DNA of 64,000 bases from Flavobacteriales bacterium (GTDB lineage: Bacteria > Bacteroidota > Bacteroidia > UBA10329). The first letter of the stretch is position 1; every line of letters starts with the position of its first letter. Both the position numbers and the translations under genes were made by a program. The notes below the pieces were generated by a model. That model made no database searches, was not told the DNA's origin, and was given only the letters and a program-made list of their open reading frames with translations. This document shows positions 1 through 64,000 of the stretch, one piece after another. Where the stretch lies: NCBI GenBank assembly GCA_044356305.1, contig JBIKWM010000015.1, forward strand, positions 1,552 through 65,551. Reading direction: 5' to 3'.

Positions 1-2
1 GG

Positions 3-449
3 AATCCTTATTCTTTCATTCAGATTGATTACGACTGGGTCCATTGGGAGGCTCTTTTTGAATCGAAGGGTGATGAAGAATATCTAATAATCGGAAATTT
101 TCTGCCCGACTCCCTTTCGCCCACTGTAGGCTCTGACGTTGGCGCATACATGTTCATTGACGACATCTCCCTGACCCTCCTCGATACCACATCTGGTGTA
201 GGAGAAAACGAAATAATTGTAATGCAACTGGCCCCAAACCCGGCAACCAGCTCCGTGACAATTAACTACCAAGGCAATAAGAAAATGCAGGGCGTGGCCT
301 TGGTTGACCTAATCGGAAGATCGGTTAAAAGCCAAGGCCCGGCAAGGCAAGTAGATGTGGGTGGCCTAAACAATGGTGTTTACGTTGTAGTGGTTGAGTT
401 TGAAGGGGGCGTGAAGGCGGTGAGTAAACTTGTGGTGCAAAGGGAGTAG
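3..449 (+). CDS. T9SS C-terminal sorting domain protein, 3' fragment (5' end lies outside the window)
   Basis: The frame is open from nt 3 (NPYSFIQIDYDW...). The C-terminus ...LAPNPATSSVTINYQGNKKMQGVALVDLIGRSVKSQ...GVYVVVVEFEGGVKAVSKLVVQRE matches the Por secretion tail (T9SS CTD) pattern. Confidence 0.5.
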   Translation, partial: NPYSFIQIDYDWVHWEALFESKGDEEYLIIGNFLPDSLSPTVGSDVGAYMFIDDISLTLLDTTSGVGENEIIVMQLAPNPATSSVTINYQGNKKMQGVALVDLIGRSVKSQGPARQVDVGGLNNGVYVVVVEFEGGVKAVSKLVVQRE

Positions 450-650
450 CCCCCCGCTTGCTCATGCGTTCCGCAGGATAACCCGTGCGGAACATTACAC
501 GCGAAGCCTCTGCGTATTCATAAGAGATTCAGACCGGGCAAGTGCGGGGGTCATTAACCCAGGCATTCTGATCTGTTGCACCTGTATTTGCACAATCAGT
601 ACAGGTTAATAGATGGCCGTTGGCTGTTCGAGGTTCGCGATGAGGGTGGC

Positions 651-690
651 AGCAGAAAACAAAAAGGGCCCCGAAGGGCCCTTTATCATT
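651..690 (-). terminator. Rho-independent terminator downstream of rpoC (palindromic, possibly bidirectional)
   Basis: GGGCCC-CGAA-GGGCCC hairpin at 666-681. On the minus strand it is followed by the U-tract encoded by the A-run at 651-665. Confidence 0.5.
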
Positions 691-710
691 GACAGATGGA
701 GCGGTACGGC

Positions 711-3700
711 TCAGGCCTCGGCCTCTTCAGCCTTGGCAGCGAGCAGTTGCTCGTACTCTTCGCGGCTGCCCACCACCAGCTTGTCGAAATCGCGCTGGCC
801 GGTGCCGGCAGGGATGAGGTGACCTACGATCACGTTCTCCTTGAGGCCGTTGAGGGTGTCGAGCTTGCCACGTACAGCGGCCTCGTTGAGCACCTTGGTG
901 GTCTCTTGGAACGATGCGGCCGAGATCCAGCTATCGGTCTGCAGCGAGGCGCGGGTGATACCCTGCAGGATCTGCTCGGACGTGGCGGTAACGGCATCGC
1001 GTGCCTCAACGGGCTTCATGTCCTTGCGCTTGAGCATGGAGTTCTCATCGCGCAGCTTGCGGGCCGAGACCATCTGTCCGGCCTTGAGGTTCTGCGAGTC
1101 GCCCGGTTCGGTGACGAACTTCATGCCGTACAGCGCATCGTTGGCCTCCATGAAGTCGAACTTGTTGACCAGGTCGCGCTCGAGGAACTCGGTGTCGCCC
1201 TGATCGATGATCTCGACCTTGCGCATCATCTGACGCACGATGACCTCGAAGTGCTTGTCGTTGATCTTCACACCCTGTAGGCGGTACACCTCCTGCACCT
1301 CGTTGACGAGGTACTCCTGCACGGCAGTAGGGCCTTTGATGGCGAGGATGTCGCTCGGGGTGATGGCGCCATCGCTGAGCGGGGCGCCTGCCTTGGTGAA
1401 GTCGTTCTCCTGCACCAGGATGTGCTTGGTCATGGGCACGAGGTACTTGCGCACCTCGCCTGTGCGGGCCTCTACGATGATCTCGCGGTTGCCGCGCTTC
1501 ACCTTTCCGAAGGTGACAATGCCGTCCACCTCGCTCACCACGGCCGGGTTGCTGGGGTTACGGGCCTCAAACAGTTCGGTGACGCGTGGCAGACCACCGG
1601 TGATATCGCCCGCCTTGCCTGAGCTGCGCGGAATCTTCACCATGATGTCGCCTGCCTTGATCTTGTCGCCATCGTTGACCACAATGTGGGCCCCCACGGG
1701 CAGGTTGTAGGTCTTGGCCATGTCCTTGGCCGCAATGGTGACGGTAGGGATCTTCTTCTTGTCCTTGGACTCGGTGATCACTTTTTCGGAGAAACCTGTC
1801 TGCTCATCGCTCTCGACCCGGTAGGTGATGCTCTCCTCCACATCGGTGAACTCGACCTTACCATCGATCTCGGAAACGATGACCGCGTTGTAAGGATCCC
1901 ATTCGCAGATGTCCTGTCCTTTTGTGACCTGACCACCGTCCTTGACATACAATTTGGAACCGTATGGGATGTTGTGCGATGCGATGAGCACGCCTGTTGA
2001 CTTGTTGATGAGGCGCATCTCGGCCGAACGACCGATGACGATGTCGCACTTGCCATCGCTGCTCTTCACGGTGCGGAGCTCATCAAACTCCACGCTGCTG
2101 TCGTGCTTGGCGATGATCTTGTTCTCACCGGCAGCGCCCGTGGCCACACCACCCACGTGGAAGGTGCGGAGGGTGAGCTGAGTACCCGGTTCACCGATGG
2201 ACTGTGCGGCTATGACACCCACGGCCAGGCCGCGCTGTACCATGCGGCCGGTGGCCAGATCGCGGCCGTAGCACTTGGTGCACACGCCACGCTTGCTCTC
2301 GCAGGTCAGAACGGAGCGTATCTCCACGCTGTCGATACCGGCCTCTTCGATGCCCCTTGCACGCTCTTCGCTTATCTCATCGCCACTGCGCACAATGATG
2401 GCACCGGTTTCGGGGTGCAGCACATCGTGCAGCGAGGTGCGGCCCAAAATGCGGTCGTAGAGCGGCTCAACCACGTCCTCGTTGTTCTTGAGGGCGGTGG
2501 CCACAAGGCCGCGGAGGGTTCCGCAGTCCTCTTCGTTAATGATCACGTCCTGAGCAACGTCAACAAGCCTACGTGTAAGGTAACCGGCATCGGCCGTTTT
2601 GAGAGCCGTATCGGCCAGACCCTTACGGGCACCGTGGGTAGAGATGAAGTACTCGAGGATGGAGAGGCCCTCCTTAAAGTTGGAGAGGATGGGGTTCTCG
2701 ATAATGTCCTGAGCTGTGGCACCGCTCTTCTGCGGCTTGGCCATCAGGCCCCTCATGCCGCTGAGCTGACGGATCTGTTCCTTGGAACCGCGGGCACCGC
2801 TGTCCAGCATCATGTAAACGGGGTTGAAACCGTCCTTGTCGCTGGTCATCTGCTTCATCAGGGTCTGGGTGAGGCGCGAGTTGGTGTGTGTCCAGATATC
2901 GATGATCTGGTTATACCGCTCGTTGTTGGTGATGAAACCCATGTTGTAGTTGTTCATCACCTCGTCCACCTCGGCCTGTGCACTGGCCACCAGGTCGGTC
3001 TTCTCTTTGGGGATGAGCACATCGCCCAGGTTGAATGACAGACCACCGCGGAAAGCGCTCATAAAGCCCAGTTCCTTGATCCTGTCAAGGAAATGCGCTG
3101 TTTCGGCCATGCCCACCTCTTTGATGATGTTGCCGATGATGTCGCGCAACGACTTTTTGGTGAGCAGCTCGTTGATGAAACCTACCTGAGCAGGCACCAC
3201 CTGGTTGAAGATGACGCGACCCACCGTGGTGGTGATGCGCCTTGTGACCAGTTCACCATCCTCTTTAACGCGGGCACGCACCTCGATGCGGGCATGCAGA
3301 TCGACCTGCTTCTCGTTGTAGGCGATGATGATCTCTTCAGCAGAATAGAACTTCTTGCCCTGACCCTTGGCATTGGGGCGCTCCTTGGTCATGTAGTACA
3401 GACCGAGCACCATGTCCTGCGATGGCACCGCGATGGGCGCACCGTTGGCCGGGTTGAGAATGTTGTGGCTGGCCAGCATGAGCAGTTGGGCCTCCAACAC
3501 GGCAGCATTGCCCAAGGGCAGGTGCACAGCCATCTGGTCACCGTCAAAGTCAGCGTTGAAAGCAGTACACACCAGCGGGTGCAGCTGTATGGCCTTGCCT
3601 TCGATCAGCTTGGGTTGGAACGCCTGGATACCCAAGCGGTGAAGGGTCGGGGCGCGGTTGAGGAGTACCGGGTGACCGATGAGGGCATTCTCCAGGATGT

Positions 3701-4979
3701 CCCACACAACGGCCTCTTTCTTGTCCACCAGTTTCTTGGCGCTCTTCACGGTCTTCACAATGCCGCGCTCAATCATCTTACGGATGATGAACGGCTTGTA
3801 CAGCTCTGCAGCCATATCCTTGGGCAGACCGCACTCGTGCATCTTGAGCTCAGGGCCTACGACAATGACCGAACGGGCCGAGTAGTCGACACGCTTACCG
3901 AGCAGGTTCTGACGGAAGCGGCCCTGCTTACCCTTGAGGCTGTCAGACAGCGACTTGAGAGCGCGGTTGGCATCGGTCTTAACAGCACTGCTCTTGCGGC
4001 TGTTGTCGAACAGCGAATCAACGGCCTCTTGCAACATGCGCTTCTCGTTGCGCAGGATCACCTCGGGGGCCTTGATCTCGATGAGGCGCTTGAGGCGGTT
4101 GTTGCGGATGATGACCCTACGGTAAAGGTCGTTCAGATCGGAGGTGGCGAAACGGCCACCGTCCAACGGAACGAGCGGACGCAGGTCGGGCGGAATCACG
4201 GGGATCACACGCACGATCATCCATTCGGGGCGGTTCTCAATGTTCTCGCGCGAGGCACGGAACGCCTCAACCACCTGCAGGCGCTTGAGGGCCTCGTTCT
4301 TACGCTGCTGGCTGGTCTCGGTGTTGGCCTTGGCACGCAGGTCGTAGGACAGCGAGTCGAGGTCGAGCCTGTTGAGCAGGTCGCTCAGGGCCTCGGCACC
4401 CATCTTGGCCACGAACTTGTTCGGGTCCCGATCATCGAGGTACTGGTTGTCCTTCGGAAGGCCCTCGTGGATATCGAGGTACTCATCTTCAGTAAGGAAC
4501 TCCATGTGCTCCAGCGGGGTACCGTCCTGTTTCTGGGCTATGCCGGCATTGATGACCACATACCTTTCGTAGTAGATGATCATATCGAGCTTCTTGGTGG
4601 GAAGCCCAAGTAGGTAACCTATCTTATTTGGCAGGCTCTTGAAATACCAGATATGAGCCACTGGCACTGTTAGCTGGATGTGGCCCATGCGCTCTCTGCG
4701 CACTTTCTTCTCGGTCACCTCCACACCGCAACGGTCGCAGACGATGCCCTTGTAGCGTATGCGCTTGTACTTGCCGCAGTGACACTCATAATCCTTGACC
4801 GGACCGAAAATCCTCTCGCAGAACAGGCCATCGCGTTCGGGCTTGTAAGTGCGGTAGTTGATGGTCTCGGGCTTCAGCACTTCGCCCCTCGAGCTCTCGA
4901 GCACTTGCTCGGGCGAGGTGAGGCTGATGATGACTTTCTTGAAATTGCTCTTGAGCTTGAGCTCTCGTTGAAGGGCCAT
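711..4979 (-). CDS. rpoC: DNA-directed RNA polymerase subunit beta'
   Basis: 1422 aa. Zn-finger [35 protein letters not shown] catalytic motif, full-length beta' architecture. Confidence 0.97.
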
Positions 4980-5054
4980 TATTTGGCTGGTTTTGAGAGG
5001 TTAGAGACTTTGATCGGAATTGATGCTGACCTGTTCCACTGCTTCTGAGCACCG

Positions 5055-5086
5055 CCCTGCACACGCCACGGAGGGCCTGTGCAGGG
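5055..5086 (-). other. RNA hairpin in the rpoB-rpoC intergenic spacer
   Basis: Perfect 9-bp inverted repeat CCCTGCACA / TGTGCAGGG (5055-5063 / 5078-5086) around a 14-nt loop. Confidence 0.25.
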
Positions 5087-5101
5087 TGGCTCAGTAGAGC
5101 T

Positions 5102-8893
<3,792 letters not shown>

Positions 8894-8964
8894 GGTGATT
8901 AGGGCCAGTGTCTTTCTGTTTGTAGGTCAGTGACAGGCGGAAGGGAAAGGCTGAAAGCTAGAAA

Positions 8965-9021
8965 GGTCGGGACCCGCGCCCCTTCCGGGCGGGGTCCCAA
9001 CCTGCGGGGCCTTTCGGCCCA
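8965..9021 (-). promoter_or_regulatory. rplL-rpoB intergenic stem-loops (attenuator/processing-site candidate)
   Basis: GC-rich stem of about 12 bp, GGGACCCGCGCCCC-TTCC-GGGCGGGGTCCC, at 8969-8998. A second hairpin GGGCC-TTTC-GGCCC follows at 9007-9020. E. coli has a partial terminator at the analogous position. Confidence 0.3.
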
Positions 9022-9026
9022 GTGGG

Positions 9027-9407
9027 TCACTTAAGGTCCACTTGAGCACCGGCCTCAGTGAGCTGGGCCTTGATGCTCTCTGCCTCTTCCTTGCTGACGC
9101 CTTCCTTCACGGGCTTCGGAGCGGCATCAACCAGGTCCTTGGCCTCTTTCAGGCCCAGACCGGTGATTTCCTTCACCAGTTTCACCACACCGAGCTTAGA
9201 AGCACCGGCCGATGTGAGGATTACGTCAAACGAGGTCTTCTCGGCAACTGCCTCGCCACCGCCACCGCCACCTGCTGGGGCGGCCACTGCTACTGCAGCA
9301 GCAGCTGGCTCAATGCCGTACTCGTCTTTCAGGATCTTGGCAAGCTCGTTCACTTCCTTTACGGAAAGGCTCACAAGCTGTTCTGCGAATTGCTTCAGGT
9401 CTGCCAT
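9027..9407 (-). CDS. rplL: 50S ribosomal protein L7/L12
   Basis: 126 aa. Ala/Gly-rich hinge and the conserved C-terminal domain (...[44 protein letters not shown]). Confidence 0.95.
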
Positions 9408-9464
9408 TTTATTGAGGATTGATTGTTCTTGGTTTGGTTAAGTTGAGTAAAAAGCCGCGAGGTA

Positions 9465-9989
9465 TCAGCCCTCCTTCTCGGCCAAAGTCTTGAGGATGCC
9501 GGCCAGACCGCGTCCAGGGCTCTGCAGTGCAGAGACGACATTCTGTGCTGGTGACTGGAGCAGACCGATGATCTCTCCGATGACCTCTTCTTTGCTCTTG
9601 ATGCTCACGAGCTGGTCGAGGCTGTTGTCGCCAATAAAGACGCCTTCTCCCACCCAAGCGCCTTTCAGCACAGGACGGTCCTTTTTCTTTCGCAGCTCCT
9701 TGATGAGCTTAGCGGGTACGCTGGCGCCCTCTGCGAACATGATCGCACTGTTGCCTTTGAGCACCCCACCGAGCTCTATCAGGCCTGGATTGCCTGAGCG
9801 CTCAAATGCCTTGAACAGCAGAGAGTTCTTTACCACCTTGAGCGTTATGCTCCTTTCGTGGCAAGCCTTGCGCAGTTCGTAGGTGTCGTTGGCGTTGAGG
9901 GTCGAAATGTCGGTGATGTAGAAGTTAGGGTTAGCACCCACTTCTTGCAGTAGGCCATCTATGACCTGGTCTTTCTCCTGTCTTGTCAT
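9465..9989 (-). CDS. rplJ: 50S ribosomal protein L10
   Basis: 174 aa with the L10 fold and conserved position upstream of rplL. Confidence 0.93.
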
Positions 9990-9992
9990 GGC

Positions 9993-10691
9993 TTATGCAT
10001 TCACTGATTTCGGATCAACCTGTACCCCTGGGCTCATTGTGCCGCTCAGGAATATGCTTTTGACGTATGTGCCCTTGGCAGCCGATGGCTTCATCTTGAC
10101 GAGGGTCGAGATCAGTTCCATTGCGTTCTCAGCGATCTTATCCTTTTCAAAGGATGCCTTCGCTATGCTCGCATGTACGATCCCGGTCTTGTCAACCTTG
10201 AAGTCAATCTTCCCGGCTTTCACCTCAGTCACCGCCTTGCCCACATCCATGGTCACGGTGCCACTCTTCGGGTTTGGCATCAGGCCACGAGGGCCGAGTA
10301 CCTTACCGAGTACACCTACCTTGGCCATCACCGTGGGCGTGGTGATTATCACATCTACATCGGTCCAACCACCTTTGATCTTTTCGATATAATCGTCAAG
10401 ACCTACGTGGTCGGCACCGGCTGCCTTGGCCTCTTCCGCCTTATCGGGCGTACAGAGTACCAATACCTTTACCTGTTTCCCGGTACCATGAGGCAGAGAG
10501 ACCACACCTCTCACCATCTGGTTCGCTTTACGGGGATCAACACCCAGCCTTACGGCCAGATCGATGCTCGAATCGAATTTGGTGGTGGAGGCCATCTGTT
10601 TCACCAGCCCTGCGGCCTCAGCCAACGGGTAAGCCCGCTCGCTGTCCACAAGTGCCAGTGCTTTCTTAAGGTTCTTGGTCAGTCTGGCCAT
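9993..10691 (-). CDS. rplA: 50S ribosomal protein L1
   Basis: 232 aa, with L1 motifs ([19 protein letters not shown]). Confidence 0.95.
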
Positions 10692-10692
10692 G

Positions 10693-11136
10693 TCATGCTT
10701 TTTTTGGCAATGTACCGTTCACTGTTACACCCATGCTACGGGCCGTTCCGGCCACCATGCTCATGGCTGATTCCAGTGAGAAACAGTTCAGGTCAGGCAT
10801 CTTATCCTCTGCAATGGCTTTTATCTGCTCTACCGTGATAGAACCGACTTTCTTGCGGTTCGGCTCGGCAGAGCCCGATTTAAGTTTCACTGCGTCCATG
10901 ATTGAGACAGCTACAGGTGGACGCTTGATCACAAAGTCAAACGTCTTGTCAACGTAGACCGTGATCACCACCGGCAATACCTTCCCCTGCTGATCCTGCG
11001 TGCGAGCGTTGAACTGCTTGCAGAAGTCCATGATATTGACCCCTTTGGAGCCAAGAGCCGGACCGATGGGGGGAGAGGGATTGGCGGCACCGCCCTTCAC
11101 CTGGAGCTTTACGTAGCCGCTTATCTCTTTTGCCAT
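10693..11136 (-). CDS. rplK: 50S ribosomal protein L11
   Basis: 147 aa, with L11 N-terminal [16 protein letters not shown]. Confidence 0.95.
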
Positions 11137-11228
11137 CTTGATTGTTGAACTGTTGGTTGGTTAACTATGATAGTCGGTACTTAAAGGGAAGCTTTAATCA
11201 GTGTACCGGGATATCCGATCGGGTTGGG

Positions 11229-11780
11229 TCAGGCTTCTTTTTCCACCTGCATGTAACTGAGCTCCAAGGGGGTCTTTCGACCAAAGATCTTCACCATCAC
11301 CTTGAGCTTCTTCTTCTCTTCATTGATCTCTTCGATCACTCCTGTGAAGCTGTTGAAAGGACCATCAATCACCTTGACATTCTCGCCAACGATGAACGGT
11401 ATGTTAAGTTCCTCATTACTCTCGGCCAGTTCGTCCACTTTGCCCAGAATGCGGTTCACCTCAGACACGCGCAGGGCTACGGGGTCTCCTCCCTTGGTCT
11501 CGCCAAGGAACCCGATCACCCCATTGACCCCTTTGATGATATGGGGCAACTCACCCACCAGTTCGGCCTCCAGAATGACATAGCCCGGCAGGTAGCTGCG
11601 CTCTTTGCTCACTTTCTTGCCGTTGCGTATCTGGTACACCTTTTCGGTGGGTATGATCACCTGAGCCACTTGATCCTTGAAACCGTGGAATGACACCTCG
11701 GCCTCAATGTGCTCTTTCACCTTCTTCTCCTTACCGGAGATGGCGCGCACCACATACCACTTCTTTCCGCTCTCGGCCAT
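11229..11780 (-). CDS. nusG: Transcription termination/antitermination factor NusG
   Basis: NGN domain (KKWYVVRAISGKEKKV) and KOW domain. The longest ORF (to 11933) adds 51 non-conserved residues. The internal Met at 11780 is the likely start. Confidence 0.88.
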   Translation of the reverse strand: MAESGKKWYVVRAISGKEKKVKEHIEAEVSFHGFKDQVAQVIIPTEKVYQIRNGKKVSKERSYLPGYVILEAELVGELPHIIKGVNGVIGFLGETKGGDPVALRVSEVNRILGKVDELAESNEELNIPFIVGENVKVIDGPFNSFTGVIEEINEEKKKLKVMVKIFGRKTPLELSYMQVEKEA

Positions 11781-11835
11781 GATCAGATCAGCTGGGGTGT
11801 TGGATTGAGGTTTATTTGGATAGGTAGGTACCGGT

Positions 11836-12054
11836 TCAGAACATCTCGTAGAAGAAACCGAGCACGCCTTTCCAGGCCGAATCGCCACCGCGTATGCCGA
11901 ACACGAAGTCCATGGCGAACACAACGAGAGCAATGAGCATGCTGGCCACCGTTACGATACCTGCACTGCTCTGGAGTTCACTCCAGGTAGGCCATGACAC
12001 TTTGGTCATGAGCTCGGAGTAAGACTCCTCTACATATTTGACTATCTTCTGCAT
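11836..12054 (-). CDS. secE: Preprotein translocase subunit SecE
   Basis: Small protein with a single C-terminal TM helix, located between tRNA-Trp and nusG. The start is trimmed to the Met at 12054 so it clears the tRNA. Confidence 0.75.
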   Translation of the reverse strand: MQKIVKYVEESYSELMTKVSWPTWSELQSSAGIVTVASMLIALVVFAMDFVFGIRGGDSAWKGVLGFFYEMF

Positions 12055-12075
12055 GTTGGCCCTTTGCGATGATTG

Positions 12076-12148
12076 CACGGGCGGAGAGGCTCGAACTCCC
12101 AGCCTGCGGTTTTGGAGACCGCTGCTCTACCAATTGAGCTACGCCCGT
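12076..12148 (-). tRNA. tRNA-Trp (anticodon CCA)
   Basis: Reverse complement ACGGGCGTAGCTCAATTGGTAGAGCAGCGGTCTCCAAAACCGC...CGCCCGTG. Acceptor stem of 7 bp, anticodon loop CTCCAAA. Confidence 0.9.
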
Positions 12149-12278
12149 ATCCGATTTAGCTGGTTGTATCTGAGTCCTTCCGTTTCCGTGCCGAGCCTAG
12201 TTCCCTTACCGCTGGGGCCAGTAGGCTCCCGCCTACCAGCACCCATACGGACAAGGTCATTCAGCTCAATTCACAGAA

Positions 12279-13466
12279 TCACTTCAGGATCTCGGTCACC
12301 TGACCGGCACCCACGGTACGGCCACCTTCGCGGATAGCGAAACGGAGACCTTTGTCCATGGCTACTGGCACAATGAGTTTTACGGTGATGGTGAGGTTAT
12401 CACCGGGCATCACCATCTCCTGACCTTCGGGCAGGAAGATCTCACCGGTCACATCAGTGGTACGCAGGTAGAACTGCGGACGGTACTTGTTGTGGAAAGG
12501 TGTGTGACGGCCGCCTTCTTCCTTCTTAAGGATGTAGACCTCAGCCTTGAACTCGGTGTGCGGGGTGATAGAACCCGGCTTGGCGATGACCATACCTCTG
12601 CGGATAGCGGTCTTGTCAATGCCACGGAGAAGCAGACCTACGTTATCACCAGCCTCACCACGGTCAAGGATCTTACGGAACATCTCAACACCGGTGATGG
12701 TGCTCTTCATTTTCTCGTCACCCATGCCCAGGATCTCAACTTCCTCGCCTGAGTTGATCACACCGCGCTCGATACGACCGGTGGCAACAGTGCCACGACC
12801 GGTGATAGAGAACACGTCTTCAACTGGCATGAGGAACGGCTTGTCGATCTCGCGAACCGGCATCTGGATCCAGCTATCAACGGCATCCATAAGCTTCACG
12901 ATTGTTTCGCTCCACTTTGGATCACCGTTAAGTCCACCGAGGGCTGATCCTTGGATCACCGGTGTGTTGTCGCCATCATACTCATAGAAAGACAGGAGTT
13001 CGCGAACTTCCATCTCAACAAGCTCCAGCAACTCAGGATCATCGACACTGTCACACTTGTTCATGAATACCACCAGACGGGGCACACCCACCTGACGGCC
13101 GAGCAGGATGTGCTCGCGGGTCTGCGGCATAGGACCATCGGTAGCAGCAACCACAAGGATGGCACCGTCCATCTGAGCAGCACCGGTAACCATGTTCTTC
13201 ACATAGTCAGCGTGGCCTGGGCAGTCAACGTGCGCATAGTGGCGGTTGGCTGTCTGGTACTCAACGTGTGATGTGTTGATGGTGATACCGCGCTCCTTTT
13301 CCTCAGGGGCGTTATCGATTGAGTCGAAGCTCCTCACTTCGCTCCAGCCTTTTTCGGCCAGAACCTTTGTGATAGCCGCAGTGAGGGTGGTCTTACCGTG
13401 GTCAACGTGGCCGATTGTGCCGATGTTGACGTGGGGTTTGGTCCGCTGAAAAGTCTCTTTTGCCAT
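12279..13466 (-). CDS. tuf: Elongation factor Tu
   Basis: 395 aa, with [18 protein letters not shown] and NKCD GTPase motifs. Confidence 0.98.
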
Positions 13467-13559
13467 TGCTGAATGATTGATTAGTGATTTGAAGTGAAGT
13501 GATTGTCCTTTTGTGTGCCTCTGTTGCTCAGCCCTCTACATTAATAGAGGGATTTGCGA

Positions 13560-13634
<75 letters not shown>

Positions 13635-13676
13635 CGGTCTCGTTTCTTGTCGGTTAGCGCCAATGGTCAGGAGATG

Positions 13677-13749
13677 AGCGGGAGACGGGATTCGAACCCG
13701 CGACCCTCAGCTTGGAAGGCTGATGCTCTACCAACTGAGCTACTCCCGC
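13677..13749 (-). tRNA. tRNA-Gly (anticodon TCC)
   Basis: Reverse complement GCGGGAGTAGCTCAGTTGGTAGAGCATCAGCCTTCCAAGCTGAGGGTCGCGGGTTCGAATCCCGTCTCCCGCT. Confidence 0.85.
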
Positions 13750-13803
13750 CTCTTTGCCAAAGTACCGCACCCTATTAGGGGATGCGGATGCACTTACCTT
13801 GCG

Positions 13804-13889
13804 TGGTGGGGAGAGCAGGATTCGAACCTGCGAAGGTGTACACCAACAGATTTACAGTCTGTCCTCGTTGGCCGCTTGAGTATCTCCCC
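13804..13889 (-). tRNA. tRNA-Tyr (anticodon GTA), long variable arm, 3' CCA encoded
   Basis: Reverse complement GGGGAGATACTCAAGCGGCCAACGAGGACAGACTGTAAATCTGTTGGTGTACACCTTCGCAGGTTCGAATCCTGCTCTCCCCACCA. Confidence 0.85.
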
Positions 13890-13977
13890 GACTTGTCAAA
13901 GAACCTTGTCCGTCCCGCTTCCCCCTCGGCCCTCCGGCTCTCTGGGCTGGCCCAGAGAAAAAGATGGCAAGGTGAAG

Positions 13978-14050
13978 AGCCGGTGGAGGGACTCGAACCC
14001 CCGACCAGCTGATTACAAATCAGCTGCTCTACCAGCTGAGCTACACCGGC
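13978..14050 (-). tRNA. tRNA-Thr (anticodon TGT)
   Basis: Reverse complement GCCGGTGTAGCTCAGCTGGTAGAGCAGCTGATTTGTAATCAGCTGGTCGGGGGTTCGAGTCCCTCCACCGGCT. Confidence 0.85.
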
Positions 14051-14119
14051 ACTTGGTCACAGAACGGCCTTTTGCCTCAGTTGCGCCATGCTTCCACAGC
14101 CCCCTTGGAAAAAGGACTG

Positions 14120-14149
14120 CAAATGTAGGCGATTCGGGCTTATGCCCAA
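14120..14149 (-). promoter_or_regulatory. Candidate Bacteroidota sigma-A promoter for the tRNA-tuf operon
   Basis: The minus strand reads TTG-N18-TACATTTG, matching the -33 TTG / -7 TAnnTTTG consensus. It lies about 70 nt upstream of the first tRNA. Confidence 0.35.
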
Positions 14150-14230
14150 ATATTTTTAAGTCTCTGATGTTGAAAATTTCCGAACACCGCGCCAACCCGC
14201 ATCAACAGGGGCTTTGAGCGCGGCACAGCA

Positions 14231-14527
14231 TCAGTGTGCCACCTTCTCTTTACGCTTCTGAAGCTGCGCACGAAGGGCTTCCACCGCCTGATCGGCAGCC
14301 TCTTCGAAGGTGCGGCACTGCCGCTTGGCGAACAGGTCGCTGCCCGGCACAAGCAGTTTCACCTCAACTATCTTATTTTCAGAGGTCGTACTCTTGTCAA
14401 GGCGCAGATACACCTCTGAACTGATGATCTGATTACTGAATGTGGTGAGTTTGCCCACCTTTTCCTCTATGAATCTGGTCAGTTTGACATCAGCGTCAAA
14501 ATGGATGCTCTGAATCTTCACTTTCAT
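14231..14527 (-). CDS. hpf: Ribosome hibernation promoting factor (RaiA/HPF family)
   Basis: 98 aa, MKVKIQSIHFDADVKLTRFIEEKVGKL... Confidence 0.85.
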   Translation of the reverse strand: MKVKIQSIHFDADVKLTRFIEEKVGKLTTFSNQIISSEVYLRLDKSTTSENKIVEVKLLVPGSDLFAKRQCRTFEEAADQAVEALRAQLQKRKEKVAH

Positions 14528-14538
14528 GGGTTCTGGGT

Positions 14539-15438
14539 TTATGCCCTCGGATGGGCTTTTCGGTAAACGTTGTTCAGTCTTTCAATGGTACTGTGGGTGT
14601 ACACTTGGGTGGCGGCAAGACCTGCATGACCCATCAGTTCCTTTATGGCATTGAGGTCGGCTCCGTTGCCCAACATGTGAGTGGCAAAGGTGTGGCGTAA
14701 AACGTGTGGGCTGCGCTTCTGCCTGGTACTGACCCGCCCAATGCACCTCTTTACTAAGGTGTAAAGTCGGTTGACAGTAAGTGCCCGGCCATCGGGCTCG
14801 GCCACCAACGGACTATCGGGCCCCACAGGCACCCCGGCCGCAATGCGAACCGCCATGTGCTCGTGCAGTCGGGTGGCAAGGGCGGGTGCAAATGGTACTA
14901 TGCGCTCTTTGTTCCGCTTGCCAAGTATTTTCAACTCGCGCTGGGAAAGATCAGCATCACGTACCGCTAGACCCACCACCTCGGACCTGCGTAGCCCAGT
15001 ATGGTATAGCAAGTCAACCACAGTGCGCTCCAATTGGCCCTCGGCCCCATCAGAATAAGGTACCTGATCCAACAACCGCTCCATTTCGGCCGGTGCCAGG
15101 AACTCCGGCACCCGCTTGGGCACCTTCTGCAAACGGAGCCGCGTGGTGGGATCGGTGTCCACAACACCTTCGCGGAGCAGATACTTGTACAGTGACCGGA
15201 CTGCGCTCATTTTACGGTTCACACTTGTGGGCTTCAGGTGTGCGTCCTCCACCAGGCTCACGGCCCAGCTGCGCACAGCCGCGCGGTCGATTGCACCCGC
15301 GTCAGTCATTCCAAGTGCCTGCATGTGGGCTATGTACTGACCCAGATCGTTGCGGTAAGCCAGCACGGTGTGGGCCGACATTCTCCGCTCCTTGGCCAAG
15401 TATTCCACAAAACGGTTCACCTCTGCCTCCATACCCAC
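14539..15438 (-). CDS. Tyrosine recombinase XerC/XerD family
   Basis: 299 aa. The catalytic R...HxxR...Y region is intact (VLRHTFATHMLGNGADLNAIKELMGHAGLAATQVYTH). The position next to hpf-tuf is conserved in Bacteroidota, so this is likely chromosomal, not phage-derived. Confidence 0.8.
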   Translation of the reverse strand: MGMEAEVNRFVEYLAKERRMSAHTVLAYRNDLGQYIAHMQALGMTDAGAIDRAAVRSWAVSLVEDAHLKPTSVNRKMSAVRSLYKYLLREGVVDTDPTTRLRLQKVPKRVPEFLAPAEMERLLDQVPYSDGAEGQLERTVVDLLYHTGLRRSEVVGLAVRDADLSQRELKILGKRNKERIVPFAPALATRLHEHMAVRIAAGVPVGPDSPLVAEPDGRALTVNRLYTLVKRCIGRVSTRQKRSPHVLRHTFATHMLGNGADLNAIKELMGHAGLAATQVYTHSTIERLNNVYRKAHPRA

Positions 15439-15745
15439 AGTCCGTTACCACAAGTATAACTACATGTGGCCTTTCGAGGTTCACCCCAGTGTGATAAAAT
15501 TGCGACCTGACTTCGAGGCCAATCCAATAGCCGGACTTCTTGACTTCACCCATTATAATGAAAATTATAGGCAACGTCCATCGCTGTCAATTTTCTCTCC
15601 GAATGTGAAACATAGAATTCCGTTTTCCGCACCTCATTGCACACGTTGCGCCTACCCCGTATCATTGCACAACAAGCCACCGGCACCAACAGCCCTTGGG
15701 CCGTGCAGGTGCGGTGAAAGAGATAAACGCTGAGAAACCCTACAG

Positions 15746-17566
15746 ATGCCCGAAGTACTAACAGGCCTCAACGATTTTGTGATCCGGTTTGCCAATGTGA
15801 ACGGGACCGGTAGCGCCAGCGCCAACTTCCTGTTCACGAAGGCCATCTTCCGGATGGGAGTGCCCGTCACGCCCAAGAACATTTTCCCGTCCAACATCCA
15901 GGGCCTGCCCACTTGGTATGAAGTGCGTGTGAGCGAAAAGGGCTACCTGGGTCGCAGGGAGGGAATCGATTTCATGGTGGCCATGAATCCGCAGAGCCTA
16001 CGTGCCGATGTCGATTCAGTGCGATGTGGCGGCTACCTGCTGTACGATAGCACCAAGCGCCTGCACGATGAGTTCATTCGTGAGGATGTGAACTACATCG
16101 GAATACCGCTCATGGACATGTGCAATCGCACCTACAGCGATGCACGGCAGCGGCAGTTGTTCAAGAACATCATATACGTGGGCGCACTCTCGGCCCTTTT
16201 GGACATCGAGTTCGGTGTGCTCGAAGGACTGCTGGCCGATCAGTTCAAAGGAAAAGAGAAGCTGATTCCGATGAACGTGAACGCCCTGCAGATGGGCGTA
16301 AGCTACATCCGCGACAATTACCCGCATCCGCTCGGCATACGTGTGGAAAGGCGCAATCTGGTGGGCGACAGCATCATGATAGATGGAAATTCGGCCTGCG
16401 GGCTGGGAGCCATCTATGCCGGAGCCACGGTGGCTGCTTGGTACCCTATCACACCCAGCACATCGGTGGTAGAGGCTTTTATGGACTATGCCGATGAGTA
16501 CCGTGTTGACCCCGAAACCGGCAGGCGTAACGTGGCCATTGTGCAGGCCGAGGATGAGCTGGCCGCTATTGGCATGGTGATAGGTGCAAATTGGAACGGG
16601 GCACGCTCGTTCACCGCCACCAGCGGGCCGGGACTGTCGCTCATGAATGAGTTCCTTGGCCTTGCCTATTTTGCTGAGATACCTACCGTCCTTATTGATG
16701 TGCAGCGTACCGGGCCAAGCACCGGTATGCCAACACGTACGCAGCAGAGCGACATTCTGGAAGCAGCATATGCCAGCCATGGCGATACCAAACAAGTGCT
16801 CCTTTTCCCCAGCACACCTAAAGAGTGCTTTGAACTTACGGTCGAGGCATTCGACCTTGCCGAGGAGATTCAGACGCCCGTTATCATATTAACCGACCTT
16901 GACCTGGGCATGAACGACCACATGACCCCTGCTCTAACTTGGGATGATAGCCGTAAACTGCGCAGGGGCAAAGTGCTGAATGCCGAGCAGTTGGAGCAGA
17001 TAGGCCGTTTCGGGCGATATCTAGATGTGGATGGCGATGGAATTCCCTATCGCACCATTCCTGGCACACACCCGAGCAAGGGGTCTTACTTCACGCGAGG
17101 CACCTCGCGCGATGAGTATGCCACCTATACCGAGGACAGCGATGCCTACCAGCGCAACATGGACAGGCTGACGCGCAAATGGGAGACCACCAAAGGAATG
17201 GTACCTGGGCCTCATTTCTATCAGGAGAACAATGCCAGTGCCGAGGCGCTCCTGTTCTTCGGCACTTCGCGCTATGCAGCCGAGGAGGCCATGGAACTGC
17301 TCACCCAACAGGGCAAAAAGATGGATGCCATGCGCCTACTTTCTTTCCCGTTCAGCAAAGCGGTCAGAGCCTTCATTGATGCACATCAAAAAGTGTATGT
17401 AATTGAGCAGAACCGTGATGCCCAGATGCGCAGTCTGCTCATGATAGAGTTGGGAATAAGCCCCGACAAGCTGGTGGCGGTGCTCAACTACAATGGTATG
17501 CCCATAACTGCCGACAACATTCTCAAGCAAGTGGGTGGTGTAGTTAACAGTGCTGTGCCGGTCTGA
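15746..17566 (+). CDS. korA: 2-oxoacid:ferredoxin oxidoreductase, fused gamma/alpha subunit (KorA-like)
   Basis: 606 aa. N-terminal gamma-like domain (NIFPSNIQGLPTWYEVRVS) is followed by the alpha domain (YPITPSTS). No beta/TPP subunit gene lies downstream. Confidence 0.75.
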   Translation: MPEVLTGLNDFVIRFANVNGTGSASANFLFTKAIFRMGVPVTPKNIFPSNIQGLPTWYEVRVSEKGYLGRREGIDFMVAMNPQSLRADVDSVRCGGYLLYDSTKRLHDEFIREDVNYIGIPLMDMCNRTYSDARQRQLFKNIIYVGALSALLDIEFGVLEGLLADQFKGKEKLIPMNVNALQMGVSYIRDNYPHPLGIRVERRNLVGDSIMIDGNSACGLGAIYAGATVAAWYPITPSTSVVEAFMDYADEYRVDPETGRRNVAIVQAEDELAAIGMVIGANWNGARSFTATSGPGLSLMNEFLGLAYFAEIPTVLIDVQRTGPSTGMPTRTQQSDILEAAYASHGDTKQVLLFPSTPKECFELTVEAFDLAEEIQTPVIILTDLDLGMNDHMTPALTWDDSRKLRRGKVLNAEQLEQIGRFGRYLDVDGDGIPYRTIPGTHPSKGSYFTRGTSRDEYATYTEDSDAYQRNMDRLTRKWETTKGMVPGPHFYQENNASAEALLFFGTSRYAAEEAMELLTQQGKKMDAMRLLSFPFSKAVRAFIDAHQKVYVIEQNRDAQMRSLLMIELGISPDKLVAVLNYNGMPITADNILKQVGGVVNSAVPV

Positions 17567-17631
17567 TCTGCATTCCACTCCCCAAAAAAAGTTAAGTCCG
17601 AAGGCCCTAGCACCGGGGCACTGGTAGTTTT

Positions 17632-19287
17632 GTGTCCATGACCAAGACTGCCATCAGGGCCGTGGTGACCGTGATGGCGGTGGCACTTGTAGGGCTGGTG
17701 GCCGTGCAGGTGTATTGGATCCAGAATGCATATACACTGCGTCAGCAGCGTTTCAACGAGGCTGTGAGCGAGGCGCTTACCGGAACAGCCCAACGTTATG
17801 ACCGCCTGATAACAGCCCGCAGAATGGCCCTCACCACCGATGTGCACGGCCGTAGGCAAGAAATCATGCGCGAGTTGGACTCCATTAATCAGACTCTTTG
17901 CTGTGGGCCTGGCACACCTGATGCGGTGGTTGCTCCTGAGCCGGTTGAGATAGAGGTAAAAGAGGAATATCTGGAAGACAGCGCTGGCACCTGGGTACTG
18001 CGTAGCAACAGCCGCAGTTTCCGCACCATGCCGCAGGCTTCGGGGCAATACAACTGGCCGCTGCTGGGGCCGATTAACGATGGCAAGCGGTCAGAGTACA
18101 TGGACTCACTGAACCGGATGCGTGCCGAGAGCCAGGTGTGGCTTGAGCGAAGGGCCGAACTGGTTGACGAGATTTTTCAGGAACTGGTGAGTGTGGACCT
18201 GTTCCGCGAGGCCGATGGCATCGATACTGTGGCACTCGACTCCATCCTGCACCTCGAACTGGCCCAGAACGGTGTGGGGGCCAGGCCCGCATTTGCCGTA
18301 ACCGACCCTTTCAACAACATATTGATGAGAGGCGGCAAGGAGGTCAATGAGGATTCGCTGCTCGATGCCACCTACCGGGTCAATCTATCGAGGGGCAACA
18401 TGTTCACCGAACCGCGGTTCCTGGCCGTTCACTTCCCCGATGAGAAACAGTATGTGATAGGAACCATGCTCGCACTTTTGGCTGTGTCGGGCGCACTGAT
18501 CATAACAGTGGTGGTGGCTTTCGGATTCACCGTGAGCACAATTATCAAACAGAAAAAACTCTCTGAGATTAAGAATGATTTCATAAACAATATGACCCAC
18601 GAGCTGAAGACGCCCGTGAGCACCATTTCGCTGGCATGCGAGGCCATGACAGACCCTGATCTGCGAAACACCCCGGGCATGGTTGATAGTTACCTTAAGG
18701 TAATAGCCGATGAGAACAAGCGCCTTGGCATGGTGGTGGAGAATGTGCTGCGCACGGCCATCATTGATAAAGGAGAACTGAAACTGAGACAGGAGGATAT
18801 TGACCTACATGCACTGATAGCCACTGTTGCGCGCAACATGGAGATACAGGCCAATGGAAAAGGCGGGGCCATTGAAACAGACCTCGCAGCCACCACCTGC
18901 CATGTGCAGGGAGACAGCGTACATCTGACCAACGTGGTATTCAACCTGATAGACAACGCCCTGAAATACACCCGCGACACGCCACTGGTGCGCATAAGCA
19001 CCTCCGATGGCGAACCGGGCCACATACGCATAGCAGTGGAGGACAATGGCATAGGTATGGCCAAGGATCAGCTGCAACGCATCTTCGACCAGTTCTATCG
19101 TGTGCCCACGGGCAATGTGCACGATGTGAAAGGATTCGGCCTGGGCCTGAGCTATGTGAAAGCCATAGTAGAGAAACACGGTGGCCGCGTGCAGGTGATG
19201 AGCGAACCTGGCCGTGGCAGCCGCTTTGAGCTGACTCTTCCGTTAATGAACCAAAAAGACCAACTGACTCATGGGAACTTCGAATAA
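17632..19287 (+). CDS. Sensor histidine kinase with a periplasmic sensor domain
   Basis: 551 aa. Two TM segments flank a sensor domain of about 250 aa. H-box MTHELKTPVS, and HATPase_c motifs DNGIGM and GFGLGLSYV. Confidence 0.85.
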   Translation: MSMTKTAIRAVVTVMAVALVGLVAVQVYWIQNAYTLRQQRFNEAVSEALTGTAQRYDRLITARRMALTTDVHGRRQEIMRELDSINQTLCCGPGTPDAVVAPEPVEIEVKEEYLEDSAGTWVLRSNSRSFRTMPQASGQYNWPLLGPINDGKRSEYMDSLNRMRAESQVWLERRAELVDEIFQELVSVDLFREADGIDTVALDSILHLELAQNGVGARPAFAVTDPFNNILMRGGKEVNEDSLLDATYRVNLSRGNMFTEPRFLAVHFPDEKQYVIGTMLALLAVSGALIITVVVAFGFTVSTIIKQKKLSEIKNDFINNMTHELKTPVSTISLACEAMTDPDLRNTPGMVDSYLKVIADENKRLGMVVENVLRTAIIDKGELKLRQEDIDLHALIATVARNMEIQANGKGGAIETDLAATTCHVQGDSVHLTNVVFNLIDNALKYTRDTPLVRISTSDGEPGHIRIAVEDNGIGMAKDQLQRIFDQFYRVPTGNVHDVKGFGLGLSYVKAIVEKHGGRVQVMSEPGRGSRFELTLPLMNQKDQLTHGNFE

Positions 19288-19978
19288 TGTAAAGGTACTC
19301 CTCGTAGAGGACGACCAGAACCTTGGCAGCATACTGAGGGACTATCTGGTGGCCAAGGGATACGCCACCACCCTTGCCCGAAACGGCAAGGAGGGATACG
19401 ATCAGTTCTCGAAAGGCAATTTCGATATGTGCATCCTCGATGTGATGATGCCGGTCAAAGACGGTTTCACGTTGGCCGAGGAGATTCGGCAGACTGACAA
19501 AGAGATACCGATCATGTTCTTAACAGCCAAGAGCATGAAGGACGACCGAATCGCAGGCCTGCAGAAAGGGGCCGATGACTACCTGACCAAGCCATTTGCC
19601 ATGGATGAACTGCTTCTACGGATGCAGGCCATACTGCGCAGGACCCGCCCCGATACCGCCAAGCCAAGGGCCAAAGGGCCGGTTGCCATCTGCGCCTTCA
19701 CATTCGACCCCGAACATAGGACCCTTACCCTAGGTGATGACGTGCAACGCCTCACCACCAAAGAGAATGACCTGCTGAACATGCTCTTCGAGAACCGTTT
19801 TGATGTGCTCGACCGCAGTTATGCTCTCAACCGGATATGGGGTGATGACAGCTATTTCAACTCACGTAGCATGGATGTGTATGTGGCAAAACTGCGCAAG
19901 TACCTGTCAAAGGACCCGAAGGTGCAGATTGTGAACATACACGGCAAAGGGTTCAAGATGTTGACGGACGAAGACTGA
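19271..19978 (+). CDS. OmpR/PhoB-family response regulator
   Basis: 235 aa. Receiver domain (VLLVEDD...ILDVMMP) plus a winged-helix C-terminal domain. It overlaps the kinase gene by 17 nt. Confidence 0.88.
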   Translation: MGTSNNVKVLLVEDDQNLGSILRDYLVAKGYATTLARNGKEGYDQFSKGNFDMCILDVMMPVKDGFTLAEEIRQTDKEIPIMFLTAKSMKDDRIAGLQKGADDYLTKPFAMDELLLRMQAILRRTRPDTAKPRAKGPVAICAFTFDPEHRTLTLGDDVQRLTTKENDLLNMLFENRFDVLDRSYALNRIWGDDSYFNSRSMDVYVAKLRKYLSKDPKVQIVNIHGKGFKMLTDED

Positions 19979-19993
19979 GTCTGCCCTCCTGGC

Positions 19994-20914
19994 TCAATAC
20001 CCCGCCTTGGCAGGGCCGATATTCTCTATGGGGTGCCAGGTGGTCTTGAGCTCCTGGGTGTCAAGGATCAGGTAGGGGTCTTCACCCTCGAGTGTCCAAT
20101 CTCGGGTGCTCCAGTCTATCATCCGCTTCACATTGGCGGCACCCTGGTCCTGCATCTTGGGCCACAGACTGAGTCCGGCCCGAGCGTTGACACAGGCATT
20201 GACATCCATGTGCGAGGCCAGATGCACAGCCAGGTCAGTCACTTTGCCCGTAAGGATATTGACCACGCCCCCGGGCAGGTCGCTGTTGTTCAGTACCTCG
20301 GCAAAGGTGACAGCAGTATGGGGCAGCTCCTCAGATGCCAGCACCACACAGCTGTTGCCTCCCGCAATGATGGGCATTATCACACTTACGAGACCAAGCA
20401 GCGCAGGTGCCTGAGGCGCCACCACTGTGGCCACACCAGAAGGCTCGTGCACGCTGAAGTTGAAATGCGATGAGGCCACAGGGTTCACACTGCTGAAAAG
20501 CTGTGAGTACTTGTCGCACCATCCCGCGAAATGCACACAACGGTCAATAGCCGCATCCACTTCCATGGTGGCCTGTGCCAAGGTGGCACTGCCCTGTTGG
20601 AGTTCGCTGACGAATTGTGCCCTACGGCCATCAAGCATCTCGGCCACCCGATACAGGATCTGGCTTCGGTTGAAAGCGGTACGTCCGCTCCAGCCACTGA
20701 AGGCGTTTCGGGCGGCCACCACTGCATCGCGCACGTCCTTGCGGCTGCAGAGGCAGATGTTGGTCACCGAACCATCAATCAGGGTCACAGGGTAATAGTG
20801 CCCGCTCTCGGTGCGCGGGAACTGGCCGCCTATGTAGATCTTGTATGTCTTAAGTACCTCCAAACGCGCCATGCTGTTGTGTGTGTGGTGCGCCACGCGG
20901 GCCGTGGCAGGCAC
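19994..20914 (-). CDS. Short aldehyde-dehydrogenase-like protein (NAD-binding half only, probably non-catalytic)
   Basis: 306 aa. It is colinear with the ALDH at 50022-51494 through GGNSCVVLASEE (aligns to GNTVVLKPAE) and PGGVVNILTG, then stops before the Glu/Cys catalytic loops. The cofactor-binding Lys is replaced. Confidence 0.45.
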   Translation of the reverse strand: MPATARVAHHTHNSMARLEVLKTYKIYIGGQFPRTESGHYYPVTLIDGSVTNICLCSRKDVRDAVVAARNAFSGWSGRTAFNRSQILYRVAEMLDGRRAQFVSELQQGSATLAQATMEVDAAIDRCVHFAGWCDKYSQLFSSVNPVASSHFNFSVHEPSGVATVVAPQAPALLGLVSVIMPIIAGGNSCVVLASEELPHTAVTFAEVLNNSDLPGGVVNILTGKVTDLAVHLASHMDVNACVNARAGLSLWPKMQDQGAANVKRMIDWSTRDWTLEGEDPYLILDTQELKTTWHPIENIGPAKAGY

Positions 20915-20936
20915 AAATGTAAACGGATGGGGCGGC

Positions 20937-22745
20937 TTACTTCGCCAGCTCGGGCCCTATGTCCCAGTCCAGTTCCTGATCCCAATTGGCGCGCACATCA
21001 ATGCCCTTGTCATACAGCACTATGCGTTCAGGCTGGCGTCCCTCACGGTAACTGCCGGTGTCCCAGCGGCCGTTGCCATTGGTATCGTCAATGGCGCGCA
21101 GGGTGTAGGTGCCCACAGGCAGCATGGGCATGTCGAGCATCGCCTGTGCGGTGAATGCTAGCCGGCCCACTGTGTTCCCGCCCTTGTCGCGCACCTCGGC
21201 CACAAGAGGCCGACTTTCGGGGCCCTTAATGTTGAATGTGATACGGCCAAGCTCATCGACCCGAGGCAGGGTGAATGCGGCCTTCAGCGTGTCGCTCGTC
21301 AACCCATACAGATCTTTGAAAGCACCGGGCGGAAACCAGATACTGTAGGCCGACCCTAACTGCCAATCGTGCAACACGTTCCAGGTGCGCAGGGCGGTGT
21401 CGGTCAGCTCTATATCGAAGGACACGGGCAGAGAGTCGCGCATCAGCACGGCCCCTTTCAGCGAAAGGTCGCGCACCGGATGATTGAACTTCACAACAAG
21501 CGGTTGTCCCGGCCGTGGCAGCAGTTGGGCAGGAATGTACCCTTCGAGCCTGAAATCCTTCTGCGTCCGGCCTCTTACGCCCTTACCGCCCCCAACGCCC
21601 GCCACATCCACCTTTTCGCTGCGGGGTTTCATCTCCACCTGGGCCGTATCGGTCATTCCATCGCCCCTATCAATTATGATTGAGACCGAATCATCGGGCA
21701 GATCGGTGGTCCACACCGTCAGGGTATCGCGTCTGGGACTGTATTCCAATATCTTCCATTCCTTCTTAAAAGTGATTGCCTCTACTCCTACCCTCGCCCT
21801 GCCCACCGGCAGATTATAGGCCAGCACCACTTTGCCGAAATGCTCGCACCAGGCCTTGCGCAGGTACTGGTTGGTGTCGGGCTCAGCGAACATGCGCACA
21901 ACCGTGCCGGCAGCACGGTCATCAGTGGCGCCACCCTTCATACCTTTCCCCTTGGCGGCCGTGGCTGTGGTGTCGGGCAGAGCGGAGGTTTCGGTGCCGA
22001 GGGTATCGGAGACAGCTGCCGTGTCAGCCGGGGCCGGTGGTGCGATGTAAATAGGGCTGATGAGCGAGTCGGGGAAACCGATGAGCTCGTTGACCGCATC
22101 GAAACGATAGTTGGCATTTTCGTCTTTTAGGGCAAAGAGCCTGAAAGGCCGGTCGGGGATATTGGTAATGGTGAAGCGGCCGTCTTTGCCAGTCTTGGCG
22201 AAATAATCGGGCAACGCGGTGCGGGGCAGCGAATCATGCGTGCCTCCGTACAGCATGGCCCAGGCCCCGTCCACTGCAGCGCCATCCTCCGCCTTCACAA
22301 GGCGGCCGCTGATCTGCATCGAATCGACCGCCTCACCGGTGCTGAACACGTAGGTAAGGTTCTGGATGATGTTACCCTCGTTGAGGTCACGCACGGCCTC
22401 CCCGAAATTGACGGTGTAGGTGGTGTTGGGCCTCAGAGAGTCGGGCAGGTGCACGGTGATGGTCCTGCGGTCGAGCCGAACATCAGGAGGCACACCCAGA
22501 GGTGGTGACACCATCACCTGCTCGGTGGCTCCTTGCAGTTGAACGAACTCATTGAAGGTTATAGAGAATCGGTCAGCCGCAAAGCGAGTGCTGAGGGTGG
22601 GCGGATCCATGCTCACCACCTCGGGGGGCAGTTCGTCCTTGGGCCCGCCCGTAGGCGACACTATCTGGGCGCAGCCCGTGCAAAGGGCCATGAGCAGAAA
22701 GCCGAGGTTGCGCATCGGGGTCAAAGCGGGGGCAAAAGTGCGCAC
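20937..22745 (-). CDS. Lipoprotein with Ig-like/carboxypeptidase-regulatory-like beta domains
   Basis: 602 aa with lipobox LLMALCTGC. Beta-rich and repeat-like (DGRFTITNIPDRPFRLFALKDENANYRFD). Confidence 0.45.
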   Translation of the reverse strand: MRTFAPALTPMRNLGFLLMALCTGCAQIVSPTGGPKDELPPEVVSMDPPTLSTRFAADRFSITFNEFVQLQGATEQVMVSPPLGVPPDVRLDRRTITVHLPDSLRPNTTYTVNFGEAVRDLNEGNIIQNLTYVFSTGEAVDSMQISGRLVKAEDGAAVDGAWAMLYGGTHDSLPRTALPDYFAKTGKDGRFTITNIPDRPFRLFALKDENANYRFDAVNELIGFPDSLISPIYIAPPAPADTAAVSDTLGTETSALPDTTATAAKGKGMKGGATDDRAAGTVVRMFAEPDTNQYLRKAWCEHFGKVVLAYNLPVGRARVGVEAITFKKEWKILEYSPRRDTLTVWTTDLPDDSVSIIIDRGDGMTDTAQVEMKPRSEKVDVAGVGGGKGVRGRTQKDFRLEGYIPAQLLPRPGQPLVVKFNHPVRDLSLKGAVLMRDSLPVSFDIELTDTALRTWNVLHDWQLGSAYSIWFPPGAFKDLYGLTSDTLKAAFTLPRVDELGRITFNIKGPESRPLVAEVRDKGGNTVGRLAFTAQAMLDMPMLPVGTYTLRAIDDTNGNGRWDTGSYREGRQPERIVLYDKGIDVRANWDQELDWDIGPELAK

Positions 22746-23200
22746 ACCTGCGCCAGGTAACGGGCATCGGTAGGGCCGAAATCAGCCAGACGGGTGCTAT
22801 CGACATCCAGCACGGCCACCACGCGGCCCTGCTGCACCACAGGCACCACCACCTCGCTGCGGCTCAGGCTGCTGCAGGCTATGTGCCCGGGGAATGCATC
22901 GACATCAGGCACAACAAGGACCTCGGCCCGCTGCCATGCCGCCCCGCACACGCCTTTGCCATAGCCTATGCGGGTGCAGGCCACATCGCCCTGAAACGGG
23001 CCCAGCACCAGTTCCTCACCCATCACTCTGTAAAACCCTACCCAGAAGAAGCCGAGGCCCTGCCTGAGGGCTGCGGCCACATTGGCCATGGCGGCCACAG
23101 AATCAGTCTCATCCTTCAGAAGGGCCGCCACCTGCGGCAAAAGAGCGGTGTAGAGCACCTCGCGGTCGGAGGTAACGGGCAGTTGTAGGGTATCGGCCAT
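22721..23200 (-). CDS. GAF-domain protein, free methionine-(R)-sulfoxide reductase family
   Basis: 159 aa single GAF domain with conserved Cys residues (GVCGAAW...). Confidence 0.55.
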   Translation of the reverse strand: MADTLQLPVTSDREVLYTALLPQVAALLKDETDSVAAMANVAAALRQGLGFFWVGFYRVMGEELVLGPFQGDVACTRIGYGKGVCGAAWQRAEVLVVPDVDAFPGHIACSSLSRSEVVVPVVQQGRVVAVLDVDSTRLADFGPTDARYLAQVCALLPPL

Positions 23201-23313
23201 TGTAGGGCGCGAAGTTCAGATCATCCTAGGTCACATGGCTCACTATCCTGAATCAAGGTCAGATGCCTTACATTGCACCCTGATTTTTCCTCTATTCCAT
23301 AAAACCACAGATC

Positions 23314-23895
23314 ATGACACTCACCATCACCCATCAGGACGAGTACTCGCGCGGTGAACTGCTGCTGCGTTCTATCTTCGGTTTCATCTACATCATGTTG
23401 CCACATGCGTTCCTATTGGCATTCTTCGGCATTTGGGGCAGCATATTGGGCTTCATCGCCTTCTGGCTCATCCTTTTCACAGGCCGCTACCCCGAGAGTT
23501 TCTTTGAGTATCAGGTGAAACTTATGCGCTGGCAACTGCGGGTCAATTCACGGTTCTACAACCTGGTTGACGGTTATCCTGCCTTCGGCATTGATGGCAC
23601 CGATGACCTGACCTCACTCGATGTCCCATATCCGGAGCTGAGTCGGGGGCAGTTGCTCCTCAAAACCTTTTTCGGATGGCTCTACTGCGCTATCCCACAT
23701 ATCTTCATCCTGTACTTTAGATTGATCGGATCAATGTTCGTGCTGTTCCTGGCCTGGTGGACCGTTCTGTTCACAGGCAAGATGCCCGCCTGGATGCACG
23801 ATTTCCTGACCGGCACGTTGCGCTGGTCCTTTAGGCTCAATCTGTACCTGGGCAACATGACCGACACCTACCCACCCTTCAGCGGCAAACCCTGA
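23314..23895 (+). CDS. DUF4389-family membrane protein (internally duplicated)
   Basis: 193 aa. Two homologous halves each carry ...ILFTG(R/K)(Y/M)P...(W/L)RW(Q/S)(L/F)R(V/L)N...YPPF/YPAF. Confidence 0.5.
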   Translation: MTLTITHQDEYSRGELLLRSIFGFIYIMLPHAFLLAFFGIWGSILGFIAFWLILFTGRYPESFFEYQVKLMRWQLRVNSRFYNLVDGYPAFGIDGTDDLTSLDVPYPELSRGQLLLKTFFGWLYCAIPHIFILYFRLIGSMFVLFLAWWTVLFTGKMPAWMHDFLTGTLRWSFRLNLYLGNMTDTYPPFSGKP

Positions 23896-24401
23896 TGAGC
23901 GACCAGGCCGGCCACTATCCGCTGCCCCAGCCGCACGAGCTGAGCGAGCGGGAAAAAGAGGACGCCATGGGCGCATACCTCATGATGTTCGCGGCCATAG
24001 GTGCAGGCCTCCCGTTGCCCATAGTCAACCTGTTGGCAGGCATCATCTATTTCTCGGTCAATGCCAAAAAGAGCCGGTTCATACGTTTCCACTGCCATCA
24101 GGCCCTAATTTCTCAGGCGCCCACTGCACTGCTCAATGCGGGTCTTCTATTCTGGGCCGTGCGTATCTTTCTACTGGAGAGCATGGAGATGAACAAGTTC
24201 TTCATCGGCTATGCGCTCACCGTGGCTCTGTTCAATCTGGCGTATTTCGTTTTCGGGATCAAAGGGGCAGTCAAGGCCCGCAAAGGGCAGATGTACTACA
24301 TGACGTTTTTCGGCCGGATCAGCTACGACCATGCATACCGCTTGCGTGCAATTGACGGGCATGCGGCCGACACACCTGTGAACCGCCCTCCGGGACAATG
24401 A
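23895..24401 (+). CDS. DUF4870-like small membrane protein
   Basis: 168 aa with a KSRFIRFHCHQALIS motif between TM helices. The start overlaps the upstream stop (TGATG). Confidence 0.4.
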   Translation: MSDQAGHYPLPQPHELSEREKEDAMGAYLMMFAAIGAGLPLPIVNLLAGIIYFSVNAKKSRFIRFHCHQALISQAPTALLNAGLLFWAVRIFLLESMEMNKFFIGYALTVALFNLAYFVFGIKGAVKARKGQMYYMTFFGRISYDHAYRLRAIDGHAADTPVNRPPGQ

Positions 24402-25192
24402 GCAGAGAGACCATACGCGACCTGTTCATCATCCTCGGGGTGTTTGCAGCGCTGTGGGCGGTATTTGCACTGATGCCCTGGAAGTGCGAGACCCCCGAGC
24501 TGGGGCTGAGCATAGACCAGGAAAAGAAATTGGGCAAGATGCTGGTGGAGGATTGGATGATGGACGAGGGCGGATTGACGCTGCTGAAGGATTCGGTGGT
24601 CGATTCGGCTGTGGCGGTGATCAGTGAACGGCTCACCGAGGCGCTACCCGAAAGCGGCTACGACCATCATATCTGGGTGGTGCGCGAGGAACAGATCAAT
24701 GCCATGACCCTTCCGGGCGGCTACGTCCTGGTCAACTCAGGCCTCATTCGCTTCAGCGACAGCCCCGAAGAGGTGGCCGGGGTCATCGCCCACGAGCTGG
24801 GCCATGTGGAAAAGCGCCACGTGGTGAGCCGGATGGTGGGCGAGTTCGGGCTCCAGATCCTATTCTCGGTGATAACAGGAGGCGATGCTGTGATCCTGGG
24901 CGAACTGAGCCGAAGCCTGCTCAGCACCTTTTTCAGCCGCGAGCAGGAGGAGGAGGCCGATGCCTTTGCCTGGGACCTAATGTGCCGAAGCGGCAGTGAT
25001 CCCCGCGTACTGGCAACCTTCTTCCGCAAGCTGGAAGACGAGCACCCAAGCGGCCCCGATGCGCTCGAGATCCTGAGCACACACCCGCACAACGAGGCCA
25101 GGGTGCGCGCCACACTTGAAAAAGCTCTGCCTGACACGTTTGCAAAACGCCCAATTGACCTCGACTGGCAACGAGTCAAAACCCGACTTTGA
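24398..25192 (+). CDS. M48-family zinc metallopeptidase
   Basis: 264 aa with HELGHVEKRH (HExxH) and a downstream EEEAD. N-terminal signal/TM. The start overlaps the upstream stop (ATGA). Confidence 0.75.
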   Translation: MSRETIRDLFIILGVFAALWAVFALMPWKCETPELGLSIDQEKKLGKMLVEDWMMDEGGLTLLKDSVVDSAVAVISERLTEALPESGYDHHIWVVREEQINAMTLPGGYVLVNSGLIRFSDSPEEVAGVIAHELGHVEKRHVVSRMVGEFGLQILFSVITGGDAVILGELSRSLLSTFFSREQEEEADAFAWDLMCRSGSDPRVLATFFRKLEDEHPSGPDALEILSTHPHNEARVRATLEKALPDTFAKRPIDLDWQRVKTRL

Positions 25193-25229
25193 GGCGGTCG
25201 GCACAGCTATATTTGCAGCCGCGTCAAAG

Positions 25230-25302
25230 GCGGGAGTAGCTCAGTTGGTAGAGCATCAGCTTCCCAAGCTGAGGGTCGCGGGTTCGAGCCCCGTTTCCCG
25301 CT
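25230..25302 (+). tRNA. tRNA-Gly (anticodon CCC)
   Basis: GCGGGAGTAGCTCAGTTGGTAGAGCATCAGCTTCCCAAGCTGAGGGTCGCGGGTTCGAGCCCCGTTTCCCGCT. Confidence 0.85.
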
Positions 25303-25365
25303 CAGATTCATGTAGAAGGGTCGATTCGGATAGAATCGGCCTTTTTTATTCAGGTCAGCACGCTC

Positions 25366-25815
25366 TTACCTCTTCTTCTTGAAAAACTCTTTCAACAGGG
25401 CGCTGCACTCATCGGCCATCACTCCTCCTTTTACCAAGGTCTTGGGGTGCAGCAGCGGCACCCCTGTGCGCACATAACCGCGTTTCTCATCGTGCGCCCC
25501 AAATACTACCTTCGTTATCTGGCTCCAGAACAGGGCCCCGGCACACATGACGCACGGCTCGAGTGTCACATAGAGTGTGCATCCCTCCAGATACTTGCCA
25601 CCAATAGCACCAGCAGCAGATGTGATGGCCTGCATCTCGGCATGGGCCGTTACATCATTCAGCGCCTCTGTGAGGTTGTGCGCACGGGCTATTATCTGCC
25701 TACGGGCCACGATAACGGCACCTACCGGCACTTCATCACGGTCAAAGGCACGCTGAGCCTCCTTCAGGGCCTCGCGCATGTAATGCTCATCGCTGAAAAT
25801 ACTGAGTTCCATTAG
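25366..25815 (-). CDS. tadA: tRNA-specific adenosine deaminase
   Basis: CDA-fold motifs HAEMQAI and PCVMCAG. The longest ORF (to 25893) has a non-conserved leader. The Met at 25815 (MELSIFSDEHYMREAL) is the likely start. Confidence 0.85.
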   Translation of the reverse strand, partial: LMELSIFSDEHYMREALKEAQRAFDRDEVPVGAVIVARRQIIARAHNLTEALNDVTAHAEMQAITSAAGAIGGKYLEGCTLYVTLEPCVMCAGALFWSQITKVVFGAHDEKRGYVRTGVPLLHPKTLVKGGVMADECSALLKEFFKKKR

Positions 25816-25928
25816 CCTGCAAAGTTGATGATGAGAGCGGTGAATTGCCCGCTCAGAGGTCGATTCGCAGCCGTTGCCGCGCCCCACGGGCAATTGACTA
25901 CATTCGCGGTCGTATTAAAATGGCCTGA

Positions 25929-27671
25929 ATGCACCGTACACACACCTGTGGTGAACTGAGGAAAGACGATGCTGGCAAGGTGGTAACGCTTGCAGGCTGG
26001 GTGCAGCGCAGCCGCGATCTGGGGGGTATGACCTTTGTTGATCTGCGCGACCGTTACGGCATCACGCAGCTGGCCTTCAACCTTGACACCGATGCCGCAC
26101 TCTGCACCGCAGCCCGCAAACTGGGCCGCGAATTTGTTGTGAAGGCGGTTGGTACAGTACGAGAGCGCGAGAGCAAGAATCTGAATCTGCCAACCGGTGA
26201 GATTGAGTTGATCGTAACAGGATTCGAAGTGCTCAATGCGAGCAAGGTGCCACCATTCCTCATAGAGGATGAGACCGATGGAGGCGAAGACATCAGATAC
26301 CGTTTCCGCTATCTCGACCTGAGAAGATCCCAGATGCGCAAGCGCCTCGAGCTGCGCCACCGAATTGGCATGGCCATGCGCAATTTCCTCGATGGCCTGG
26401 GCTTCCTTGATGTCGAGACCCCTTTCCTGATCAAGAGCACACCAGAGGGCGCGCGCGATTTCGTGGTGCCCTCCCGAATGCACCAGGGCGAGTTCTATGC
26501 CCTTCCGCAGAGCCCACAGACCTTCAAGCAGCTGCTCATGGTGAGCGGCTACGACAGGTATTATCAGATTGTCCGCTGCTTCCGCGATGAGGACCTACGT
26601 GCCGACCGTCAGCCCGAGTTCACCCAACTCGACTGCGAAATGGCCTTCGTGGAGCGCGATGATGTGCTCGCCACCTTTGAGGGTCTGACTCGGCACATTT
26701 TCCAAGAAGTGAAGGGTTTTGACCCCGGCACCTTTCCTCGCATGAGCTATGCCGATGCCATGCGCCTGTACGGCAGCGACAAGCCTGACCTCCGCTTCGG
26801 AATGCCTTTTGTTGAGCTCAACCATCTGGCAAAGGGCGCGGGTTTCGGGGTGTTTGACGGTGCTGAACTGGTGGTGGGGATATGCGCAAAAGGCGCCTCC
26901 ACTTTTTCTCGTAAACAGATAGATAGCCTTATTGACCATGTGAAGCGCCCTCAGGTGGGCGCCAGCGGTGTGGTATGGTGCCGCCACGAGGCCGATGGCT
27001 CCTTCAGGAGCAGCGTGGACAAATACTATTCGCCCGAAAAACTGGCCCAATGGGGCAGTTCTTTCAGTTCAGAGCCGGGCGATCTGTTGCTGGTGTTGGC
27101 CGGGGCCAGAGACAAGGTACGTAAGCAGCTCAACGAACTACGCCTTTACATGGGCGACCAGCTCGGCCTGCGCGAACCGAACAAGTACATTCCACTGTGG
27201 GTGCTCGATTTTCCATTGTTGGAATGGGATGAGCAGAGCAGGCGCTTTCATGCCATGCACCATCCATTCACATCAGCACTGCCCGAGGACCTGCATCTGA
27301 TTGATACGAATCCAGAAAAGGTCAGGGCCAACGCCTATGACCTGGTCATAAACGGTGTGGAAATAGGAGGCGGGAGCATCCGGATTCACGACCGGGCCCA
27401 GCAACAGCGAATGTTCGACCTGCTCGGGTTCACCCGCGAAGAGGCCCAGGCCCAGTTCGGGTTCCTGCTCGGTGCATTTGAGTACGGGGCTCCACCCCAT
27501 GGAGGCCTCGCATTTGGTTTCGACCGTTTCACTGCCATTCTTGGCGGTCAGCACGACATCCGCGATTTCATTGCGTTCCCGAAGAACAATGCCGGCCGCG
27601 ATGTGATGATTGAATCACCTTCGGCCATAAACCCCGCCCAACTCGTAGAGCTCGGCATCACCATCAAATAA
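25929..27671 (+). CDS. aspS: Aspartate--tRNA ligase
   Basis: 580 aa. Class II aaRS with an N-terminal OB-fold anticodon-binding domain and the GGGSIRIH / GLAFGFDR motifs. Confidence 0.95.
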
Positions 27672-27682
27672 TCCCATCCGTT

Positions 27683-28432
27683 TTGAGATCCCTTCTCCTA
27701 TCCATCGCAATAAGTCTTTCGCTTTCATCGTGCATGACGCGCAAGGACATATCATATTTTCAGAATCTGACCGATTCTACTGCCATTCAATCCATTAATC
27801 AGTCTATTGATGCAATCATTCAGCCTGGAGACCTCATCTCAGTTCATGTAACGAGCCTGAGCAAGGAGGCGAGCAGTTTTTTCAACACTCTTGACGACAA
27901 GGGTATTGAAGGGCCTGTGAGCTCCTATCTTGTAAGTGCCGCAGGGACAATTGACATTCCTCTTGTCGGTTCAGTCAAAGTGAGCGGTATGAGTGCCACC
28001 GGGGCCAAGGAAATTATAACCTCTGGCCTTTCAAAGTACCTTGTAGAACCTTCGGTTAGGGTGCGCATTCGCAATTTCAAAGTCACACTTCTGGGCGAAG
28101 TTTCGCGTCCAGGGGTGTACCCAATAGAAAATGCCAAGATTACATTAATTGAAGCTCTTGGGCTTGCTGGTGACCTGACCATATTCGGTCAAAGAGCAAA
28201 TGTCCTTATCATTAGAGAAGAGAACGGAGAACGTAAGTTCCTGCGGATAGATCTTAAGGATCAAGGACTATTTAACTCGGACTATTACTACCTGAAGAAC
28301 AATGATATTGTGTACGTAGAACCAGGCAAGGGAAAGATTGCCAGTGCCGATGCGGTGTACCGTTGGCTTCCGATAGTCCTGAGCGGACTGACAACCTTAG
28401 CATTGTTCATTCGAGCGGGAACCACGTTCTGA
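27683..28432 (+). CDS. Polysaccharide export protein (Wza-like OPX)
   Basis: 249 aa with a signal peptide and Poly_export/SLBB-type sequence (PGDLISVHV...IRIRNFKVTLLGEVSRPGVY). Confidence 0.75.
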   Translation: MRSLLLSIAISLSLSSCMTRKDISYFQNLTDSTAIQSINQSIDAIIQPGDLISVHVTSLSKEASSFFNTLDDKGIEGPVSSYLVSAAGTIDIPLVGSVKVSGMSATGAKEIITSGLSKYLVEPSVRVRIRNFKVTLLGEVSRPGVYPIENAKITLIEALGLAGDLTIFGQRANVLIIREENGERKFLRIDLKDQGLFNSDYYYLKNNDIVYVEPGKGKIASADAVYRWLPIVLSGLTTLALFIRAGTTF

Positions 28433-28474
28433 AAACCATAATGGCTCGAATAAAACCAAATAACTGACGCACTC

Positions 28475-30910
28475 ATGTCAAATCTGAAGACAAAGGGAGG
28501 GGGGGCAAAGAAAGACGAGGAGATAGACCTTGGGCGCCTGTTATGGGTAGCACTTGATAATTGGTATATCTTCTTAATATCACTTTTACTTTTTGGCATA
28601 GGAGGATATCTGTATATCTGGTATGCTCACCCTTCGTATGAAATGAAGGCCACCGTATTGGTCGGAGACCAGACGAACGACATTTCTCAAACTGTGTTGG
28701 AGGCGGTGGGAATGTCATCAAAGAACCAGAACATTGAGAATGAGATTTCCATCCTCACATCGAGGAGCATGATGACAAAGGCTACGGCCGTTTTAGATAT
28801 CAACTTCACGTACTTGGTAGATTACGGCCTGAAAAAGCGTGAATTATACCAGAAGACCCCCATTAAGGTAGAATTTATTCCAGATTCTGAAAAATCTGTC
28901 AAATCATTTCGGCTTGAGTTGAAGCTATATAAGGAAAACGACCAATTCAATGTGACCTTGTTCTCTATGAATCCTATTTCAAAGGAGGAGGTGGTCGTCT
29001 TAAAAAAAGACGGGTTTTTTGGTGAAGACCTTGCCTGTTATCTGGGGCACATCCGTATTAATAAAACAGACTCGTACGATGCTCTACTTGATGGAGATGA
29101 ATCACTTACCGATACATATGAAGTCATTTATCGTAGTACCGAGATGCTGGTAAGCGCCTATCTCGGCAAACTTAAAGTAGAACCAGCACGGCTCAAAGCG
29201 TCTATACTTCAACTCACCCTTGTTGACAATGTGCCAGCTAAAGGTGTGGATGTGCTGAATACTCTCTTAGATGTATATGTCAAAGCCAGCGTAGAGAAGA
29301 AAAACCAACTTGCCAGTAACTCACTCAGATTTGTAGAAGCCCAACTACAAGTGCTCATCACTGAGCTTGAGGCAATCGAAGCAGAGGTTCAGCAATTCAA
29401 GACAGTGAACGCAATAACTGACGTCAGCTCAGAAGCAAAGATATTTCTTGAAGAAGTTGGAGGCCTTGATAAACGACTGTCGGAACTTGCCTTACAGATA
29501 AGCCTGCTCGAACACTTGGAACAACATATCAAGCGCGATGGAAGCCTTGAGAATGCTTCCGCTTCCAGCTTTGGGATTCAGGACGCGATGCTACAGTCTC
29601 TGCTTTCAAATCTGCATGCTCTTAAAGTTGAGAGAGAAGGTGCTTTGAAATTCACGAAGGCCGACAACCCACTGGTTACATCTCTCGATGTTAAGATTAA
29701 TGAAAATAAAAAGGCAGTTTTTGAGACCCTATCTAACATTAAGACCAATTTGCTTGCGACCGAAGGTCAGGTAAAGCAACAAATGCGCATTGCTGAAGGC
29801 AAGGTGAAAGGCCTACCAAAAGCCGAGTACGACCTGCTCGCGCTTCAGCGCAAGTACTCTATCAAAGAAAGTATGTACGTCCTTTTGCTCGGAAAGAAGG
29901 CAGAGAACTCTATCCTTCTTGCCTCAACCGTGAGCGACCACCATGTGGTTGATCAAGCAATTGCTTCAACCTTACCAATTGGGCCAAATAAGCCGATGAT
30001 ATATATGGTCTGCCTGTTCCTTGGGCTGGGCTTGCCATTCATTTACGCTGCATGGCTCACATATTTTGATGACCAAATTAAGGACAAGAATGAGCTGTCT
30101 AGTCTTACGGACATCCCTCTGCTCGGAATCATCCCACACAATAGAGAAAGTGAGCTCTTGGTTGTGGGCAATAACAGTAATTCGCCCATAGCAGAATCTT
30201 TCAGGGCTGTTAGGACTAACCTTGGATTCTTGTCTGTAAAAGAAAACTATGGTCCAAAAACAAACGAAAAGGTAGTGCAGTTCACATCTTCAGTGGGGTC
30301 AGAGGGCAAATCCTTCTGTTCCCTTAATTTGGCTGCTTCCTTGGCTATCAGTGGCAAAAAAATCATTATAATAGGTCTTGACCTTAGAAAACCGAAACTC
30401 GCAGAGTATTTCAACGTCTCGAACGATATAGGAGCTAGTTCCATTCTTGCCGGGCACTGTAGTGTTGATGAAGCAATAATAAACTCTGGAATTGAGAATC
30501 TTGATGTTATTGTTGCCGGTCCAATACCCCCCAATCCTTCAGAGCTTTTAATGAGTGAGAGAATGCAGCAGTTCATCAACGAGCTTTGCTCACGCTATGA
30601 CGGAGTAGTGCTTGATACCCCTCCGATTGGCCTGGTCACTGACAGTATGATAACAGCAGAATACGCTGCAGTCAGCATTTATCTAGTTCGTCAAGGTCAC
30701 AGCAAACGCGGAGGTCTGGAATACATTAACGATCTCTATGTCAATGGAAAAGTAAAGAACCTTGCAATTCTGTTTAACGATGTAAAGATGTCCAGGTTCG
30801 GCTATGGATATGGGTATGGATATGGCTACGGATATGGCTATGGGTATGGCTACGGTTACTACAGTCAAGAAAAAAGAAAAAGCTTCTTTGCAAGACTTTT
30901 CAACCTTTGA
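28475..30910 (+). CDS. Polysaccharide co-polymerase / tyrosine autokinase (Wzc-like), with a C-terminal (Gly-Tyr)10 tail
   Basis: 811 aa. Two TM segments flank a coiled-coil periplasmic domain. Cytoplasmic ATPase domain (FTSSVGSEGKSFCSLNLAASLA, VVLDTPP). Tyr-rich tail GYGYGYGYGYGYGYGYGYGYY. Confidence 0.8.
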   Translation: MSNLKTKGGGAKKDEEIDLGRLLWVALDNWYIFLISLLLFGIGGYLYIWYAHPSYEMKATVLVGDQTNDISQTVLEAVGMSSKNQNIENEISILTSRSMMTKATAVLDINFTYLVDYGLKKRELYQKTPIKVEFIPDSEKSVKSFRLELKLYKENDQFNVTLFSMNPISKEEVVVLKKDGFFGEDLACYLGHIRINKTDSYDALLDGDESLTDTYEVIYRSTEMLVSAYLGKLKVEPARLKASILQLTLVDNVPAKGVDVLNTLLDVYVKASVEKKNQLASNSLRFVEAQLQVLITELEAIEAEVQQFKTVNAITDVSSEAKIFLEEVGGLDKRLSELALQISLLEHLEQHIKRDGSLENASASSFGIQDAMLQSLLSNLHALKVEREGALKFTKADNPLVTSLDVKINENKKAVFETLSNIKTNLLATEGQVKQQMRIAEGKVKGLPKAEYDLLALQRKYSIKESMYVLLLGKKAENSILLASTVSDHHVVDQAIASTLPIGPNKPMIYMVCLFLGLGLPFIYAAWLTYFDDQIKDKNELSSLTDIPLLGIIPHNRESELLVVGNNSNSPIAESFRAVRTNLGFLSVKENYGPKTNEKVVQFTSSVGSEGKSFCSLNLAASLAISGKKIIIIGLDLRKPKLAEYFNVSNDIGASSILAGHCSVDEAIINSGIENLDVIVAGPIPPNPSELLMSERMQQFINELCSRYDGVVLDTPPIGLVTDSMITAEYAAVSIYLVRQGHSKRGGLEYINDLYVNGKVKNLAILFNDVKMSRFGYGYGYGYGYGYGYGYGYGYYSQEKRKSFFARLFNL
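30800..30862 (+). repeat. Hexanucleotide (GGN-TAY) x10 tandem repeat encoding the (GY)n tail
   Basis: ggctat ggatat gggtat ggatat ggctac ggatat ggctat gggtat ggctac ggttac. Confidence 0.9.
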
Positions 30911-31116
30911 CTTATTTATAAATCTCAGGTTGGCAATAATTTTCAGATTTATTTATCTGAGCTCGAATTCAATTCGCAATAAGACGGCACCGACTGCGAT
31001 ATAGTACACCTCGATCGGTACACTCTCGTACTGCTTGCTACTTCCATTTTAACTACTCTGAAACCTGTCAATAAGAATAAAGTAGCTTAATTCCAAAAGA
31101 TCAATCATTACTTCAC

Positions 31117-32781
31117 TCAGAACCCGTAACCAACCGAAAAACCAATGGTGTGCGGACTTGCATACACAACATTAGGAAGGGTGGTACCAGCCAATGGGCC
31201 ATTCTCCTTAAGGTAACCATAAGTTGCTGTGACGCTCAAGCTTTGAACGATTTCATATGCTACAGTCAATCTTCCTGATAGCCTTGAAAGCTCTGTGCTT
31301 GACATGAAAGGGATTCCCTTTCCATCAGACCCACGCTCATATGTCGAACCTGGGCCTTTGAGTATATAGGTCATATCTGCTTTAACCCGAAATCGAGGAA
31401 CGGGCTTCACCCATAGGGCCGCATAAATCTCCTGGGCATTCTCTCCAAGGTAGTGCCCCAGACCATAGCTATTGCTCGAATATGTCGATACATCGAAGAA
31501 GTGTCGATATGCAACAGGGTTTGTTCGGGTGTACTCAATCACAATACTCGTATTTATTTTCCAAGGTAAAGACACTCTGGTTCCCATCTTCAAGCTAATA
31601 TGGTTTGACTGCTTCTGGGAATTGAACATGTTACTGATGCTCATCTCATCCACGAACACACTCAAATACAACTCTGTATATTTGAGCTGCCTACTCACCA
31701 AGTTAATGAACATTTGAGAGTTCTGGCCTCTGAAATTATGGTTAGAACCAGTACTGTTAAGAGTGTGGTCAACTGATTTATAGAAAAGGAATGGAATCAG
31801 ATACACTGGATTGAATTTGTCTGAATAGACAATTGAATTTCCAAATGTGAAATATAAGCGCTTCATAGGCCGAAATGTCCAAAGGTTGGCGGCAATATAC
31901 TTATCTCTAAAAACAGTGCGTAGCTCACCATTAGACTGCATATAGCTCGCTGTGCTGTCTATCACATCACTCACAAGCCAACCGTGCAAATATTCAAAAC
32001 TGAACCACTTGACCGGGTTAAGAGTAAGCCTTATCATCGGGAATGACGGAGTCCTTCCTGAAAGTATGTTGGAGCCATTATATGAGCTGCCCCAAACCAC
32101 ATTGTCCTTAACCACTCCAATGCTACCCCATTTGTTTGAAACAATGAAACCTCCTCTCATCTCGCTAAAATCGGTGCCCTTATAATTGGCGCCCATGCGA
32201 AGATTCAAGAATGCCGGATCAGATAGGTTAATTGACTCAGAATAGTCACGCAGGTCGGCGTAGAAGCCCAGGTGCTTGCCTATATAAGACTGAACTGATG
32301 CCCCAATGCGTCTCTGATAATAAAAGGATCCCCCAGTATACCATCCTTCAGCTCCCAATATTGGGTTCACGGTCAATGTGAATAATGAATCGCGGTAAAA
32401 GATCATGTCGTGCCTGCGTTGTCTTCTCCGCAAAGGGAACATACTGCCCCGTTTAAGTCCCTTACCAAAAAAATCGAACCCCTTGTATCCATCTGCCTCT
32501 TTGATATATTCCTGCATCATAAAAGACAACTCAGCCCTCTGCCTTCGGTTGAGGGTGCTATCTCTCTTCGCTACCTCAATCAGGTATCGGCTTATCTGTT
32601 TACGGCTCAAAGGCAATGCCACATCATTAAGGTCAACGGCCTTAATAGTTGACATCTCTTTTAGGAATTCATAGATACTCTCGTCAGATACATGTTGATA
32701 CACAACCTGACCTCTTACAGAGTTACTGCAAATCGCAAACGCAAAGACGAGCACTGCGACTCGCTCAAAAGGCGTTCTCAT
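31117..32781 (-). CDS. Outer-membrane beta-barrel protein, capsule-assembly Wzi-like
   Basis: Signal peptide from the Met at 32781 (MRTPFERVAVLVFAFAICSNSVRG). Alpha-helical N-terminal region followed by a beta-barrel ending in aromatic ...VGYGF. Convergent with the Wza/Wzc genes. Confidence 0.4.
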   Translation of the reverse strand: MRTPFERVAVLVFAFAICSNSVRGQVVYQHVSDESIYEFLKEMSTIKAVDLNDVALPLSRKQISRYLIEVAKRDSTLNRRQRAELSFMMQEYIKEADGYKGFDFFGKGLKRGSMFPLRRRQRRHDMIFYRDSLFTLTVNPILGAEGWYTGGSFYYQRRIGASVQSYIGKHLGFYADLRDYSESINLSDPAFLNLRMGANYKGTDFSEMRGGFIVSNKWGSIGVVKDNVVWGSSYNGSNILSGRTPSFPMIRLTLNPVKWFSFEYLHGWLVSDVIDSTASYMQSNGELRTVFRDKYIAANLWTFRPMKRLYFTFGNSIVYSDKFNPVYLIPFLFYKSVDHTLNSTGSNHNFRGQNSQMFINLVSRQLKYTELYLSVFVDEMSISNMFNSQKQSNHISLKMGTRVSLPWKINTSIVIEYTRTNPVAYRHFFDVSTYSSNSYGLGHYLGENAQEIYAALWVKPVPRFRVKADMTYILKGPGSTYERGSDGKGIPFMSSTELSRLSGRLTVAYEIVQSLSVTATYGYLKENGPLAGTTLPNVVYASPHTIGFSVGYGF

Positions 32782-34150
32782 GGACTTTCTTGCCGAAGAC
32801 AGTGAGAAAGACGACTTTAAAGTCAAGCCATAGGCTCCAATTTTCGATGTACCACAAATCATGCTTTGTCCGATTATACTTTTGGTCATAGGTCTCTGTA
32901 GGGCCTCTCCAGCCATTCACTTGTGCCCAACCCGTTATACCAGGTTTAATATAATGACGAATCATGTATCCGTCAACATCACGCTGAAAATCCTCGTTCA
33001 AAAGGGTTCGATGTGGTCGTGGCCCTACAACACTCATATCGCTCAAAAGGACATTTATAAACTGGGGCATCTCATCAATACTGTACTTGCGCATGAAACG
33101 GCCGATGCGTGTCACTCTTGGATCATCCTTAACGGTGCTTTGGGTATTGTTTTGTGCCGGGGCGTTCTGACGCATGCTCCGAAACTTGAAACACTTGAAA
33201 GGTCTACCTCCTTGCCCAATGCGCTCAGGCACATAAAACACAGGGCCAGGGCTCTCAAATAGAATTAGTAGCGATATGACCATCAGAACGGGTGAGAGTA
33301 TAACAAGAACACATGACGCGAAAATCAAATCAAACAAACGCTTCAATAATTTATTAACGAGATTGTCCAATGGAACTTCTCTTACATTCACGATTGGAAG
33401 GTCACCCACGCGATGGAACACGTAAGAAGCATTAAAAATTCGGTAATAATCGGGTATAAGGCGAATCCTGATGCCATGGAAATCAGCGATATCAACGACT
33501 GATTTAATCTTCTCCTCAGCAGACACGGGGAGTGCCAGATAAACTTCATCTATATCGTACTTCTCAATGACACCCTCGAGTATATCCAATGGACCAAGCT
33601 GAAGCTCAACAGGTGTATCTGAACCAACGAAATCATCGTCAAGAAATCCTATGACACGGTAGCCCAAAGCCGGATTTGAGACCATGAAACGGTAAACCTT
33701 AGTTCCCACTCTACCCGCCCCGAGCACTAGTACCTTTACCATGTGCCTGCCCCGCTGCCTCATGATTCTCAAATACTGATATAGAGCCACATAACCGAAA
33801 TTGCGCAATAGGAAAAAAATCCCGATGGTACCGAAAATCATCAGCCGTGAGTACAGCTCAATATTGAACAATAGGATACCTACAGAGACCGCTCCGCTGA
33901 GCATGAGGAAATCAATAATCTGAATTCTCACCCGAGAACTTACACGTTCGCGGAAGGCTAAGTTCTGATTGCTGAAAAACAAGACTATTGCTGTCCATCC
34001 AACTGAAATGACCAAGAGGGCGAAATAAGCATTAGGTCTGGGGCTGAGGTTTCCGAATTTGACCAACCCTGCCAGGTAGAACGAGATGACAATAAGGAAC
34101 AAGTCATACACAAGAAAATATCCAACCAGCCTCTTGTCTCTCTGAAGCAT
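32765..34150 (-). CDS. Undecaprenyl-phosphate sugar-1-phosphate transferase (WbaP/WcaJ family initiating enzyme)
   Basis: N-terminal TM bundle, CoA-binding-like domain, and the Bac_transf domain (PGPVFYVPERIGQGGRPFKCFKFRSM...DEMPQF...VVGPRP). The longest ORF runs to 34267. The Met at 34150 avoids overlap with the divergent gene. Confidence 0.8.
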   Translation of the reverse strand: MLQRDKRLVGYFLVYDLFLIVISFYLAGLVKFGNLSPRPNAYFALLVISVGWTAIVLFFSNQNLAFRERVSSRVRIQIIDFLMLSGAVSVGILLFNIELYSRLMIFGTIGIFFLLRNFGYVALYQYLRIMRQRGRHMVKVLVLGAGRVGTKVYRFMVSNPALGYRVIGFLDDDFVGSDTPVELQLGPLDILEGVIEKYDIDEVYLALPVSAEEKIKSVVDIADFHGIRIRLIPDYYRIFNASYVFHRVGDLPIVNVREVPLDNLVNKLLKRLFDLIFASCVLVILSPVLMVISLLILFESPGPVFYVPERIGQGGRPFKCFKFRSMRQNAPAQNNTQSTVKDDPRVTRIGRFMRKYSIDEMPQFINVLLSDMSVVGPRPHRTLLNEDFQRDVDGYMIRHYIKPGITGWAQVNGWRGPTETYDQKYNRTKHDLWYIENWSLWLDFKVVFLTVFGKKVHENAF

Positions 34151-34162
34151 CCCCTTCTGCTC

Positions 34163-35320
34163 TTGAGGCGCAAATGTACACGCGAAACAACTGGTAAAAA
34201 TTATAAGGCGCTCACTGATTCTGCTGAATCGAGATGTCCAGAACGATTGTTGTTCAAAATAGACCACCGAAGCTTGAAAGGCTTATTTTTGCGGCACCAT
34301 AAAAGGCCTGTGATTTTATTTGACGTTTACCATTTGCCGCAGTGGAACTTCCTGCGGAGCTCTATTCACTCGGTCGAAGCTGAGGAGCGGATAGTGTGCT
34401 GTGTGGACCGTTCTAAACTGGTGAGCATAATCCGTAAAGAACTCAACGGGGGCACGTTCATTCATTTCGGTTCCTATAGGAACAATTTTGGTTTTTTAAG
34501 CATGGTGTTCCTCATAATAATCCCTAGGATACTTTGGCTGATATACATACTGAGGAAGTTAAAGGTCACCTATGTTATTTCGGCAAACTACCAGTCAAAT
34601 CTTGCGGCCCGTTTCTGGGGCATCCCGAATATTGTATTCAATGATGATCCGCGTAAAGGGGTGATTCAAATTGCGAGATTTGCAGCAAATGTCACCTACC
34701 TTACTAAGGGCCTGAAATACCCGGGTACTCGAGAATTGAACTGTTTAAAAGAGTGGGCATACTTAGCTCCGAAGTATTTCAGCCCTGACCGAGGTGTTCT
34801 CACGTCTATGGGTCTCAGTCCCTTCGGTTACATAATGCTACGCGAGGTCAGCACTGAGACAACCAACTACTCCCAACAAAAGGCCGGCATGCTCATTACG
34901 GCTGAAGTGCCTGAGGGCGTCACGGTGATTCTGTCTCTTGAGAACAAGAAAATGCGGGCTCAGGTGCCTATTGGTTGGACGATACTTGAAGAGCCAGTGA
35001 ATGATATCCACAGTCTGATGTTCTTCGCCCGGGGTTTCGCGAGCACAGGGGATAGCATGGCCCGAGAAGCTGCGGAACTTGGCGCACCTTCATTCTATTC
35101 GGGCATTCGGGACATGGGTGCCAATAAGGTGCTGATTGATATGGGGCTAATGGAACAGGCCACAGCTGAGGAGGCCATCGCTAGGCTCTGTTCACTGAAG
35201 CCAATTACGGATGTTCAAGCAGAGGTCAACAGGCGCCAAGAGATAAGAGAGCGCATTGCCAGAGAATGGGATGATGTGAATGAATTGATACAAAGTCACT
35301 TGAAAGAAACCAAGAAATAA
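34163..35320 (+). CDS. DUF354-family protein (glycosyltransferase-like fold) in the polysaccharide locus
   Basis: 385 aa. The N-terminal region ...ILFDVYHLPQ...GIPNIVFNDD resembles DUF354. The true start may lie downstream of the first ATG. Confidence 0.45.
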   Translation: MRRKCTRETTGKNYKALTDSAESRCPERLLFKIDHRSLKGLFLRHHKRPVILFDVYHLPQWNFLRSSIHSVEAEERIVCCVDRSKLVSIIRKELNGGTFIHFGSYRNNFGFLSMVFLIIIPRILWLIYILRKLKVTYVISANYQSNLAARFWGIPNIVFNDDPRKGVIQIARFAANVTYLTKGLKYPGTRELNCLKEWAYLAPKYFSPDRGVLTSMGLSPFGYIMLREVSTETTNYSQQKAGMLITAEVPEGVTVILSLENKKMRAQVPIGWTILEEPVNDIHSLMFFARGFASTGDSMAREAAELGAPSFYSGIRDMGANKVLIDMGLMEQATAEEAIARLCSLKPITDVQAEVNRRQEIRERIAREWDDVNELIQSHLKETKK

Positions 35321-36624
35321 TGGACGTTTCAATTTTCGGGCTTGGATACGTTGGATGCGTGTCGATGGCATGTTTGGCCAAAGCCGGCCACCGCGTAATT
35401 GGGGTTGATGTGGCGGCTGATAAGAACATGCTGATTAACAGTGGCAGGGCCACAATTGTGGAAAAAGATATTGACGACCTGATTGAGGAAGGTTGGAAGA
35501 GAAATGCTCTGAGTGCCACTGCTGATGCTACCGAAGCGGTTATGAATTCGGAAGTGAGTATCATCTGTGTAGGTACACCCAACAACGACCGAGGAAATCT
35601 CCACCTTCGATATATTGAAGAGACAGGTAGAGCCATCGGCTTAGGGTTGCGTAAAAAGGAAGGCTACCATGTGGTAGCGATCCGCAGCACTGTGGTGCCT
35701 GGAACCTGCAGCAGCCTTGAAGAGATTATTGCTCACGAATCGGGCAAGACCCCTGGGGTTGATTTCAGTGTCCTCAGCAATCCCGAGTTCCTTCGGGAAG
35801 GAAGTGCAGTAAATGACTATTTCAATCCGCCAATGACCGTCATAGGATCTTCAGACACCAAAGCCGTTAAAGTGATAAGTCGGTTATATGAGAACCTTCC
35901 TGCGCCCATTATTGTAGTGGAGACCAAGGTGGCAGAAGTCATTAAATTCGTCAACAATTCATATCATGCCCTTAAAATAGCCTTTGCGAATGAAGTAGGG
36001 AATACGTGTAAGGCGTTGGGCATAGACTCGCATCAAGTGATGGAACTGTTTGGCCAAGACACGAAACTGAATATCTCTACTGCTTATTTCAAACCGGGCT
36101 TCGCCTATGGAGGTTCATGCCTTCCGAAGGACCTGCTGGGATTGATTGCAATGGCCCGAGATAATGATGTGCGAACCCCATTGTTAAAAGGCATTTCAGA
36201 AAGTAATGATGAGCAGGTCCAACGGGCACTCAGATTGGTTTACGCATCAGGAAAGAGAAAAGTAGGGATGCTTGGCCTTTCCTTTAAAGAAGGTACCGAT
36301 GATTTGCGTCTGAGTCCACACGTGGTTGTGGCCGAAACGCTTTATGGCAAGGGCTTCCAGTTAAGGATATTCGACAAGAATGTGCACGTATCAGGACTCC
36401 ATGGAAAAAACAAAGCATATATGGATCATCACCTACCTCACCTCAACTCTCTTATATCTGATGACTTGGAGGCTGTCATTGTTGAATCAGATGTCATTAT
36501 ACTAAGTCACAAAAATCAGATATTCAGCAACATACATCTTCGCTATCCCGAAAAATTGGTTATTGATCTTAACAGGAACGTACCGATTCTCAGCGCAGGA
36601 AATTATCAGGGCATATGTTGGTGA
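35320..36624 (+). CDS. GDP-mannose 6-dehydrogenase (AlgD-like nucleotide-sugar dehydrogenase)
   Basis: 434 aa. MDVSIFGLGYVGCVSMACLAKAGHRVIGVDV..., GGSCLPKD catalytic Cys, and a C-terminus ...QGICW. These features track AlgD along its whole length. Confidence 0.75.
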   Translation: MDVSIFGLGYVGCVSMACLAKAGHRVIGVDVAADKNMLINSGRATIVEKDIDDLIEEGWKRNALSATADATEAVMNSEVSIICVGTPNNDRGNLHLRYIEETGRAIGLGLRKKEGYHVVAIRSTVVPGTCSSLEEIIAHESGKTPGVDFSVLSNPEFLREGSAVNDYFNPPMTVIGSSDTKAVKVISRLYENLPAPIIVVETKVAEVIKFVNNSYHALKIAFANEVGNTCKALGIDSHQVMELFGQDTKLNISTAYFKPGFAYGGSCLPKDLLGLIAMARDNDVRTPLLKGISESNDEQVQRALRLVYASGKRKVGMLGLSFKEGTDDLRLSPHVVVAETLYGKGFQLRIFDKNVHVSGLHGKNKAYMDHHLPHLNSLISDDLEAVIVESDVIILSHKNQIFSNIHLRYPEKLVIDLNRNVPILSAGNYQGICW

Positions 36625-36633
36625 CCGTGTGGG

Positions 36634-37590
36634 TCACAGGCCAGGACACACTCTGTTGTAAACAGACATTAGCCGCCTAGCTACTGTGCGGTTGTCATAA
36701 CTGGTGAAATTGGGCCCAGCAGTACTGCGCGTACCGGTGCCCATCACCGTCTGAAGCGCATCGACATAAGCTCCGATTGACTTTGAAATGATGTGGTTCC
36801 CTGTTGAACCAATGCAGATTCTGCCCACTTCTCCCACATCGTTACTCACAATAGGTAGTCCATTAAGAAGTGCTTCTTTTATTACCTGAGGACTTCCTTC
36901 TGAGACGCTGCACATCAGTAGTGCATCTGAGGCCTTCATTACGGCTGTCACACCGGCCCTATCAAGGCCTTTAAGTTCTAAGAACTCAATATTGCGCTGT
37001 GGATTACGTTTGCGCAACTCATCAATAACGGAATGAGCAAATACTGGATCCTTCTCAGGCCGAGTGAACGATGAACAGAAAAGGACCACAAAAGCATTAG
37101 CATCAAGCCCTAATCTGCCCCGCGTGTTAGTTAAAGTACTCTCTTTCGATTCAAAATCAATACCGCATGGAATTACCTCACTAGATAACGGAAGTAGGGT
37201 CTGCAAGGGCGCGGATACCACAATCCGCGCATGGGCCAGCAGACCGGCAGCCCACGAGACCCACCTCTCTCGGCCCAGATTCAAGTCGCTGCCATGGTAA
37301 GTGACAACCCCTTTGGCGCGTTTCCAGAACATACTCCTTACGGCACACATTGCAGGCAGAGCCGAAAGGCCATAGTGTGCGTGCAATATTATAGGGTCCA
37401 TCTGCCATATTCGATTGCACAACTCGAAATAGGTCTTAAAGTATCCCATTATTCCTCCCTTACCAATCAAATGATGACAGACTTCTCCGGAATTGGTGAA
37501 GCGTTCCAAGGCTATCGCCTGCTCTTCTACAAAAGGATGTGGGCGGCCATCAGGATTACTCCTGCTCACGAAGATGATCTGTTCTTTCAT
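36634..37590 (-). CDS. Glycosyltransferase family 4 (GT-B)
   Basis: C-terminal GT4 motif region (...EGSPQVIKEALLNGLPIVSNDVGEV...). The start is trimmed to the Met at 37590 (MKEQIIFVS). Confidence 0.7.
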   Translation of the reverse strand: MKEQIIFVSRSNPDGRPHPFVEEQAIALERFTNSGEVCHHLIGKGGIMGYFKTYFELCNRIWQMDPIILHAHYGLSALPAMCAVRSMFWKRAKGVVTYHGSDLNLGRERWVSWAAGLLAHARIVVSAPLQTLLPLSSEVIPCGIDFESKESTLTNTRGRLGLDANAFVVLFCSSFTRPEKDPVFAHSVIDELRKRNPQRNIEFLELKGLDRAGVTAVMKASDALLMCSVSEGSPQVIKEALLNGLPIVSNDVGEVGRICIGSTGNHIISKSIGAYVDALQTVMGTGTRSTAGPNFTSYDNRTVARRLMSVYNRVCPGL

Positions 37591-38818
37591 TCTGTTTCTT
37601 CTGATGGTAAGCAGCCGCCAATAGTCCCAAGTAAATGAAAATGAACGAGCGGAAGGAAATAATGTACATCTGTCCACTCACTGAGATAACGAATTGAATT
37701 AGAAACATGAACCAAAACAACCTGACGTTCTCATCAGACCAATCCTTAAGAGGCATCCTGAAAAGGAAGGGTATGGCAAAAAGGAAAATGAGGTAAATCA
37801 AAAGGCCCACCACACCTCCGCCATGCAACCAAGTGAAGTAGTCAACATGGATCATTCTGTCCAAGTACATTCCCCCGCCATAATTTCCCATAGAGTTGAA
37901 CATCTCAAAACCAAAGAGTGATTTGGGAACATCGCGGAACATAAGCACCTCTTCGTAAATGATCCCGATCTCCTGATAACGCATTTCGCCTTCAAGGGAC
38001 TCTACAGCCATCTTATCAGCCCTGGCCTCCATTCGCTCAAGGAATGCCTGAGAATTTACCGTCACAAAAAATGCCAATCCCAATATGATAACCGATGGGA
38101 GCAGGCGAGAGAAAACGGTGCGGACACTACCGGTGTTCATGAAAGCCACGCCCATCACAACAATCAAGGGTGAGAGCCTTCTCAGAGTGAACACCAGCAA
38201 AACTGTACTTATGGCCGATGCGGCCAACTCGATATATCTTCTCATTAATGACCCTGATCCACCTAGGGTGGTCAAGGTCACAATAGTCATGAGCGAGATT
38301 AAATGCAGATCCGAGCCGAAGAGGTAACCTGAGAGGAATGAATCGCTCCCGTATGTGCTCACTCCGAAACCGAAAATATTGCTCAACATCACATAGATAA
38401 TGAATATGATCAGCGCTTTAGGAAACAATGCCCTCAATCTGGCCAGAACCCGCTGGGCATCCTTCACCCGAAAAGCCAAAGAGACAAGTATCAAAGGGAT
38501 GAACACCCTCATTGCAAATCTGGCCGAGTGTTCTACATCTGAGCTCCGCATTATCCCTATCAAAGTATATAGGACAAGAAAAATGAGCACGATATCAAGA
38601 CGCCTTAGTCCGGTCCGCGCATAATGAACCACTATGAATATATAAAAGAACCCGGCCCTCATAAGAGCGATCATGCCTGCTAACTCCGGACTTTGTGCCA
38701 TATCAAGCGCGATATTCAGGACAAATGCGGAGAACATGAAATCACCGAGATTCAATGACTTTACACTCAGGAAAAGCCAGAGCACAATGAGAAAAATGGC
38801 AACAACCCCAAAAATCAT
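37556..38818 (-). CDS. Wzy-like polysaccharide polymerase (O-antigen ligase family membrane protein)
   Basis: 420 aa, about 10-12 TM helices with a large loop. Located between the GT and acetyltransferase genes. Confidence 0.55.
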   Translation of the reverse strand: MIFGVVAIFLIVLWLFLSVKSLNLGDFMFSAFVLNIALDMAQSPELAGMIALMRAGFFYIFIVVHYARTGLRRLDIVLIFLVLYTLIGIMRSSDVEHSARFAMRVFIPLILVSLAFRVKDAQRVLARLRALFPKALIIFIIYVMLSNIFGFGVSTYGSDSFLSGYLFGSDLHLISLMTIVTLTTLGGSGSLMRRYIELAASAISTVLLVFTLRRLSPLIVVMGVAFMNTGSVRTVFSRLLPSVIILGLAFFVTVNSQAFLERMEARADKMAVESLEGEMRYQEIGIIYEEVLMFRDVPKSLFGFEMFNSMGNYGGGMYLDRMIHVDYFTWLHGGGVVGLLIYLIFLFAIPFLFRMPLKDWSDENVRLFWFMFLIQFVISVSGQMYIISFRSFIFIYLGLLAAAYHQKKQNERTDHLREQE

Positions 38819-39354
38819 CAGTTCCTGGTTCCAATGACTTTGGCAGGCACACCGCCCACTATGTCATATGCTATAATGTCTTTTGTCACCACACTGCATG
38901 CAGCCACCACAGCCCCTGTCCCTATTCGTACCCCGGGCATAATTACAGCCCTCCTTCCGAGCCAAACATCATCTTCTATAACAATTGCCTTCTCTTGGCC
39001 ATAACCTTGAGTGATGATTGGCCTGTCCACAGAACTGAACTCATGATTGCGTGTATAGAACAGCACTTCAGGCGCAATAAGCACATTATCGCCTATTGTA
39101 AGATCTCCATGCACTTCGCACAGTCGGCCCAAGCCGCTATTATTGCCAATGGAGATTCTGCCTTTTCCGAGATAACATTCGGCATCGATATTGACATTGG
39201 AACCTACATGCCTGAGAAACATACGGGCGAACGTAGCCCTCAAAGTCTTACTGGGCGGACCTACCAAAGGCAACGATGTCCTAGGCAAACGATAGGCCAA
39301 TAGATAATATCCGGCTATTCCTAACCACTTTCTCATCCTCGCATAATTTTCCAA
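38818..39354 (-). CDS. Hexapeptide-repeat sugar O-acetyltransferase
   Basis: 178 aa left-handed beta-helix (IGDNVLIAPEVLFYT...IEDDVWLGRRAVIMPGVRIGTGAVVAACSVV). Confidence 0.75.
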   Translation of the reverse strand: MENYARMRKWLGIAGYYLLAYRLPRTSLPLVGPPSKTLRATFARMFLRHVGSNVNIDAECYLGKGRISIGNNSGLGRLCEVHGDLTIGDNVLIAPEVLFYTRNHEFSSVDRPIITQGYGQEKAIVIEDDVWLGRRAVIMPGVRIGTGAVVAACSVVTKDIIAYDIVGGVPAKVIGTRN

Positions 39355-40037
39355 GTCATCCGCTTAAATTGAAAAGCTAAATGGTAGGCCAAATAGGCCC
39401 AAGTTCTTAACGGTCTCGAGCCTATGGGCTTAAAAGGATAACCGGACTTTTCGAGCTCCATGTTAAACCTAATTCCAATGGTCATGGAGTCGCGGTCATA
39501 GTTTGGTACTTTATCTTTAGTTCCAACCGACTTACCAGCTGTCTCATTCACACGTGGAAGCGGGCGCACTTCAATGGCACCTATTAGGCGCAGCATGTCC
39601 TTAAAATCTGACGAGAGGTTTTCCTTACGCAATAGCAACCGTGGTGATGCTGCTATGAAGTTTGAAGGATCGACAAATGCCAATGGCATGAATAATCTAA
39701 GATAGTTCTCAAAGCCGATACCCACCACTCTGACAAGAAAATAAGCAGGAAGGTTTGCCAAAAGCATCATGTACTTGACTACGGGCCAATTGCCATGATG
39801 CATGAAGTAAGACAAGGGATTGTTCTTGTACTTGAGATACTTGCTATACGTTCGATCTATGGGATCGCTAACCCCGTAGAACAAGTCGTAACCGCTGCAA
39901 TCATCAGGAATCTTGAAGGAATGTTTTGATCCTTCAGACCGACCTCCATATTGACTCATCAGTTCCTGCCTGACAGCTTCGCTCCCTGTGCGTGGAACCT
40001 CAATAAACACCGCTCTGTACCGGTCCAGAATAACCAT
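39333..40037 (-). CDS. Sulfotransferase-family protein
   Basis: 234 aa. PAPS 5'-phosphosulfate loop IEVPRTGSEAV, and an RDP-like 3'-phosphate motif region VSDPIDRTYSKY. Confidence 0.5.
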   Translation of the reverse strand: MVILDRYRAVFIEVPRTGSEAVRQELMSQYGGRSEGSKHSFKIPDDCSGYDLFYGVSDPIDRTYSKYLKYKNNPLSYFMHHGNWPVVKYMMLLANLPAYFLVRVVGIGFENYLRLFMPLAFVDPSNFIAASPRLLLRKENLSSDFKDMLRLIGAIEVRPLPRVNETAGKSVGTKDKVPNYDRDSMTIGIRFNMELEKSGYPFKPIGSRPLRTWAYLAYHLAFQFKRMTWKIMRG

Positions 40038-40040
40038 TTT

Positions 40041-41009
40041 TTATCCGAGTCTTGACTTGAGTTTATGGAACCTCATTCTGAGGCGGTGAGTGTCGAAGAG
40101 TATCATTCGGGCAGTATTTGCCAACGAACCGAAAATGAACCTCAAAGAATCGAACAACAGGTGTAGAAGGTTCATCGGGTTCAGGCAGGCGCTTCTGCGA
40201 CTTAGCCCACCGTAACCGAAGGATTCAAGTTCCTTTATGCACACTAACGAGTAGATGAAATTGACATATCCATCGGGGTCGAATTTACCTTTGTTTCTCC
40301 TGATCACACCGGCACCTACATTTCCATGAAAATGCCTATGGCTTTCTGGGACTACAAACTTCTTGTCCGGCCTTTCTGACACTTGGGTCTTCACTCCGAG
40401 CCACGAAACTATCTCTGCTACCCTTTCCGGATTCTCAAGTATGTCCTCATACCTGACTATGTGCTTGATCCACAAGGTCGAGAGGAATACCCTACTCTTA
40501 TACTGCCAATTGAGGGCTGATTGCAGTACATTTTGGCTAAATGAACGACCAGCCAGATTTGTGCTATTTGCCTTCGACAAATGAACATCCCTGCCGTCAC
40601 GCACCATCAGAATTGCCTTTGCATCGGGCCAGAGGTGCTCAAACTGACGCAGGTGATTAGTAGGAGGATGCTTCACAATGATGCACCTTTCGGTTGAATC
40701 TTCAAACCAAGGGTATCGCAACCTCAGGTGTTCTGCAATGATGGCCTCTGAGAGCGACTTAACATCCGTGTGTCTCTGGGCCATTGTCAGCACGGTGACT
40801 TTGCTCAATCCGAGATCATTGAACTGAGGCTCCTCAAAGAGGTACTCAGTGAGTCGGTCTGCAACTGGCAGCGTTGTCAGGCTCAAGAGTCTACTGACAA
40901 AGGCGGTTTCGTTCGTCACAGCCACGAACTCAAATCGCTCAAGCAAATCGGCCAACATTGTTGACCCGCTCCGGCTGTCGTATAAGATGAATGCCAGTTT
41001 AGAATTCAA
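40041..41009 (-). CDS. Sulfotransferase-family protein
   Basis: 322 aa. 5'-PSB loop YDSRSGSTML and 3'-PB motif MVRDGRDVHLS (R-D-x-R-D). Confidence 0.65.
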   Translation of the reverse strand: MNSKLAFILYDSRSGSTMLADLLERFEFVAVTNETAFVSRLLSLTTLPVADRLTEYLFEEPQFNDLGLSKVTVLTMAQRHTDVKSLSEAIIAEHLRLRYPWFEDSTERCIIVKHPPTNHLRQFEHLWPDAKAILMVRDGRDVHLSKANSTNLAGRSFSQNVLQSALNWQYKSRVFLSTLWIKHIVRYEDILENPERVAEIVSWLGVKTQVSERPDKKFVVPESHRHFHGNVGAGVIRRNKGKFDPDGYVNFIYSLVCIKELESFGYGGLSRRSACLNPMNLLHLLFDSLRFIFGSLANTARMILFDTHRLRMRFHKLKSRLG

Positions 41010-41092
41010 TGTCCTCCCTCTTAAATGCGCCTGCGCGAAATTACATGGTTATATCGGGCCTTGGCACCAGTTCTGGAACAGGTGTTGCCATA

Positions 41093-42331
41093 CTACAAGA
41101 AACTGTTGCCGGTTGTATTCACCATTCTGCGATGCAGCATGTAGTTCCAGAGGGTACCACTTATGAGCGTTGCAATTGCCAGCCCATTCAAGCCTAACCA
41201 TGGCACAGTGGTAAAAGCCAAGATCAATGTTATGACAAGCGATACGGCTGTAGACCGGACGAAGTAATCCCTCATATCGCTCAACTGAAAATATAGGCCA
41301 ACCGGCCCAAAGAAGACATTTAAAACGTTACATAAGATAACTGTAACGCAAAGAATCAAGAACAATGGCTCTGCTGGATAGCCATAGAACTTAAGAAACC
41401 AAGGACTGCAAAGCAGTGCCAACATAGCGAATGCAAAGGTGGTTAGCTTTGATAACCGTATTAGTTGTCTATGGCGGTCCGAGAGTTGGTGACCCTCAGC
41501 TAGCCTTGCCAGGCCCTTGGCAATATCCGCATTCAACGCTACCAGTGGCAGGTTGACAAGCTTACCGAGTTTCTGTACCACGGAATAAAGAGCCACCTGC
41601 CCCAAGGGCAAGAATGCCCCTGCCAAGAAGACCTCGAGCCACCCTTTAAATACCTGAAGCCCACTGCCCAAAGACAGCGAGAGGCCTTTAGTGTAAACTG
41701 ACCAAAAAAGCTTTGGGCTCATTCCAGAATGCTCAGGGGTTGACCCGTAAGACCGGATAAGGACTACAGCCAATGTGATGAGACATGTAATCAGGCCACT
41801 GGTCATGAGCATTTCAACTGGTTCGGCCTCATACTTGGATAGAAGAAAGACCATCACCACGGCCGATCGCAGGATGTCTTTGAACAGAATGTACCAATTA
41901 CCGTTCAGCCAGTAGCGCGACACCTCAAACAGGAACAAGGAGAACGAATATGCGATGAACGCGACCAATAACCTCCAATCAGCCAAGGTGCTTATTGATT
42001 CCAGAGAGGCTATCAGGGCCCCAACCATTGCTATCGCCACAATATTCAGTGCCACCCCCATGGCTTTCAATGTCAACAAATCAACATCAAAGGTCTCTTT
42101 TCCAGCAAATGTCCTTAGTGCCAAGAGACCTTGACCTACCCCTGCCAAAGTGCCGAAAGTGAGGAGATACCCATGTGTGAGAATGTACTCCCCATACTCC
42201 GTGTCGCCCCTGAACTGCATGTAGAGCTTAGCCAGAGCGAACGTAACCAGAACACTGCCGCCCTTAAAGAACAGCGAAGTGAATTGACGGATAACACCTC
42301 TTTTGTTCACCTTACCTGCCATTTGCACCAA
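41093..42331 (-). CDS. Wzx-type oligosaccharide flippase (polysaccharide biosynthesis protein, MOP superfamily)
   Basis: 412 aa with about 12 TM helices, in the Wzy/GT/ST operon. Confidence 0.7.
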   Translation of the reverse strand: MVQMAGKVNKRGVIRQFTSLFFKGGSVLVTFALAKLYMQFRGDTEYGEYILTHGYLLTFGTLAGVGQGLLALRTFAGKETFDVDLLTLKAMGVALNIVAIAMVGALIASLESISTLADWRLLVAFIAYSFSLFLFEVSRYWLNGNWYILFKDILRSAVVMVFLLSKYEAEPVEMLMTSGLITCLITLAVVLIRSYGSTPEHSGMSPKLFWSVYTKGLSLSLGSGLQVFKGWLEVFLAGAFLPLGQVALYSVVQKLGKLVNLPLVALNADIAKGLARLAEGHQLSDRHRQLIRLSKLTTFAFAMLALLCSPWFLKFYGYPAEPLFLILCVTVILCNVLNVFFGPVGLYFQLSDMRDYFVRSTAVSLVITLILAFTTVPWLGLNGLAIATLISGTLWNYMLHRRMVNTTGNSFL

Positions 42332-43193
42332 ATAAGCTGAAGTGCGCGAATGGATCTGACATCGTCATCCTATCCCGAAGTATCATGATGTCGTCAAAAT
42401 CTGTAGTGCGCTTTGAAACAGGCACATTTGTCAATCGTTTATTTCTTGCGGCATAAATTCCAAGTTTAAGGAACAGAGGCTGTGTCCAAGAATCTGAGCA
42501 ATTGAGTCCTTGATGGTCAAACTCGATTCCATTTCTGCCAATAACTTGGAGGCGCCCTTTTTCATTGGATGCGAGCCTGATCACGAGAAGGCATTCTCGC
42601 CATTCTCCAGGTTCGGATAAGAACTTTCTCCTCATCGTTGTTCGCCCTGATGAGTATGACTGCCAGATACCACCTGAAGCATCTGAACGGAGCCGCCCTA
42701 CTAGTGGCAGCCATGGACTGATTGGTTCTTTCTCCTTCTTTGTCCGTGTATGCAACTGCATACAAATCGCATCAGGAAATCCTGTCGCATCATCGGGGAA
42801 GGGTCTCATCCTAAAGTAAACTAGATAGGTCCCCTTGCCAATCTCAAATTCAGAGTTCTCTCCGAGCGAAATCTCCGTTCTGAAATCATTCCTTGGGTCG
42901 TTGTTACTGAGTTCAGCCCTCATAAAGAAAGTTGAATCAGACTCATCCATGACAATAACAGGGCAGTTACCGCTACAAACCCCAGCCTCGCTCAATAATC
43001 CAGTTTCAAAACCACAGCTGAAAATCAACTCAACCTCCTTCTGATTAAGCAGTTTTTGGATTTCCCGTTGAACTGGTCTTTCAGCATTCAAAAGAGTTCC
43101 TTTATCCAGATTGTCCGGCAATTTTTGGCTCATAGACCTGAATGGAATCAGAATCACGAGGCTAATAAGTCTAAGGGTCAAACTATACCCCAT
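42312..43193 (-). CDS. Secreted beta-jelly-roll protein, polysaccharide lyase family 7-like candidate
   Basis: 293 aa with a signal peptide. Three PL7-like motifs in canonical order: FRTEIS (for RSELR), CMQLH (for QIH), LFLKLGIYAARN (for YFKAGVYNQ). Confidence 0.35.
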   Translation of the reverse strand: MGYSLTLRLISLVILIPFRSMSQKLPDNLDKGTLLNAERPVQREIQKLLNQKEVELIFSCGFETGLLSEAGVCSGNCPVIVMDESDSTFFMRAELSNNDPRNDFRTEISLGENSEFEIGKGTYLVYFRMRPFPDDATGFPDAICMQLHTRTKKEKEPISPWLPLVGRLRSDASGGIWQSYSSGRTTMRRKFLSEPGEWRECLLVIRLASNEKGRLQVIGRNGIEFDHQGLNCSDSWTQPLFLKLGIYAARNKRLTNVPVSKRTTDFDDIMILRDRMTMSDPFAHFSLFGANGR

Positions 43194-43197
43194 CGCA

Positions 43198-43779
43198 TCA
43201 AAATTTCAACTCACTTTCCACCGCCCCGCACACACTGTGCGCAATGAGTATATGCATCTCCTGAATGCGCGCGGTGTCATCACTCGGAACAATCAGGGAC
43301 AGATGGCACTTGGGTGCCAACTGGCCACCATCGCGACCTGCAAGTGCGATGCATGTGCAACCGATGGCCAATCCTGCCTTGACAGCGGCCAGCACATTGT
43401 GGCTGTTGCCACTGGTACTTATAGCTATGATGACATCTCCTGGACTTGCCAGGGCCTCCACCTGCCGCGCGAAGATCTGCTCAAATCCAAGGTCGTTGCC
43501 GATGGCCGTGAGAGCGCTCGTGTCAGTTGTGAGAGCAATGGCAGCCAACGCCTTCCTGTCAAACCTGAAACGACCACTCAGCTCGGCTGCGAAATGCTGG
43601 GCATCGGCTGCGCTTCCCCCATTGCCACACAAAAGGACTTTGTTACCTGCATAGAGTGCCTTTATGATCAATTGCGCCATTGCAGCCATCTGAGGCGCCA
43701 ATGCGTTTCGCACAGATGTGAGGACCTCGGCATGGGCGTCTATCTCATCAATCATGCTCTTCTCCAACGGGCTCATCAC
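43198..43779 (-). CDS. gmhA: D-sedoheptulose-7-phosphate isomerase
   Basis: 193 aa SIS domain ([19 protein letters not shown]). Confidence 0.9.
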
Positions 43780-44723
43780 TTGCTCAAGTATCCATCGGTT
43801 GAACTAAGAAACGCGTGATAACGTGCAATACCCTCATTGAGTGACATGAACCGGTGCGCACATCCAGCGGCCCTCAATTGATTCAGATCGGCACAAGTGA
43901 ACTCCTGATATTTCCCTTTCAGGTGTTCAGGAAATGGCACCTCCGTCACCTTGCCATTTGGGCTGAGGCGTTGCAGCGAATCAGCCACAGCGGTGAAGGG
44001 TTCGGCCTTGCCGGTGCCACAGTTGAAAATCCCTGTGGTCGGGTGGTCCAGAAAATGAAGAACCACGGCAACCACGTCCTCTACAAAAACGAAGTCTCGT
44101 TTGAATCCCTCACTTCCCTCAAACAACTGCATGGATCCACCCTGCTGCAGCTGCCTGTAAAGATGGTACGCAACCGAGGCCATGTGCCCTTTATGGTTCT
44201 CTTGTGGCCCATATACGTTGAAGTACCGTAGACCCGTGACAGGCGCATGCAGGTTACCTTTTGCCCTACGATGGCGCACATGATTATCGAAGGCAAGCTT
44301 TGAGAAAGCGTATCCGTTTAGCGGCTTTTCACACATGTGCTCTTCGCGAAAACCCAATGTGCCATTGCCATACACTGCGGCACTGCTAGCATAGATAAGC
44401 GGCACATGCCACCTGTTGCAAGCATGCAAAACCTCCTTGCTGTAGAGGTAATTGTTCCGCATCAGGTAATCATTGTCCGTCTGGGTGGTATCTGAACACG
44501 CTCCTTGGTGAATGATGGCCGCATATTTCTGACTCGGCCCCTTTATAAGTGCAAGGAAATCGTCCCTGTGCATGTAGTCAGCATATTGCAGACCATTCAG
44601 ATTAAGAAACTTAGGGCCGTTCCCAAGATTATCGACAATTAAAATATCCCTGATACCACGCTTATTGAGCCCTTGCACAATGTTGCTCCCAATGAAGCCT
44701 GCTCCACCTGTTACAACTATCAT
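43776..44723 (-). CDS. hldD: ADP-L-glycero-D-manno-heptose 6-epimerase
   Basis: 315 aa. [33 protein letters not shown]... and the YxxxK SDR catalytic pair. Confidence 0.9.
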
Positions 44724-46144
44724 ATTGAATCCCTCTTCTGAATGATAGCAGTAGTTGAAAGTCCGGGGACCAGTGGCAGAATGACCGTCTGGTCCGCATG
44801 CTCACGCCCAACCACCGCCTCGGGTGAATAATCTCCGCCTTTGACCAGAACATCGGGTCTGATGAGCTCAATGATCTGGGCCGGAGTGTCCTCATCGAAA
44901 AAAGTCACATAGTCCACAACACCGAGATGCGCAATGAGATAGGCCCGGTCATCGAGGGTGTTGATGGGTCTTGTATGGCCTTTGAGTCTCCGAACGGATT
45001 CATCGGAGTTCAGTGCCACCACGAGCAGGTCGCCCAAGGCGGATGCTCTTTCCAAAAGACTCACATGGCCCCTGTGGAGCACATCGAAGCATCCATTGGT
45101 GAATACGATACGCTTGCCTTCAACTCGTAATCTGATCAGTTCTGCCGTGAGTTCATTAATGCCTAGAATTTTGGAATCAGTTCCCAGCTGTGACGCAAGT
45201 TCTACCTCCTTGCTGGTGACACGTGCCGTGCCAACATGGCCAACAGCGATACCTGCGGCCACATTGGCCAAGCGCAGTCTGAGATGCCATTCGGTGTGGG
45301 TAGACATGAGGAGGGCGACCATAGCGAGGACCGTGTCGCCCGCACCGGTCACATCGAACACTTCACGTGCCGATGCCGGACTGTGCACCGCTTCAGTCGC
45401 AGAGATGTAAGACATCCCGCGCTCCGATCTTGTGACCAGAACGGCCCCTATCCCATGTTCTGTCAACAGTTTTCGGGCAGCACCGGTCACAGACCCATCG
45501 TCATTTCTAACCTCATGCCCCGAAGCATCTCCCAGCTCCTTTAGGTTAGGGGTGATAAGGTCGGCTCCAGTGTATCGGCCCCAGTCCGCACTCTTCGGGT
45601 CAACCACCGAGTATATACCCATCTGTTGTGACATGCTGATGAGCCGTGTGCAGATGTCTGGGCTAAGGGTGCCTTTGGCATAATCACTAAGCACCAGTAC
45701 GGAGGCATGCTCCATGGCCCTGAATGCCCTGGTGAGTAACTCTTCCGTTCGTGTTGGCTCAATGACAGCATTCGCTACTTCGCGGTCTACGCGTACAAGT
45801 TGATGCTTGCCGGCCATAATCCTGGTCTTGAGCACTGTACAGGGCAAAGCGGCCACGAGATCGTGCTCAACGGTCAATTCATTGAGCCGGGCTGAGAGAA
45901 TCTCAGCCTCTCGGTCAGGCCCTACGAAAGAGAGAAGATGGGCACAGGCTCCGAGTGCCACGATATTGGACGCCACGTTGGCCGCACCCCCAGGCGCTTC
46001 AGTCACCTCGCTCTGCAGCACCACCGGCACAGGGGCCTCCGGGCTAATACGATGTGCTGCGCCTGTCACATATCGGTCAAGCATGGCATCGCCAATGACA
46101 ACGATGCGAAGTTGACTGAAATCAGGGAGTGACATGGCCGACAA
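44720..46144 (-). CDS. hldE: Bifunctional D-beta-D-heptose 7-phosphate kinase / heptose 1-phosphate adenylyltransferase
   Basis: 474 aa. N-terminal PfkB kinase, C-terminal cytidylyltransferase (VFTNGCFDVLHRGHVSLL). Confidence 0.9.
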   Translation of the reverse strand: MSAMSLPDFSQLRIVVIGDAMLDRYVTGAAHRISPEAPVPVVLQSEVTEAPGGAANVASNIVALGACAHLLSFVGPDREAEILSARLNELTVEHDLVAALPCTVLKTRIMAGKHQLVRVDREVANAVIEPTRTEELLTRAFRAMEHASVLVLSDYAKGTLSPDICTRLISMSQQMGIYSVVDPKSADWGRYTGADLITPNLKELGDASGHEVRNDDGSVTGAARKLLTEHGIGAVLVTRSERGMSYISATEAVHSPASAREVFDVTGAGDTVLAMVALLMSTHTEWHLRLRLANVAAGIAVGHVGTARVTSKEVELASQLGTDSKILGINELTAELIRLRVEGKRIVFTNGCFDVLHRGHVSLLERASALGDLLVVALNSDESVRRLKGHTRPINTLDDRAYLIAHLGVVDYVTFFDEDTPAQIIELIRPDVLVKGGDYSPEAVVGREHADQTVILPLVPGLSTTAIIQKRDSI

Positions 46145-46152
46145 AGGTCGGC

Positions 46153-47436
46153 TCAGACAATCATTCCTGCGCCAACGGTATTGTTGGTGCCTTCATCAAT
46201 AATGATCACGCTGCCTGTGATGCGGTTTTTACGATAACCGTCAAAGAAAAGTGGGGCAGTGGTGCGCAGCTTGATACGACCAATGTCATTCAAAGCGATG
46301 GTCGTATCGCCCTCCACCTTTTGCATAGTGTTGATGTTCATCTTATACATCACCTCTTTGATCACACACCGGGCATCGCGGCTGGTGTGCTTGATCGCGT
46401 ACTTACCGCCAAGTTGAAGTGGGCGATCGCTCATCCAGCATACCATCACATCCACCTCTTGCTCCGCATCAGGGCGGTTGTTCGGTTTCACGATCATGTC
46501 GCCACGGCTGATGTCAATATCATCTTCGAGGGTCATGATTACGCTCATCGGGGCAAACGCCTCCTTCACCTCTTCGCCCATGATCTCGATACTCTTGATC
46601 TTAGATGTGAAGCCGGAAGGAAGCACTGATACCTCTTCGCCTGCACGGAATATTCCGCCAGCCACACGTCCTGCATAACCGCGGTAGTCATGATACTCCG
46701 ATTTCATAGGGCGCACAACGTACTGCACCGGAAAGCGCGCATCGATATGGTTATTATCGCTACCGATGTGAACGTTTTCAAGGATGTGCATCAAGGTGGA
46801 GCCACCATACCAGTCCATGTTCTTGGAGCGGTCCACCACGTTGTCACCCAATAGGGCCGAAATGGGAACGAATCGCACGTCTTTTATATCCAGGCGTGCC
46901 GAGAAATCCTCAAAATCATTACGCACCTTCTCGTAAGCCTCTTCTGAGAATCCGACCAGGTCCATCTTGTTGACACACACCACCACGTGAGGTATCTGGA
47001 GCAACGATGCGATGTAGGCATGGCGCTTGGTCTGCTCAATCACACCTTGACGGGCATCTACAAGTATGATGGCCAGATTGGCCGTGCTGGCACCGGTCAC
47101 CATGTTGCGGGTGTACTGAATGTGACCCGGTGTGTCAGCAATGATGAATTTGCGCTTTGGGGTGGCGAAGTAGCGGTAGGCGACATCGATGGTGATGCCC
47201 TGTTCGCGCTCAGCACGCAGGCCATCGGTCAAAAGGGCAAGGTTCACATGCTCTTCTCCCTTTTTGGCGCTGGCCTGTTCAATGGCCTCCATCTGATCGG
47301 CAAAAATTGACTTGCTGTCGTACAGCAGTCGGCCGATAAGGGTGCTCTTTCCATCATCAACGCTGCCGGCAGTGGTGAAACGGAGCAGCTCCATGTCGAG
47401 GTAGCCGCGGTGGTCGGTGGTTACTTCCTTCGTCAT
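46153..47436 (-). CDS. cysN: Sulfate adenylyltransferase subunit 1 (GTPase)
   Basis: GTPase motifs GSVDDGKST, DTPGH and NKMD. The start is trimmed to the Met at 47436 (MTKEVTTDH...). The longest ORF overlaps cysD. Confidence 0.9.
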   Translation of the reverse strand: MTKEVTTDHRGYLDMELLRFTTAGSVDDGKSTLIGRLLYDSKSIFADQMEAIEQASAKKGEEHVNLALLTDGLRAEREQGITIDVAYRYFATPKRKFIIADTPGHIQYTRNMVTGASTANLAIILVDARQGVIEQTKRHAYIASLLQIPHVVVCVNKMDLVGFSEEAYEKVRNDFEDFSARLDIKDVRFVPISALLGDNVVDRSKNMDWYGGSTLMHILENVHIGSDNNHIDARFPVQYVVRPMKSEYHDYRGYAGRVAGGIFRAGEEVSVLPSGFTSKIKSIEIMGEEVKEAFAPMSVIMTLEDDIDISRGDMIVKPNNRPDAEQEVDVMVCWMSDRPLQLGGKYAIKHTSRDARCVIKEVMYKMNINTMQKVEGDTTIALNDIGRIKLRTTAPLFFDGYRKNRITGSVIIIDEGTNNTVGAGMIV

Positions 47437-47473
47437 TATTTCCTGATTGATATGATTTATAATATGTTGAAAT

Positions 47474-48469
47474 TCAGAAATATCCCTGCTTCTTCCTGTC
47501 CTCCATGGCGGCCTCAGAGCGTTTGTCGTCCTGACGGCTGCCGCGCTCGGTGACGCGAGATGATGCCACCTCCTCAATTATATCCTCAAGGGTTGAGGCA
47601 TTGGACACAGTGGCCCCGGTGCAGGTCATATCGCCTATGGTACGGAAACGCACCTGCATGGTCCGCCTGGTCGCCAGTTCGCTCTCGCGCAGGTTCATGT
47701 ATTCAGAGTAGGCGTACAATGCCCCGTTGCGCTCGATCACCTCACGCTGGTGAGTGAAATAGATGCTCGGCATAGGGATGTTCTCCATCAGTATGTACTG
47801 CCATACATCCATCTCGGTCCAGTTACTGATCGGGAACACCCTGAAGTGCTCGCCCAGGTGCTTGCGGCCGTTAAAGAGGTTCCACAGCTCGGGGCGCTGG
47901 TTCTTTGGGTCCCATTGGCCGAACTCGTCACGGTGAGAGAAGAAACGCTCCTTTGCACGGGCCTTCTCCTCGTCCCTGCGTCCTCCGCCAAGGGCAGCAT
48001 CAAACTTGCCAGCCTCAAGACTCTCGAGCAGTGTTACTGTCTGTAGAGCATTGCGACTTGCGTTGTAGCCCTTCTCTTCAACTGCGGTCCCACGGTCAAT
48101 GGAATCCTGAACGTGGCCCACGATGAGCTTGGCCCCCGTGCGGGCTACCAGCTCATCGCGGTAGTCAAGGGTCTCTTGAAAGTTGTGGCCCGTATCGATA
48201 TGCAACAAAGGGAACGGGATGCTGGCCGGATAGAAAGCCTTCATGGCCAGATGGGTCATCACTATTGAGTCTTTACCACCTGAGAAAAGCAGCACGGGGT
48301 TCTCGAACTGTGCTGCCACCTCGCGCATCACGAACATGCTCTCTGACTCGAGCTCGCGGAGGTGATTGAGTTTGTATGCCTTTGATTCCAAGTTGATTGA
48401 AATTGTATTATTCGTTTGATTTAGGCCCTTATGCGACCCATGATCGCGGCCAATACCTGATCTGCACAT
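47474..48469 (-). CDS. cysD: Sulfate adenylyltransferase subunit 2
   Basis: Colinear with E. coli CysD (LNHLRELESESMFVMREVAAQFENPVLLFSGGKDS...KKQGYF). The ATG at 48469 overlaps cysC by 49 nt. An in-frame TTG at 48391 aligns with the canonical N-terminus and removes the overlap. Confidence 0.88.
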   Translation of the reverse strand: MCRSGIGRDHGSHKGLNQTNNTISINLESKAYKLNHLRELESESMFVMREVAAQFENPVLLFSGGKDSIVMTHLAMKAFYPASIPFPLLHIDTGHNFQETLDYRDELVARTGAKLIVGHVQDSIDRGTAVEEKGYNASRNALQTVTLLESLEAGKFDAALGGGRRDEEKARAKERFFSHRDEFGQWDPKNQRPELWNLFNGRKHLGEHFRVFPISNWTEMDVWQYILMENIPMPSIYFTHQREVIERNGALYAYSEYMNLRESELATRRTMQVRFRTIGDMTCTGATVSNASTLEDIIEEVASSRVTERGSRQDDKRSEAAMEDRKKQGYF

Positions 48470-49023
48470 TCCTCCACTGAACGGCCAGCGGTAGGCACAT
48501 CCACATCGGGCCGGTCGGGTGCCTCAAAAGGGGCATCGAGGCCAGTGAAGTTCTTGATCTCGCCTGCGCGGGCCTTTTTGTAAAGCCCTTTCACATCGCG
48601 TCTCTCACACTCCTCGAATGAGGTGTTCACGTAAACCTCCACAAAGTCATCGGCACCGATAATGTCTTTGGCCATTGTTCGGATGTCGCGCGTGGGGCTC
48701 ACAAAACAATTGATGGTGACAATGCCACAGTTCACAAAAAGCTTGCTCACCTCCGCTATCCTGCGGATGTTCTCAGTGCGGTCATCCTCACTGAAGCCCA
48801 AGTTGTTGCAGATGCCTGTGCGCACATTGTCGCCATCGAGCACCTGGGTAAGAATGCCTTTTTCGGCCAACTTCCGCTCAAGTGCCGCAGCTATGGTGGT
48901 CTTTCCCGACCCGCTAAGACCGGTCATCCACACCACCGAACCACGCTGCTTGAGCATGGACTCCTTATCGCCCCGCTGAAGGATGCGATCGAAAGTAGGA
49001 TGGATGTTTTTGCCTGTCAACAT
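48421..49023 (-). CDS. cysC: Adenylyl-sulfate kinase (APS kinase)
   Basis: 200 aa. P-loop GLSGSGKTT and the conserved APS-kinase core. Confidence 0.9.
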   Translation of the reverse strand: MLTGKNIHPTFDRILQRGDKESMLKQRGSVVWMTGLSGSGKTTIAAALERKLAEKGILTQVLDGDNVRTGICNNLGFSEDDRTENIRRIAEVSKLFVNCGIVTINCFVSPTRDIRTMAKDIIGADDFVEVYVNTSFEECERRDVKGLYKKARAGEIKNFTGLDAPFEAPDRPDVDVPTAGRSVEECADQVLAAIMGRIRA

Positions 49024-49116
49024 GTGCCTTTGGGGAAGGGCGCGAAGGTATGAAATAGCTATGAAGGGCCTTTCAGGCCTTCCACTACCTTCGGGCAGCC
49101 AAATAGTTCATGTCCG

Positions 49117-50025
49117 ATGAGCCTAATTAGCACAGTTCGGGACTTCGCCAGTGCGCCTGTAGATCAGGTGGGCATTGAGGAACGCGTGTCCCGTTTCACC
49201 AAGCGCAGCATAAAAAATGAGGCGAAGCGCCAAGGGCTGCGCATGGCCCTGAACATGATCGACCTTACCACGCTCGAGGGCAAAGACACAGAGGGCAAGG
49301 TGCGACAGATGTGCTACAAGGCTGCCCACCTGCACGATTCCCTGCGGGGTCTGCCCACTGTGGCGGCAGTCTGTGTTTACCCCAACCACGTGGCCACGGC
49401 AGTTGATGCGCTCAGAGGCACCGGAATAAAAGTAGCCTCAGTGGCCACCGCTTTTCCATCAGGCAATTCGACCCACCAGATAAAATTGGCTGACACCCGT
49501 CTTGCGGTTGATTCGGGCGCTGACGAGGTTGACATGGTCATCTCCCGTGGCAGATTCCTTCAGGGCGATCATGGCTTTGTTTCAGACGAGATAGCCGATA
49601 TCAAAGAGGCCTGTGGCAAGGCCCGCCTCAAGGTCATTCTGGAAACGGGCGAGCTCTGCACATTAGACAATGTGCGCATTGCCTCGTGGTTAGCCATGGA
49701 GGCCGGGGCCGATTTCATAAAGACTTCCACCGGCAAGATATCGCCTGCGGCCACCATGCCTGTGACACTTGTGATGCTCGAGGCGATACGCGACTATTAC
49801 TATCACACTGGCCGCATGGTGGGAATGAAACCTGCCGGTGGCATCAGCAAGGCCAAACAGGCCCTTCATTATCTGGTGATGGTGAACGAGACACTCGGTG
49901 ATGCATGGCTCAGCAATGAGTGGTTCCGCTTTGGGGCCAGCAGCCTGGCCAATGACGTGCTGATGCAATTGGCCCGTATGGAAGATGGGCGCTATCAGGG
50001 GTTGGACTATTTCAGCAGGGATTGA
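49117..50025 (+). CDS. deoC: Deoxyribose-phosphate aldolase (long form)
   Basis: 302 aa. IDLTTL, DEVDMV, LKVILETG and the Schiff-base Lys region IKTSTGK. Confidence 0.8.
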   Translation: MSLISTVRDFASAPVDQVGIEERVSRFTKRSIKNEAKRQGLRMALNMIDLTTLEGKDTEGKVRQMCYKAAHLHDSLRGLPTVAAVCVYPNHVATAVDALRGTGIKVASVATAFPSGNSTHQIKLADTRLAVDSGADEVDMVISRGRFLQGDHGFVSDEIADIKEACGKARLKVILETGELCTLDNVRIASWLAMEAGADFIKTSTGKISPAATMPVTLVMLEAIRDYYYHTGRMVGMKPAGGISKAKQALHYLVMVNETLGDAWLSNEWFRFGASSLANDVLMQLARMEDGRYQGLDYFSRD

Positions 50026-51494
50026 ACATGGAAAAAAACAAACCTGAACTCACCTTCGGCAATACCTGGCAATATGCCCCGGCACCGGAGAGTGCGGCCC
50101 AAGTGTCCATCAAGAAGGAATACGGCCTTTACATCAACGGCAAATGGCAGAAGGCCGAGGGCGGAAAGACCTTTGCAAGTGAGAACCCCGCCAATGGGGA
50201 ACACATTGCGCTGTTTGCAGAGGCGAGCGAGAAGGATGTGGACAAGGCCGTGAAAGCCGCACGGAAGGCTTACGATGATGTGTGGTCAAAGCTACCCGCC
50301 AAGGAACGCGCCAAGTACATCTTCCGCATTGCGAGGCTCATTCAGGAACGGGCACGCGAGTTCGCCATCTGCGAGAGCATGGACGGTGGAAAACCGATCC
50401 GCGAGAGCCGCGATATCGATGTGCCCTTGGCCGCCAACCACTTCTTTTACTATGCAGGCTGGGCCGATAAGCTGGAATATGCCTTTCCGGGCAAGAATCC
50501 GAAACCGTTGGGCGTGGCAGGGCAGATCATTCCGTGGAATTTCCCACTGCTGATGGCCGCTTGGAAGATCGCACCCGCCTTGGCCTGTGGCAACACCGTG
50601 GTGCTGAAACCTGCCGAGACCACCCCGCTCACCGCCATCAAGCTGGCCGAGCTGATCCACGATGCAGGACTGCCTGCCGGTGTGGTGAACATCATCACTG
50701 GCGCAGGGGCCACAGGCAACGCCCTTGTCAACCACCCTGATGTGAACAAGATTGCCTTCACCGGCAGCACGGGCGTTGGGAAGCTCATCCAAAAAGCCGT
50801 GGCCGGAACCAACAAGAAAGTGACCCTCGAGCTAGGCGGCAAGGCGGCCAACATCATCTTTGACGATGCTCCGCTCGATCAGGCCGTAGAGGGCATCATC
50901 AACGGCATCTTTTTCAATCAGGGCCACGTGTGCTGCGCGGGCTCGCGGCTGTTCGTGCAGGAGAATGTGTATGACACCGTCATCCGCAAACTGAAAGACC
51001 GCATGGCGACCCTACGTCTGGGCGACCCGCTTGACAAGAACACCGACATTGGGGCAATCAACTCGGCCAAACAGTTGGTCACCATTGAGAAATACCTGGC
51101 CATTGGCAAAGAAGAAGGGGCCGAGATGTGGCAGCCCGAATGTGCCGTGCCTGCAAAAGGCAACTGGTGCCGCCCCACCTTGTTCCTCGAAACCTCGCAA
51201 AGCCACCGCATTGTGCAAGAGGAGATTTTTGGCCCTGTGCTGGCCGTGCAGACCTTCCGCACGATTGACGAGGTGATTGAGAAGGCCAACAACACGCCCT
51301 ACGGCCTCAGTGCAGGCGTGTGGACCGACAAGGGATCGAAGATCTTCAACCTCACCACTAAGCTGCGCGCGGGCGTGGTGTGGGCCAACACCTACAACAA
51401 GTTCGACCCGACCTCACCTTTCGGGGGCTACAAGGAGAGCGGGTTCGGCCGCGAGGGTGGGGTGCATGGGTTGAGTGCGTACTTGAAGGTGTGA
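50022..51494 (+). CDS. NAD(P)-dependent aldehyde dehydrogenase
   Basis: 490 aa. GNTVVLKPAE, ELGGKA, catalytic FFNQGHVCCAGSR. Its start overlaps the deoC stop (ATGA), which suggests coupled acetaldehyde oxidation. Confidence 0.9.
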   Translation: MNMEKNKPELTFGNTWQYAPAPESAAQVSIKKEYGLYINGKWQKAEGGKTFASENPANGEHIALFAEASEKDVDKAVKAARKAYDDVWSKLPAKERAKYIFRIARLIQERAREFAICESMDGGKPIRESRDIDVPLAANHFFYYAGWADKLEYAFPGKNPKPLGVAGQIIPWNFPLLMAAWKIAPALACGNTVVLKPAETTPLTAIKLAELIHDAGLPAGVVNIITGAGATGNALVNHPDVNKIAFTGSTGVGKLIQKAVAGTNKKVTLELGGKAANIIFDDAPLDQAVEGIINGIFFNQGHVCCAGSRLFVQENVYDTVIRKLKDRMATLRLGDPLDKNTDIGAINSAKQLVTIEKYLAIGKEEGAEMWQPECAVPAKGNWCRPTLFLETSQSHRIVQEEIFGPVLAVQTFRTIDEVIEKANNTPYGLSAGVWTDKGSKIFNLTTKLRAGVVWANTYNKFDPTSPFGGYKESGFGREGGVHGLSAYLKV

Positions 51495-51628
51495 TGCACC
51501 CTGCATCTGCTCAGGCCAACGTGACATCACGCTTCGATTGACCGCATTGGGCAACTTGAATTCCGAGCACGATAGGTTGCATTTCCTTAGTCTTTCAGTG
51601 CGCTTCAACATAGTGCGCACTATCTGTC

Positions 51629-52846
51629 TCAGGCCCTGCGGTTGGCCAGCAGCAGCGGAGGTTCGCCATTGAACGGATTGCTGCGGCCTATGGTGCGCGC
51701 GCCCAGGCCCGAGGCCCGCATCACGGCCCGGTCGCCAAAGCGCTGGCGTATGCGGTCCATGCCCTGGTAGAGGTTTATCATGCTCTCGTCCTCATCGAAC
51801 AGGCTGATCTGGTGGCTGCCCCCGGCCAGATGGCTGAAGCGTATGCCTATGAGCCGCACCAGCAGCCTACGGTCATATAGCCGGGCAAACAGCTCCTGCA
51901 CCACGGGCAGTATGTTGTGGTCGGCCGCGGTGTGGGGCAGGGTGCGCTGCAGGGTGTAGGTCTGAAAATCGGAGTAGCGCAGTTTGAGGGTGATGCAGGC
52001 GGTGACCTTCTGCGCCCTGCGCAACTGAAAGGCAAGGTTCTCGGCCATGGCCGTGAGGATGCCGCGCAGCATGGCCACATCGGTGGTGTCGCGGTCAAAG
52101 GTGCGCTCGGTGGATATGGACTTGCGCTCGTTGTAGGCCACCACGGGTGTGGGGTCTATGCCATTGGCCTTGCGCCACAGGGTGCGGCCGTTGGTGCCCA
52201 GCAGGCCCTCCAGCATCTCCACAGGCATCTGTTGCAGGGTGCCTATGTGTTTCACGCCCAGGTGGCACAGCGTGTGGTGCGTCTTCTCGCCCACCATGGG
52301 TATACGGTTAACGGGCAATGGGGCCAGAAAAGGGCGCTCGGTGCCGTTGGGCACATGCAACTGGTTGTTGGGCTTGGCCTGATCGGTGGCCACCTTCGAC
52401 ACGGTCTTGTTCACACTCAGCCCAAAGGATATGGGCAGCCGTGTCTCGCGCTGTATGGTCTGGCGCAGCTCGGTGGCAAATTTGAGGCACCCGAAATAGC
52501 GGTCCATACCGGTCAGGTCCACATAGAACTCGTCAATGGAGGTCTTCTCCATGAGCGGTACGCGCTCGCGGATGATGTGGGTCACCTCGTCAGACAGTTT
52601 GAGGTAACTGGCCGAGTTGCCACGTATCACCACGGCCTCGGGGCACAGTTGGCGGGCCATGCGCATGGGCATGGCCGAGCGTATGCCGAATGCCCGCGCC
52701 TCGTAGCTGCATGCGGCCACCACACCGCGGTCTGAGGTGCCGCCCACCAGCACCGGACGGCCTACGAGGCGGCTGTCGTGCAGCCGCTCAACCGACACGA
52801 AGAAGGAGTCGAGGTCGAGATGGGCGATGGTGCGCTCGGGCTGCAT
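51629..52846 (-). CDS. dinB: Y-family DNA polymerase IV
   Basis: Catalytic HLDLDSFF and SIDEFYVD acidic residues are present. The start is trimmed to the Met at 52846 (MQPERTIAHLDLD). The longest ORF runs to 52993. Confidence 0.85.
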   Translation of the reverse strand: MQPERTIAHLDLDSFFVSVERLHDSRLVGRPVLVGGTSDRGVVAACSYEARAFGIRSAMPMRMARQLCPEAVVIRGNSASYLKLSDEVTHIIRERVPLMEKTSIDEFYVDLTGMDRYFGCLKFATELRQTIQRETRLPISFGLSVNKTVSKVATDQAKPNNQLHVPNGTERPFLAPLPVNRIPMVGEKTHHTLCHLGVKHIGTLQQMPVEMLEGLLGTNGRTLWRKANGIDPTPVVAYNERKSISTERTFDRDTTDVAMLRGILTAMAENLAFQLRRAQKVTACITLKLRYSDFQTYTLQRTLPHTAADHNILPVVQELFARLYDRRLLVRLIGIRFSHLAGGSHQISLFDEDESMINLYQGMDRIRQRFGDRAVMRASGLGARTIGRSNPFNGEPPLLLANRRA

Positions 52847-53003
52847 GGCGGGTTCAGTGTGTGGCGGTGGCGCATGTGCGGCTGCGGGCGGCCCCGTGGG
52901 GCAGATGCCAAGGTAGGCGGGCCGCCCCTGCATGGGGCCGGTGTTGATAAATAGATTGCTGCTGAGTGTGTGGCAGATGCATCGGGGGCACAATGCTCAG
53001 CAC

Positions 53004-53030
53004 GCACACCGTAACCTATTTACGGTGTGC
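53004..53030. promoter_or_regulatory. Perfect inverted repeat in the dinB/dnaE2 divergent promoter (candidate SOS-type operator)
   Basis: GCACACCGTAA-cctat-TTACGGTGTGC, with 11-bp arms. It ends 34 nt upstream of the dnaE2 ATG. Confidence 0.35.
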
Positions 53031-53063
53031 TGTGCCCTGCCGTAACGACCTTGGCACCGCCTC

Positions 53064-56048
53064 ATGCACCTCAACTGCCACAGCCATTTCAGTTTCAGAT
53101 ATGGGCTGATGCCGCCCTCGGCACTGGTGGAGGCCGCCCGACAGTGGGGGCTGCCGGGCATGGCCCTCACCGACATCAACTGCACATCGGGCATGCTCGA
53201 CTATGTGCGCAGATGCCAGGACGCAGGGCTGCGGCCCGTGGTGGGGGTCGATTTCAGGACCGGTGCCCACCAGCACTTTGTGGCGCTGGCCGTTGACAAC
53301 GAAGGCCTGATGGCCATCAACCTGCACCTCACGGCCTTTCTGCTGCAGAAGGGCGGCCCCCCGCAGCCGCTCCATCACCCCCATGTGATTGTCATATACC
53401 CGTTCGGCCAGGTGCCCGACAGGGCCCTGGGGCCCGATGAGTACATCGGGGTGCGGCCCTACGACCTCACCCGCGTGCGGTTCAGCCCGCACTGGCGCAC
53501 CCACCGGCAGCGCATGGTGGCCATGGCCCCCTCCACCCTGCCCGATGCGAAGGCCTTCTACACCCATTGCCTGCTGCGGGCCATGGACCTGAACACGCTG
53601 CTGAGCAAGCTGGTGCCAACCGATGTGTGCCACCGCGATGATGTGCTGCCACCGCCCGATGCCCTGCACCGGACCTATGCAGAGTATCCGGACATGCTGG
53701 TGCGTGCCGATGAGCTGCTGGGCAGGTGCGAGGTGCATTTCGCCTTCGGCACCGACCAGGAGCACAACAACCTGCGCACTTTCAGCGGCAGTGTGGCGGG
53801 CGACCGCGAGATACTTCTGCGCCTCTGCCACGATGGCCTGCCCTACCGCTACGGTGCCGATCCGGGGCCCGATATCATGGCGCGGTTGGAAAAGGAGGTG
53901 GACCTCATCACCCAAAAGGGATTCCTGTCCTATTTCCTAATCAACCACGACATGTGCCGATACGCCCACAACAAGGGCTACATGCACGTGGGCCGTGGCA
54001 GCGGGGCCAACAGCATGGTGGCGTATCTGCTGCGCATAACAGACGTTGACCCCATCGGGCTCGACCTCTACTTTGAGCGGTTCATGAATCTGTACAGGCG
54101 CAACCCGCCCGATTTCGACATCGATTTCAGCCATCTGGACCGCAATGATGTGACGCGGTATCTCTTCAGCCGATACCCGAACACCGCGCTCCTGGCCGTA
54201 TACAGCACATTCCAGACCAGGGCGGCCCTGCGCGAACTGGGCAAGGTGTACGGTCTGCCCGCGGCCGAGATAGACTCCCTTTCAGATGAAGGCACCGACC
54301 CTGCCGCACTTGATGCGCGGAGCCGAAAGGTGCTGCATTATGCCCGCGCCATACACGACATGCCCAGTCATCTGAGCGTGCACTCGAGCGGAATCATCAT
54401 CAGCGAGCGGCCCATAGCGTGGTACACGGCCACCAGCCTGCCGCCCAAGGGCTTTCCCATCACGCACTTCAGCATGGAAGAGGCCGAGGATGCCGGGCTC
54501 TACAAATTTGATGTGCTGGCACAGCGCGGCCTGGGCAAGATAAAGGACGCGGTGCTGATGGTGAATGGCGGGCAGGGAGGGAATGCGGGCGCGGGAGGCG
54601 ATGATGCGGCAGTGCGGCACATTGACATTCACGACATAAAAAGATTCATTGAGGATGAGAAGATAAAGGAGCTGCTGCGCGAGGGCCGGGCCATAGGCTG
54701 TTTCTATGTAGAGAGTCCGGCCATGCGCATGTTGCTCAAAAAACTGCGTGTCGACACCTACCTGGGGCTGGTGGCGGCCAGTTCTGTGATCAGGCCGGGC
54801 GTGTCGCAGAGCGGCATGATGCAGGAGTACATCAAACGCTTCCGCGACCCCGAGGAACGGAAGAAGGCCCACCCTGTGCTGGCGCAGATCATGCCCGACA
54901 CGTTCGGGGTGATGGTGTATCAGGAGGATGTGATAAAGGTGGCGCACCTGTTTGCCGGGCTCGACCTGGGCGAGGCCGATGTGCTGCGCAGGGGCATGAG
55001 CGGCAAGTTCCGGGGCCGCGAGGAGTTTGCCCGGGTGCAGAGGCGCTTTTTTGAGGGCTGCCGCCAACTGGGCCGCACCGATGGCGATGCGCGCGAGGTG
55101 TGGCGGCAGATTGAGAGTTTTGCCGGATATGCCTTCGCCAAGGGCCATTCGGCCTCGTATGCGGTAGAGAGCTACCAGAGCCTGTACCTTAAGGCGCATC
55201 ATCCGCTCGCATACATGGTGGCCACGTTGAACAACGGTGGCGGCTTTTACCGCCCCGAGTTCTATGTGCACGAGGCGCGGCTGCACGGGGCCAGCATTGA
55301 GCCGCCCTGCGTGGCCACCGGTCACGGCCACTGCACCCTGCGCGGCACCACCATTGTGCTGGGCATGCAGATGCTGCTCAATCTGAGCGGGGACACGGTG
55401 AGGGAAATAGTTGAATCGCGCGAGAAGGACGGCCCCTTCACGGGCCTCGACAATCTGCTGGACCGCACCACGATGGGGCTTGAGCAGGCGCAGGTCCTCA
55501 TCAGGGCCGATGCGCTGCGCAGCTTCGGCATACCCAAGCGCCAGTTGCTGTGGCAGGCGCACCTCAGGTTCGGGCTGCAACGCCCGGCCCCGGTACAGCC
55601 CAGGCTATTTGCTGACGAGCGCAGGCAGTTCGTCATGCCCGCCCTTACATCCACGCAGCTCGAAGATGCCTTTGATCAGATGGAACTGCTCGGTTTTCCG
55701 CTCTGCGACCCCTTTCTGTTGGCCCGCGACCCGCTGCCCCAAGGGGTGGTGGTGCGCAATCTGCCCGAGCTTGTAGGCAAAGAGGTGGAGGCCGTGGGCT
55801 ATGTGGTGACGGTGAAGCGCACCGCCACACGCAACGGCCAGCTCATGTATTTCGGCACCTTCATTGACCGCGAAGGATATTTCCTTGACACCGTCCATTT
55901 TCCGCAGGTGGCCCTGAGCCATCCGTACCGCGGCCGCGGGCTATACCACATCAAAGGCCGCGTGGCCGTTGAGTTCGGCTACCACAGCATTGAAGTGACC
56001 GCGTTTGATAGATTGGCCCTGATGCCCGATCCGAGGTTGGTGGATTAG
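53064..56048 (+). CDS. dnaE2: Error-prone DNA polymerase III alpha-type subunit (DnaE2-like)
   Basis: 994 aa. PHP domain start MHLNCHSHFSFRYG, Pol III alpha core, OB-fold C-terminus. It is shorter than a replicative DnaE and divergent from dinB. Confidence 0.8.
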   Translation: MHLNCHSHFSFRYGLMPPSALVEAARQWGLPGMALTDINCTSGMLDYVRRCQDAGLRPVVGVDFRTGAHQHFVALAVDNEGLMAINLHLTAFLLQKGGPPQPLHHPHVIVIYPFGQVPDRALGPDEYIGVRPYDLTRVRFSPHWRTHRQRMVAMAPSTLPDAKAFYTHCLLRAMDLNTLLSKLVPTDVCHRDDVLPPPDALHRTYAEYPDMLVRADELLGRCEVHFAFGTDQEHNNLRTFSGSVAGDREILLRLCHDGLPYRYGADPGPDIMARLEKEVDLITQKGFLSYFLINHDMCRYAHNKGYMHVGRGSGANSMVAYLLRITDVDPIGLDLYFERFMNLYRRNPPDFDIDFSHLDRNDVTRYLFSRYPNTALLAVYSTFQTRAALRELGKVYGLPAAEIDSLSDEGTDPAALDARSRKVLHYARAIHDMPSHLSVHSSGIIISERPIAWYTATSLPPKGFPITHFSMEEAEDAGLYKFDVLAQRGLGKIKDAVLMVNGGQGGNAGAGGDDAAVRHIDIHDIKRFIEDEKIKELLREGRAIGCFYVESPAMRMLLKKLRVDTYLGLVAASSVIRPGVSQSGMMQEYIKRFRDPEERKKAHPVLAQIMPDTFGVMVYQEDVIKVAHLFAGLDLGEADVLRRGMSGKFRGREEFARVQRRFFEGCRQLGRTDGDAREVWRQIESFAGYAFAKGHSASYAVESYQSLYLKAHHPLAYMVATLNNGGGFYRPEFYVHEARLHGASIEPPCVATGHGHCTLRGTTIVLGMQMLLNLSGDTVREIVESREKDGPFTGLDNLLDRTTMGLEQAQVLIRADALRSFGIPKRQLLWQAHLRFGLQRPAPVQPRLFADERRQFVMPALTSTQLEDAFDQMELLGFPLCDPFLLARDPLPQGVVVRNLPELVGKEVEAVGYVVTVKRTATRNGQLMYFGTFIDREGYFLDTVHFPQVALSHPYRGRGLYHIKGRVAVEFGYHSIEVTAFDRLALMPDPRLVD

Positions 56049-56262
56049 GTCTGAACGATGCGCCAAGTTGCTCGCATCCTTCTTGGTCTCTATCACTCAA
56101 AAACAGGTCATCGACCCTGAAGGGGCGGAATTAGTTGTCAAAAGGAATCAGAACAAAGTGCCGACCCCCCGAACCCGCCACCCGACTGATGACCGAAACC
56201 CGAGCCCCCCGTGTGTGACATCAGTCATATTCGATTGTGTGACTCCCTTCGACCTTTGCGGC

Positions 56263-56874
56263 ATGATCACAAAGGAGCGATACTATAAAGGCCTTACCTA
56301 TGCCGCCTACCGCGCACGGGTGGCCGAGGAGTTTGAGCAGGGCCGTGTGACCGGCAACGAGCAGACCGAGGCCCGACTGGGGTTCACAAAACTGAACATG
56401 CACCGCATGGACCGCTGGGACCGCACGTTTGCGCCCGACCCGGCCACCATGGCGTGCATAGCCGGCACCGAGGGCAGGTTCCATTGGCTCGTGCTGGCCG
56501 AGGGCTGGTGCGGGGATGCGGCTCAGAACCTGCCTATCATAGCGCGGCTGGCCGAGGCATCGCCCGATATTGACCTGCGGATATTGCTGCGCGATGAGAA
56601 CCTGGATGTGATGGACCGATTCCTGACCAACGGGGGCCGCGCCATCCCGAAACTGATTGTACTCGACTCCGATTTCAGACCCATCGATCAGTGGGGCCCA
56701 CGGCCAAAGGAGATACAGGACCAGGTGACAGCGAACAAGCAGAGCGGGGCCCTGACCAAGGAGGAGATGGATGTACAGATACACACCTGGTACGCCCACA
56801 ACCGTGGGGTGGCGCTACAGAAGGAGATACGCGAGATGATGTGCCGCCTGGTGCCGGCCAGCGACAGGGCCTAA
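56263..56874 (+). CDS. Thioredoxin-fold family protein
   Basis: WCGD motif (AEGWCGDAAQ) in a thioredoxin-like fold. The start is trimmed to the Met at 56263. The upstream part of the ORF is C-rich low complexity. Confidence 0.45.
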   Translation: MITKERYYKGLTYAAYRARVAEEFEQGRVTGNEQTEARLGFTKLNMHRMDRWDRTFAPDPATMACIAGTEGRFHWLVLAEGWCGDAAQNLPIIARLAEASPDIDLRILLRDENLDVMDRFLTNGGRAIPKLIVLDSDFRPIDQWGPRPKEIQDQVTANKQSGALTKEEMDVQIHTWYAHNRGVALQKEIREMMCRLVPASDRA

Positions 56875-57455
56875 GCCTTCAGCATACTCACCCACAGCTC
56901 GTTGCCCATGCGCGGGGCCACCGAATTGCGGCAGGGCTCCATTTTCCCAATGGTGAATCCGGAGGCAAAAAGTTGGCGGTACTCGGCCTCGCTGCCCCCA
57001 AAGGGCGGCCGGTCAGCATTGAGGGGAATGTTGAACAACACACCCACCAGTCGCCCGCCCGGTGCCAACAGCCGTGGCAGGGCGGTGGCATAGGTGGTGC
57101 GCAGGGCCGGGTCGAGTGCGCAGAAGAATGTCTGCTCCACTATCAGGTCGTAAGTGCCCTGATGGGCAAACAGGTCGCCAAGTATCACTTTTTCCTTCGG
57201 GAACGATGGCACCCGCTGTTTGAACCGCTCCACCGCGCTGGGTGCCAGGTCAATCACCGTGACATCGGTAAACCCGTTGGCGTGCAGGTACTCGGCCTCG
57301 TAGGCATTGCCGCATCCGGGTATGAGTATGCGCTGGTCCCTGCCGACCGATGTGTCGAAATACGCCTTGAGCGGTGGCGACACGGTGCCCAGGTCCCAGC
57401 CTGTTTCGCTGTTCCTGTAGCGCTGTTCCCAAAAAGTGCTGTCGAGTTCCATCAT
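56871..57455 (-). CDS. SAM-dependent methyltransferase, thiopurine/thiol S-methyltransferase family
   Basis: 194 aa. WEQRYRNSETGWD N-terminus and SAM motif I ILIPGCGNAYE. Confidence 0.6.
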   Translation of the reverse strand: MMELDSTFWEQRYRNSETGWDLGTVSPPLKAYFDTSVGRDQRILIPGCGNAYEAEYLHANGFTDVTVIDLAPSAVERFKQRVPSFPKEKVILGDLFAHQGTYDLIVEQTFFCALDPALRTTYATALPRLLAPGGRLVGVLFNIPLNADRPPFGGSEAEYRQLFASGFTIGKMEPCRNSVAPRMGNELWVSMLKA

Positions 57456-57539
57456 GTGGCGACAAAGGTGCGTGGGCCGGGTGATTACTCTACTTGAATA
57501 GACTTGTCTGAAAATGCCGATGACACAAATCCGGAACGA

Positions 57540-58133
57540 TCATCCTACACGTCTTATCCGCACGGTTGCCATCGGGACATGCAGATCCAGCCCCAGCACC
57601 TTGCCCTTGCTGACGTGATACGTTGACCTGTTGCCGTTCTTGCACGTCACCAGCAATTCGCCTGTTTCCTTGCCGCGGTCGAGGGTGGAATAGCTGCAGT
57701 CCTCCTCGCAGAACACCTTGTCCGCTTTGCGCCCCGGCTCGAAATACAGTTTCAGGAGCGAATAGCTGATGGGGCCGTGCATCAGGCGCACGCCCGCATG
57801 CGACTCAATGCGGTACTGGTCGTCTGCCCGCTGCACCTTGGCCCACTTCTCTTTGTTGCCTCTGTTCAGGTAGATATAGTCTGACGAATGGAGGATGCCG
57901 TTGCGGTAGCGCACCTGGTACCTCGATTCCTCCTCGCGCTTCATCCACAGGAAATCGGTCTTGCCCTTGGCGGTAAGGGTGTACAGCTCGGTGCTGTCGT
58001 TCTCTTGGGTGCGCGCCACGGTCATAGACCCGAACGTGATGCCGAACACGCTCATCTCATACACCAGCACCTGTGCCCCCGCCCAATGGGCACATAACAG
58101 CAGAACAGGCACAAGGAGTCTGGTAATGACCAT
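57540..58133 (-). CDS. Secreted hypothetical protein
   Basis: Signal peptide from the Met at 58133 (MVITRLLVPVLLLCAHWAGAQ). No recognisable domain. Confidence 0.4.
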   Translation of the reverse strand: MVITRLLVPVLLLCAHWAGAQVLVYEMSVFGITFGSMTVARTQENDSTELYTLTAKGKTDFLWMKREEESRYQVRYRNGILHSSDYIYLNRGNKEKWAKVQRADDQYRIESHAGVRLMHGPISYSLLKLYFEPGRKADKVFCEEDCSYSTLDRGKETGELLVTCKNGNRSTYHVSKGKVLGLDLHVPMATVRIRRVG

Positions 58134-58515
58134 GGAAATCGGGGCCTCCGAAGGTAAGGCCGTGCAGTAGCAGGTGCCCCACACCTTCCGCACGCACCTT
58201 GCCGACCACCGCAATCGGCCCGCACCCTGCTCTGATCGGATCAAAATTCCATGCTCACTGTATGTGCACCCACGCACATTGATTTGTAAATCATCATTAT
58301 AATTCTTGATGTTATGCGTGCCTCATATCGAGCTCTCCTTACTTTCCACATTCACTCCTATACTTTATACATTTACACTTTTACACCATATCCTTCATCA
58401 CATTTCTCTCGCATTACTTCACATTTACCACACTATCCTACATCTCTTATAATGTTATCTCCTATTTTTACCCGCGCTCATCATCATACACCAGCAACAG
58501 CATCAACCATTTCAC

Positions 58516-59184
58516 ATGCCCATAGACGAACACGCTGAACGGCCCTACCGCATTGACGATGCGAATGCCATGTCTTTTTCAGGGACGATGCACCTCATAT
58601 TTCAAGAGCGCGAGGCCGTGTTCGCGGCCTTCGACCCCGACTTTGCCCCGCCCTTTGCAGCCAACTGGAAGGCAGCCACCGAACTGGCCTACGACCAGTA
58701 TTCTGACGAACTGACCGTGGACGAGCTGGCCGGTTTCACGGAGGAGGTGAACAAGGCCATAAAGCAGGGACGCAGCACCATGGCCGACCTGCGGTTCTTT
58801 GTGCACAAGGCATTCGGCACCAAGGGGCTGGCAGCGGTGTTCAACTTCAAGGCCCACGACCGCCTTACAAGGCAGCCGGCCAACTACATCATTTACCTGC
58901 GGGTGCAGCATGCCATGGCCCAGCAGTTCAGCGCGCAGCTCACCGCCAAGGGCATGACCCCGGCCCAGATAGCAGCCATAGCGGCCGCGGCCGACCAACT
59001 GGCCGCAGCCGAACTGGCCCAAGAGACCTTCAAGCGCGAACGCCTGCGCAGGACCGTGCAGCGCAAGGATGTGATGGCCGCCATGTGGGCCTACCTGCAA
59101 CAGGTGCACCGGGCCGCACAGGTCATCTATGCCGAAGATGAAGTGATGCGCAACATCTTTGCGTTAGACCCGCCCAACCACTGA
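58516..59184 (+). CDS. Hypothetical protein (Ala-rich C-terminal half)
   Basis: 222 aa ORF with coding-like composition and no recognisable motif. Confidence 0.35.
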   Translation: MPIDEHAERPYRIDDANAMSFSGTMHLIFQEREAVFAAFDPDFAPPFAANWKAATELAYDQYSDELTVDELAGFTEEVNKAIKQGRSTMADLRFFVHKAFGTKGLAAVFNFKAHDRLTRQPANYIIYLRVQHAMAQQFSAQLTAKGMTPAQIAAIAAAADQLAAAELAQETFKRERLRRTVQRKDVMAAMWAYLQQVHRAAQVIYAEDEVMRNIFALDPPNH

Positions 59185-59195
59185 CCCACCCCGCA

Positions 59196-59309
59196 ATGAA
59201 TCCGATGCACGTTCTGGTCGTCCCACAGGGCCATGTGGCTGCCGTTCAAAAAAAGTCTGTGCCCCTGCCGTTGCTGCAGATATTCGCTCTGAAGTTTACC
59301 TTTGAACAT
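59196..59309 (-). pseudogene. Decayed fragment homologous to the 3' end of the adjacent alpha/beta-hydrolase gene
   Basis: Encodes ...LFLNGSHMALWDDQ..., paralleling the C-terminus of the hydrolase at 59877-60893 (...CPNGSHMALWDDQEVY...). It contains a 33-nt exact repeat, 59217-59249 = 59928-59960. Confidence 0.4.
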
Positions 59310-59326
59310 TAGATCGGTAAAACCCC

Positions 59327-59551
59327 ATGGCCATGAACCTCCGCGCAGAAGTCCTCACCTTGGTCGAGGAAGAACAGGACCCAGATGTCCTGGCGGCTGT
59401 CCGCGATCTCCTGTTGAAGTCCGATACGGATTGGTGGGTCAAGCTCGGTGCGGCCGAAAAAGCATCGGTCAGGCGAGGCATCGACCAAGCTGATGCCGGA
59501 CTGGGGGTTTCGCATAATGAAGCGATGAAGCCGTATCAAAAGTGGCAATGA
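59327..59551 (+). CDS. Type II antitoxin, addiction-module-component family
   Basis: 74 aa. ...EEQDPDVLAAVRDLLLKSDTDWW...SVRRGIDQADAG pattern of small addiction-module antitoxins. Confidence 0.55.
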   Translation: MAMNLRAEVLTLVEEEQDPDVLAAVRDLLLKSDTDWWVKLGAAEKASVRRGIDQADAGLGVSHNEAMKPYQKWQ

Positions 59552-59562
59552 GGATTGTCTGA

Positions 59563-59856
59563 ATGCCTGAGGCATTGGCCAATTTCGCCAGCATCTGTGG
59601 GTATCTTGAAACAGCATGGACAGAGAACGAAGTGCGCAACTTTGTGCAGCAGACTGACCGGCTCATCCATCTTTTATCTCAAGGCAATGTCTCATTCCAG
59701 CGCTCTGCCCAGGCCAATTGCCACAGAGTTCCGATCACGCCACACAACATGCTCTACTATCGTATTTCTGGTGACGTTTTGGAGATTCTCACCATTTGGG
59801 ACACTCGTCAGGACCCCTTGAAAAATCGGAGGGAAGATGGGAGTGATATGACCTGA
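59563..59856 (+). CDS. Type II toxin, RelE/ParE family
   Basis: 97 aa. C-terminal HRVPITPHNMLYYRISGDVLEILTIWDTRQDP is typical of RelE/ParE. It starts 12 nt after the antitoxin stop. Confidence 0.55.
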   Translation: MPEALANFASICGYLETAWTENEVRNFVQQTDRLIHLLSQGNVSFQRSAQANCHRVPITPHNMLYYRISGDVLEILTIWDTRQDPLKNRREDGSDMT

Positions 59857-59876
59857 ACCGGCCCATCACCGCTAAC

Positions 59877-60893
59877 TCATCTCGCGCTCTCGGTTAAAAA
59901 TCCGATCACCCCGCTCATATACACCTCCTGGTCGTCCCACAGGGCCATGTGGCTGCCGTTGGGGCAGTAGTGGTAGCGGCCGTTCTGCACCAGCGCGGCC
60001 ATCTCCTTCATCTCCTCGGGGTTCATGCTGTCGTATCGGGCGCCCACGGTAAGGGTGGGCACGCGTATCTCCTTTAGCCGGTCCCACACGGTCCAGTCTT
60101 TAAGTATGCCGCCCGGCACAAACTCGCTGGGCCCCTGCATGTGCACATACACGGCCGGGTTGAGGTGCCTGAAAGTGCGCTGCACCGCCTCCGGAAAGGG
60201 GTATATGCGGCAGATGTGGCGGGCATAGAACTCCTTTTCCACCAGTTGCAGGTAGAGCGGGTCGGTATAGGCCCCTTTGGCCTCAAACGCCTTGAGGCTA
60301 TCGACCAGCGTGGGGCGCAGCTGCGACCGCAGTTTCTCGTTGTAGGCCGCATAGCGGTGAAAATCGGCAGTCATGTTGCTCACCACCAGCCCCTTCAGGT
60401 TGTGCTGATACTTGAGGGCATATTCCAGCGCAAGGATTCCGCCCCAGCTGTGGCCCAGCAGAAAGAAGTTGGTGCTGTCCAGCCCAAGCGCCACCCGCAC
60501 CTGCTCCACCTCCTCCACAAATCGCCCGAGGGTGTACAGGTCCATATCATCGGGCTGATCAGAGTAATAGGAACCCAACTGGTCGTAAGCATAGAACTCG
60601 ATGCCCGCCTCGGGGAAAAAGCTCTGGAAAGCCTCGAGGTACTCGTGGGTGCAGGCCGGGCCCCCGTGCAGCAGCAGCACCTTCATGGTAGGGCTGTTGC
60701 CGTGGCGCCTGGTCCACACCTTGTAGCCTTCCTTCAGTTCTATCATGCGCACCCCACCGGCCTGATAGGCCCCCTCGTCCTTGAATGCCAGATACTGGCA
60801 GGGGTCGTCTGCCTTGGCGGGCGGTGCGGGTGCTTGGCATGACGAGGCCATGAGCCAGAGCAGCATGATGCCGGAGAGTGCTTTTTGTATCAT
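59877..60893 (-). CDS. Alpha/beta hydrolase, proline iminopeptidase-like (S33), lipoprotein
   Basis: 338 aa. Lipobox LMASSC, HGGP oxyanion motif, nucleophile elbow GHSWGG. Confidence 0.75.
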   Translation of the reverse strand: MIQKALSGIMLLWLMASSCQAPAPPAKADDPCQYLAFKDEGAYQAGGVRMIELKEGYKVWTRRHGNSPTMKVLLLHGGPACTHEYLEAFQSFFPEAGIEFYAYDQLGSYYSDQPDDMDLYTLGRFVEEVEQVRVALGLDSTNFFLLGHSWGGILALEYALKYQHNLKGLVVSNMTADFHRYAAYNEKLRSQLRPTLVDSLKAFEAKGAYTDPLYLQLVEKEFYARHICRIYPFPEAVQRTFRHLNPAVYVHMQGPSEFVPGGILKDWTVWDRLKEIRVPTLTVGARYDSMNPEEMKEMAALVQNGRYHYCPNGSHMALWDDQEVYMSGVIGFLTESAR

Positions 60894-61519
60894 TCAGATG
60901 GGCGATTGAATAGGTCAATGATGTCGGTACCGGTCAGGTGGATGGCCTGTAGGCCCGCCATCCGGGCGCCCTCCACGTGCTGGGGCGAGTCGTCAATGAA
61001 CAGTGTGGCGGCCGGGTCGAGGCCGTTCTCGTGGCAGACACGGGTAAAAATGGCCGGGTCCGGCTTGCGCATCCCCATCTGGTACGACAGGTACACCCGC
61101 CCGAAGAACCCGCTCAGATCCGTCAGGCCGTGCGCCCTTTGCAACTGCGCCCCGAAAGCATCAATGTGAATGGCGTTGGTGTTGCTAAGCAGGAACAACC
61201 TACGGCCATGGGCCAACTCCCTGAGCAGATCCAGCCGGGCCGCGGGCAGGTCGAGGAGCATGGCGTTCCATGCATCGTCTATCTCAGCATCCGTCACATC
61301 AGCGCGCAGATGCGACCGCAGCCCGAGGCGGAAATCGGCATCGCCTATCTGCCCCGTCTCATACAGGTCAAACAGATGCTCCTGCCTCAATTGCGTGAAA
61401 TGCCGCTCGAAATCGACCATGCCCAAGGCCCTGAACGCCCTGATGGTGCGGTGATAATCAATGTTCCGGATCACCCCGCCCAGATCGAAAATGATGGTAT
61501 GGAAGTCGCGCGGATGCAT
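60890..61519 (-). CDS. HAD-superfamily phosphatase (HAD-IA)
   Basis: 209 aa. DxG motif I IIFDLGGV and downstream HAD motifs. Overlaps the hydrolase gene by 4 nt. Confidence 0.75.
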   Translation of the reverse strand: MHPRDFHTIIFDLGGVIRNIDYHRTIRAFRALGMVDFERHFTQLRQEHLFDLYETGQIGDADFRLGLRSHLRADVTDAEIDDAWNAMLLDLPAARLDLLRELAHGRRLFLLSNTNAIHIDAFGAQLQRAHGLTDLSGFFGRVYLSYQMGMRKPDPAIFTRVCHENGLDPAATLFIDDSPQHVEGARMAGLQAIHLTGTDIIDLFNRPSE

Positions 61520-61580
61520 GTTGCAGGTGCCGCGATGAAAGTATACTTTTGCGCCCCTTCCTGAAAAAAACAGGAGGCCC

Positions 61581-61654
61581 GGGCCCTTAGCTCAGTCGGT
61601 TAGAGCAACAGACTCATAATCTGTGGGTCGTTGGTTCGAGCCCAACAGGGCCCA
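61581..61654 (+). tRNA. tRNA with CAT anticodon, non-initiator, probably tRNA-Ile2 (lysidine) rather than elongator Met
   Basis: GGGCCCTTAGCTCAGTCGGTTAGAGCAACAGACTCATAATCTGTGGGTCGTTGGTTCGAGCCCAACAGGGCCCA. The anticodon stem lacks the 3 G-C pairs of initiator tRNA. Overall closer to the E. coli ileX pattern than to metT. Confidence 0.8.
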
Positions 61655-61746
61655 CGTCAGAAGAGAGACCCCCAGGGCCATGTGCCTTGGGGGTCTTGTC
61701 GCATATGACGGGGTGTCTGTATAGTTTAGCGCCCTCTCATCCCGCC

Positions 61747-62391
61747 ATGCACAGAATATCCATAATCGCCCTGCTCGGCCTCAGTTGCGCAGCAGTACAG
61801 GCCCAGGTCACAGTGAAAGAAAGCGCCAAATCCATTGCCGGGGCCAGCAACAACACCCTCAATGTTATGATCAAAGGGGGCGACACCAAGGCCCTGGCCA
61901 AAGAGGTGCAGCGTTTCATGAAGGATATGGGCTGCAAGGTGAACGAGAACAAGGACGGCACCCTGTTCGGTGACGACTGTGAGGTGAAGGCCATGGGCCC
62001 GAACACATTTGATATGCACGGCCGCCTGGACCCCATACCCGGAGAGGGGGTCGATGTGGTGCTGGCCATTGACCTCGGAGGGGCGTTCCTATCCTCGGCC
62101 GCCCATCCGGAGCGATTTGCCCCTGCCCGCGAGATGGTGTACAGGTTTGCGGTAGAGAAGACCCGCGATGTGATAGGTCAGGACATTAAAAAGGTTGAAG
62201 GGGTTATTGCGGAAAAGGAGAAGGAGCAGGCGCGCCTGGAAGCAGACAGGGCCAAACTGCAAAAAGACCTTGAAGAACTGAATGCCAGGATCGCAGCGGC
62301 CGAGACGGCCATAATCGGAAAAAAGGCCGAGATCCAGCTTCAGCGCGAACAGATCACATCGCTCGAGAAGAAGCGGTATGATGTACGATGA
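61747..62391 (+). CDS. Secreted protein with a C-terminal coiled coil
   Basis: Signal peptide from the Met at 61747 (MHRISIIALLGLSCAAVQAQ). The C-terminal 70 aa are heptad-like (EKEKEQARLEADRAKLQKDLEELNARIAAAE). Confidence 0.4.
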   Translation: MHRISIIALLGLSCAAVQAQVTVKESAKSIAGASNNTLNVMIKGGDTKALAKEVQRFMKDMGCKVNENKDGTLFGDDCEVKAMGPNTFDMHGRLDPIPGEGVDVVLAIDLGGAFLSSAAHPERFAPAREMVYRFAVEKTRDVIGQDIKKVEGVIAEKEKEQARLEADRAKLQKDLEELNARIAAAETAIIGKKAEIQLQREQITSLEKKRYDVR

Positions 62392-63206
62392 TGCGCCATC
62401 TCATCTGTTCACTCCTGTGCCTGTCGCTCATTTCGGGCACCGCGGCAAAGGCGCAGGATTCGCTCCGGTACCACCGCAACTGGAAGGTTGATCTGGGCAT
62501 CACGGCCGGAAGTCTGGCCGTGGCCGGTGCGGGGGCCTATTGCTACCTCGGCCTGAAGAGGCCGCTCAGCACCGATGAGCTCGTTGCGCTCGACCCGGCC
62601 TCCATCAACCCGCTCGACCGCAGCGCCACACTCAGGTACAGCCCGGGGGCACTCACCGCCAGCCACATCCTGGCCTACGGCTCCATGGCGCTGCCCTTCA
62701 CCCTTTTGGCTATCAGGGAGGTGCGGATAGAATGGCTCTATATGGGTTTCATGTATGCCGAGGTGGGCCTTATCACCTTCGGAGTGACGGAGATAACCAA
62801 GGCCGCATCCGGCCGCATCCGGCCGCTGGCCTATAACCCGGCCTTTGACATGGAAACCCGCATGGAGGCCGAGTCGCGCAAATCGTTCTTCAGCGGCCAT
62901 ACCGCCAATGCGGCCGCCTTCTGCTTCCTCACGGCCCGCATCTTCGCTGATCATTCTGACAGTAAAGTGGCCAAGGCCCTGGTGTGGACAGGGGCGGCCA
63001 CCATTCCGGCCGTTACAGGGTTCCTCCGCTATTGGGGCGGCAAGCATTTCCCCACCGACATCATTACGGGGTACATCGTGGGTGGGGCCATCGGTTATTT
63101 TGTGCCTTACCTTCACCGCAAGCGATGGAAAGACGACCGCCTCAGCGTGCTGCCCTTCGGTGGCCTGGGTTCGCAGGCCGGGCTGTGCGTGCTGTACCGG
63201 CTCTGA
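62388..63206 (+). CDS. PAP2-superfamily phosphatase
   Basis: 272 aa. KxxxxxxRP (KAASGRIRP), SGH (FSGHT) and SRxxxxxHxxxD-like (LRYWGGKHFPTD) motifs, with a signal peptide. Confidence 0.7.
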   Translation: MMRHLICSLLCLSLISGTAAKAQDSLRYHRNWKVDLGITAGSLAVAGAGAYCYLGLKRPLSTDELVALDPASINPLDRSATLRYSPGALTASHILAYGSMALPFTLLAIREVRIEWLYMGFMYAEVGLITFGVTEITKAASGRIRPLAYNPAFDMETRMEAESRKSFFSGHTANAAAFCFLTARIFADHSDSKVAKALVWTGAATIPAVTGFLRYWGGKHFPTDIITGYIVGGAIGYFVPYLHRKRWKDDRLSVLPFGGLGSQAGLCVLYRL

Positions 63207-63565
63207 TCCTGCTCGTGGCAGGCTGTGCTGATGAGCCGGCCAGACAGCCCTACGAGGACTGGCCCGGTGTGTACGAAGGGCCCATGATCAGCACCGTTGT
63301 GGCCGTGGGCGACACCGCAGCGGTAATTGACACCGTCACCCAACAGATAACCATTGGCGCTGGGTCCATCGAGGGCACCATCACGGTGCTCGATGCCACC
63401 ATACAGCCCCGCGCTGACGGTGGCTACGAGGGCAATCACACCTTGGCGGTGTTCGGCACCTTCAGCCTCGCCTTCTTCAGTGCCGACAGCCTGCGCATCG
63501 CCTATCTGGCCGATGAGGACACCGTGATGCGGGCCGTCCGGTTCCGTGGCAGGAAATTGAATTGA
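63185..63565 (+). CDS. Small lipoprotein (GTG start candidate)
   Basis: GTG at 63185 gives VRAVPALILLVAGC with an LVAGC lipobox. It overlaps the PAP2 stop. There is no ATG in the signal region. Confidence 0.3.
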   Translation: MRAVPALILLVAGCADEPARQPYEDWPGVYEGPMISTVVAVGDTAAVIDTVTQQITIGAGSIEGTITVLDATIQPRADGGYEGNHTLAVFGTFSLAFFSADSLRIAYLADEDTVMRAVRFRGRKLN

Positions 63566-63568
63566 CCC

Positions 63569-64000
63569 ATGCGTCAGTTCCTGATCCGGGCGGGTCTGTT
63601 CGCCCTGCTCATCATAACAGCAGTCCTTTTTTTCATACTGATCCATGAGCCCCCGAGGCAACAGGTGTGGAACGATGTGAGGACCGACTGTGCCGCCCGG
63701 GGCCCGTGGATGTACCACCGCCTGCATGCCGACACCACACCCATCGATGTGGCTTTCATTGGCACTTCCTATACCATGAACACGGTGGCCGACAGTGCCG
63801 TGCAGCGGCTTCTGAGCGCGGGAAGCCCACACGTGCATGTGGCCAACCTCGGCTACTGCCGGCCGGGCGAGAACCTCTACCCGGTCATTGTCCGCGAACT
63901 GTTGACCCGAAAGCGTCCCCGCCTCATTGTGGTAGAGGTGCGCCTCAGCCCCTCGCAGGGCAGCCACCCCATGTACGGGCACTTGGCCACGGGGGCCGAT
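63569..64000 (+). CDS. Membrane-anchored hypothetical protein, 5' part (runs off the window end)
   Basis: ATG at 63569, open to 64000. N-terminal TM helix LFALLIITAVLFFILI. Confidence 0.35.
   Translation, partial: MRQFLIRAGLFALLIITAVLFFILIHEPPRQQVWNDVRTDCAARGPWMYHRLHADTTPIDVAFIGTSYTMNTVADSAVQRLLSAGSPHVHVANLGYCRPGENLYPVIVRELLTRKRPRLIVVEVRLSPSQGSHPMYGHLATGAD

Follow-up and report, generated by a model that had tools for sequence, protein, structure and literature searches.

The window, which is the whole 64-kb stretch of DNA analysed here, carries a low-GC island of 15.5 kb that begins at a Wza-type gene (GC 0.46, versus 0.57 in the neighbouring AspRS gene) and encodes Wza, Wzc, a Wzi-like protein, a WcaJ-type initiating transferase, two glycosyltransferases, and candidate Wzx and Wzy proteins (Table 1). 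This region forms the core of a locus for Wzx/Wzy-dependent synthesis of a capsule or exopolysaccharide, and its Wza/Wzc/Wzi export set is typical of group-1-like capsules. All of the open reading frames named in a preliminary description of this DNA were found in place; two sulfotransferase genes, cysDNC, and gmhA/hldD/hldE, located in the same gene array, had been missed by it.

Table 1. Features of the polysaccharide locus and adjoining genes (positions in the window)
Feature	Position	Strand	Basis or remark
Wza-type outer-membrane polysaccharide export protein	27683..28432	+	PF02563 Poly_export (E = 1.3e-17), SLBB domains
Wzc-type chain-length determinant and tyrosine autokinase	28475..30910	+	Wzz, GNVR and AAA_31 domains
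Wzi-like outer-membrane protein	31117..32781	-	Start probably Met46 of the 599-aa ORF
Initiating phosphoglycosyl transferase, WcaJ type (undecaprenyl-phosphate glucose-1-phosphate transferase)	32765..34267	-	PF02397, TIGR03023
DUF354-type GT-B glycosyltransferase	34310..35320	+	Weak PF04007 match, matches of homologue
GDP-mannose 6-dehydrogenase, AlgD type	35320..36624	+	434 aa; predicted product GDP-mannuronate; match to PDB 1mfz, residues, tree
GT4-family glycosyltransferase	36634..37677	-	Pfam matches; real start probably near 37590
Candidate Wzy polymerase	37556..38818	-	Polytopic membrane protein, large loop at about residues 253-334
Cytoplasmic hexapeptide-repeat O-acetyltransferase, WcaF/maltose-acetyltransferase type	38818..39354	-	PF00132 (E = 3.8e-17)
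Second sulfotransferase, family 2 type (probable)	39333..40037	-	Cyclobacterium homologue, PRTG motif
Sulfotransferase	40041..41009	-	PF13469 Sulfotransfer_3 (E = 7.6e-13), PF00685 (E = 3.1e-7)
Candidate Wzx flippase	41093..42331	-	Hydrophobic segments, named fragment, conserved position
Extracytoplasmic beta-jelly-roll polysaccharide lyase-like protein	42312..43193	-	Divergent PF14099 member nearest PL20/PL13, PL7-like motif cores
GmhA, HldD, HldE: ADP-L-glycero-D-manno-heptose pathway	43198..46144	-	TIGR00441, TIGR02197, NF008454
CysN, CysD, CysC: synthesis of the sulfate donor PAPS	46153..49023	-	NF003478, NF009214, TIGR00455

Export, Assembly, and Modification Genes

The Wza-type protein is 64% identical to its homologue in comparison locus L066, and the Wzc-type protein, which scored 151 bits with TIGR01007 (cut-off 108), ends in a (YG)n tail seen in its translation, YGYGYGYGYGYGYGYGYGYY. 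The Wzi-like protein matched PF14052 (Caps_assemb_Wzi) at 24.6 bits (E = 1.5e-5), below the gathering score of 30.1, and its homologues in L066 and L068 (49-51% identical) have precomputed matches to the same family. The initiating transferase, previously described as WbaP-like, is instead of the WcaJ type, as it matched PF02397 at E = 5.8e-66 and the equivalog TIGR03023 (WcaJ_sugtrans) at 432.4 bits, above the cut-off of 410.75, whereas the WbaP model reached 244 bits, below its cut-off of 403. Five hydrophobic segments were observed in this protein.

The stop codon of the DUF354-type glycosyltransferase gene overlaps the start of algD. Its product matched PF04007 weakly (E = 0.014), while a 35% identical Cyclobacterium homologue, likewise encoded directly upstream of algD, matched PF04007 at 1.1e-11 and Glyco_transf_4 at 1.2e-6. 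The enzyme is 60% identical in L066 and L068, where its conservation among island genes is second only to that of AlgD, and we infer that it is probably the mannuronosyltransferase. The GT4 enzyme, 42-44% identical in the same two loci, matched Glyco_trans_1_4, Glyco_transf_4, and Glycos_transf_1 at about 1e-6, each above the gathering score; sugars can be assigned to these two glycosyltransferases by inference only.

The Wzy candidate, with at least nine hydrophobic segments and several invariant Arg residues in its loop, has no Pfam match of its own; its syntenic homologue P0023 (49% identical) matched PF04932 (Wzy_C) at 26.4 bits (E = 6.8e-6), below the gathering score of 31.7. The Wzx candidate, with at least eight hydrophobic segments, matched neither Pfam nor NCBIfam models, its position is kept in syntenic loci, and a JGI fragment 100% identical to it is named ‘O-antigen/teichoic acid export membrane protein’. 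No similarity to E. coli WzxC, RfbX, WcaD, or WbbH was detected for either protein by hhalign. The Wzy-dependent assembly proposed in the preliminary description is upheld by the export and initiation genes of this capsule pathway and by a window free of alginate synthase, whereas Wzx and Wzy themselves, polytopic membrane proteins with no direct profile match, stay candidates.

The hexapeptide O-acetyltransferase noted earlier is present, and among NCBIfam models it most resembles maltose O-acetyltransferase and the WcaF family (E = 1.6e-19 for each, under the cut-offs); it is predicted to be a cytoplasmic left-handed beta-helix enzyme of that type and not a member of the AlgI/J/F/X system. 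The second sulfotransferase had no direct Pfam match; its Cyclobacterium homologue (29% identical) matched PF03567 (Sulfotransfer_2) at 7.7e-7, above the gathering score, and a PRTG motif is invariant at the place where PAPS binding is expected. The cysNDC genes are on the same strand as, and tightly packed with, the genes listed above them in Table 1, and CysN (NF003478, 593 bits), CysD (NF009214, 446 bits), and CysC (TIGR00455, 240 bits) all exceeded their cut-offs (590, 413, and 139, respectively). The PF13469 match, the transitive homology to Sulfotransfer_2, and these three enzymes in one co-directional array point to sulfated chemistry. In the heptose pathway, HldD scored 385 bits with TIGR02197, above the cut-off of 274.6, GmhA fell just below its own (TIGR00441, 207.3 versus 209.45 bits), and HldE reached 484 bits with NF008454 (cut-off 521). 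HldE and CysDNC have host-like GC, are conserved beside variable modules, and may also serve LPS or general sulfur metabolism.

Flavobacteriales MAGs share the order AspRS-Wza-Wzc-Wzi-PGT-DUF354-AlgD-GT4-Wzy-AcT-ST-ST-Wzx ... HldE-CysNDC-DeoC, and the present DNA probably comes from a Bacteroidota species related to this order of bacteria. A module at the island boundary is swapped, consisting of lyase, GmhA, and HldD here and of an SDR and Gmd in the syntenic relatives.

The Jelly-Roll Lyase-Like Protein

The N-terminus of the lyase-like protein is hydrophobic, and FRTEIS, MQLH, and FLKLGIYAA follow one another along its sequence. Its family is very small, with 14 representatives in a set of 1.84 billion proteins. 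R104, E106, Q145, H147, G244, and Y246 do not vary among these homologues, and K242 is nearly invariant; this conservation across homologues indicates that the R-T-E, Q-x-H, and K-x-G-x-Y motifs did not arise by chance. In the AF2 model based on the 14-homologue alignment, the chain folds into an all-beta jelly roll (pLDDT 80.8, pTM 0.80), in agreement with the secreted jelly-roll protein of three ordered motifs described at first. Its attribution to PL7 did not hold: the PL7 model PF08787 found no match in the protein even at E ≤ 10, and by profile and modelled fold its nearest relatives are PF14099, a family that also includes PL13 heparinase I, and the PL20 glucuronan lyase.

The endo-beta-1,4-glucuronan lyase of Trichoderma reesei (PL20, PDB 2zzj) was the only PDB match of the family profile (2.5e-6) and the top Foldseek match of the model (E = 5e-10; TM 0.68, target-normalised), with its FRVGLYAN aligned to the K-x-G-x-Y strand. 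Unlike this fungal enzyme, with which it shares 14% identity, the protein belongs to a bacterial family that is mostly lipoprotein-anchored (lipoprotein-type N-termini in six of nine close homologues), is found in biosynthetic loci, and has an extra conserved CSGNCP motif. Foldseek next retrieved PL7, PL14, and PL36 alginate lyases. The PL7 enzymes (e.g., A1-II' and PsAlg7A) share the beta-jelly roll and the three motif cores in PL7 order, their signatures being R(S/T)E(L/V)R, Q(I/V)H, and YFKAG(V/I)YNQ, but the residues flanking the cores differ, and PL7 structures gave E-values of about 1e-7 and fold scores below PL20.

It is unlikely that the protein is not a lyase at all, and is instead a capsule-associated, non-catalytic carbohydrate-binding or structural ConA-like domain, or a hydrolase. 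Its PF14099 score (24.3 bits, E = 3.3e-5) is below the gathering score of 29.9, two family members match Laminin_G_3 weakly, and the PL20 template has Q-F-I at the position of Q-x-H; lectin-like and toxin-receptor-binding jelly rolls also appear at similar Foldseek E-values, with botulinum toxin Hc and calreticulin scoring nearly as high. However, all 14 family members match the lyase family PF14099 (best 1.5e-35), the sole PDB sequence match and the top fold match are both a lyase, and polar residues of catalytic type occupy the jelly-roll lyase motif positions.

We also consider it quite unlikely that the protein is a genuine lyase that serves to feed on sulfated uronans of other organisms, for instance those of algae or a host, and that its gene is a passenger recently inserted at the island edge, with no part in capsule biogenesis. 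The closest syntenic Flavobacteriales loci have the same AlgD, glycosyltransferases, Wzx, and Wzy without the lyase-like gene, which speaks against the lyase as the usual companion of such synthesis suggested in the preliminary description and is compatible with an insertion; the gene lies at the island boundary within the swapped module, and three of the six informative contexts of its homologues are not polysaccharide loci. On the other hand, it starts 4 nt past the gmhA stop, its 3' end overlaps the start of wzx, and the genes of the array all point the same way, which makes co-transcription probable. Its GC content matches that of the island, no SusC/SusD or other catabolic genes were found nearby, and in two other, independent contigs homologues again adjoin a sulfotransferase gene, one of them also following hldE. 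A lyase acting on the cell's own polymer is the reading that we retain.

The AlgD-Type Dehydrogenase and the Predicted Polymer

The dehydrogenase aligns over residues 1-434 to residues 1-436 of P. aeruginosa AlgD (PDB 1mfz, E = 1e-130), whereas the best UDP-glucose dehydrogenase reached 6e-72 and spanned only residues 3-354. As first described, the likeness covers the whole length, including the ...QGICW C-terminus. The enzyme retains catalytic C268 and R122, H217, and A263, listed as specific to GDP-mannose dehydrogenases (PMC4794789), which are replaced by K, L, and G in 37% identical Methanosarcina homologues. In a neighbour-joining tree it fell in one clade with P. aeruginosa AlgD in 100 of 100 bootstraps, with Ugd and WecC outside. 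By these sequence criteria it is a genuine AlgD-type enzyme, with GDP-mannuronate as the predicted product. It is 48% identical to P. aeruginosa AlgD (PDB 1mfz/1muu/1mv8) over the full length and has the same three domains, but it lies outside an alginate operon, within a Wzy-type capsule island, and is translationally coupled to the DUF354-type glycosyltransferase.

The locus as a whole probably directs a Wzx/Wzy-dependent, sulfated, O-acetylated acidic heteropolysaccharide whose repeat contains about one mannuronate, together with an extracytoplasmic lyase that would trim or release it. The WcaJ-type transferase would start each repeat unit by placing glucose-1-phosphate on undecaprenyl phosphate, and the AlgD-type dehydrogenase would convert GDP-mannose to GDP-mannuronate. 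The next sugars would come from the two cytoplasmic GT-B glycosyltransferases: mannuronate probably from the DUF354-type enzyme coupled to algD, and a third sugar, possibly heptose supplied through the adjacent ADP-heptose genes, from the GT4 enzyme. The cytoplasmic acetyltransferase would then O-acetylate the repeat and the two sulfotransferases sulfate it with PAPS from the adjacent CysDNC, before flipping by the Wzx candidate, polymerisation by the Wzy candidate, and export through Wzc/Wza. The jelly-roll protein, whose gene lies between gmhA and wzx, is predicted to be exported across the inner membrane, where its most likely reaction is the beta-elimination of the uronate-containing polymer, with His147/Tyr246 as putative base/acid and Gln145 and Arg104 neutralising the carboxylate.

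The polymer had at first been regarded as alginate-like, that is, mannuronate-rich and O-acetylated, with a PL7 alginate lyase and with Wzx/Wzy in place of Alg8/Alg44. The genuine AlgD orthologue, the acetyltransferase and the jelly-roll protein with its three cores in the same array, the good Foldseek matches to PL7 alginate lyases, and weak PF08787 matches in two distant members of the 14-member family would fit this chemistry, but we regard it as very unlikely. With a single initiating glucose-phosphate transferase and no more than two glycosyltransferases, the locus is expected to make a short hetero-repeat rather than polymannuronate. The absence of Alg8/Alg44 noted earlier was confirmed; none of the large ORFs in the window matched an AlgK, AlgE, AlgG, AlgX, or AlgI/J/F-type family, nor was a C5-epimerase found there. 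Alginate is acetylated in the periplasm by AlgI/J/F/X, whereas the acetyltransferase here is of the cytoplasmic type. The sulfation genes, the PL20-like rather than PL7-like lyase, and the retention of AlgD in syntenic relatives without the lyase also argue against it. Most likely, the product is not an alginate-like polymannuronate, and AlgD is the sole enzyme in common with alginate synthesis. Least probable of all is the use of another nucleotide sugar by the dehydrogenase, and hence a polymer without mannuronate: relative to P. aeruginosa AlgD, L126 is Val and C213 is Asn, and no GDP-mannose synthesis gene was found in the locus, but N213 is the common state across the bacterial clade, the three nearly invariant specific positions and the whole GDP-binding C-terminal domain are kept, the AlgD clade is fully supported, and Gmd, which uses GDP-mannose too, is encoded in syntenic relatives.

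Comparison with Known Wzx/Wzy Loci

The view of the preliminary description that a uronic-acid polymer would be reached here by an unusual route is not supported. In many phyla, AlgD-type genes are found in the company of glycosyltransferase and phosphoglycosyl-transferase genes, and the E. coli colanic-acid locus, our reference Wzx/Wzy locus, encodes the glucuronosyltransferase WcaA. The Rhizobium alamii heteropolysaccharide, with one mannuronate per repeat and treated as a Wzx/Wzy-type EPS, offers a precedent for mannuronate outside synthase-dependent alginate (bioRxiv 10.64898/2026.08.21.746188), although it is alphaproteobacterial, with unrelated gene content and no sulfation reported. Uronic acids are commonplace in Wzy-dependent assembly, and this is a precedent for mannuronate as well; more of the novelty lies in the sulfation module and the lyase subfamily.

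For sulfation, the synechan (xss) cluster of Synechocystis 6803 is likewise of Wzx/Wzy type with two sulfotransferases (PMC8205485), which belong to different Pfam families (PF13469 and PF03567-like), as they do here. Unlike synechan, the present locus is in another phylum, has adjacent PAPS-synthesis genes, shows no XssS/R/Q-type regulators, and is predicted to yield a short repeat with mannuronate. The E. coli colanic-acid and group-1 loci (wza-wzc-wcaJ-wzxC-wcaD, with the acetyltransferases WcaF/WcaB) follow the same scheme as the present locus: a WcaJ-type enzyme initiates with glucose-phosphate, Wza/Wzc serve export, the hexapeptide acetyltransferase is cytoplasmic, the repeat contains a uronic acid, and Wzx and Wzy are membrane proteins, although no resemblance of the candidates here to their E. 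coli counterparts was detected. The uronate donor is UDP-glucuronate in E. coli and would be GDP-mannuronate here, and the locus described in this study differs further in having only two glycosyltransferases together with two sulfotransferases and PAPS genes, a Wzi-like protein, and an in-operon jelly-roll lyase.

Organization and Composition of the Locus

The polysaccharide locus is tightly packed and spans 27.7-49.0 kb of the window. A 13-gene minus-strand array converges on the DUF354-like ORF and the dehydrogenase, comprising in transcription order CysC, CysD, CysN, HldE, HldD, GmhA, the lyase-like ORF, the Wzx candidate, a sulfotransferase, ORF234, a hexapeptide acetyltransferase, the Wzy candidate, and a GT4 glycosyltransferase. 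The per-gene GC content is 43.5-48.3% from Wza through the lyase-like ORF, takes intermediate values of 50-55% from GmhA through CysC (GmhA, HldD, HldE, and CysNDC), and reaches 56-58% in the flanks (AspRS, DeoC, and aldehyde dehydrogenase). The biosynthetic core, from Wza through the lyase-like ORF, thus constitutes a 15.5-kb low-GC island, pointing to a cassette that sits between conserved anchors and either has been exchanged horizontally or differs in composition. A promoter and terminator scan performed no better than shuffles, and Rfam returned tRNAs only, with no rRNA.

Positions of the features discussed, in the window and in homologue loci (L-numbers)
Feature	Sequence	Position	Strand	Remark
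rpoC, rpoB, ribosomal protein genes, nusG, secE, tuf, tRNAs	Window	711-15438		
Five-tRNA cluster	Window	12076-14050		
XerC-like tyrosine recombinase	Window	14539-15438		After five-tRNA cluster
Low-GC genes, Wza through lyase-like ORF	Window	27683-43193		
Wza	Window	27683-28432	+	After AspRS gene
Wzc	Window	28475-30910	+	
Wzc C-terminal (YG)n tail	Window	30851-30910		
Wzi-like outer-membrane protein	Window	31117-~32781	-	
Phosphoglycosyl transferase	Window	32765-34267	-	
DUF354-like ORF	Window	34310-35320	+	Divergent from Wzi-like/phosphoglycosyl transferase pair
Dehydrogenase (AlgD type)	Window	35320-36624	+	Start overlapped by stop of DUF354-like ORF
ORF234	Window	39333-40037	-	
PF13469 sulfotransferase	Window	40041-41009	-	
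Lyase-like ORF	Window	42312-43193	-	
Segment with lyase-like ORF, GmhA, HldD	Window	42312-44723		Swap position
Segment with SDR, Gmd	L066	4452-6471		Swap position
Y-family polymerase-like gene (impB/mucB family)	Window	51629-52993	-	
DnaE2-like second Pol III alpha gene	Window	53064-56048	+	Adjoins Y-family gene
Heparinase-III-like ORF	L005	8058-9998		
Heparinase-III-like ORF	L007	2424-5006		
Heparinase-III-like ORF	L023	4516-6822		
Heparinase-III-like ORF	L026	6333-8372		
Heparinase-III-like ORF	L034	6188-8119		

Outside the locus, EF-Tu of the ribosomal region is identical, and lies in the same context, in two JGI metagenome contigs (L064 and L065), while the Y-family and DnaE2-like pair resembles an error-prone ImuB/DnaE2 mutagenesis cassette.

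AlgD-Type Dehydrogenase and Assembly Pathway

Three UDPG_MGDP_dh domains (Pfam) were identified in the dehydrogenase, which, as the preliminary description had claimed, tracks AlgD along its whole length. The best solved-structure match by far was P. aeruginosa AlgD (1mfz; E=1e-130, residues 1-434 against 1-436), whereas the best UDP-glucose dehydrogenase match reached only 6e-72 and covered residues 3-354 alone, indicating that the C-terminal nucleotide-binding domain resembles AlgD specifically. A group-entropy analysis has described His217, Leu126, Ala263, Arg122, and Cys213 as specific to GDP-mannose dehydrogenases, with His217, Ala263, and Arg122 found in 43 of 45 sequences (PMC4794789). 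In the window enzyme, R122, H217, and A263 are all conserved together with the catalytic C268; relative to the P. aeruginosa protein, Leu126 is replaced by Val and Cys213 by Asn, the latter being usual within the bacterial clade. The Methanosarcina homologues (37% identical) provide an internal contrast, with K, L, and G at positions 122, 217, and 263. In the neighbour-joining tree, the window enzyme, P. aeruginosa AlgD, and 11 bacterial homologues formed one clade in 100 of 100 bootstraps, and E. coli Ugd, E. coli WecC, the 3vtf Ugd, and the Methanosarcina type fell outside it, so that clustering with UDP-sugar dehydrogenases was not seen. The predicted product of the dehydrogenase is GDP-mannuronate. 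Archaeal homologues in Methanosarcina and relatives (L033 and L035-L062; 35-40% identical) end in ...GLCW like AlgD but have K, L, and G in place of R122, H217, and A263, and a DUF354-like gene is often located 1-2 kb away from them.

The absence of Alg8/Alg44 noted earlier holds for the large ORFs across the whole 64 kb, where no member of the AlgK/E, AlgG, AlgI/J/F/X, or AlgL families was detected either. The AlgD reaction is the sole step that the locus has in common with alginate synthesis, and the chemistry is not well described as alginate-like. The proposal of Wzy-dependent assembly was upheld as regards the initiating transferase, Wza, and Wzc, but the transferase is of the WcaJ rather than the WbaP type: it scored 432 bits against TIGR03023 (WcaJ, glucose-1-phosphate transferase; cut-off 410.75) and did not reach the WbaP equivalog cut-off. 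Wza carries PF02563 and SLBB domains, and Wzc combines Wzz, GNVR, and P-loop kinase regions and exceeds the TIGR01007 cut-off. The Wzi-like protein of the window stays under the profile threshold, but its homologues carry PF14052. The C-terminus of Wzc is a (YG)n tail, YGYGYGYGYGYGYGYGYGYY, an unusually regular run of dipeptide repeats that presumably serves as the tyrosine autophosphorylation cluster.

The Wzx and Wzy genes are candidates without direct matches. The Wzy candidate, with no direct Pfam match, has at least nine hydrophobic segments and a loop of ~80 residues rich in invariant arginines, and its 49%-identical syntenic homologue P0023 matches Wzy_C at 6.8e-6, below the gathering score. 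Neither the Wzx candidate nor its four homologues matched Pfam; the former has at least eight hydrophobic segments, and its other support is solely the JGI COG-style name of an identical fragment, "O-antigen/teichoic acid export membrane protein". Alignments of the two families gave no signal in hhalign against E. coli WzxC and RfbX or WcaD and WbbH, respectively, a silence that is not unusual for Wzx and Wzy families. A search of protein P0012 against the PDB returned low-complexity noise only. An O-antigen locus was rejected as a reading, as Wza, Wzc, and Wzi are present and neither Wzz nor WaaL was found.

A scan for AlgD in one genome per species yielded 63 loci. Those with 44-55% identity occur in Bacteroidota, Anaerolineae, Acidobacteriota, Clostridia, Planctomycetota, and Proteobacteria; eight of them have WcaJ-like transferase genes 1.5-3 kb away, one also with Wza and Wzc. 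A Pfam census of 109 ORFs neighbouring algD in 13 such loci was composed of, among others, GT1/GT4 (19 ORFs), GT2 (seven), asparagine-synthase-like (six), heparinase II/III-like (five), sulfotransferase (three), and Bac_transf (three) proteins, and the 25 most frequent families included none specific to alginate. AlgD-type enzymes that feed heteropolysaccharide assembly lines, though little studied, are therefore widespread. In five of the 13 sampled neighbourhoods, from four or five phyla, algD has a heparinase-III-like gene within a few kb (that of L005 matched PDB 4mmi at 3.7e-10), usually beside an asparagine-synthase-like amidotransferase; AsnB-like ORFs were found in L005, L007, L016, L020, L023, and L034. 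This recurrent and apparently uncharacterised module might encode a lyase, an enzyme resembling a C5-epimerase, or a step in which a uronamide is formed.

Lyase-Like Protein and Sulfation Module

A word-indexed homologue search with the lyase-like ORF recovered only itself, and 14 proteins reached E<=1e-3 when HMMER was run exhaustively against 1.84 billion cluster representatives, so the family is very small. In the 14-member alignment, G74, N75, and P77 (CSGNCP motif), R104, E106, Y122, Q145, H147, W197, G212, N230, G244, and Y246 are invariant, and K242 nearly so. The PL7 family is characterized by the motifs R(S/T)E(L/V)R, Q(I/V)H, and YFKAG(V/I)YNQ, in that order. Of the PL7-like features noted previously in this protein, the R-T-E, Q-x-H, and K-x-G-x-Y cores are conserved, here as RTEIS, QLH, and FLKLGIYAA, and the jelly roll is supported by the model; the flanking positions differ from the signatures, and the PL7 model PF08787 (Alginate_lyase2) gave no match at E<=10, with weak matches (~1e-4) in two of the 14 family members. 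A Q-x-H plus Tyr constellation also occurs in other jelly-roll lyase families. The "Polysaccharide lyase" model PF14099, whose family includes the PL20 glucuronan lyase and PL13 heparinase I, scored 24.3 bits (E=3.3e-5), just below the gathering score of 29.9; all 14 members match it (best 1.5e-35), and because the 13 homologues do so, the ORF is a probable PF14099 member by transitive homology. The single PDB match of the family profile was the PL20 endo-beta-1,4-glucuronan lyase 2zzj (E=2.5e-6), which family member P0011 also matches directly (1.4e-4).

Single-sequence AF2 gave a pLDDT of 32, and the model built with the 14-sequence alignment is all-beta and confident (pLDDT 80.8, pTM 0.80). 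Its first-ranked Foldseek match in the PDB was again 2zzj (E=5e-10, TM 0.68 normalised to the target), followed by PL7 (E ~1e-7), PL14, and PL36 alginate lyases, with botulinum-toxin Hc and calreticulin jelly rolls reaching similar E-values. The modelled beta-jelly-roll fold is compatible with a lyase, and the conserved polar constellation argues for a probably catalytic protein, predicted to cleave a uronate-containing polysaccharide by beta-elimination. The label should be "divergent PF14099/PL20-like" rather than PL7. A signal-like hydrophobic stretch opens residues 1-36, a segment that the model leaves disordered; lipoprotein-type N-termini in six of nine close homologues indicate that an extracytoplasmic location is a family trait. 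The homologues P0003 and P0004 (L073 1-4318 and the P0004 contig) are each encoded directly upstream of a PF13469 sulfotransferase, P0003 also directly after the 3' end of hldE, which hints at a link between this PF14099 branch and sulfated-polysaccharide loci. Polysaccharide synthesis plays no part in three other contexts, which include the one short locus that a metagenome scan with the trimmed family alignment returned.

The array of the window itself includes a PF13469 sulfotransferase, the PAPS-synthesis genes CysN, CysD, and CysC (above equivalog or domain cut-offs), and the ADP-heptose genes GmhA, HldD, and HldE; the preliminary description mentioned none of these, nor the second sulfotransferase and the DUF354-like glycosyltransferase described next. 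Alignment profiles of ORF234 and the DUF354-like ORF gave nothing significant against the PDB, and both were resolved by Pfam on distant Cyclobacterium homologues. For ORF234, the homologue matches Sulfotransfer_2 (7.7e-7) and the PRTG motif is invariant, making it a probable second sulfotransferase by transitive homology. For the DUF354-like ORF, the homologue matches DUF354 (1.1e-11) and Glyco_transf_4 (1.2e-6), which assigns it by sequence to the GT-B glycosyltransferases; because this algD-coupled enzyme is highly conserved in the related loci, we infer that it is the mannuronosyltransferase.

Related Loci, Predicted Pathway, and Known Systems

Flavobacteriales MAG contigs (GCA_021741155.1 and JGI/Logan samples), reached through homologues of the two candidates Wzx and Wzy, have the same gene order from AspRS to DeoC. 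Their identities to the window are 74-79% for CysNDC, 67-68% for AlgD, 60% for both the DUF354 glycosyltransferase and the acetyltransferase, 48-52% for the sulfotransferases, 49-51% for the Wzy candidate, 42-44% for GT4, and 41-42% for the Wzx candidate. These relatives do not contain the lyase, GmhA, or HldD and carry Gmd (PF16363, GDP-mannose 4,6-dehydratase, 1e-149) and another SDR at the same position. A sugar module thus seems to have been swapped at this point, lyase, GmhA, and HldD standing against SDR and Gmd, in keeping with the weak conservation of GT4, Wzx, and Wzy. As the relatives keep AlgD without the lyase, the latter is not an obligatory companion of the window AlgD, contrary to the earlier view of such a lyase as the usual partner of mannuronan synthesis. 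GmhA, HldD, and HldE were also considered as proof of heptose in the polymer; heptose is only possible, since HldE is conserved beside different sugar modules in the relatives.

The locus is most likely a Wzx/Wzy capsule locus with a predicted uncommon sugar (mannuronate), a sulfation module, and a rare lyase subfamily. The families of AlgD, the phosphoglycosyl transferase, Wza/Wzc, the acetyltransferase, one sulfotransferase, CysDNC, and the heptose genes are grounded in sequence evidence, as are the jelly-roll fold, the conserved motif residues, and the synteny with Flavobacteriales loci. The observation of the preliminary description is confirmed, and its interpretation partly supported. 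The repeat would be started on Glc-P, the two glycosyltransferases would add mannuronate and a third sugar to it, and it would be acetylated and sulfated in the cytoplasm; it would then be flipped, polymerised, and exported, and the exported lyase may trim or release the polymer by His/Tyr beta-elimination. It is possible, if rather doubtful, that the locus encodes a glycosaminoglycan-like capsule in a non-cyanobacterial Bacteroidota, with a doubly sulfated, O-acetylated, mannuronate-containing repeat and its own PAPS supply. On that reading, its DUF354-type enzyme would be the first glycosyltransferase to use GDP-mannuronate non-processively, and its jelly-roll lyase would represent a subfamily, not classified before, that is specialised for polymers of sulfated uronates. 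If the pathway predicted above holds, the locus would give a heterotrophic bacterium a compact and genetically defined means of making a sulfated polysaccharide with mannuronate, and would provide functions for three poorly understood families, namely DUF354 (GDP-mannuronate transferase), the tiny PF14099 branch (sulfated-uronan lyase), and the short Sulfotransfer_2-like family, all of which could be tools to engineer or analyse sulfated glycans.

Sulfotransferases have been stated as not found in other bacterial EPS gene clusters, i.e., outside cyanobacteria (synechan; PMC8205485), and sulfate has been reported in some marine bacterial polysaccharides (PMC3210612). The current view of how uronic-acid polymers are made is unchanged by the finding. 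The combination of a uronic acid with Wzx/Wzy assembly had been regarded as an unusual route, a view that is not sustained: AlgD occurs widely in heteropolysaccharide loci, the E. coli colanic-acid (Wzx/Wzy) locus encodes a glucuronosyltransferase, and the EPS of Rhizobium alamii, treated as Wzx/Wzy-type, contains one mannuronate per repeat (bioRxiv 10.64898/2026.08.21.746188).

Follow-up and report, generated by a model that had tools for sequence, protein, structure and literature searches.

In rhizobia (nodPQ/nodH) and in Xanthomonas (raxPQ/raxST), dedicated ATP sulfurylase/APS kinase genes are linked to the gene of a Sulfotransfer_3-type sulfotransferase acting on a secreted glycoconjugate or peptide; the acceptor is a lipo-chitooligosaccharide or a peptide tyrosine. 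In Vibrio sp. KMM 8419 and Cobetia marina KMM 1449, cysN, cysD and cysC lie together with sulfotransferase genes within the capsule cluster, and chemical analysis has proved that the capsule products carry sulfate (PMC11641403, PMC11766843). The synechan (xss) cluster of Synechocystis sp. PCC 6803 is Wzx/Wzy-dependent and encodes two sulfotransferases that belong to separate subfamilies; how much sulfate the polymer carries tallies with the number of sulfotransferase genes (PMC8205485). The combination of cysNDC and sulfotransferases in capsule clusters has thus already been described in other bacteria, and since the literature already holds such clusters whose products are proven to be sulfated, the view taken in a preliminary description of the present locus, that such biosynthesis is poorly characterised, is dated.

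The locus analysed here lies in a window of 64,000 nucleotides (the whole stretch of DNA studied) from an uncultured Flavobacteriales lineage represented by metagenome-derived sequence only. Gene identities were assigned with Pfam and NCBIfam models. The polysaccharide locus occupies 27.7–49.0 kb of the window, flanked by aspS and a deoC-like gene, and we interpret it as one variable capsule/exopolysaccharide locus that occupies a fixed place in the chromosome and is of the Wza/Wzc/Wzi (Wzx/Wzy-dependent) type. Its genes are as follows.

48421–49023, minus strand: cysC, APS kinase (APS to PAPS); PF01583, 214.9 bits
47474–48391, minus strand: cysD, ATP sulfurylase small subunit; NF003587, 452.7 vs 195
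46153–47436, minus strand: cysN, ATP sulfurylase GTPase subunit; NF003478, 593.2 vs 590
44720–46135, minus strand: hldE-like bifunctional heptose-7-P kinase/heptose-1-P adenylyltransferase; PfkB and CTP_transf_like domains
43776–44723, minus strand: hldD, ADP-glyceromanno-heptose 6-epimerase; TIGR02197, 385 vs 274.6
43198–43779, minus strand: gmhA, sedoheptulose-7-P isomerase; SIS_2, and TIGR00441 marginally (207.3 vs 209.45)
42312–43193, minus strand: 293-aa ORF with hydrophobic N-terminus, possible polysaccharide lyase; PF14099, 24.3 bits
41093–42322, minus strand: polytopic membrane protein, ~10 hydrophobic segments, putative Wzx flippase by position only
40041–41009, minus strand: ST1, Sulfotransfer_3 (TPST/NodH-like) PAPS sulfotransferase; PF13469, 49.6 bits vs gathering score 27
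39333–40037, minus strand: ST2, divergent Sulfotransfer_2-like protein with Ser for the 3'-PB Arg
38818–39336, minus strand: hexapeptide-repeat O-acetyltransferase (WcaF/WbbJ-like); PF00132, 61.6 bits
37556–38818, minus strand: polytopic membrane protein, ~12 hydrophobic segments, putative Wzy polymerase by position only
36634–37590, minus strand: GT4-family glycosyltransferase; Glyco_trans_1_4, Glyco_transf_4 and Glycos_transf_1
35320–36624, plus strand: NDP-sugar 6-dehydrogenase (uronic acid supply); UDPG_MGDP_dh N-terminal, central and C-terminal domains
34310–35320, plus strand: DUF354-like protein, possibly a glycosyltransferase; PF04007, E=0.014 in the window ORF
32765–34150, minus strand: WcaJ-type initiating undecaprenyl-phosphate glucose-1-P transferase; Bac_transf and CoA_binding_3
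31117–32781, minus strand: Wzi-like outer-membrane capsule assembly protein; PF14052, 24.6 bits, under 30.1
28475–30910, plus strand: Wzc-type co-polymerase/tyrosine autokinase; Wzz, GNVR and AAA_31 domains
27683–28432, plus strand: Wza-type outer-membrane polysaccharide export protein; Poly_export and SLBB

The PAPS-synthesis genes and the sulfotransferases thus share one polysaccharide cluster, as in Vibrio and Cobetia. Those two are gammaproteobacteria whose clusters export through an ABC transporter (kps) and comprise about 70–80 genes, while the Flavobacteriales locus has Wza/Wzc/Wzi-type export and about 19 genes. The Cobetia locus also has cysQ and a sulfate permease, neither of which was found in our window. 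With synechan the locus shares two sulfotransferases in a Wzx/Wzy-type cluster. The xss cluster, in contrast, lies on a cyanobacterial plasmid and encodes eight glycosyltransferases as well as regulators of its own, XssQ, XssR and XssS; its export protein (OPX) is encoded elsewhere, PAPS-synthesis genes are absent from the published cluster list, and neither 'PAPS' nor 'cysN' occurs in the text (PMC8205485). Here, the locus itself includes the export genes and cysCDN, and no more than two or three transferases can be recognised. The likeness to the nod and rax systems is the genetic linkage of PAPS synthesis to a Sulfotransfer_3-type enzyme, but the acceptor there is not a Wzy-polymerised polysaccharide, and taxa and gene order differ.

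From cysC to the GT4 gene, 13 minus-strand genes follow one another in the order listed with gaps of at most 83 nt (starts refined against orthologues), most neighbours overlapping or lying <40 nt apart. That cysC, cysD and cysN head a tight operon-like row was confirmed, all three exceeding further NCBIfam cut-offs (cysC, NF003013 246 vs 163 and TIGR00455 240 vs 138.7; cysD, NF009214 445.9 vs 413; cysN, TIGR02034 558 vs 336). The cysD ORF reaches 48469, its likely start being the TTG at 48391 by alignment to the L090 orthologue, and the cysN ORF reaches 47577, with a likely ATG start at 47436; CysN is 79–85% identical to CysN of Bacteroidota MAGs. Among the heptose genes, hldD passes its cut-off, while gmhA and hldE (PRK11316, 484 bits against 521) fall slightly under their equivalog cut-offs, both HldE domains being present. 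Because neither a heptosyltransferase (GT9) nor gmhB was recognised, it is uncertain whether the polymer contains sugar from ADP-heptose. The span first given, 39333–49023, stops at ST2; the row extends past it to 36634 and the locus to 27683.

Beyond the row, the dehydrogenase (TIGR03026, 379 vs 189.8), the initiating transferase (TIGR03023, 432.4 vs 410.75) and the Wzc-type protein (TIGR01007, 151 vs 108) passed their NCBIfam models. The Wzi-like protein has orthologues with precomputed PF14052 matches in five loci (L001, L002, L088, L089 and L091), and the DUF354-like protein is 60% identical to its L090 orthologue and has a counterpart with a precomputed PF04007 match at the equivalent position of L087. 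The Bacteroidota −7 motif TAnnTTTG is present for both divergent operons at 34.2 kb, 26 nt upstream of the DUF354-like gene and about 28 nt upstream of the initiator gene; over 34178–50294 the minus strand has no perfect copy.

The acetyltransferase and GT4 genes named earlier are present by Pfam. The former also has NCBIfam WcaF-family and other O-acetyltransferase matches, all under cut-offs, and the three GT4 matches are slightly over gathering scores, the start having been refined against orthologues. The names wzx and wzy, by contrast, were not confirmed: neither protein matched Pfam, NCBIfam or PDB or gave a significant profile alignment, and in hhalign comparisons the putative Wzx was collinear with a canonical Wzx over 347 columns without significance (P=0.06), while the putative Wzy aligned with a Wzy_C protein over 57 columns only (P=0.028). 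The latter has a hydrophilic loop at ~261–334 rich in invariant R/E/H/D, and only seven homologues, none annotated, were found. The lyase assignment was likewise not confirmed, the PF14099 score being under the gathering score of 29.9; this ORF had no NCBIfam match and is missing from L001 and L002.

Comparison with related genomes, which had been proposed as a check, yielded syntenic loci in other Flavobacteriales MAGs that support the sulfation reading. In MAG GCA_021741155.1 (L001/L089) the architecture is the same, running from deoC through cysC-cysD-cysN-hldE to wzx-ST1-ST2-acetyltransferase-wzy-GT4 and on through the dehydrogenase pair, initiator-wzi and wzc-wza to aspS, and L002 and L091 agree up to their contig ends. 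The cysC-cysD-cysN-hldE block is kept in all six close relatives; the hldE of our locus is only 42–46% identical to the hldE-like gene after cysN in relatives. In other Bacteroidota loci cysCDN adjoins five (L021), three (L054) or one (L010) sulfotransferase genes, or one plus heptose genes (L017); of the 80 cysN loci compared, only five have a sulfotransferase-like ORF at most 10 kb away. The best explanation overall, which we consider reasonably probable, is a variable locus beside a lineage-conserved cysCDN supply module that feeds PAPS to the sulfotransferases.

A possible though less favoured account is that cysC-cysD-cysN is a general sulfate-activation operon, serving assimilation, by way of a PAPS reductase and a sulfite reductase with genes elsewhere, and other PAPS needs, so that its position at the capsule edge is inherited synteny and the sulfotransferases draw on a general pool. 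Consistent with this, the block is kept whatever comes next: in L007 it is followed by ATP-synthase genes and no polysaccharide genes, and in L009 no sulfotransferase was seen after it in the part of the contig analysed. The GC3 of cysCDN is core-like (0.63–0.68, vs 0.45–0.57 for the cassette), and the gene order is standard (66/80 loci). Moreover, L087 carries a wzx-ST1-...-wzy-GT4 cassette with no cys genes within 10 kb, so the supply module and the sulfotransferase cassette are separable. The preliminary description had called the cys genes dedicated and fused to the operon, which overstates the case; a better description is a supply module, conserved in the lineage, that adjoins the variable locus and is not a cassette-specific fusion; it may serve a general PAPS or assimilation pool. 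It had also relied on the lack of PAPS/APS and sulfite reductase genes. Indeed, cysH, cysI, cysJ and cysQ were not found among scanned window ORFs of ≥150 aa, but the absence of cysH is uninformative, because cysH is hardly ever a neighbour of cysN in this set (about 78 of the 80 loci have no cysH-like paralogue within 10 kb). Against a purely general operon, all six close relatives extend the block with the sugar-nucleotide gene hldE and not with reductive sulfur or cysteine-pathway genes, and the interval from cysN to the cassette holds neither terminator-like sites beyond chance nor a perfect promoter motif. Dedicated copies do exist, as the capsule cys genes of Vibrio sp. KMM 8419 are a second cysNDC copy (PMC11641403).

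Both proteins described as sulfotransferases have a sulfotransferase fold, ST1 by direct model match and ST2 by another route. ST1 carries all family-invariant PAPS-binding motifs, LYDSRSGST (5'-PSB) and VRDGRDVxxSK (3'-PB), and by sequence is a canonical Sulfotransfer_3 enzyme; its start matters, since gene calls beginning at M18 remove the PSB. Even at E=10, ST2 matched neither Pfam nor NCBIfam models, and so did not pass the direct HMM comparison first proposed for it. It was recovered by profile search, in which 81 of 108 relatives match PF03567, and by a confident structure model whose best match is heparan-sulfate 2-O-sulfotransferase; transitive homology and predicted fold together indicate that ST2 is a divergent Sulfotransfer_2 relative. 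The four motif strings originally quoted are literally present, but 'SDPIDR' of ST2, although located at the 3'-PB position (RNPxD), lacks its defining Arg. ST2 differs further from the heparan sulfate enzyme and PF03567 in a loop Lys replaced by Arg, its short length (234 aa), a hydrophobic helix at 85–105 and a long C-terminal helix.

The missing 3'-phosphate-binding Arg, found in 103 of the 108 relatives and replaced by Ser in ST2 and its three nearest relatives, means that ST2 may be inactive. It would then be a pseudo-enzyme, a scaffold or a user of a donor without the 3'-phosphate, such as APS, and canonical polymer sulfation would fall to ST1 only, a combination that we consider unlikely. 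The failure to match Pfam directly and the L088 cassette, which has ST1 without ST2, point the same way, but the other near-invariant residues are retained (T17, K38, H39, P59, D61, S65, R137, E139, R158, N164 and T166), and the clade, conserved in four organisms at 49–53% identity, has an intact frame and a confidently predicted sulfotransferase fold, which argues for selection on function.

Family assignment never predicts the acceptor, and the sulfotransferases could act on a lipid, LPS core heptose, protein tyrosine (RaxST/TPST-like) or a small molecule. The nearest solved relatives of ST1 are tyrosylprotein sulfotransferases, matched weakly (E about 0.01), Sulfotransfer_3 includes the glycolipid enzyme NodH (PMC11625862), and Bacteroides steroid sulfation uses PAPS (PMC13449962). 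We regard such acceptors as improbable, since in every recovered locus ST1, with ST2 where present, lies amid flippase-like, acetyltransferase, polymerase-like and GT4 genes; the putative wzx is kept immediately upstream of ST1 in L001, L002, L087 and L088, and five organisms, in four arrangements, have these sulfotransferase genes directly between a flippase-like and a polymerase-like gene. By analogy with V. vulnificus, where c-di-GMP and expression of the brp exopolysaccharide rise as PAPS accumulates, and where cysDNC and brp are regulated together (PMC6113621), PAPS might be mainly a signal controlling polysaccharide gene expression, a reading we find scarcely credible given a direct PAPS consumer in the same row, two sulfotransferase genes, and no regulator or c-di-GMP gene seen in the locus.

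PAPS-fed polysaccharide sulfation therefore stands as the most economical reading, as first proposed, with three of its original supports weakened. We infer co-transcription of the row and cysCDN as the PAPS source for ST1 and ST2. A promoter-proximal cysC-cysD-cysN module with hldE would convert cytoplasmic sulfate to APS and then PAPS, followed in the same orientation by a low-GC serotype cassette from the ADP-heptose genes to GT4. The WcaJ-type transferase would begin the repeat unit on undecaprenyl phosphate, and GT4, possibly with the DUF354-like protein, would extend it with sugars, among them a uronic acid and perhaps also L,D-heptose. At the cytoplasmic face, ST1 would move sulfate from PAPS onto the lipid-linked unit, ST2 would probably sulfate it at another position, and the acetyltransferase would attach O-acetyl groups, before the unit is flipped, polymerised and exported via Wzc and Wza. 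Taken together, our results suggest that this organism probably makes a sulfated sugar polymer.

The minus strand of the window carries 13 co-directional ORFs, running from 49023 down to 36634 and encoding, in order, CysC, CysD, CysN, HldE, HldD, GmhA, a 293-aa ORF, a 412-aa protein, ST1, ST2, a hexapeptide acetyltransferase, a 420-aa protein and a GT4 glycosyltransferase. The intergenic distances, computed from start codons refined by orthologue alignment, were 29, 37, 17, −4, −4, 4, −11, 83, 3, −4, −1 and −35 nt in that order, and with values from −35 to 83 nt the row is tightly packed, as the preliminary description had proposed. The span of 39333–49023 given there captured a real gene row, but the locus is bigger than this and extends past the GT4 gene to wza. 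The features that flank and bound the row are as follows.

25929–27671, aspS, locus boundary
27683–30910, plus strand, wza and wzc (Wza: Poly_export and SLBB; Wzc: Wzz, GNVR and AAA_31, TIGR01007 151 vs 108)
31117–34150, minus strand, WcaJ-type undecaprenyl-phosphate glucose-1-P transferase gene (TIGR03023 432 vs 411) and Wzi-like gene
34310–36624, plus strand, DUF354-like gene and NDP-sugar dehydrogenase gene, a convergent pair beyond GT4
49117, DeoC-family aldolase gene, locus boundary on the opposite side

The locus contains the elements of a group-1-like capsule or exopolysaccharide system, namely a polyprenyl-phosphate hexose-1-P transferase, Wza (OPX) and Wzc (PCP-2a tyrosine kinase), while no ABC transporter or synthase alternative was found in it. 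The preliminary description had also named wzx and wzy in the operon, and two polytopic membrane proteins do occupy the expected places, the wzx-like protein (412 aa, 41093–42322) with approximately 10 hydrophobic segments and the wzy-like protein (420 aa, 37556–38818) with approximately 12. However, neither had a match in Pfam (no useful match to E=10), NCBIfam or the PDB, profile searches of the PDB with their alignments matched nothing, and hhalign comparison with the canonical Wzx and Wzy of neighbouring loci was non-significant, being collinear for the flippase candidate. Their putative assignment rests on topology, position and the company of Wza, Wzc, Wzi and a WcaJ-type initiator in a locus without an ABC transporter or synthase.

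Base composition varied along the window. A low-GC island at 27683–43193 (GC 0.42–0.49, GC3 0.45–0.57, inside a 0.55–0.62 GC genome) coincides with the serotype-specific portion of the polysaccharide locus. The highest-GC part of the window (0.62–0.64), at 51629–56048, holds two divergent genes, one on the minus strand for a Y-family polymerase with IMS domains, the other on the plus strand for a 994-aa DnaE2-like Pol III alpha. Elsewhere, a XerC/XerD-type tyrosine recombinase gene (14539–15438, minus strand) adjoins a 2-oxoacid:ferredoxin oxidoreductase gene and a histidine kinase/response regulator pair (15746–19978).

A generic sigma-70 promoter and terminator scan returned hits at chance level, sigma-70 being an unsuitable model for this phylum. 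In the window, the Bacteroidota −7 motif TAnnTTTG was present in 16 copies, two of them back to back, one per strand, in the 159-nt divergent region 34151–34309; each is suitably spaced for a promoter, approximately 26–28 nt upstream of the refined starts of the initiator and DUF354-like genes. No copy was found on the minus strand from 34178 to 50294, and one-mismatch versions (TAnnTTCG) precede cysC by 27 nt and ST1 by 34 nt. Because this interval has no perfect minus-strand motif and a one-mismatch copy precedes cysC, a single long transcript of the 13-gene row is plausible; an internal promoter may lie ahead of ST1. The 17-nt cysN–hldE spacer (46136–46152) contains a perfect hairpin, GCCGAC-CTTT-GTCGGC, with no T-run following it, which might serve processing or attenuation.

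The identities of the three genes heading the row were confirmed, since each product exceeded its curated NCBIfam cut-off (CysC 246 vs 163, CysD 445.9 vs 413, CysN 593.2 vs 590). GC3 was core-like in cysCDN (0.63–0.68, with aspS at 0.67 and deoC at 0.66), intermediate in hldE, hldD and gmhA (0.54–0.60) and 0.45–0.57 from the lyase-like ORF through wza. None of cysH, cysI, cysJ and cysQ was detected among the scanned window ORFs, in agreement with the initial observation that a PAPS/APS or sulfite reductase gene is lacking, but this has small diagnostic weight: using jackhmmer, a cysH-like paralogue was missing within 10 kb of cysN in approximately 78 of 80 loci, so its absence from the window discriminates little. 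A tblastn search with CysD for cysH paralogues had been discarded as insufficiently sensitive.

ST1 (40041–41009, minus strand) passed the gathering thresholds of both PF13469 (Sulfotransfer_3; 49.6 bits, threshold 27) and PF00685 (30.5 bits, threshold 22), which bears out its designation as a sulfotransferase, and matched tyrosylprotein sulfotransferases weakly in the PDB. It contains LYDSRSGST, a 5′-phosphosulfate-binding loop (RSG[ST]T), and VRDGRDVHLS, a 3′-phosphate motif (R-x7-S). LYDSRSGST and VRDGRDVxxSK were invariant across the 23 homologues in the database, almost all of which carry PF13469. The phosphosulfate loop requires a TTG start at 41009, and conservation upstream of Met18 supports this codon as the start. 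Judged by these features, ST1 is a straightforward member of the PAPS sulfotransferase family. Several public ST1 gene calls begin at the internal Met18, which cuts off the PAPS loop.

In the case of ST2 (39333–40037, minus strand), the direct sulfotransferase HMM match by which the preliminary description proposed to check it was absent, as no family was matched in Pfam (to E=10) or NCBIfam, yet deep homology and the predicted fold rescue the assignment. A word-indexed search retrieved three homologues only, while an exhaustive profile search retrieved 340 relatives at E≤1e-3. PF03567 (Sulfotransfer_2) was matched by 81 of the 108 relatives that were aligned, and ST2 itself matched a PF03567-annotated protein of a Chitinophagales locus (L087) with a BLASTP E-value of 2e-16. 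The AlphaFold model built on the 108-sequence alignment (pLDDT 91.8) has a predicted sulfotransferase fold; it superseded an AF2 model made with the three close homologues only, which was unusable (pLDDT 38.8). PDB sequence searches with ST2 profiles gave marginal matches only.

The ‘SDPIDR’ motif of ST2, proposed as its 3′-phosphate-binding motif (3′-PB), is in the right position, but the defining Arg of the RxPxD motif, present in 103 of 108 family members, gives way to Ser in ST2 (Ser57) and in the three relatives nearest to it. The near-invariant residues T17, K38, H39, P59, D61, S65 (downstream of Ser57), R137, E139, R158, N164 and T166 are all kept. ST2 may be active through compensation, altered in its use of the donor, or inactive. 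Its hydrophobic helix (85–105) and long C-terminal helix would suit membrane association. An apparent ST2 pseudogene in MAG GCA_021741155.1, represented by a 112-aa NCBI gene call (L089:9148–9486), was rejected, as the DNA is 100% identical to that of a Logan contig with an intact 228-aa frame (L090:8800–9486). The short ST2 call and the Met18 ST1 calls, both annotation artefacts, conceal the two sulfotransferases.

Among the heptose genes, HldD scored above its NCBIfam cut-off, while HldE (484 bits vs 521), in which both domains are present, and GmhA (207.3 bits vs 209.45) fell just under their equivalog cut-offs. Checking the ADP-L-glycero-β-D-manno-heptose pathway, we found no gmhB in the operon, and the sole HAD-family hydrolase found (60890–61519) best matched glucose-1-phosphatase. 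The 293-aa lyase-like ORF had a sub-threshold Polysacc_lyase match (24.3 bits vs 29.9). The hldE-like gene (44720–46144) lies immediately 3′ of cysN, an arrangement seen in all six close relatives, including L007 (loci listed for this link: the window, L001, L007, L009, L010 and L011). The hldE of the window is 42–46% identical to those of its relatives, which are 52–75% identical among themselves; because of this divergence and the intermediate GC3, replacement of a module downstream of cysN, hldE together with hldD and gmhA, is likely. In this lineage cysCDN are invariably linked in an operon with a sugar-nucleotide gene, which hints at a function related to glycans.

The closest CysN proteins (79–85% identical) belonged to Bacteroidota MAGs labelled Flavobacteriales, Bacteroidia or ‘uncultured Chryseobacterium’, and the nearest syntenic loci to MAGs named Flavobacteriales bacterium by NCBI; a Bacteroidota origin of the window DNA is supported by both. 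Three comparison loci (L001, L089 and L090, the last two with 100% identical DNA) represent the single MAG GCA_021741155.1. Its gene order is deoC / cysC-cysD-cysN-hldE-fcl-gmd-wzx-ST1-ST2-AcT-wzy-GT4 / dehydrogenase pair / initiator-wzi / wzc-wza / aspS, where AcT is the acetyltransferase gene, so that site and architecture are as in the window and GDP-fucose genes replace hldD, gmhA and the lyase-like ORF. L002 and L091 agree with this architecture up to their contig ends. Genes for GDP-L-fucose synthase and GDP-mannose 4,6-dehydratase occupy this position in the sister loci, at L001:4980–6999, L002:468–2487 and L010:5712–7725. The fucose genes beside the same ST1/ST2 cassette in L001 and L002 hint at a sulfated fucose-containing polymer.

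The preliminary description held that PAPS synthesis was dedicated to, and fused with, the sulfotransferase operon. Against this, cysCDN have core-like GC3 and both the block and the cassette occur apart. The cysC-cysD-cysN-hldE block is kept in every close relative, but in L007 it is followed by ATP-synthase genes with no polysaccharide genes after it, and in L009 directly by the initiator and wzi. Conversely, L087 (Chitinophagales MAG GCA_041392965.1) has no cys genes within 10 kb of its cassette. That cassette (L087:8829–19546) comprises genes for a wzx-like protein, ST1, a 238-aa unknown, a wzy-like protein, GT4, AcT, a Sulfotransfer_2 protein, DUF354, a PL8 lyase and an NDP-sugar dehydrogenase. 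ST1 is present and ST2 absent in L088. Only 5 of 80 cysN loci had a sulfotransferase-like neighbour, but several such loci favour the sulfation reading. In L017, cysCDN have heptose genes and a Sulfotransfer_2 gene at their side; in L010, a close relative, they lie upstream of a single Sulfotransfer_3 gene in a different variable region, and L054 has three sulfotransferase-like ORFs near them. In L021, an uncultured Cryomorphaceae MAG locus (CAZYWJ010000012.1), the sulfotransferase cluster is immediately upstream of cysC-cysD-cysN, and the density of PAPS and sulfotransferase genes exceeds that of the window. Besides five genes of the Sulfotransfer_1/3 families, the cluster (L021:419–8261) encodes a Wzx-type flippase and a second polytopic membrane protein.

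Use of PAPS for polysaccharide sulfation is a plausible reading of these genes, although the preliminary description overstated it; the observation itself was largely right. CysDN and CysC would produce PAPS in the cytoplasm, and the WcaJ-type enzyme would prime undecaprenyl phosphate with Glc-1-P, to which GT4 and perhaps the DUF354-like protein would add further sugars, including a dehydrogenase-derived uronic acid and possibly L,D-heptose. ST1, and probably ST2, both of which are devoid of signal peptides, would sulfate the lipid-linked unit at the inner membrane face, and the acetyltransferase would O-acetylate it. The unit would then be flipped, polymerized and exported via Wzc and Wza, with Wzi serving surface retention.

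PAPS has other described uses. It can signal exopolysaccharide expression in V. vulnificus (PMC6113621), a role that we consider a minor alternative at this locus, and it is used in small-molecule sulfation in Bacteroides (PMC13449962). For polysaccharide sulfation there are closer precedents. Two sulfotransferases occur in the xss cluster for synechan, which is of Wzx/Wzy type (PMC8205485). Sulfation of the capsule has been proven chemically for Vibrio sp. KMM 8419 and for Cobetia marina KMM 1449, whose clusters hold cysN, cysD, cysC and sulfotransferases, a combination considered by the authors a hallmark of the biosynthesis of sulfated polysaccharides (PMC11641403, PMC11766843). The Cobetia cluster additionally has cysQ and a permease. 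Like the Vibrio and Cobetia type, the window cluster combines cysN/D/C with at least one sulfotransferase. We found no described Bacteroidota sulfated-capsule locus in the literature searched, and the locus adds to a kind already described a new member from Bacteroidota that is compact, of Wza/Wzc type and equipped with an unusual second sulfotransferase. The proposal that it offers a compact genetic model does not hold, because the host, known only from metagenomes, is uncultured; the underlying concept, moreover, has already been published.

A more far-reaching reading, which we regard as improbable when all its parts are taken jointly, is that cysC-cysD-cysN-hldE is a dedicated supply module for glycan sulfation in a genome devoid of assimilatory sulfate reduction, feeding capsule cassettes that can be exchanged for one another (of heptose type in the window and of GDP-fucose type in GCA_021741155.1) and would yield sulfated heptose-containing or fucoidan-like capsules, and that the ST2 clade, having lost the 3′-PB Arg, is mechanistically non-canonical, for example APS-accepting.

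Besides their value as biomaterials, sulfated polysaccharides shape the cycling of carbon and sulfur in marine and freshwater systems, and bacterial producers with defined genetics are few (cyanobacterial synechan and the Vibrio and Cobetia capsules). The locus is a small candidate for heterologous sulfated-polymer production and brings in two sparsely sampled sulfotransferase clades, with 23 and approximately 340 relatives known; the donor-binding site of one of them is unusual. Taken together, our results indicate that uncultured Flavobacteriales have compact Wza/Wzc-type loci of approximately 20 genes that appear self-sufficient for PAPS and carry swappable cassettes.

Follow-up and report, generated by a model that had tools for sequence, protein, structure and literature searches.

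In E. coli and Proteobacteria, the ADP-heptose pathway of GmhA, HldE, GmhB and HldD feeds the GT9 transferases WaaC and WaaF of the LPS inner core. Genes for three of these enzymes lie inside a surface polysaccharide locus of an uncultured bacterium, assigned to the Bacteroidota by its AspRS (~72% identity with Flavobacteriales MAG proteins), on a 64,000-nucleotide stretch of DNA (hereafter the window), which raises the question of what the heptose is for. Supply of heptose for the surface polymer itself is the best reading and, in our judgement, a reasonably probable one.

Three minus-strand open reading frames at 43198-46135, all intact, encode GmhA, HldD and a bifunctional HldE:

43198..43776, minus strand: gmhA, sedoheptulose-7-phosphate isomerase, 192 aa from ATG (193 aa with GTG at 43779)
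43776..44723, minus strand: hldD (gmhD/rfaD), SDR-type ADP-glyceromanno-heptose 6-epimerase, TIGR02197
44720..46135, minus strand: hldE, heptose-7-phosphate kinase / heptose-1-phosphate adenylyltransferase, NF008454, 471 aa

These identities, proposed at the outset from the sequence, were borne out by family models, PDB relatives and catalytic motifs. HldD scored 385 bits against TIGR02197 (cutoff 274.6) and aligned over its full length with the E. coli epimerase AGME (PDB 1EQ2; 350 bits, residues 1-307), with the catalytic residues S116, Y140, K144 and K178 kept. GmhA carries a SIS_2 domain (Pfam, 101 bits), fell slightly below the TIGR00441 cutoff (207.3 vs. 209.45 bits, E = 1e-61) and had the phosphoheptose isomerase of Campylobacter jejuni as its best solved relative (PDB 1TK9, 208 bits); an identical protein was found in public collections. 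HldE, which also scored below its family cutoff (NF008454, 484 vs. 521 bits, E = 3e-145), combines a PfkB kinase with a CTP_transf_like (cytidylyltransferase-like) domain (Pfam), is matched nearly full length by both domain models, TIGR02198 and TIGR02199, and contains the motifs DVTGAGD (kinase GAGD) and FDVLHRGH (transferase HxGH), its N-domain matching HldA (4E84) and its C-domain HldC (5X9Q). The hldE start is more likely the ATG at 46135, which gives 471 aa and is used in public calls, than the TTG at 46144. Among the matches listed from a scan of GTDB genomes with HldE, relatives reached at most 47% identity, and the metagenome hldE background, obtained with a profile that included two generic motifs, was mostly ordinary HldE at 48% identity or less.

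The original prediction placed these genes within a locus of the Wza/Wzc/Wzx/Wzy type, between the PAPS genes and the flippase. This stood, with Wzx and Wzy as putative assignments, except that an open reading frame of the PF14099 type separates gmhA from the putative flippase. The entire polysaccharide locus is flanked by aspS and deoC, and its minus-strand operon runs cysC-cysD-cysN-hldE-hldD-gmhA-lyase-wzx-sulfotransferase-orf234-acetyltransferase-wzy-GT4, with cysC as first gene, divergent from deoC. Bacteroidota promoters depart from the sigma-70 consensus. Besides the heptose genes, the operon contains:

48421..49023, minus strand: cysC, adenylylsulfate (APS) kinase; TIGR00455 240 bits, APS_kinase 215 bits
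47474..48391, minus strand: cysD, sulfate adenylyltransferase small subunit; NF003587 453 bits, start uncertain within 48337-48469
46153..47436, minus strand: cysN, sulfate adenylyltransferase large subunit; TIGR02034 558 bits, 427 aa from ATG at 47436
42312..43193, minus strand: orf293, PF14099 polysaccharide lyase-like protein; own Pfam match 24 bits, below cutoff
41093..42322, minus strand: orf412, putative Wzx-type flippase; at least 8 hydrophobic segments, no direct Pfam match
40041..41009, minus strand: PAPS-dependent sulfotransferase; Sulfotransfer_3 49.6 bits, Sulfotransfer_1 30.5 bits, N-terminal SRSGST loop
39333..40037, minus strand: orf234, no family match; homologue in the same place in the related locus L091 (51% identity)
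38818..39336, minus strand: hexapeptide-repeat O-acetyltransferase (WcaF/WbbJ-like); Hexapep 61.6 bits, NF007797 70 bits
37556..38818, minus strand: orf420, putative Wzy-type polymerase; at least 9 hydrophobic segments, no family match
36634..37590, minus strand: GT4-family glycosyltransferase; Glyco_trans_1_4, Glyco_transf_4 and Glycos_transf_1 matches

Translational coupling of the heptose genes was upheld by ATGA at the hldE/hldD junction, a 4-nt overlap at 44720-44723 as predicted, and TGATG at the hldD/gmhA junction. A second 4-nt overlap, claimed for hldD/gmhA at 43776-43779, holds with the GTG at 43779 as the gmhA start and shrinks to 1 nt with the ATG at 43776, the start used in public gene calls; the junction reads GTGATG. 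Gaps to the neighbouring genes are short, with 4 nt from the gmhA stop to orf293 and 17 nt separating cysN from hldE. A hairpin in the latter gap (GCCGAC-CTTT-GTCGGC) was rejected as a terminator, since it is not followed by a T-run and its stem is not conserved in the related loci L084 and L086.

The cluster thus holds a PAPS synthesis set (CysD, CysN, CysC) together with a carbohydrate sulfotransferase (NCBIfam, Pfam), whose neighbour orf234 is its conserved partner in L091. The idea of orf234 as a second sulfotransferase is unsupported: its PRTGS motif alone hints at this, and hhalign profile-profile comparison, PDB and Pfam gave no support. For orf293, all 14 homologue representatives matched PF14099 (best E = 1.5e-35), and the top PDB match of its AF2 model (pLDDT 81.5) was the PL20 glucuronan lyase 2ZZJ, followed by alginate lyases; the PF14099 and PL20-like lyase assignments ruled it out as a missing heptose enzyme. 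A weak BLAST link connects orf412 to a Polysacc_synt protein of the locus L089 (25% identity, E = 7e-10), and orf420 has a 49% identical homologue in L091. Genes for initiation, export and precursor synthesis lie in the remainder of the locus:

35320..36624, plus strand: NDP-sugar 6-dehydrogenase (uronic-acid precursor); TIGR03026 379 bits, three UDPG_MGDP_dh domains
34310..35320, plus strand: orf385, DUF354 (PF04007) GT-B-fold protein; homologues carry PF04007
32765..34150, minus strand: WcaJ-type initiating undecaprenyl-phosphate hexose-1-phosphate transferase; TIGR03023 432 bits (cutoff 410.75), Bac_transf 222 bits
31117..32781, minus strand: Wzi-like outer-membrane protein; Caps_assemb_Wzi 24.6 bits, below cutoff, start uncertain within 32781-32916
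28475..30910, plus strand: Wzc, PCP-2a tyrosine autokinase; Wzz, GNVR and AAA_31, TIGR01007 151 bits (above cutoff), C-terminal (GY)n tail
27683..28432, plus strand: Wza-type outer-membrane export lipoprotein (OPX); Poly_export 64 bits, SLBB, lipobox-like LSLSSC

Homologues of the Wzi-like protein in L090 and L091 are 51-59% identical to it, and one of them is annotated Caps_assemb_Wzi. The DUF354 protein, with an AF2 model of pLDDT 95 and NDP-sugar 2-epimerases and GT1 as nearest folds, invariably accompanies the sugar dehydrogenase; a Zobellia EPS locus has both genes too, and no heptose or cys gene was called there within 10 kb. JGI names the dehydrogenase a GDP-mannose 6-dehydrogenase.

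Comparison with two close relatives (L084 and L086/L090; DeoC 91% and AspRS 90% identical where seen) showed that cysCDN-hldE-hldD-gmhA is kept at the deoC end in both while the downstream polysaccharide genes differ, and in the one relative contig that spans the site the locus likewise lies between aspS and deoC. Between the window and L084, identity was high on the flank side (DeoC 91, CysC 92, CysD 96.5, CysN 97.4%), lower in the heptose genes (HldE 67, HldD 84, GmhA 76%) and lowest further downstream (WcaJ 37%, Wzi-like protein 33%), where no other downstream window gene had a match in L084. DNA identity fell sharply at the cysN/hldE junction (~46100), from 84-92% to 62-68%, and the heptose genes are therefore part of the exchanged cassette and not of the core flank. 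L086/L090 has all six genes at this site too, in diverged allelic form (47-76%), followed by a nonulosonic-acid locus. GC3 of the heptose genes (0.54-0.60) was between that of the flanks (0.65-0.75) and that of the variable genes (0.45-0.57). The linkage recurs: cysD adjoins hldE in all five such cys-heptose loci, compared with 1 of 160 diverse hldE loci. In L089, a metagenomic locus with an HldE in the sister clade to that of the window, the order is cysD, cysN, fcl, gmd, hldE, hldD, gmhA, sulfotransferase, wzx, orf, wzy, GT9 and two sulfotransferases, and Tenacibaculum xiamenense (L022) has Bac_transf, gmhB, hldD, hldE, gmhA and GT9 genes clustered.

Two steps of the pathway lack a recognised gene in the window. 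The predicted absence of gmhB was confirmed with a six-frame HMM search (model built from 20 GmhB sequences), and a HAD protein at 60890-61519 was rejected as GmhB, being HAD-IA YihX-like, matched at superfamily level (19 bits) and 15 kb away. This absence is unremarkable because, of 160 comparison loci, only 40 had gmhB at most 10 kb from hldE; in the other 120 it was unlinked, and the gene may therefore lie elsewhere in the genome. For GT9 heptosyltransferases, a six-frame search of the window with an HMM from 40 sequences gave nothing better than E = 0.08, while the same HMM did match L089 and L022. The complete L086/L090 locus is likewise without a recognisable heptosyltransferase, and the step from heptose to polymer is therefore left without a recognised enzyme. 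To our knowledge, all characterised ADP-heptose users have a GT9 (PF01075) heptosyltransferase. The candidate here would be the GT4 enzyme (36634-37590), the sole recognised Leloir transferase of the locus besides the initiating enzyme. We rejected the DUF354 protein for this role, given its pairing with the dehydrogenase and no GT9 recognised among the best 50 fold matches listed.

[quoted passage not shown] GmhA would isomerise sedoheptulose-7-phosphate, the HldE kinase domain would yield the β-1,7-bisphosphate, GmhB or some other HAD phosphatase, with its gene elsewhere in the genome, would remove the 7-phosphate, the HldE adenylyltransferase domain would form ADP-D,D-heptose and HldD would epimerise C6. 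The module is translationally coupled and co-transcribed, with the PAPS module (cysC-cysD-cysN) upstream and the predicted lyase, flippase, sulfotransferase, acetyltransferase, polymerase and GT4 transferase downstream. Started on undecaprenyl phosphate by the WcaJ-type enzyme, the predicted product would be a sulfated, O-acetylated heteropolysaccharide containing uronic acid and heptose. Intact heptose genes in a swappable polysaccharide cluster, beside sulfate-activation genes, indicate that the polymer probably contains heptose and sulfate. The proposal that L-glycero-D-manno-heptose is a repeat-unit sugar gains from the cassette membership of the genes, their retention in all variants at this site and the GT9 gene of L089, and is weakened by the lack of a recognised heptosyltransferase here. 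More tentative, and in our view doubtful, is the idea that cysC-cysD-cysN-hldE-hldD-gmhA defines an undescribed family of sulfated heptose-exopolysaccharides in uncultured Flavobacteriales, in which transfer would be of a non-GT9 (GT4-type) kind and heptose possibly the sulfated residue.

It also counts against heptose in the polymer that these genes stay the same from variant to variant while the other sugars change entirely; a conserved use outside the polymer, for example in the LPS core, would give the same pattern. The genes could be the genome's sole ADP-heptose set, mainly serving the LPS or lipooligosaccharide core with a GT9 enzyme encoded elsewhere, so that their place at the locus edge would be a linkage effect. 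This would account for their presence at the deoC-proximal edge in every variant whatever the downstream sugars, for a locus without GT9 and gmhB, and for the ordinary LPS-type contexts of the HldE relatives from other phyla at 47-48% identity (P0036, hldE-hldD-GT9; P0038, isolated hldE), and it has a precedent in Vibrio, where gmhD (hldD) is a conserved border gene of capsule and O-antigen loci (PMC11641403). Unlike that conserved gene, however, the heptose alleles are far more diverged than their core neighbours, with the break at cysN/hldE; they are co-transcribed with polymer-specific genes that begin 4 nt downstream, and the GT9 gene of L089 is placed between wzy and sulfotransferase genes. 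In addition, the LPS of a studied member of the Bacteroidota, B. thetaiotaomicron, is reported to be heptose-free, yet a putative heptosyltransferase homologue was noted there (PMC13417296). Taken together, we regard a core function as unlikely.

The constancy of the module while repeat-unit genes vary, and the locus without a recognisable heptosyltransferase, would also be expected if transferases outside the window passed heptose to another glycoconjugate, through O-heptosylation of proteins, the general O-glycosylation system of Bacteroidota or a constant primer or linker beneath the variable polymer. Protein heptosylation dependent on ADP-heptose is known in other bacteria (background cited in PMC13417296). 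However, the window contains no autotransporter or BAHT-type (PF01075) gene, the module alleles travel with the cassette, and the operon is common to the putative wzx and wzy and the sulfotransferase, which makes such a use improbable. The least probable alternative, which we would hardly expect to hold, is that the HldE-type enzyme, perhaps with the whole trio, makes an unusual ADP-sugar tied to sulfation instead of L,D-heptose. It draws on the HldE and GmhA scores slightly below the NCBIfam equivalog cutoffs and on two loci: in L087 hldE directly follows cysN, and hldD and gmhA are absent from the 18 kb seen; in L091 the stretch from hldE to wzx, which is where the window has them and is the side of hldE covered, holds neither. 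Either case would mean that other heptose genes are elsewhere in those genomes, a point that also counts against heptose in the polymer. Against a different substrate, the window has all three enzymes at full length with canonical motifs, HldD clearly exceeds its equivalog cutoff and matches E. coli AGME along its whole length, and GmhA is nearest to a proven heptose isomerase.

If heptose does enter the polymer, as we favour, ADP-heptose would be used beyond the LPS core, in a Wzx/Wzy exopolysaccharide of Bacteroidota, a phylum in which the LPS studied is reported to be heptose-free, and a heptosyltransferase outside family GT9 would be implied. Loci that repeatedly join genes for sulfate activation to genes for heptose activation point to a group of probable sulfated heteropolysaccharides, of interest for carbon cycling and in the search for new sulfotransferases and lyases. 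Through ALPK1, ADP-heptose also acts as an innate-immune agonist, so that its sporadic occurrence in Bacteroidota matters for predicting which community members can make it. Current concepts are unchanged and no new principle is involved; the value lies in a well-delimited locus family open to testing.

A full-text search of limited literature found no description of a sulfated heptose polymer or of a Bacteroidota ADP-heptose locus. The window shares with the E. coli pathway the three enzyme families, the bifunctional HldE architecture and the catalytic residues, but differs in having no GmhB or GT9 gene nearby, in a predicted Wza/Wzc/Wzx/Wzy operon behind cysCDN in place of core-LPS genes, and in a Bacteroidota host where the alleles are exchanged with a polysaccharide cassette. 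Capsule heptose of C. jejuni and Burkholderia pseudomallei follows a GDP-heptose route (GmhA, HddA/WcbL, GmhB, HddC/WcbM), with the α-anomer, a GHMP kinase, a separate guanylyltransferase and ABC-transporter export, whereas the window has a PfkB-kinase/ADP route with a 6-epimerase and a predicted Wzx/Wzy system. What they share is that genes devoted to making a heptose nucleotide lie within a capsule-type locus (PMC4691232). The O-antigen of Helicobacter pylori (Trio, DD-heptan) is built from ADP-heptose (PMC12342981) and resembles the predicted polymer as an undecaprenyl-linked polysaccharide with ADP-heptose-derived heptose beyond the inner core, but a single pathway outside any variable locus serves both core and O-antigen there, and its heptosyltransferases are known (HP0479, HP1283), whereas none was recognisable in the window.

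Among Bacteroidota, L022 is similar in combining hldE-hldD-gmhA with an initiating transferase in an uncharacterised polysaccharide locus, and L089 in combining them with wzx, wzy, sulfotransferases and cysDN; both differ in encoding GT9, and L022 also GmhB, neither of which is in the window locus. In Vibrio, too, hypervariable polysaccharide loci have a heptose-pathway gene, gmhD, at their edge (PMC11641403), but as one conserved core-LPS border gene, in contrast to three genes that lie inside the break and diverge with the cassette. PAPS genes with sulfotransferases in a polysaccharide cluster have been proposed as a hallmark of sulfated polymers, and the sulfated capsule locus of Vibrio sp. 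KMM 8419 has a second cysNDC copy and sulfotransferases (PMC11641403). PAPS-synthesis and sulfotransferase genes within a polysaccharide cluster are thus common to that locus and ours, but KMM 8419 exports through an ABC transporter and lacks a heptose module, whereas the PAPS genes in the window share an operon with hldE-hldD-gmhA.

Searches with NCBIfam and Pfam models and structure matches upheld the gene identities proposed in the original prediction for three consecutive open reading frames of the ADP-heptose pathway, which lie in a polysaccharide locus bounded by aspS and deoC:

43198-46144, minus strand: gmhA, hldD and hldE
42312-43193, minus strand: PF14099 lyase-like gene, 4 nt downstream of gmhA
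39333-40037, minus strand: orf234
34310-36624, plus strand: DUF354 gene and NDP-sugar dehydrogenase gene
Operon order, minus strand: cysC, cysD, cysN, hldE, hldD, gmhA, PF14099 lyase-like gene, putative wzx, sulfotransferase, orf234, hexapeptide acetyltransferase, putative wzy, GT4 transferase
Past the operon: the divergent DUF354-dehydrogenase pair, then WcaJ-type initiating transferase, Wzi-like protein, Wzc, Wza

In the NCBIfam comparison, GmhA matched TIGR00441 (207 bits), HldD matched TIGR02197 at 385 bits, exceeding the model cutoff, and HldE matched NF008454 (484 bits) and carries PfkB kinase and cytidylyltransferase-like domains. Among structures, GmhA was nearest to 1TK9, an isomerase from C. 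jejuni; HldE matched HldA (4E84) with its N-terminal half and HldC (5X9Q) with its C-terminal half; and HldD aligned over its full length with AGME of E. coli (1EQ2, 350 bits), with S116, Y140, K144 and K178 conserved. Of the 4-nt overlaps originally described at both junctions, that between hldE and hldD was confirmed (ATGA), while at the hldD/gmhA junction (GTGATG) the overlap is 4 nt with one gmhA start codon and 1 nt with the other. The ATG at 46135 is most likely the hldE start. A 6-bp perfect hairpin (GCCGAC CTTT GTCGGC) fills the 17-nt cysN-hldE spacer (46136-46152); L084 and L086, loci of two close relatives, keep the length and most bases of the spacer but not the stem, and the hairpin is not followed by a T-run.

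The embedding of these genes with PAPS genes in a Wza/Wzc/Wzx/Wzy-type locus also held, through Wza, Wzc, putative Wzx and putative Wzy. Their placement between PAPS genes and flippase was correct in order, except that the lyase-like gene intervenes before the putative Wzx. The family of this gene is rare, with just 14 representatives in 1.84 billion proteins, all 14 matching PF14099. The predicted model of its product is similar to glucuronan lyase (PL20) and alginate lyases, as fits a polymer that contains uronic acid and is processed by a lyase. The product may have a signal peptide, but public gene calls take shorter starts. The locus is a low-GC island (GC 0.42-0.49 vs. 0.55-0.62 in the flanks), and GC3 of the heptose genes is intermediate (0.54-0.60) between that of the flanks (0.65-0.75) and that of the variable genes (0.45-0.57). 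The tyrosine cluster for autophosphorylation at the Wzc C-terminus (30830-30890) is unusually regular, with GY repeated nine times (GYGYGY...YY). Searches for families and structures gave no match to orf234, a homologue of which also adjoins the sulfotransferase in the related locus L091 (51% identity). Its N-terminal PRTGS motif is reminiscent of a PAPS-binding loop, and profile comparison gave no support for a sulfotransferase.

Among 5.8 billion proteins, only three clusters were closer to HldE (67, 65 and 59% identity), with all others at or below 48%. The two closer loci belong to close relatives (DeoC 91%), with the following gene orders:

L084/L085: deoC, cysC cysD cysN hldE hldD gmhA, Bac_transf, Wzi-like, WecG, GT4, Wzy_C, sulfotransferase
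L086/L090: complete locus between aspS (90% identical) and deoC, with the six cysCDN-heptose genes, then a nonulosonic-acid pathway

Protein identity between the window and L084 was high on the cys side (DeoC 91, CysC 92, CysD 96.5, CysN 97.4%), lower for the heptose genes (HldE 67, HldD 84, GmhA 76%) and lowest downstream (WcaJ 37%, Wzi-like protein 33%). DNA identity was 84-92% across the cys genes and 62-68% exactly from the cysN/hldE junction, with a sharp recombination breakpoint at 46100 (from ~85 to ~64%) and a mosaic hldD. Against L086, the corresponding break is found at deoC/cysC, one step closer to the flank. The heptose genes therefore belong to a lineage-exchanged cassette and not to the conserved flank. 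The cysN 3′ end (46101-46700) forms an island with 82-85% identity to L084 and L086 alike, which suggests that crossovers exchanging the cassette recur at this site. Despite this exchange, the heptose genes are kept in all variants of the close-relative locus.

PAPS-heptose linkage extends to further loci:

L089 (HldE in the sister clade by neighbour joining): cysD cysN fcl gmd hldE hldD gmhA sulfotransferase wzx orf wzy GT9 sulfotransferase sulfotransferase
L087 (Flavobacteriales MAG): cysC cysD cysN hldE, then GT4-like gene, wzx, wzy
L091 (AspRS 71%): homologues of nearly all window genes from wza to wzx, with gmd-fcl in place of the lyase, gmhA and hldD, and hldE next

L089 is thus a Wzx/Wzy locus carrying its own heptosyltransferase. 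hldD and gmhA were not found with hldE in L087 (6714-9331; 18 kb seen) and are absent between hldE and wzx in L091 (16782-19752); there, either the remaining genes of the pathway are elsewhere or HldE acts on a different substrate. With PAPS genes directly upstream of hldE, cysD adjoins hldE in 5/5 Flavobacteriales-type loci (window, L084, L086, L087, L089) vs. 1/160 diverse hldE loci, the exception being L067 from a Thermodesulfobacteriota MAG (gmhA hldE gmhB cysD cysNC). Such recurrence suggests a module that supplies sulfate and heptose together.

As originally predicted, gmhB is absent from the window: six-frame searches with HMMs made from 20 GmhB and 40 GT9 sequences of comparison loci found neither GmhB nor a GT9 heptosyltransferase. 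The sole GmhB match, at 60890-61519, was rejected as a HAD-IA YihX-like protein scoring only 19 bits. Absence of gmhB near hldE is not unusual, since it occurs within 10 kb in just 40 of the 160 diverse loci (GT9 in 60/160); Tenacibaculum xiamenense clusters Bac_transf, gmhB, hldD, hldE, gmhA and GT9. The DUF354 protein may be a transferase or an epimerase. Its model has a GT-B fold (pLDDT 95); in the 50 matches listed, the nearest folds were those of NDP-sugar 2-epimerases and GT1 enzymes, and no GT9 entry was recognised. It is always paired with the dehydrogenase, in a manner that recalls WecB/WecC, and the pair is kept in L090, L091 and the Zobellia EPS locus L174. As no heptose or cys genes are called within 10 kb in the Zobellia locus, which has this pair and a PF14099 lyase, DUF354 was rejected as a heptose-specific transferase. 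With it set aside, we infer that the GT4 enzyme (36634-37590) is the only recognised candidate heptosyltransferase in the locus.

The window starts with rpoC-rpoB-rplLJAK-nusG-secE-tRNA-Trp-tuf; these gene names rest on exact protein look-ups, on the length of each ORF and on homology to locus L001. At 12075-14050, tRNA-Thr, Tyr, Gly and Thr lie upstream of tuf, and tRNA-Trp lies between tuf and secE. This order, which we take to be typical of Bacteroidota, is consistent with the assignment to that phylum, which is independently supported by AspRS (~72% identical to Flavobacteriales MAG proteins, every named match being Bacteroidota). Just outside the locus (51629-56048), DinB-type (IMS family) and 994-aa DnaE2-like polymerase genes on opposite strands, with 5′ ends facing, together resemble a mutagenesis cassette for error-prone repair.

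The main alternative to heptose supply for the locus polymer is that these genes are the genome's only heptose pathway and feed the LPS core via a GT9 encoded elsewhere, for which gmhD at the border of Vibrio loci is a precedent (PMC11641403). Constancy of the module across otherwise unrelated locus variants and the lack of a recognisable heptosyltransferase in the window locus would both be expected in that case, but the recombination break is sharp at the heptose genes, which share an operon with the polymer genes, and B. thetaiotaomicron LPS is reported to be without heptose (PMC13417296). We therefore regard an LPS role as unlikely. The reading we favour as reasonably probable is that the module is dedicated to supplying ADP-L,D-heptose to a Wzx/Wzy polymer that contains uronic acid and carries sulfate and acetyl groups, with the transferase a candidate only and the phosphatase step presumably supplied in trans.

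Heptose enters capsules of Campylobacter and Burkholderia via the GDP route, and the H. pylori O-antigen contains an ADP-heptose-derived heptan (PMC12342981). Heptose in capsules and O-antigens is thus already known, and the window locus would resemble these systems in its predicted sugar, with an unusual host and an unusual fusion of the heptose module to PAPS genes.

Follow-up and report, generated by a model that had tools for sequence, protein, structure and literature searches.

The divergent polymerase genes and their control region

Within the window, as we call the whole 64-kb stretch of DNA that was analysed, a Y-family polymerase gene and a gene encoding a paralog of the DNA polymerase III (Pol III) alpha subunit are arranged divergently around a short control region that contains a perfect palindrome. 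The features of this locus are as follows.

51629..52846, minus strand: dinB, encoding a 405-aa Y-family polymerase (Bacteroidetes PolY2 type; Pfam IMS and IMS_C, NCBIfam, motifs)
52847..53063, no strand: divergent control region of 217 bp between dinB and the dnaE2-like gene
52991..52998, minus strand: candidate -7 box GAGCATTG, a weak match (4/6) to TAnnTTTG, 9 nt past the core
53004..53030, no strand: perfect palindrome GCACACCGTAA-CCTAT-TTACGGTGTGC, with 11-nt arms of 100% complementarity and a 5-nt spacer
53008..53026, minus strand: conserved 19-bp core reading ACCGTAA-ATAGG-TTACGGT, a candidate operator over the -33 region of a promoter facing dinB
53040..53045, plus strand: additional CCGTAA half-site, 9 nt past the palindrome, read from the sequence, which may be a chance occurrence
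53064..56048, plus strand: dnaE2-like Pol III alpha paralog, 994 aa (Pfam, TIGR00594)

The dinB gene starts at the ATG at 52846, and a 454-aa open reading frame from a TTG at 52993 is an upstream extension of it. The product passes the NCBIfam DNA polymerase IV model NF002677 (282 bits, cutoff 256), has DNA polymerase IV 7yll as its closest solved structure (E = 8e-62), and contains both catalytic motifs, DLDSFF and SIDE, in its translation, indicating that the active site is intact. A clamp-binding motif, QISLF, is followed by the sequence MDRIRQRFGDRAVMRA, which by inspection only is similar to a RecA N-terminus (compare MDRMDKVYGKGAVMRM in the RecA of locus L189).

The 994-aa protein possesses the Pfam domains PHP (in its N-terminal part), DNA_pol3_alpha, finger, and HHH_6. 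Among the NCBIfam models it clears only the TIGR00594 superfamily cutoff, scoring below those for DnaE1 (NF004226; 473 vs. 1002) and for the DnaE2/ImuC "error-prone DNA polymerase" (NF004225; 445 bits vs. 939). The first-pass annotation called the protein "DnaE2-type"; the reading of the two genes as an error-prone polymerase pair is supported, but the protein does not reach either of these cutoffs. Across 18 aligned homologues, residues D350, D352, and D483 never vary, and given what is known of E. coli DnaE we take them to be the catalytic Asp triad. Homologues of approximately 1000 aa are common in Flavobacteriales, Cytophagales, and Saprospiraceae. In tblastn searches of the 64-kb window we found no RecA/ImuA-like gene, no second Y-family or second DnaE gene, and no S24/LexA-like gene (queries: non-canonical LexA, LexA, UmuD, and CI C-terminal domains). 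Both the divergent transcription of an intact polymerase and an alpha paralog from a spacer of about 220 bp, measured here at 217 bp, and the absence of imuA, imuB, and lexA from the window had therefore been annotated correctly.

The two genes correspond to a system known from earlier work, the putative PolY2-DnaE2 mutasome of Bacteroidetes, exemplified by Cellulophaga algicola (Timinskas and Venclovas 2019, PMC6511836). The lack of imuA and imuB is a property of that system and nothing special to this locus. Like it, the window lacks ImuA and ImuB-C and encodes a Y-family protein with an intact active site, a clamp motif, and a RecA-N-terminus-like motif next to a DnaE2-type Pol III alpha. 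The described mutasome is frequently accompanied by lexA (PMC6511836), whereas in the window the genes diverge instead of sharing an operon and no lexA is nearby. The LexA-regulated imuA-imuB-dnaE2 cassette of Proteobacteria and Actinobacteria also combines a second Pol III alpha and a Y-family protein under damage-inducible repression (putative in the window). Unlike in that cassette, the Y-family partner here is catalytically intact, ImuA is absent, and the DnaE paralog falls under the NCBIfam DnaE2 cutoff.

For comparison of the cassette we used 80 related loci listed from a genome scan, the source genome of the window not being among them. The two polymerase genes are co-directional neighbours in 67 of these 80 species, with DinB proteins 59-70% identical to that of the window, and are divergent in none. 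Of the 80 listed loci, 43 have a gene for non-canonical LexA next to the cassette, mostly divergent and just upstream of dnaE; upstream boxes of the type CTAA-N5-TTAG occur in 17 and tandem TGGA-N5-TCCA boxes in 9. The nearest DnaE orthologues (L001 and L002, 70% and 68% identity) lack both an upstream dinB and the palindrome.

Recurrence of the palindrome core and its promoter module

Re-reading of positions 53004-53030 confirmed a perfect inverted repeat, as had been claimed. The palindrome ends 33 nt, and its 19-bp core 37 nt, before the dnaE2 ATG, and pairing around it reaches 15 bp if one bulge is allowed. It is the sole perfect inverted repeat in the 64 kb with arms of at least 11 nt and a loop of at most 10 nt. 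First-order Markov simulations of 64 kb contained a mean of 0.18 such repeats, with at least one in 17% of simulations, so the palindrome alone is unremarkable in the whole window; scaled to the 217-bp spacer, the expected number is ~6e-4. Its significance lies in its recurrence elsewhere. In four related strains, L004-L007, the spacer shares ~93% identity with that of the window; there the 19-bp core is unchanged and outer arm positions differ (GCAaACC...) with no compensating change. Because the spacer has diverged by only ~7%, the invariance of the core across the five strain copies is statistically uninformative. No sigma-70 promoter, intrinsic terminator, or Rfam family was found in the control region (52847-53063), and the 64-kb window contains no CTAA-N5-TTAG.

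A metagenome scan for ACCGTAA-N5-TTACGGT returned at least 127 sites. Elsewhere the core belongs to a module in which ACCGTAA-ATnnn-TTACGGT is followed after 9 nt by TAnnTTTG, the sigma-A -7 box, and then by the gene; the flavobacterial -7 box spans -12 to -5 (PMC9723704). Across the matches listed and the recA promoters fetched independently, this module heads recA (five diverged orthologous promoters), IS1595-family transposase genes (four elements), and three small unknown ORFs. Two of the at least 127 sites, in L189 and L138, lie 43-49 nt 5' of recA, and recA promoters fetched independently contain the box in L209/L210, L211, L212 (AACGTAA-ATAGA-TTACGTT), and L213 (one mismatch), placing the core 43-62 nt upstream of recA overall in these other Bacteroidia. 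In the orthologous recA promoters the arms are kept and the spacer and flanks have diverged. In the four IS1595-family elements, whose transposases are only 43-81% identical, the same 19-mer has been kept in the interval from the left terminal inverted repeat (IRL) to the start of the transposase gene. The arms of the window core are identical at recA and the whole 19-mer is identical at the transposase genes, in the same orientation to the gene as the window core has to dinB.

The distance to the -7 box is strictly maintained. Among 278 oriented sites in the matches listed, 16 have a -7 box with at least 5/6 matches, seven of them perfect; all are at an offset of exactly 9 nt, and in all 16 the spacer begins with AT. 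In a control of 71 viral-contig matches, a 5/6 box occurred at offset 9 in two, neither of which has an AT-start spacer. In the window, too, the best -7-like match is separated from the core by 9 nt; it is on the minus strand and faces dinB. The module is therefore oriented away from dnaE2, upstream of which the palindrome had been placed; it is predicted to point at dinB, with a transcription start near 52986. The ATG follows the core by 27-49 nt elsewhere, as compared to an unusually long dinB leader of ~140 nt in the window. As to the expectation that an operator should recur before other DNA-damage genes and in orthologous promoters of related genomes, the core does lie 5' of recA in other Bacteroidia, but the nearest DnaE orthologues, L001 and L002, are without the palindrome. 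The box was also not found in L208, a relative sharing the bcp-recA synteny, and the lineage with the recA box is far from that of the window (RpoC ~70% identical).

A candidate SOS-type operator and its alternatives

The view that LexA-type operators of Bacteroidota are poorly defined is outdated: EMSA work published in 2021 established two SOS motifs of the phylum together with the repressors that bind them (Sanchez-Osuna et al., PMC8565304). These motifs, CTAA-N5-TTAG and GGA-N5-TCC, are bound by non-canonical LexA (PMC8565304), and the recognition sequence ACCGTAA-N5-TTACGGT differs from both. It shares with them the dyad-N5-dyad geometry, the inner TAA...TTA of the CTAA type, and a location in dinB, dnaE2, and recA promoters overlapping core promoter elements; homologues of the cassette carry the known boxes together with an adjacent repressor gene. 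It departs from them in its dyad, (AC)CGTAA/TTACG(GT), in which the fourth base from the centre is G instead of C and the outer bases are different; the 126 CTAA-type sites listed in Supplementary Data S2 of PMC8565304 include none that begins with G. Furthermore, its spacer is oriented and semi-conserved (ATAGG, ATAGA, ATTCA), it lies over the -33 region, 9 nt before the -7 box that the known boxes overlap or abut, and no repressor gene is adjacent in the window. A diverged dyad-N5-dyad site is also bound by a non-canonical LexA paralogue of Elizabethkingia anophelis (TTAC-AAATT-GTAA; PMC8565304, Table S10). That site adjoins an error-prone polymerase gene, is validated by EMSA, and shows specificity drift within the family (PMC8565304), but its half-sites are reversed (TTAC...GTAA vs. 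GTAA...TTAC), making it a different recognition sequence.

In our view the palindrome probably serves a dimeric, SOS-type repressor as its operator, through which both error-prone polymerase genes are held silent until DNA is damaged. The box occurs in the promoters of core SOS genes, namely dinB/dnaE2 in the window and recA in L138, L189, and L209-L213. The proposal of an SOS-type repressor site in the first-pass annotation is supported by the core 5' of recA in other Bacteroidia and by the non-canonical LexA boxes at relatives of the cassette (PMC8565304), with the amendment that the site points at dinB. The dyad would be centred near -31, with the oriented spacer AT-A/T-G/C-N on the -33 element, so that a bound dimer would block RNA polymerase. 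The dinB-facing module would give a start near 52986 and the ~140-nt leader, and the dnaE2 promoter or start site would have to fall within the 37 nt between core and ATG; thus one bound dimer could silence both genes. The repressor would most likely be a non-canonical LexA of the S24 type whose gene lies elsewhere in the genome. Upon DNA damage it would be removed, most likely by RecA-stimulated self-cleavage, and active DinB and the DnaE2-type polymerase would then be made together.

Several observations count against an SOS role. A repressor gene was not found in the 64 kb, and GTAA/TTAC is not a validated dyad. The lineage with the recA box is distant, and L001, L002, and L208 lack the box. 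In addition, the -7 box of the window is weak (4/6) and the dinB leader long, and the known non-canonical LexA boxes lie at the -7 box rather than in the -33 region.

Alternatively, the palindrome could be a real operator whose regulator is not a LexA-like S24 protein, either a repressor of a new family or a regulator of stress responses not specific to damage that acts on recA, polymerases, and transposases. The absence of an S24 gene near the box-bearing loci (the window, L084, L138, L189, and L209-L213), a dyad unlike the validated ones, the position of the box over -33, unlike known non-canonical LexA boxes, and the peroxiredoxin gene adjoining recA are all consistent with such a regulator. 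We nevertheless judge it unlikely, as recA, dinB, dnaE2, and transposases form a classic SOS set, the dyad-N5-dyad with inner TAA/TTA matches a non-canonical LexA box, and non-canonical LexA paralogues drift in specificity (PMC8565304).

It is quite improbable that the palindrome is an IS1595-family relic with little or no present function, that is, a left-end promoter/operator module that stayed behind when an element inserted, was excised, and in the process turned dinB around relative to dnaE2. The identical 19-mer within four IS1595 elements and the 25 nt (AGCAAACCGTAAATAGGTTACGGTG) identical between the IS copy of L177 and strains L004-L007 speak for this origin, and the finding of the divergent order in none of the 80 related loci listed indicates that a rearrangement did happen. 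However, the window contains no transposase remnant and no IRL-like sequence, no transposase similarity lies near the site, and the module is under selection at recA, where IS remnants are absent. The invariance of the core in five strain copies also argues against a relic, although at ~7% spacer divergence it is not statistically informative, and present operator function is compatible with an IS origin.

The strong predicted folding of the region (-28.9 kcal/mol, z = -3.8, plus strand; -35.1 kcal/mol, z = -2.8, minus strand) might instead reflect a stem-loop in the 5' leader of dinB or dnaE2 mRNA that acts on stability, translation, or termination. This is highly unlikely: there is no T-run, terminator call, or Rfam match, the strain changes are confined to one arm and break pairs without compensation, and at other loci the element precedes the -7 box and is therefore not transcribed. 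That the palindrome arose by chance in GC-rich intergenic DNA, for which its absence from the 68-70% DnaE orthologues and the frequency of equally good repeats in simulated 64-kb windows (17%) could be cited, has a negligible probability, contradicted as it is by recurrence of the box with the 9-nt -7 offset on unrelated contigs (identical arms at recA; the exact 19-mer, with its asymmetric spacer, at transposase genes).

Implications for damage responses in Bacteroidota

A broader and rather doubtful proposal is that the 19-bp box and its 9-nt -7 offset define a third, undescribed type of Bacteroidia DNA-damage regulon, whose repressor would fall outside both characterised non-canonical LexA groups and might not be an S24 protein. 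IS1595-family elements with the full operator-promoter module would then be damage-inducible and would seed new SOS-controlled promoters, the rearranged dinB locus being one such case. LexA-controlled promoters of mobile elements include those of the Tn5 transposase and the integron intI gene. The IS1595-family elements appear similar in placing a host SOS operator inside the promoter of a mobile-element recombinase; they differ in element family, host phylum, and box, and their case is drawn from sequence only.

To our knowledge, nothing was known of SOS control in Bacteroidota before 2021, and no more than two operator types have been established. As read from these genomes, the box is conserved at recA in uncultured Flavobacteriales-like lineages and is present at the polymerase pair of one distant, uncultured lineage of Bacteroidia and inside the transposase promoter of an IS family. 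The PolY2-DnaE2 pair keeps a shared control region despite a broken operon and a non-adjacent repressor gene. The box provides a handle for finding the repressor and for delineating damage regulons in lineages that only metagenomes have revealed, and it allows the coupling of transposition to DNA damage to be tested in Bacteroidota.

The divergent polymerase pair and its palindrome

The intergenic spacer between two divergent polymerase genes contains a perfect inverted repeat, GCACACCGTAA-CCTAT-TTACGGTGTGC.

Features of the window and its related strains (L004-L007)
52846 (ATG) to 51629, minus strand: dinB, 405 aa, IMS and IMS_C domains
53004-53030: perfect palindrome between dinB and the dnaE2-like gene, read from the sequence
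53064-56048, plus strand: Pol III alpha paralog (dnaE2-like), 994 aa
711-14050: housekeeping block of rpoC, rpoB, rplL/J/A/K, nusG, secE and tuf, with five tRNA genes (12076-14050)
L004:6720-7613, L005:4890-5783, L006:3853-4719, L007:3689-4555: Fic/Bro-N gene

The perfect palindrome claimed by the first-pass annotation is present, with fully complementary 11-nt arms and a 5-nt spacer, and it is the sole perfect inverted repeat of such quality within the 64-kb window. By itself it is weak evidence, because 17% of simulated 64-kb sequences hold one comparable inverted repeat; the expected number for the 217-bp intergenic spacer itself, scaled from the simulation, is ~6e-4. A search of the window for further copies of the palindrome with up to three mismatches allowed gave a single weak match at 25724, within chance expectation, and GTAA-N5-TTAC occurs once in the window and CTAA-N5-TTAG not at all. 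Within the intergenic spacer, the 13-mer GCAATCTATTTAT (52946-52958, minus strand) shares 10 of its 13 bases with the plus-strand palindrome centre GTAACCTATTTAC, and the pair face opposite ways.

DinB possesses the catalytic motifs DLDSFF and SIDE as well as a QISLF clamp motif, and its C-terminal stretch, MDRIRQRFGDRAVMRA, closely resembles the RecA N-terminus. Scored with NCBIfam, the Pol III alpha paralog reaches the cutoff of the superfamily model but of neither the DnaE1 nor the DnaE2 model; residues D350, D352 and D483 are invariant among its homologues, and on the model of E. coli DnaE we regard them as the catalytic triad. The reported lack of imuA, imuB and lexA was borne out by tblastn, with which the 64-kb window showed neither a LexA/S24-like nor a RecA/ImuA-like gene and, dinB apart, no Y-family gene. 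A putative mutasome, "Bacteroidetes PolY2 plus DnaE2", has been described computationally by Timinskas and Venclovas (PMC6511836); it comprises two apparently active polymerases without ImuA or ImuB-C, is often associated with lexA, and has a Y-family member bearing a RecA-N-terminus-like motif. The window's polymerase pair is a member of this system, although its divergent layout is unusual.

Species-representative genomes, scanned by alignment, yielded at least 80 loci, in Flavobacteriales, Cytophagales and Saprospiraceae, with DnaE paralogs 51-55% identical to that of the window. Among the 80 loci listed, 67 have a same-strand DinB, 59-70% identical to the window's, with dnaE preceding dinB in 48 and following it in 19; none has the divergent order. 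Two boxes of Bacteroidota non-canonical LexA proteins, CTAA-N5-TTAG and TGGA-N5-TCCA, have been validated by EMSA (Sanchez-Osuna et al., PMC8565304), and the earlier remark that LexA operators are not well defined for this phylum is therefore outdated. With the C-terminal domains from the supplement of that study as queries, a non-canonical LexA gene was detected adjoining the cassette in 43 of the 80 listed loci, mostly in divergent orientation just upstream of dnaE. CTAA-N5-TTAG lies upstream of the cassette in 17 of all 80 listed loci and tandem TGGA-N5-TCCA in 9, and additional dyad-N5-dyad palindromes were also seen there. Because of these adjacent LexA genes and upstream validated boxes, the cassette counts as an ordinary part of the SOS regulon in Bacteroidota; in the window's copy the layout is rearranged, dinB being inverted, and a nearby repressor gene is missing.

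In L084, a PolY2-DnaE2 locus that lacks a neighbouring LexA gene, CACGTAA-ATAGC-TTACGTT stands in the intergenic region that separates the topoisomerase IV B gene from dinB. This 400-bp region (L084:700-980) also holds two more N5-spaced dyads, TGATTA-attat-TAATCA and GATTA-tttaa-TAATC, which are similar to TTTGATTA-aaaac-TAATCAAA in locus L087; another variant of non-canonical LexA may use them as operators.

RpoB places the window in an uncultured Bacteroidia lineage; among named relatives, entries titled "MAG: Bacteroidia bacterium" come closest, at 82-84% identity. In the related strains the Fic/Bro-N gene separates dinB from the aldehyde dehydrogenase gene, an insertion that the window lacks. 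Positions 28000-44000 have a GC content of 42-48%, versus 55-64% elsewhere, and in L005 sulfate-activation, sugar-nucleotide epimerase and SIS genes are among those past dinB; together these suggest a horizontally acquired surface-polysaccharide island.

Conservation of the core in relatives and at recA

The 19-bp core of the palindrome, ACCGTAA-N5-TTACGGT, is unaltered in the four related strains, and the palindrome's outer arm carries changes that are not compensated; the divergence of these strains is too small for statistics and is informative only on the core being kept and the outer arm not. The nearest DnaE orthologues (L001 and L002, 70% and 68% identity) were rejected as footprinting references because their neighbour genes differ and the palindrome was not found in them.

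A metagenome scan for the core gave at least 127 sites, most of which are chance occurrences. The window's spacer ATAGG or its variant ATAGA stands at 7 listed sites, against ~0.5 expected. Among the matches listed, two lie upstream of recA (L189 and L138), 43-49 nt before the gene and beyond a peroxiredoxin gene's stop codon. More recA loci of this clade were retrieved via RecA homologues: the box was found in L209/L210 and L211, reads AACGTAA-ATAGA-TTACGTT in L212 (contig JBLWWK010000003.1 of assembly GCA_048267965.1), and has one mismatch in L213. Because the arms are kept while the spacer and all flanks are divergent, the recA-upstream box is, on sequence grounds, a phylogenetic footprint. 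In L208, a more distant relative with bcp-recA synteny, neither the box nor an alternative dyad was found.

The recA-box clade is far from the window's lineage (RpoC ~70% identical). In that clade recA lies ~8 kb downstream of rpoC (L211, L212), a synteny not kept in the window's lineage (L214), and no recA was found on the 20-kb contig identified by RpoB look-up. Plasmid BLAST with a 32-mer returned chance matches only, and a 17-mer with the ATAG spacer had 0 matches in viral contigs.

Other elements with the same arms
L093:6080, L136:57, L163:2148, L194:10131: (A)TACCGTAA-AAAAA/TTTTT-TTACGGTAT sites on low-GC metagenome contigs
L089:5920, 9484, 11163: hairpin repeat TTACGGTTTAACCGTAATTGCGTTACGGTTAAACCGTAA
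L153:2382, 2516, 2694: hairpin repeat CACCGTAAGCCGCTTACGGTG

The first of these families stands 16-50 nt before homologous AAA-ATPase-like genes (MLK.F.V.NFKNF...), with similar sites in low-GC viral loci (L232, L233, L240, L250, L260, L271), and may represent a separate operator system that shares these arms. The multi-copy hairpin repeats resemble REP (repetitive extragenic palindrome) elements and seem to have no connection with the SOS module.

The promoter module and its occurrence in IS1595-family elements

Of the 278 oriented sites among the matches listed, 16 are followed by a -7 box of the Bacteroidetes sigma-A type (TAnnTTTG, 5/6 positions or better), which is perfect in 7. All 16 boxes stand exactly 9 nt past the core, and all 16 spacers start with AT; in the viral-contig control the arms-only pattern gave 71 sites, of which only 2 have a 5/6 -7 box at that offset, both with spacers that do not begin with AT. 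The -7 box occupies positions -12 to -5 (PMC9723704), and the dyad therefore lies at ~-40 to -22, centred near -31, so that its oriented spacer falls at the position of the -33 element. This location accounts for a spacer that is both conserved and directional. It is the position of a repressor rather than of a class II activator, and a dimer bound at the dyad would exclude RNA polymerase.

The window module is oriented on the minus strand, toward dinB. Its best -7-like box, GAGCATTG (52998-52991), has the same 9-nt offset and is weak (4/6); from it a dinB start is predicted near 52986, with a leader of ~140 nt. With 37 nt between the core and the dnaE2 ATG, a dnaE2 promoter with a normal short leader would have to overlap the dyad. 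No sigma-70 promoter was found. A 42-codon ORF (52853-52981, minus strand) fills the predicted dinB leader, its stop lying 4 nt ahead of the dinB start codon; the frame is open in L004-L007 too and is probably non-coding, because most strain differences alter the amino acid. Small ORFs downstream of module sites at other loci yielded no obvious regulator, Pfam being blank for L108 and L171 and PHROGs giving one weak match, of unknown function (L134).

Occurrences of the 19-mer ACCGTAAATAGGTTACGGT in IS1595-family elements
L111:126-144 and 1161-1179
L173:1755-1773
L127:8888-8906
L177:197-215

Among the matches listed, four IS1595-family elements, assigned by Pfam DDE_Tnp_IS1595 and Zn_ribbon_IS1595, contain this identical 19-mer, with two occurrences in L111, although their transposases are only 43-81% identical. 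The 19-mer stands between the left terminal inverted repeat (IRL) and the transposase start codon, with a TAnnTTTG box 9 nt downstream; the L111 IRL itself contains TCCGTAA. The box within IS1595 transposase promoters is unreported, and its placement suggests that transposition may be damage-inducible. The window module may itself have originated as an IS1595 relic, as the 25 identical nucleotides common to the L177 module and strains L004-L007 and the rearranged locus would allow; against this, the window holds no IS remnant, and selection at recA indicates that host promoters make use of the box. A nucleic-acid hairpin is disfavoured, since no terminator was found, Rfam gave nothing relevant at gathering or E-value thresholds, the arm changes of related strains have no compensating partner, and at the other loci the element sits upstream of the transcription start.

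The candidate repressor and its relation to published boxes

No S24 domain was found by tblastn in the window or in the listed metagenome-scan loci, the one canonical LexA-like match lying in L153, 4 kb from the unrelated hairpin repeats, and the Pfam hits listed for called genes of recA loci L208-L213 include no S24 peptidase. These searches placed no regulator gene near any box-bearing locus. The window core, GTAA-N5-TTAC, equals the published CTAA-N5-TTAG box in geometry but differs in dyad, and none of 126 reference sites has G as its first base. Upstream of the cassette, the published boxes contain or abut the -7 box, whereas the window-type core is 9 nt away from it; the principle is common to both, and the placement differs. 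A literature search under the motif name GTAA-N5-TTAC found no paper using that name.

Judged by its sequence, the palindrome would work like a Bacteroidota SOS box of the same geometry, with a dyad that matches neither validated motif. We consider it fairly likely that it is the operator of an SOS-type repressor; that this repressor is a non-canonical LexA is an evenly balanced proposition. The core is a probable third type of SOS box.
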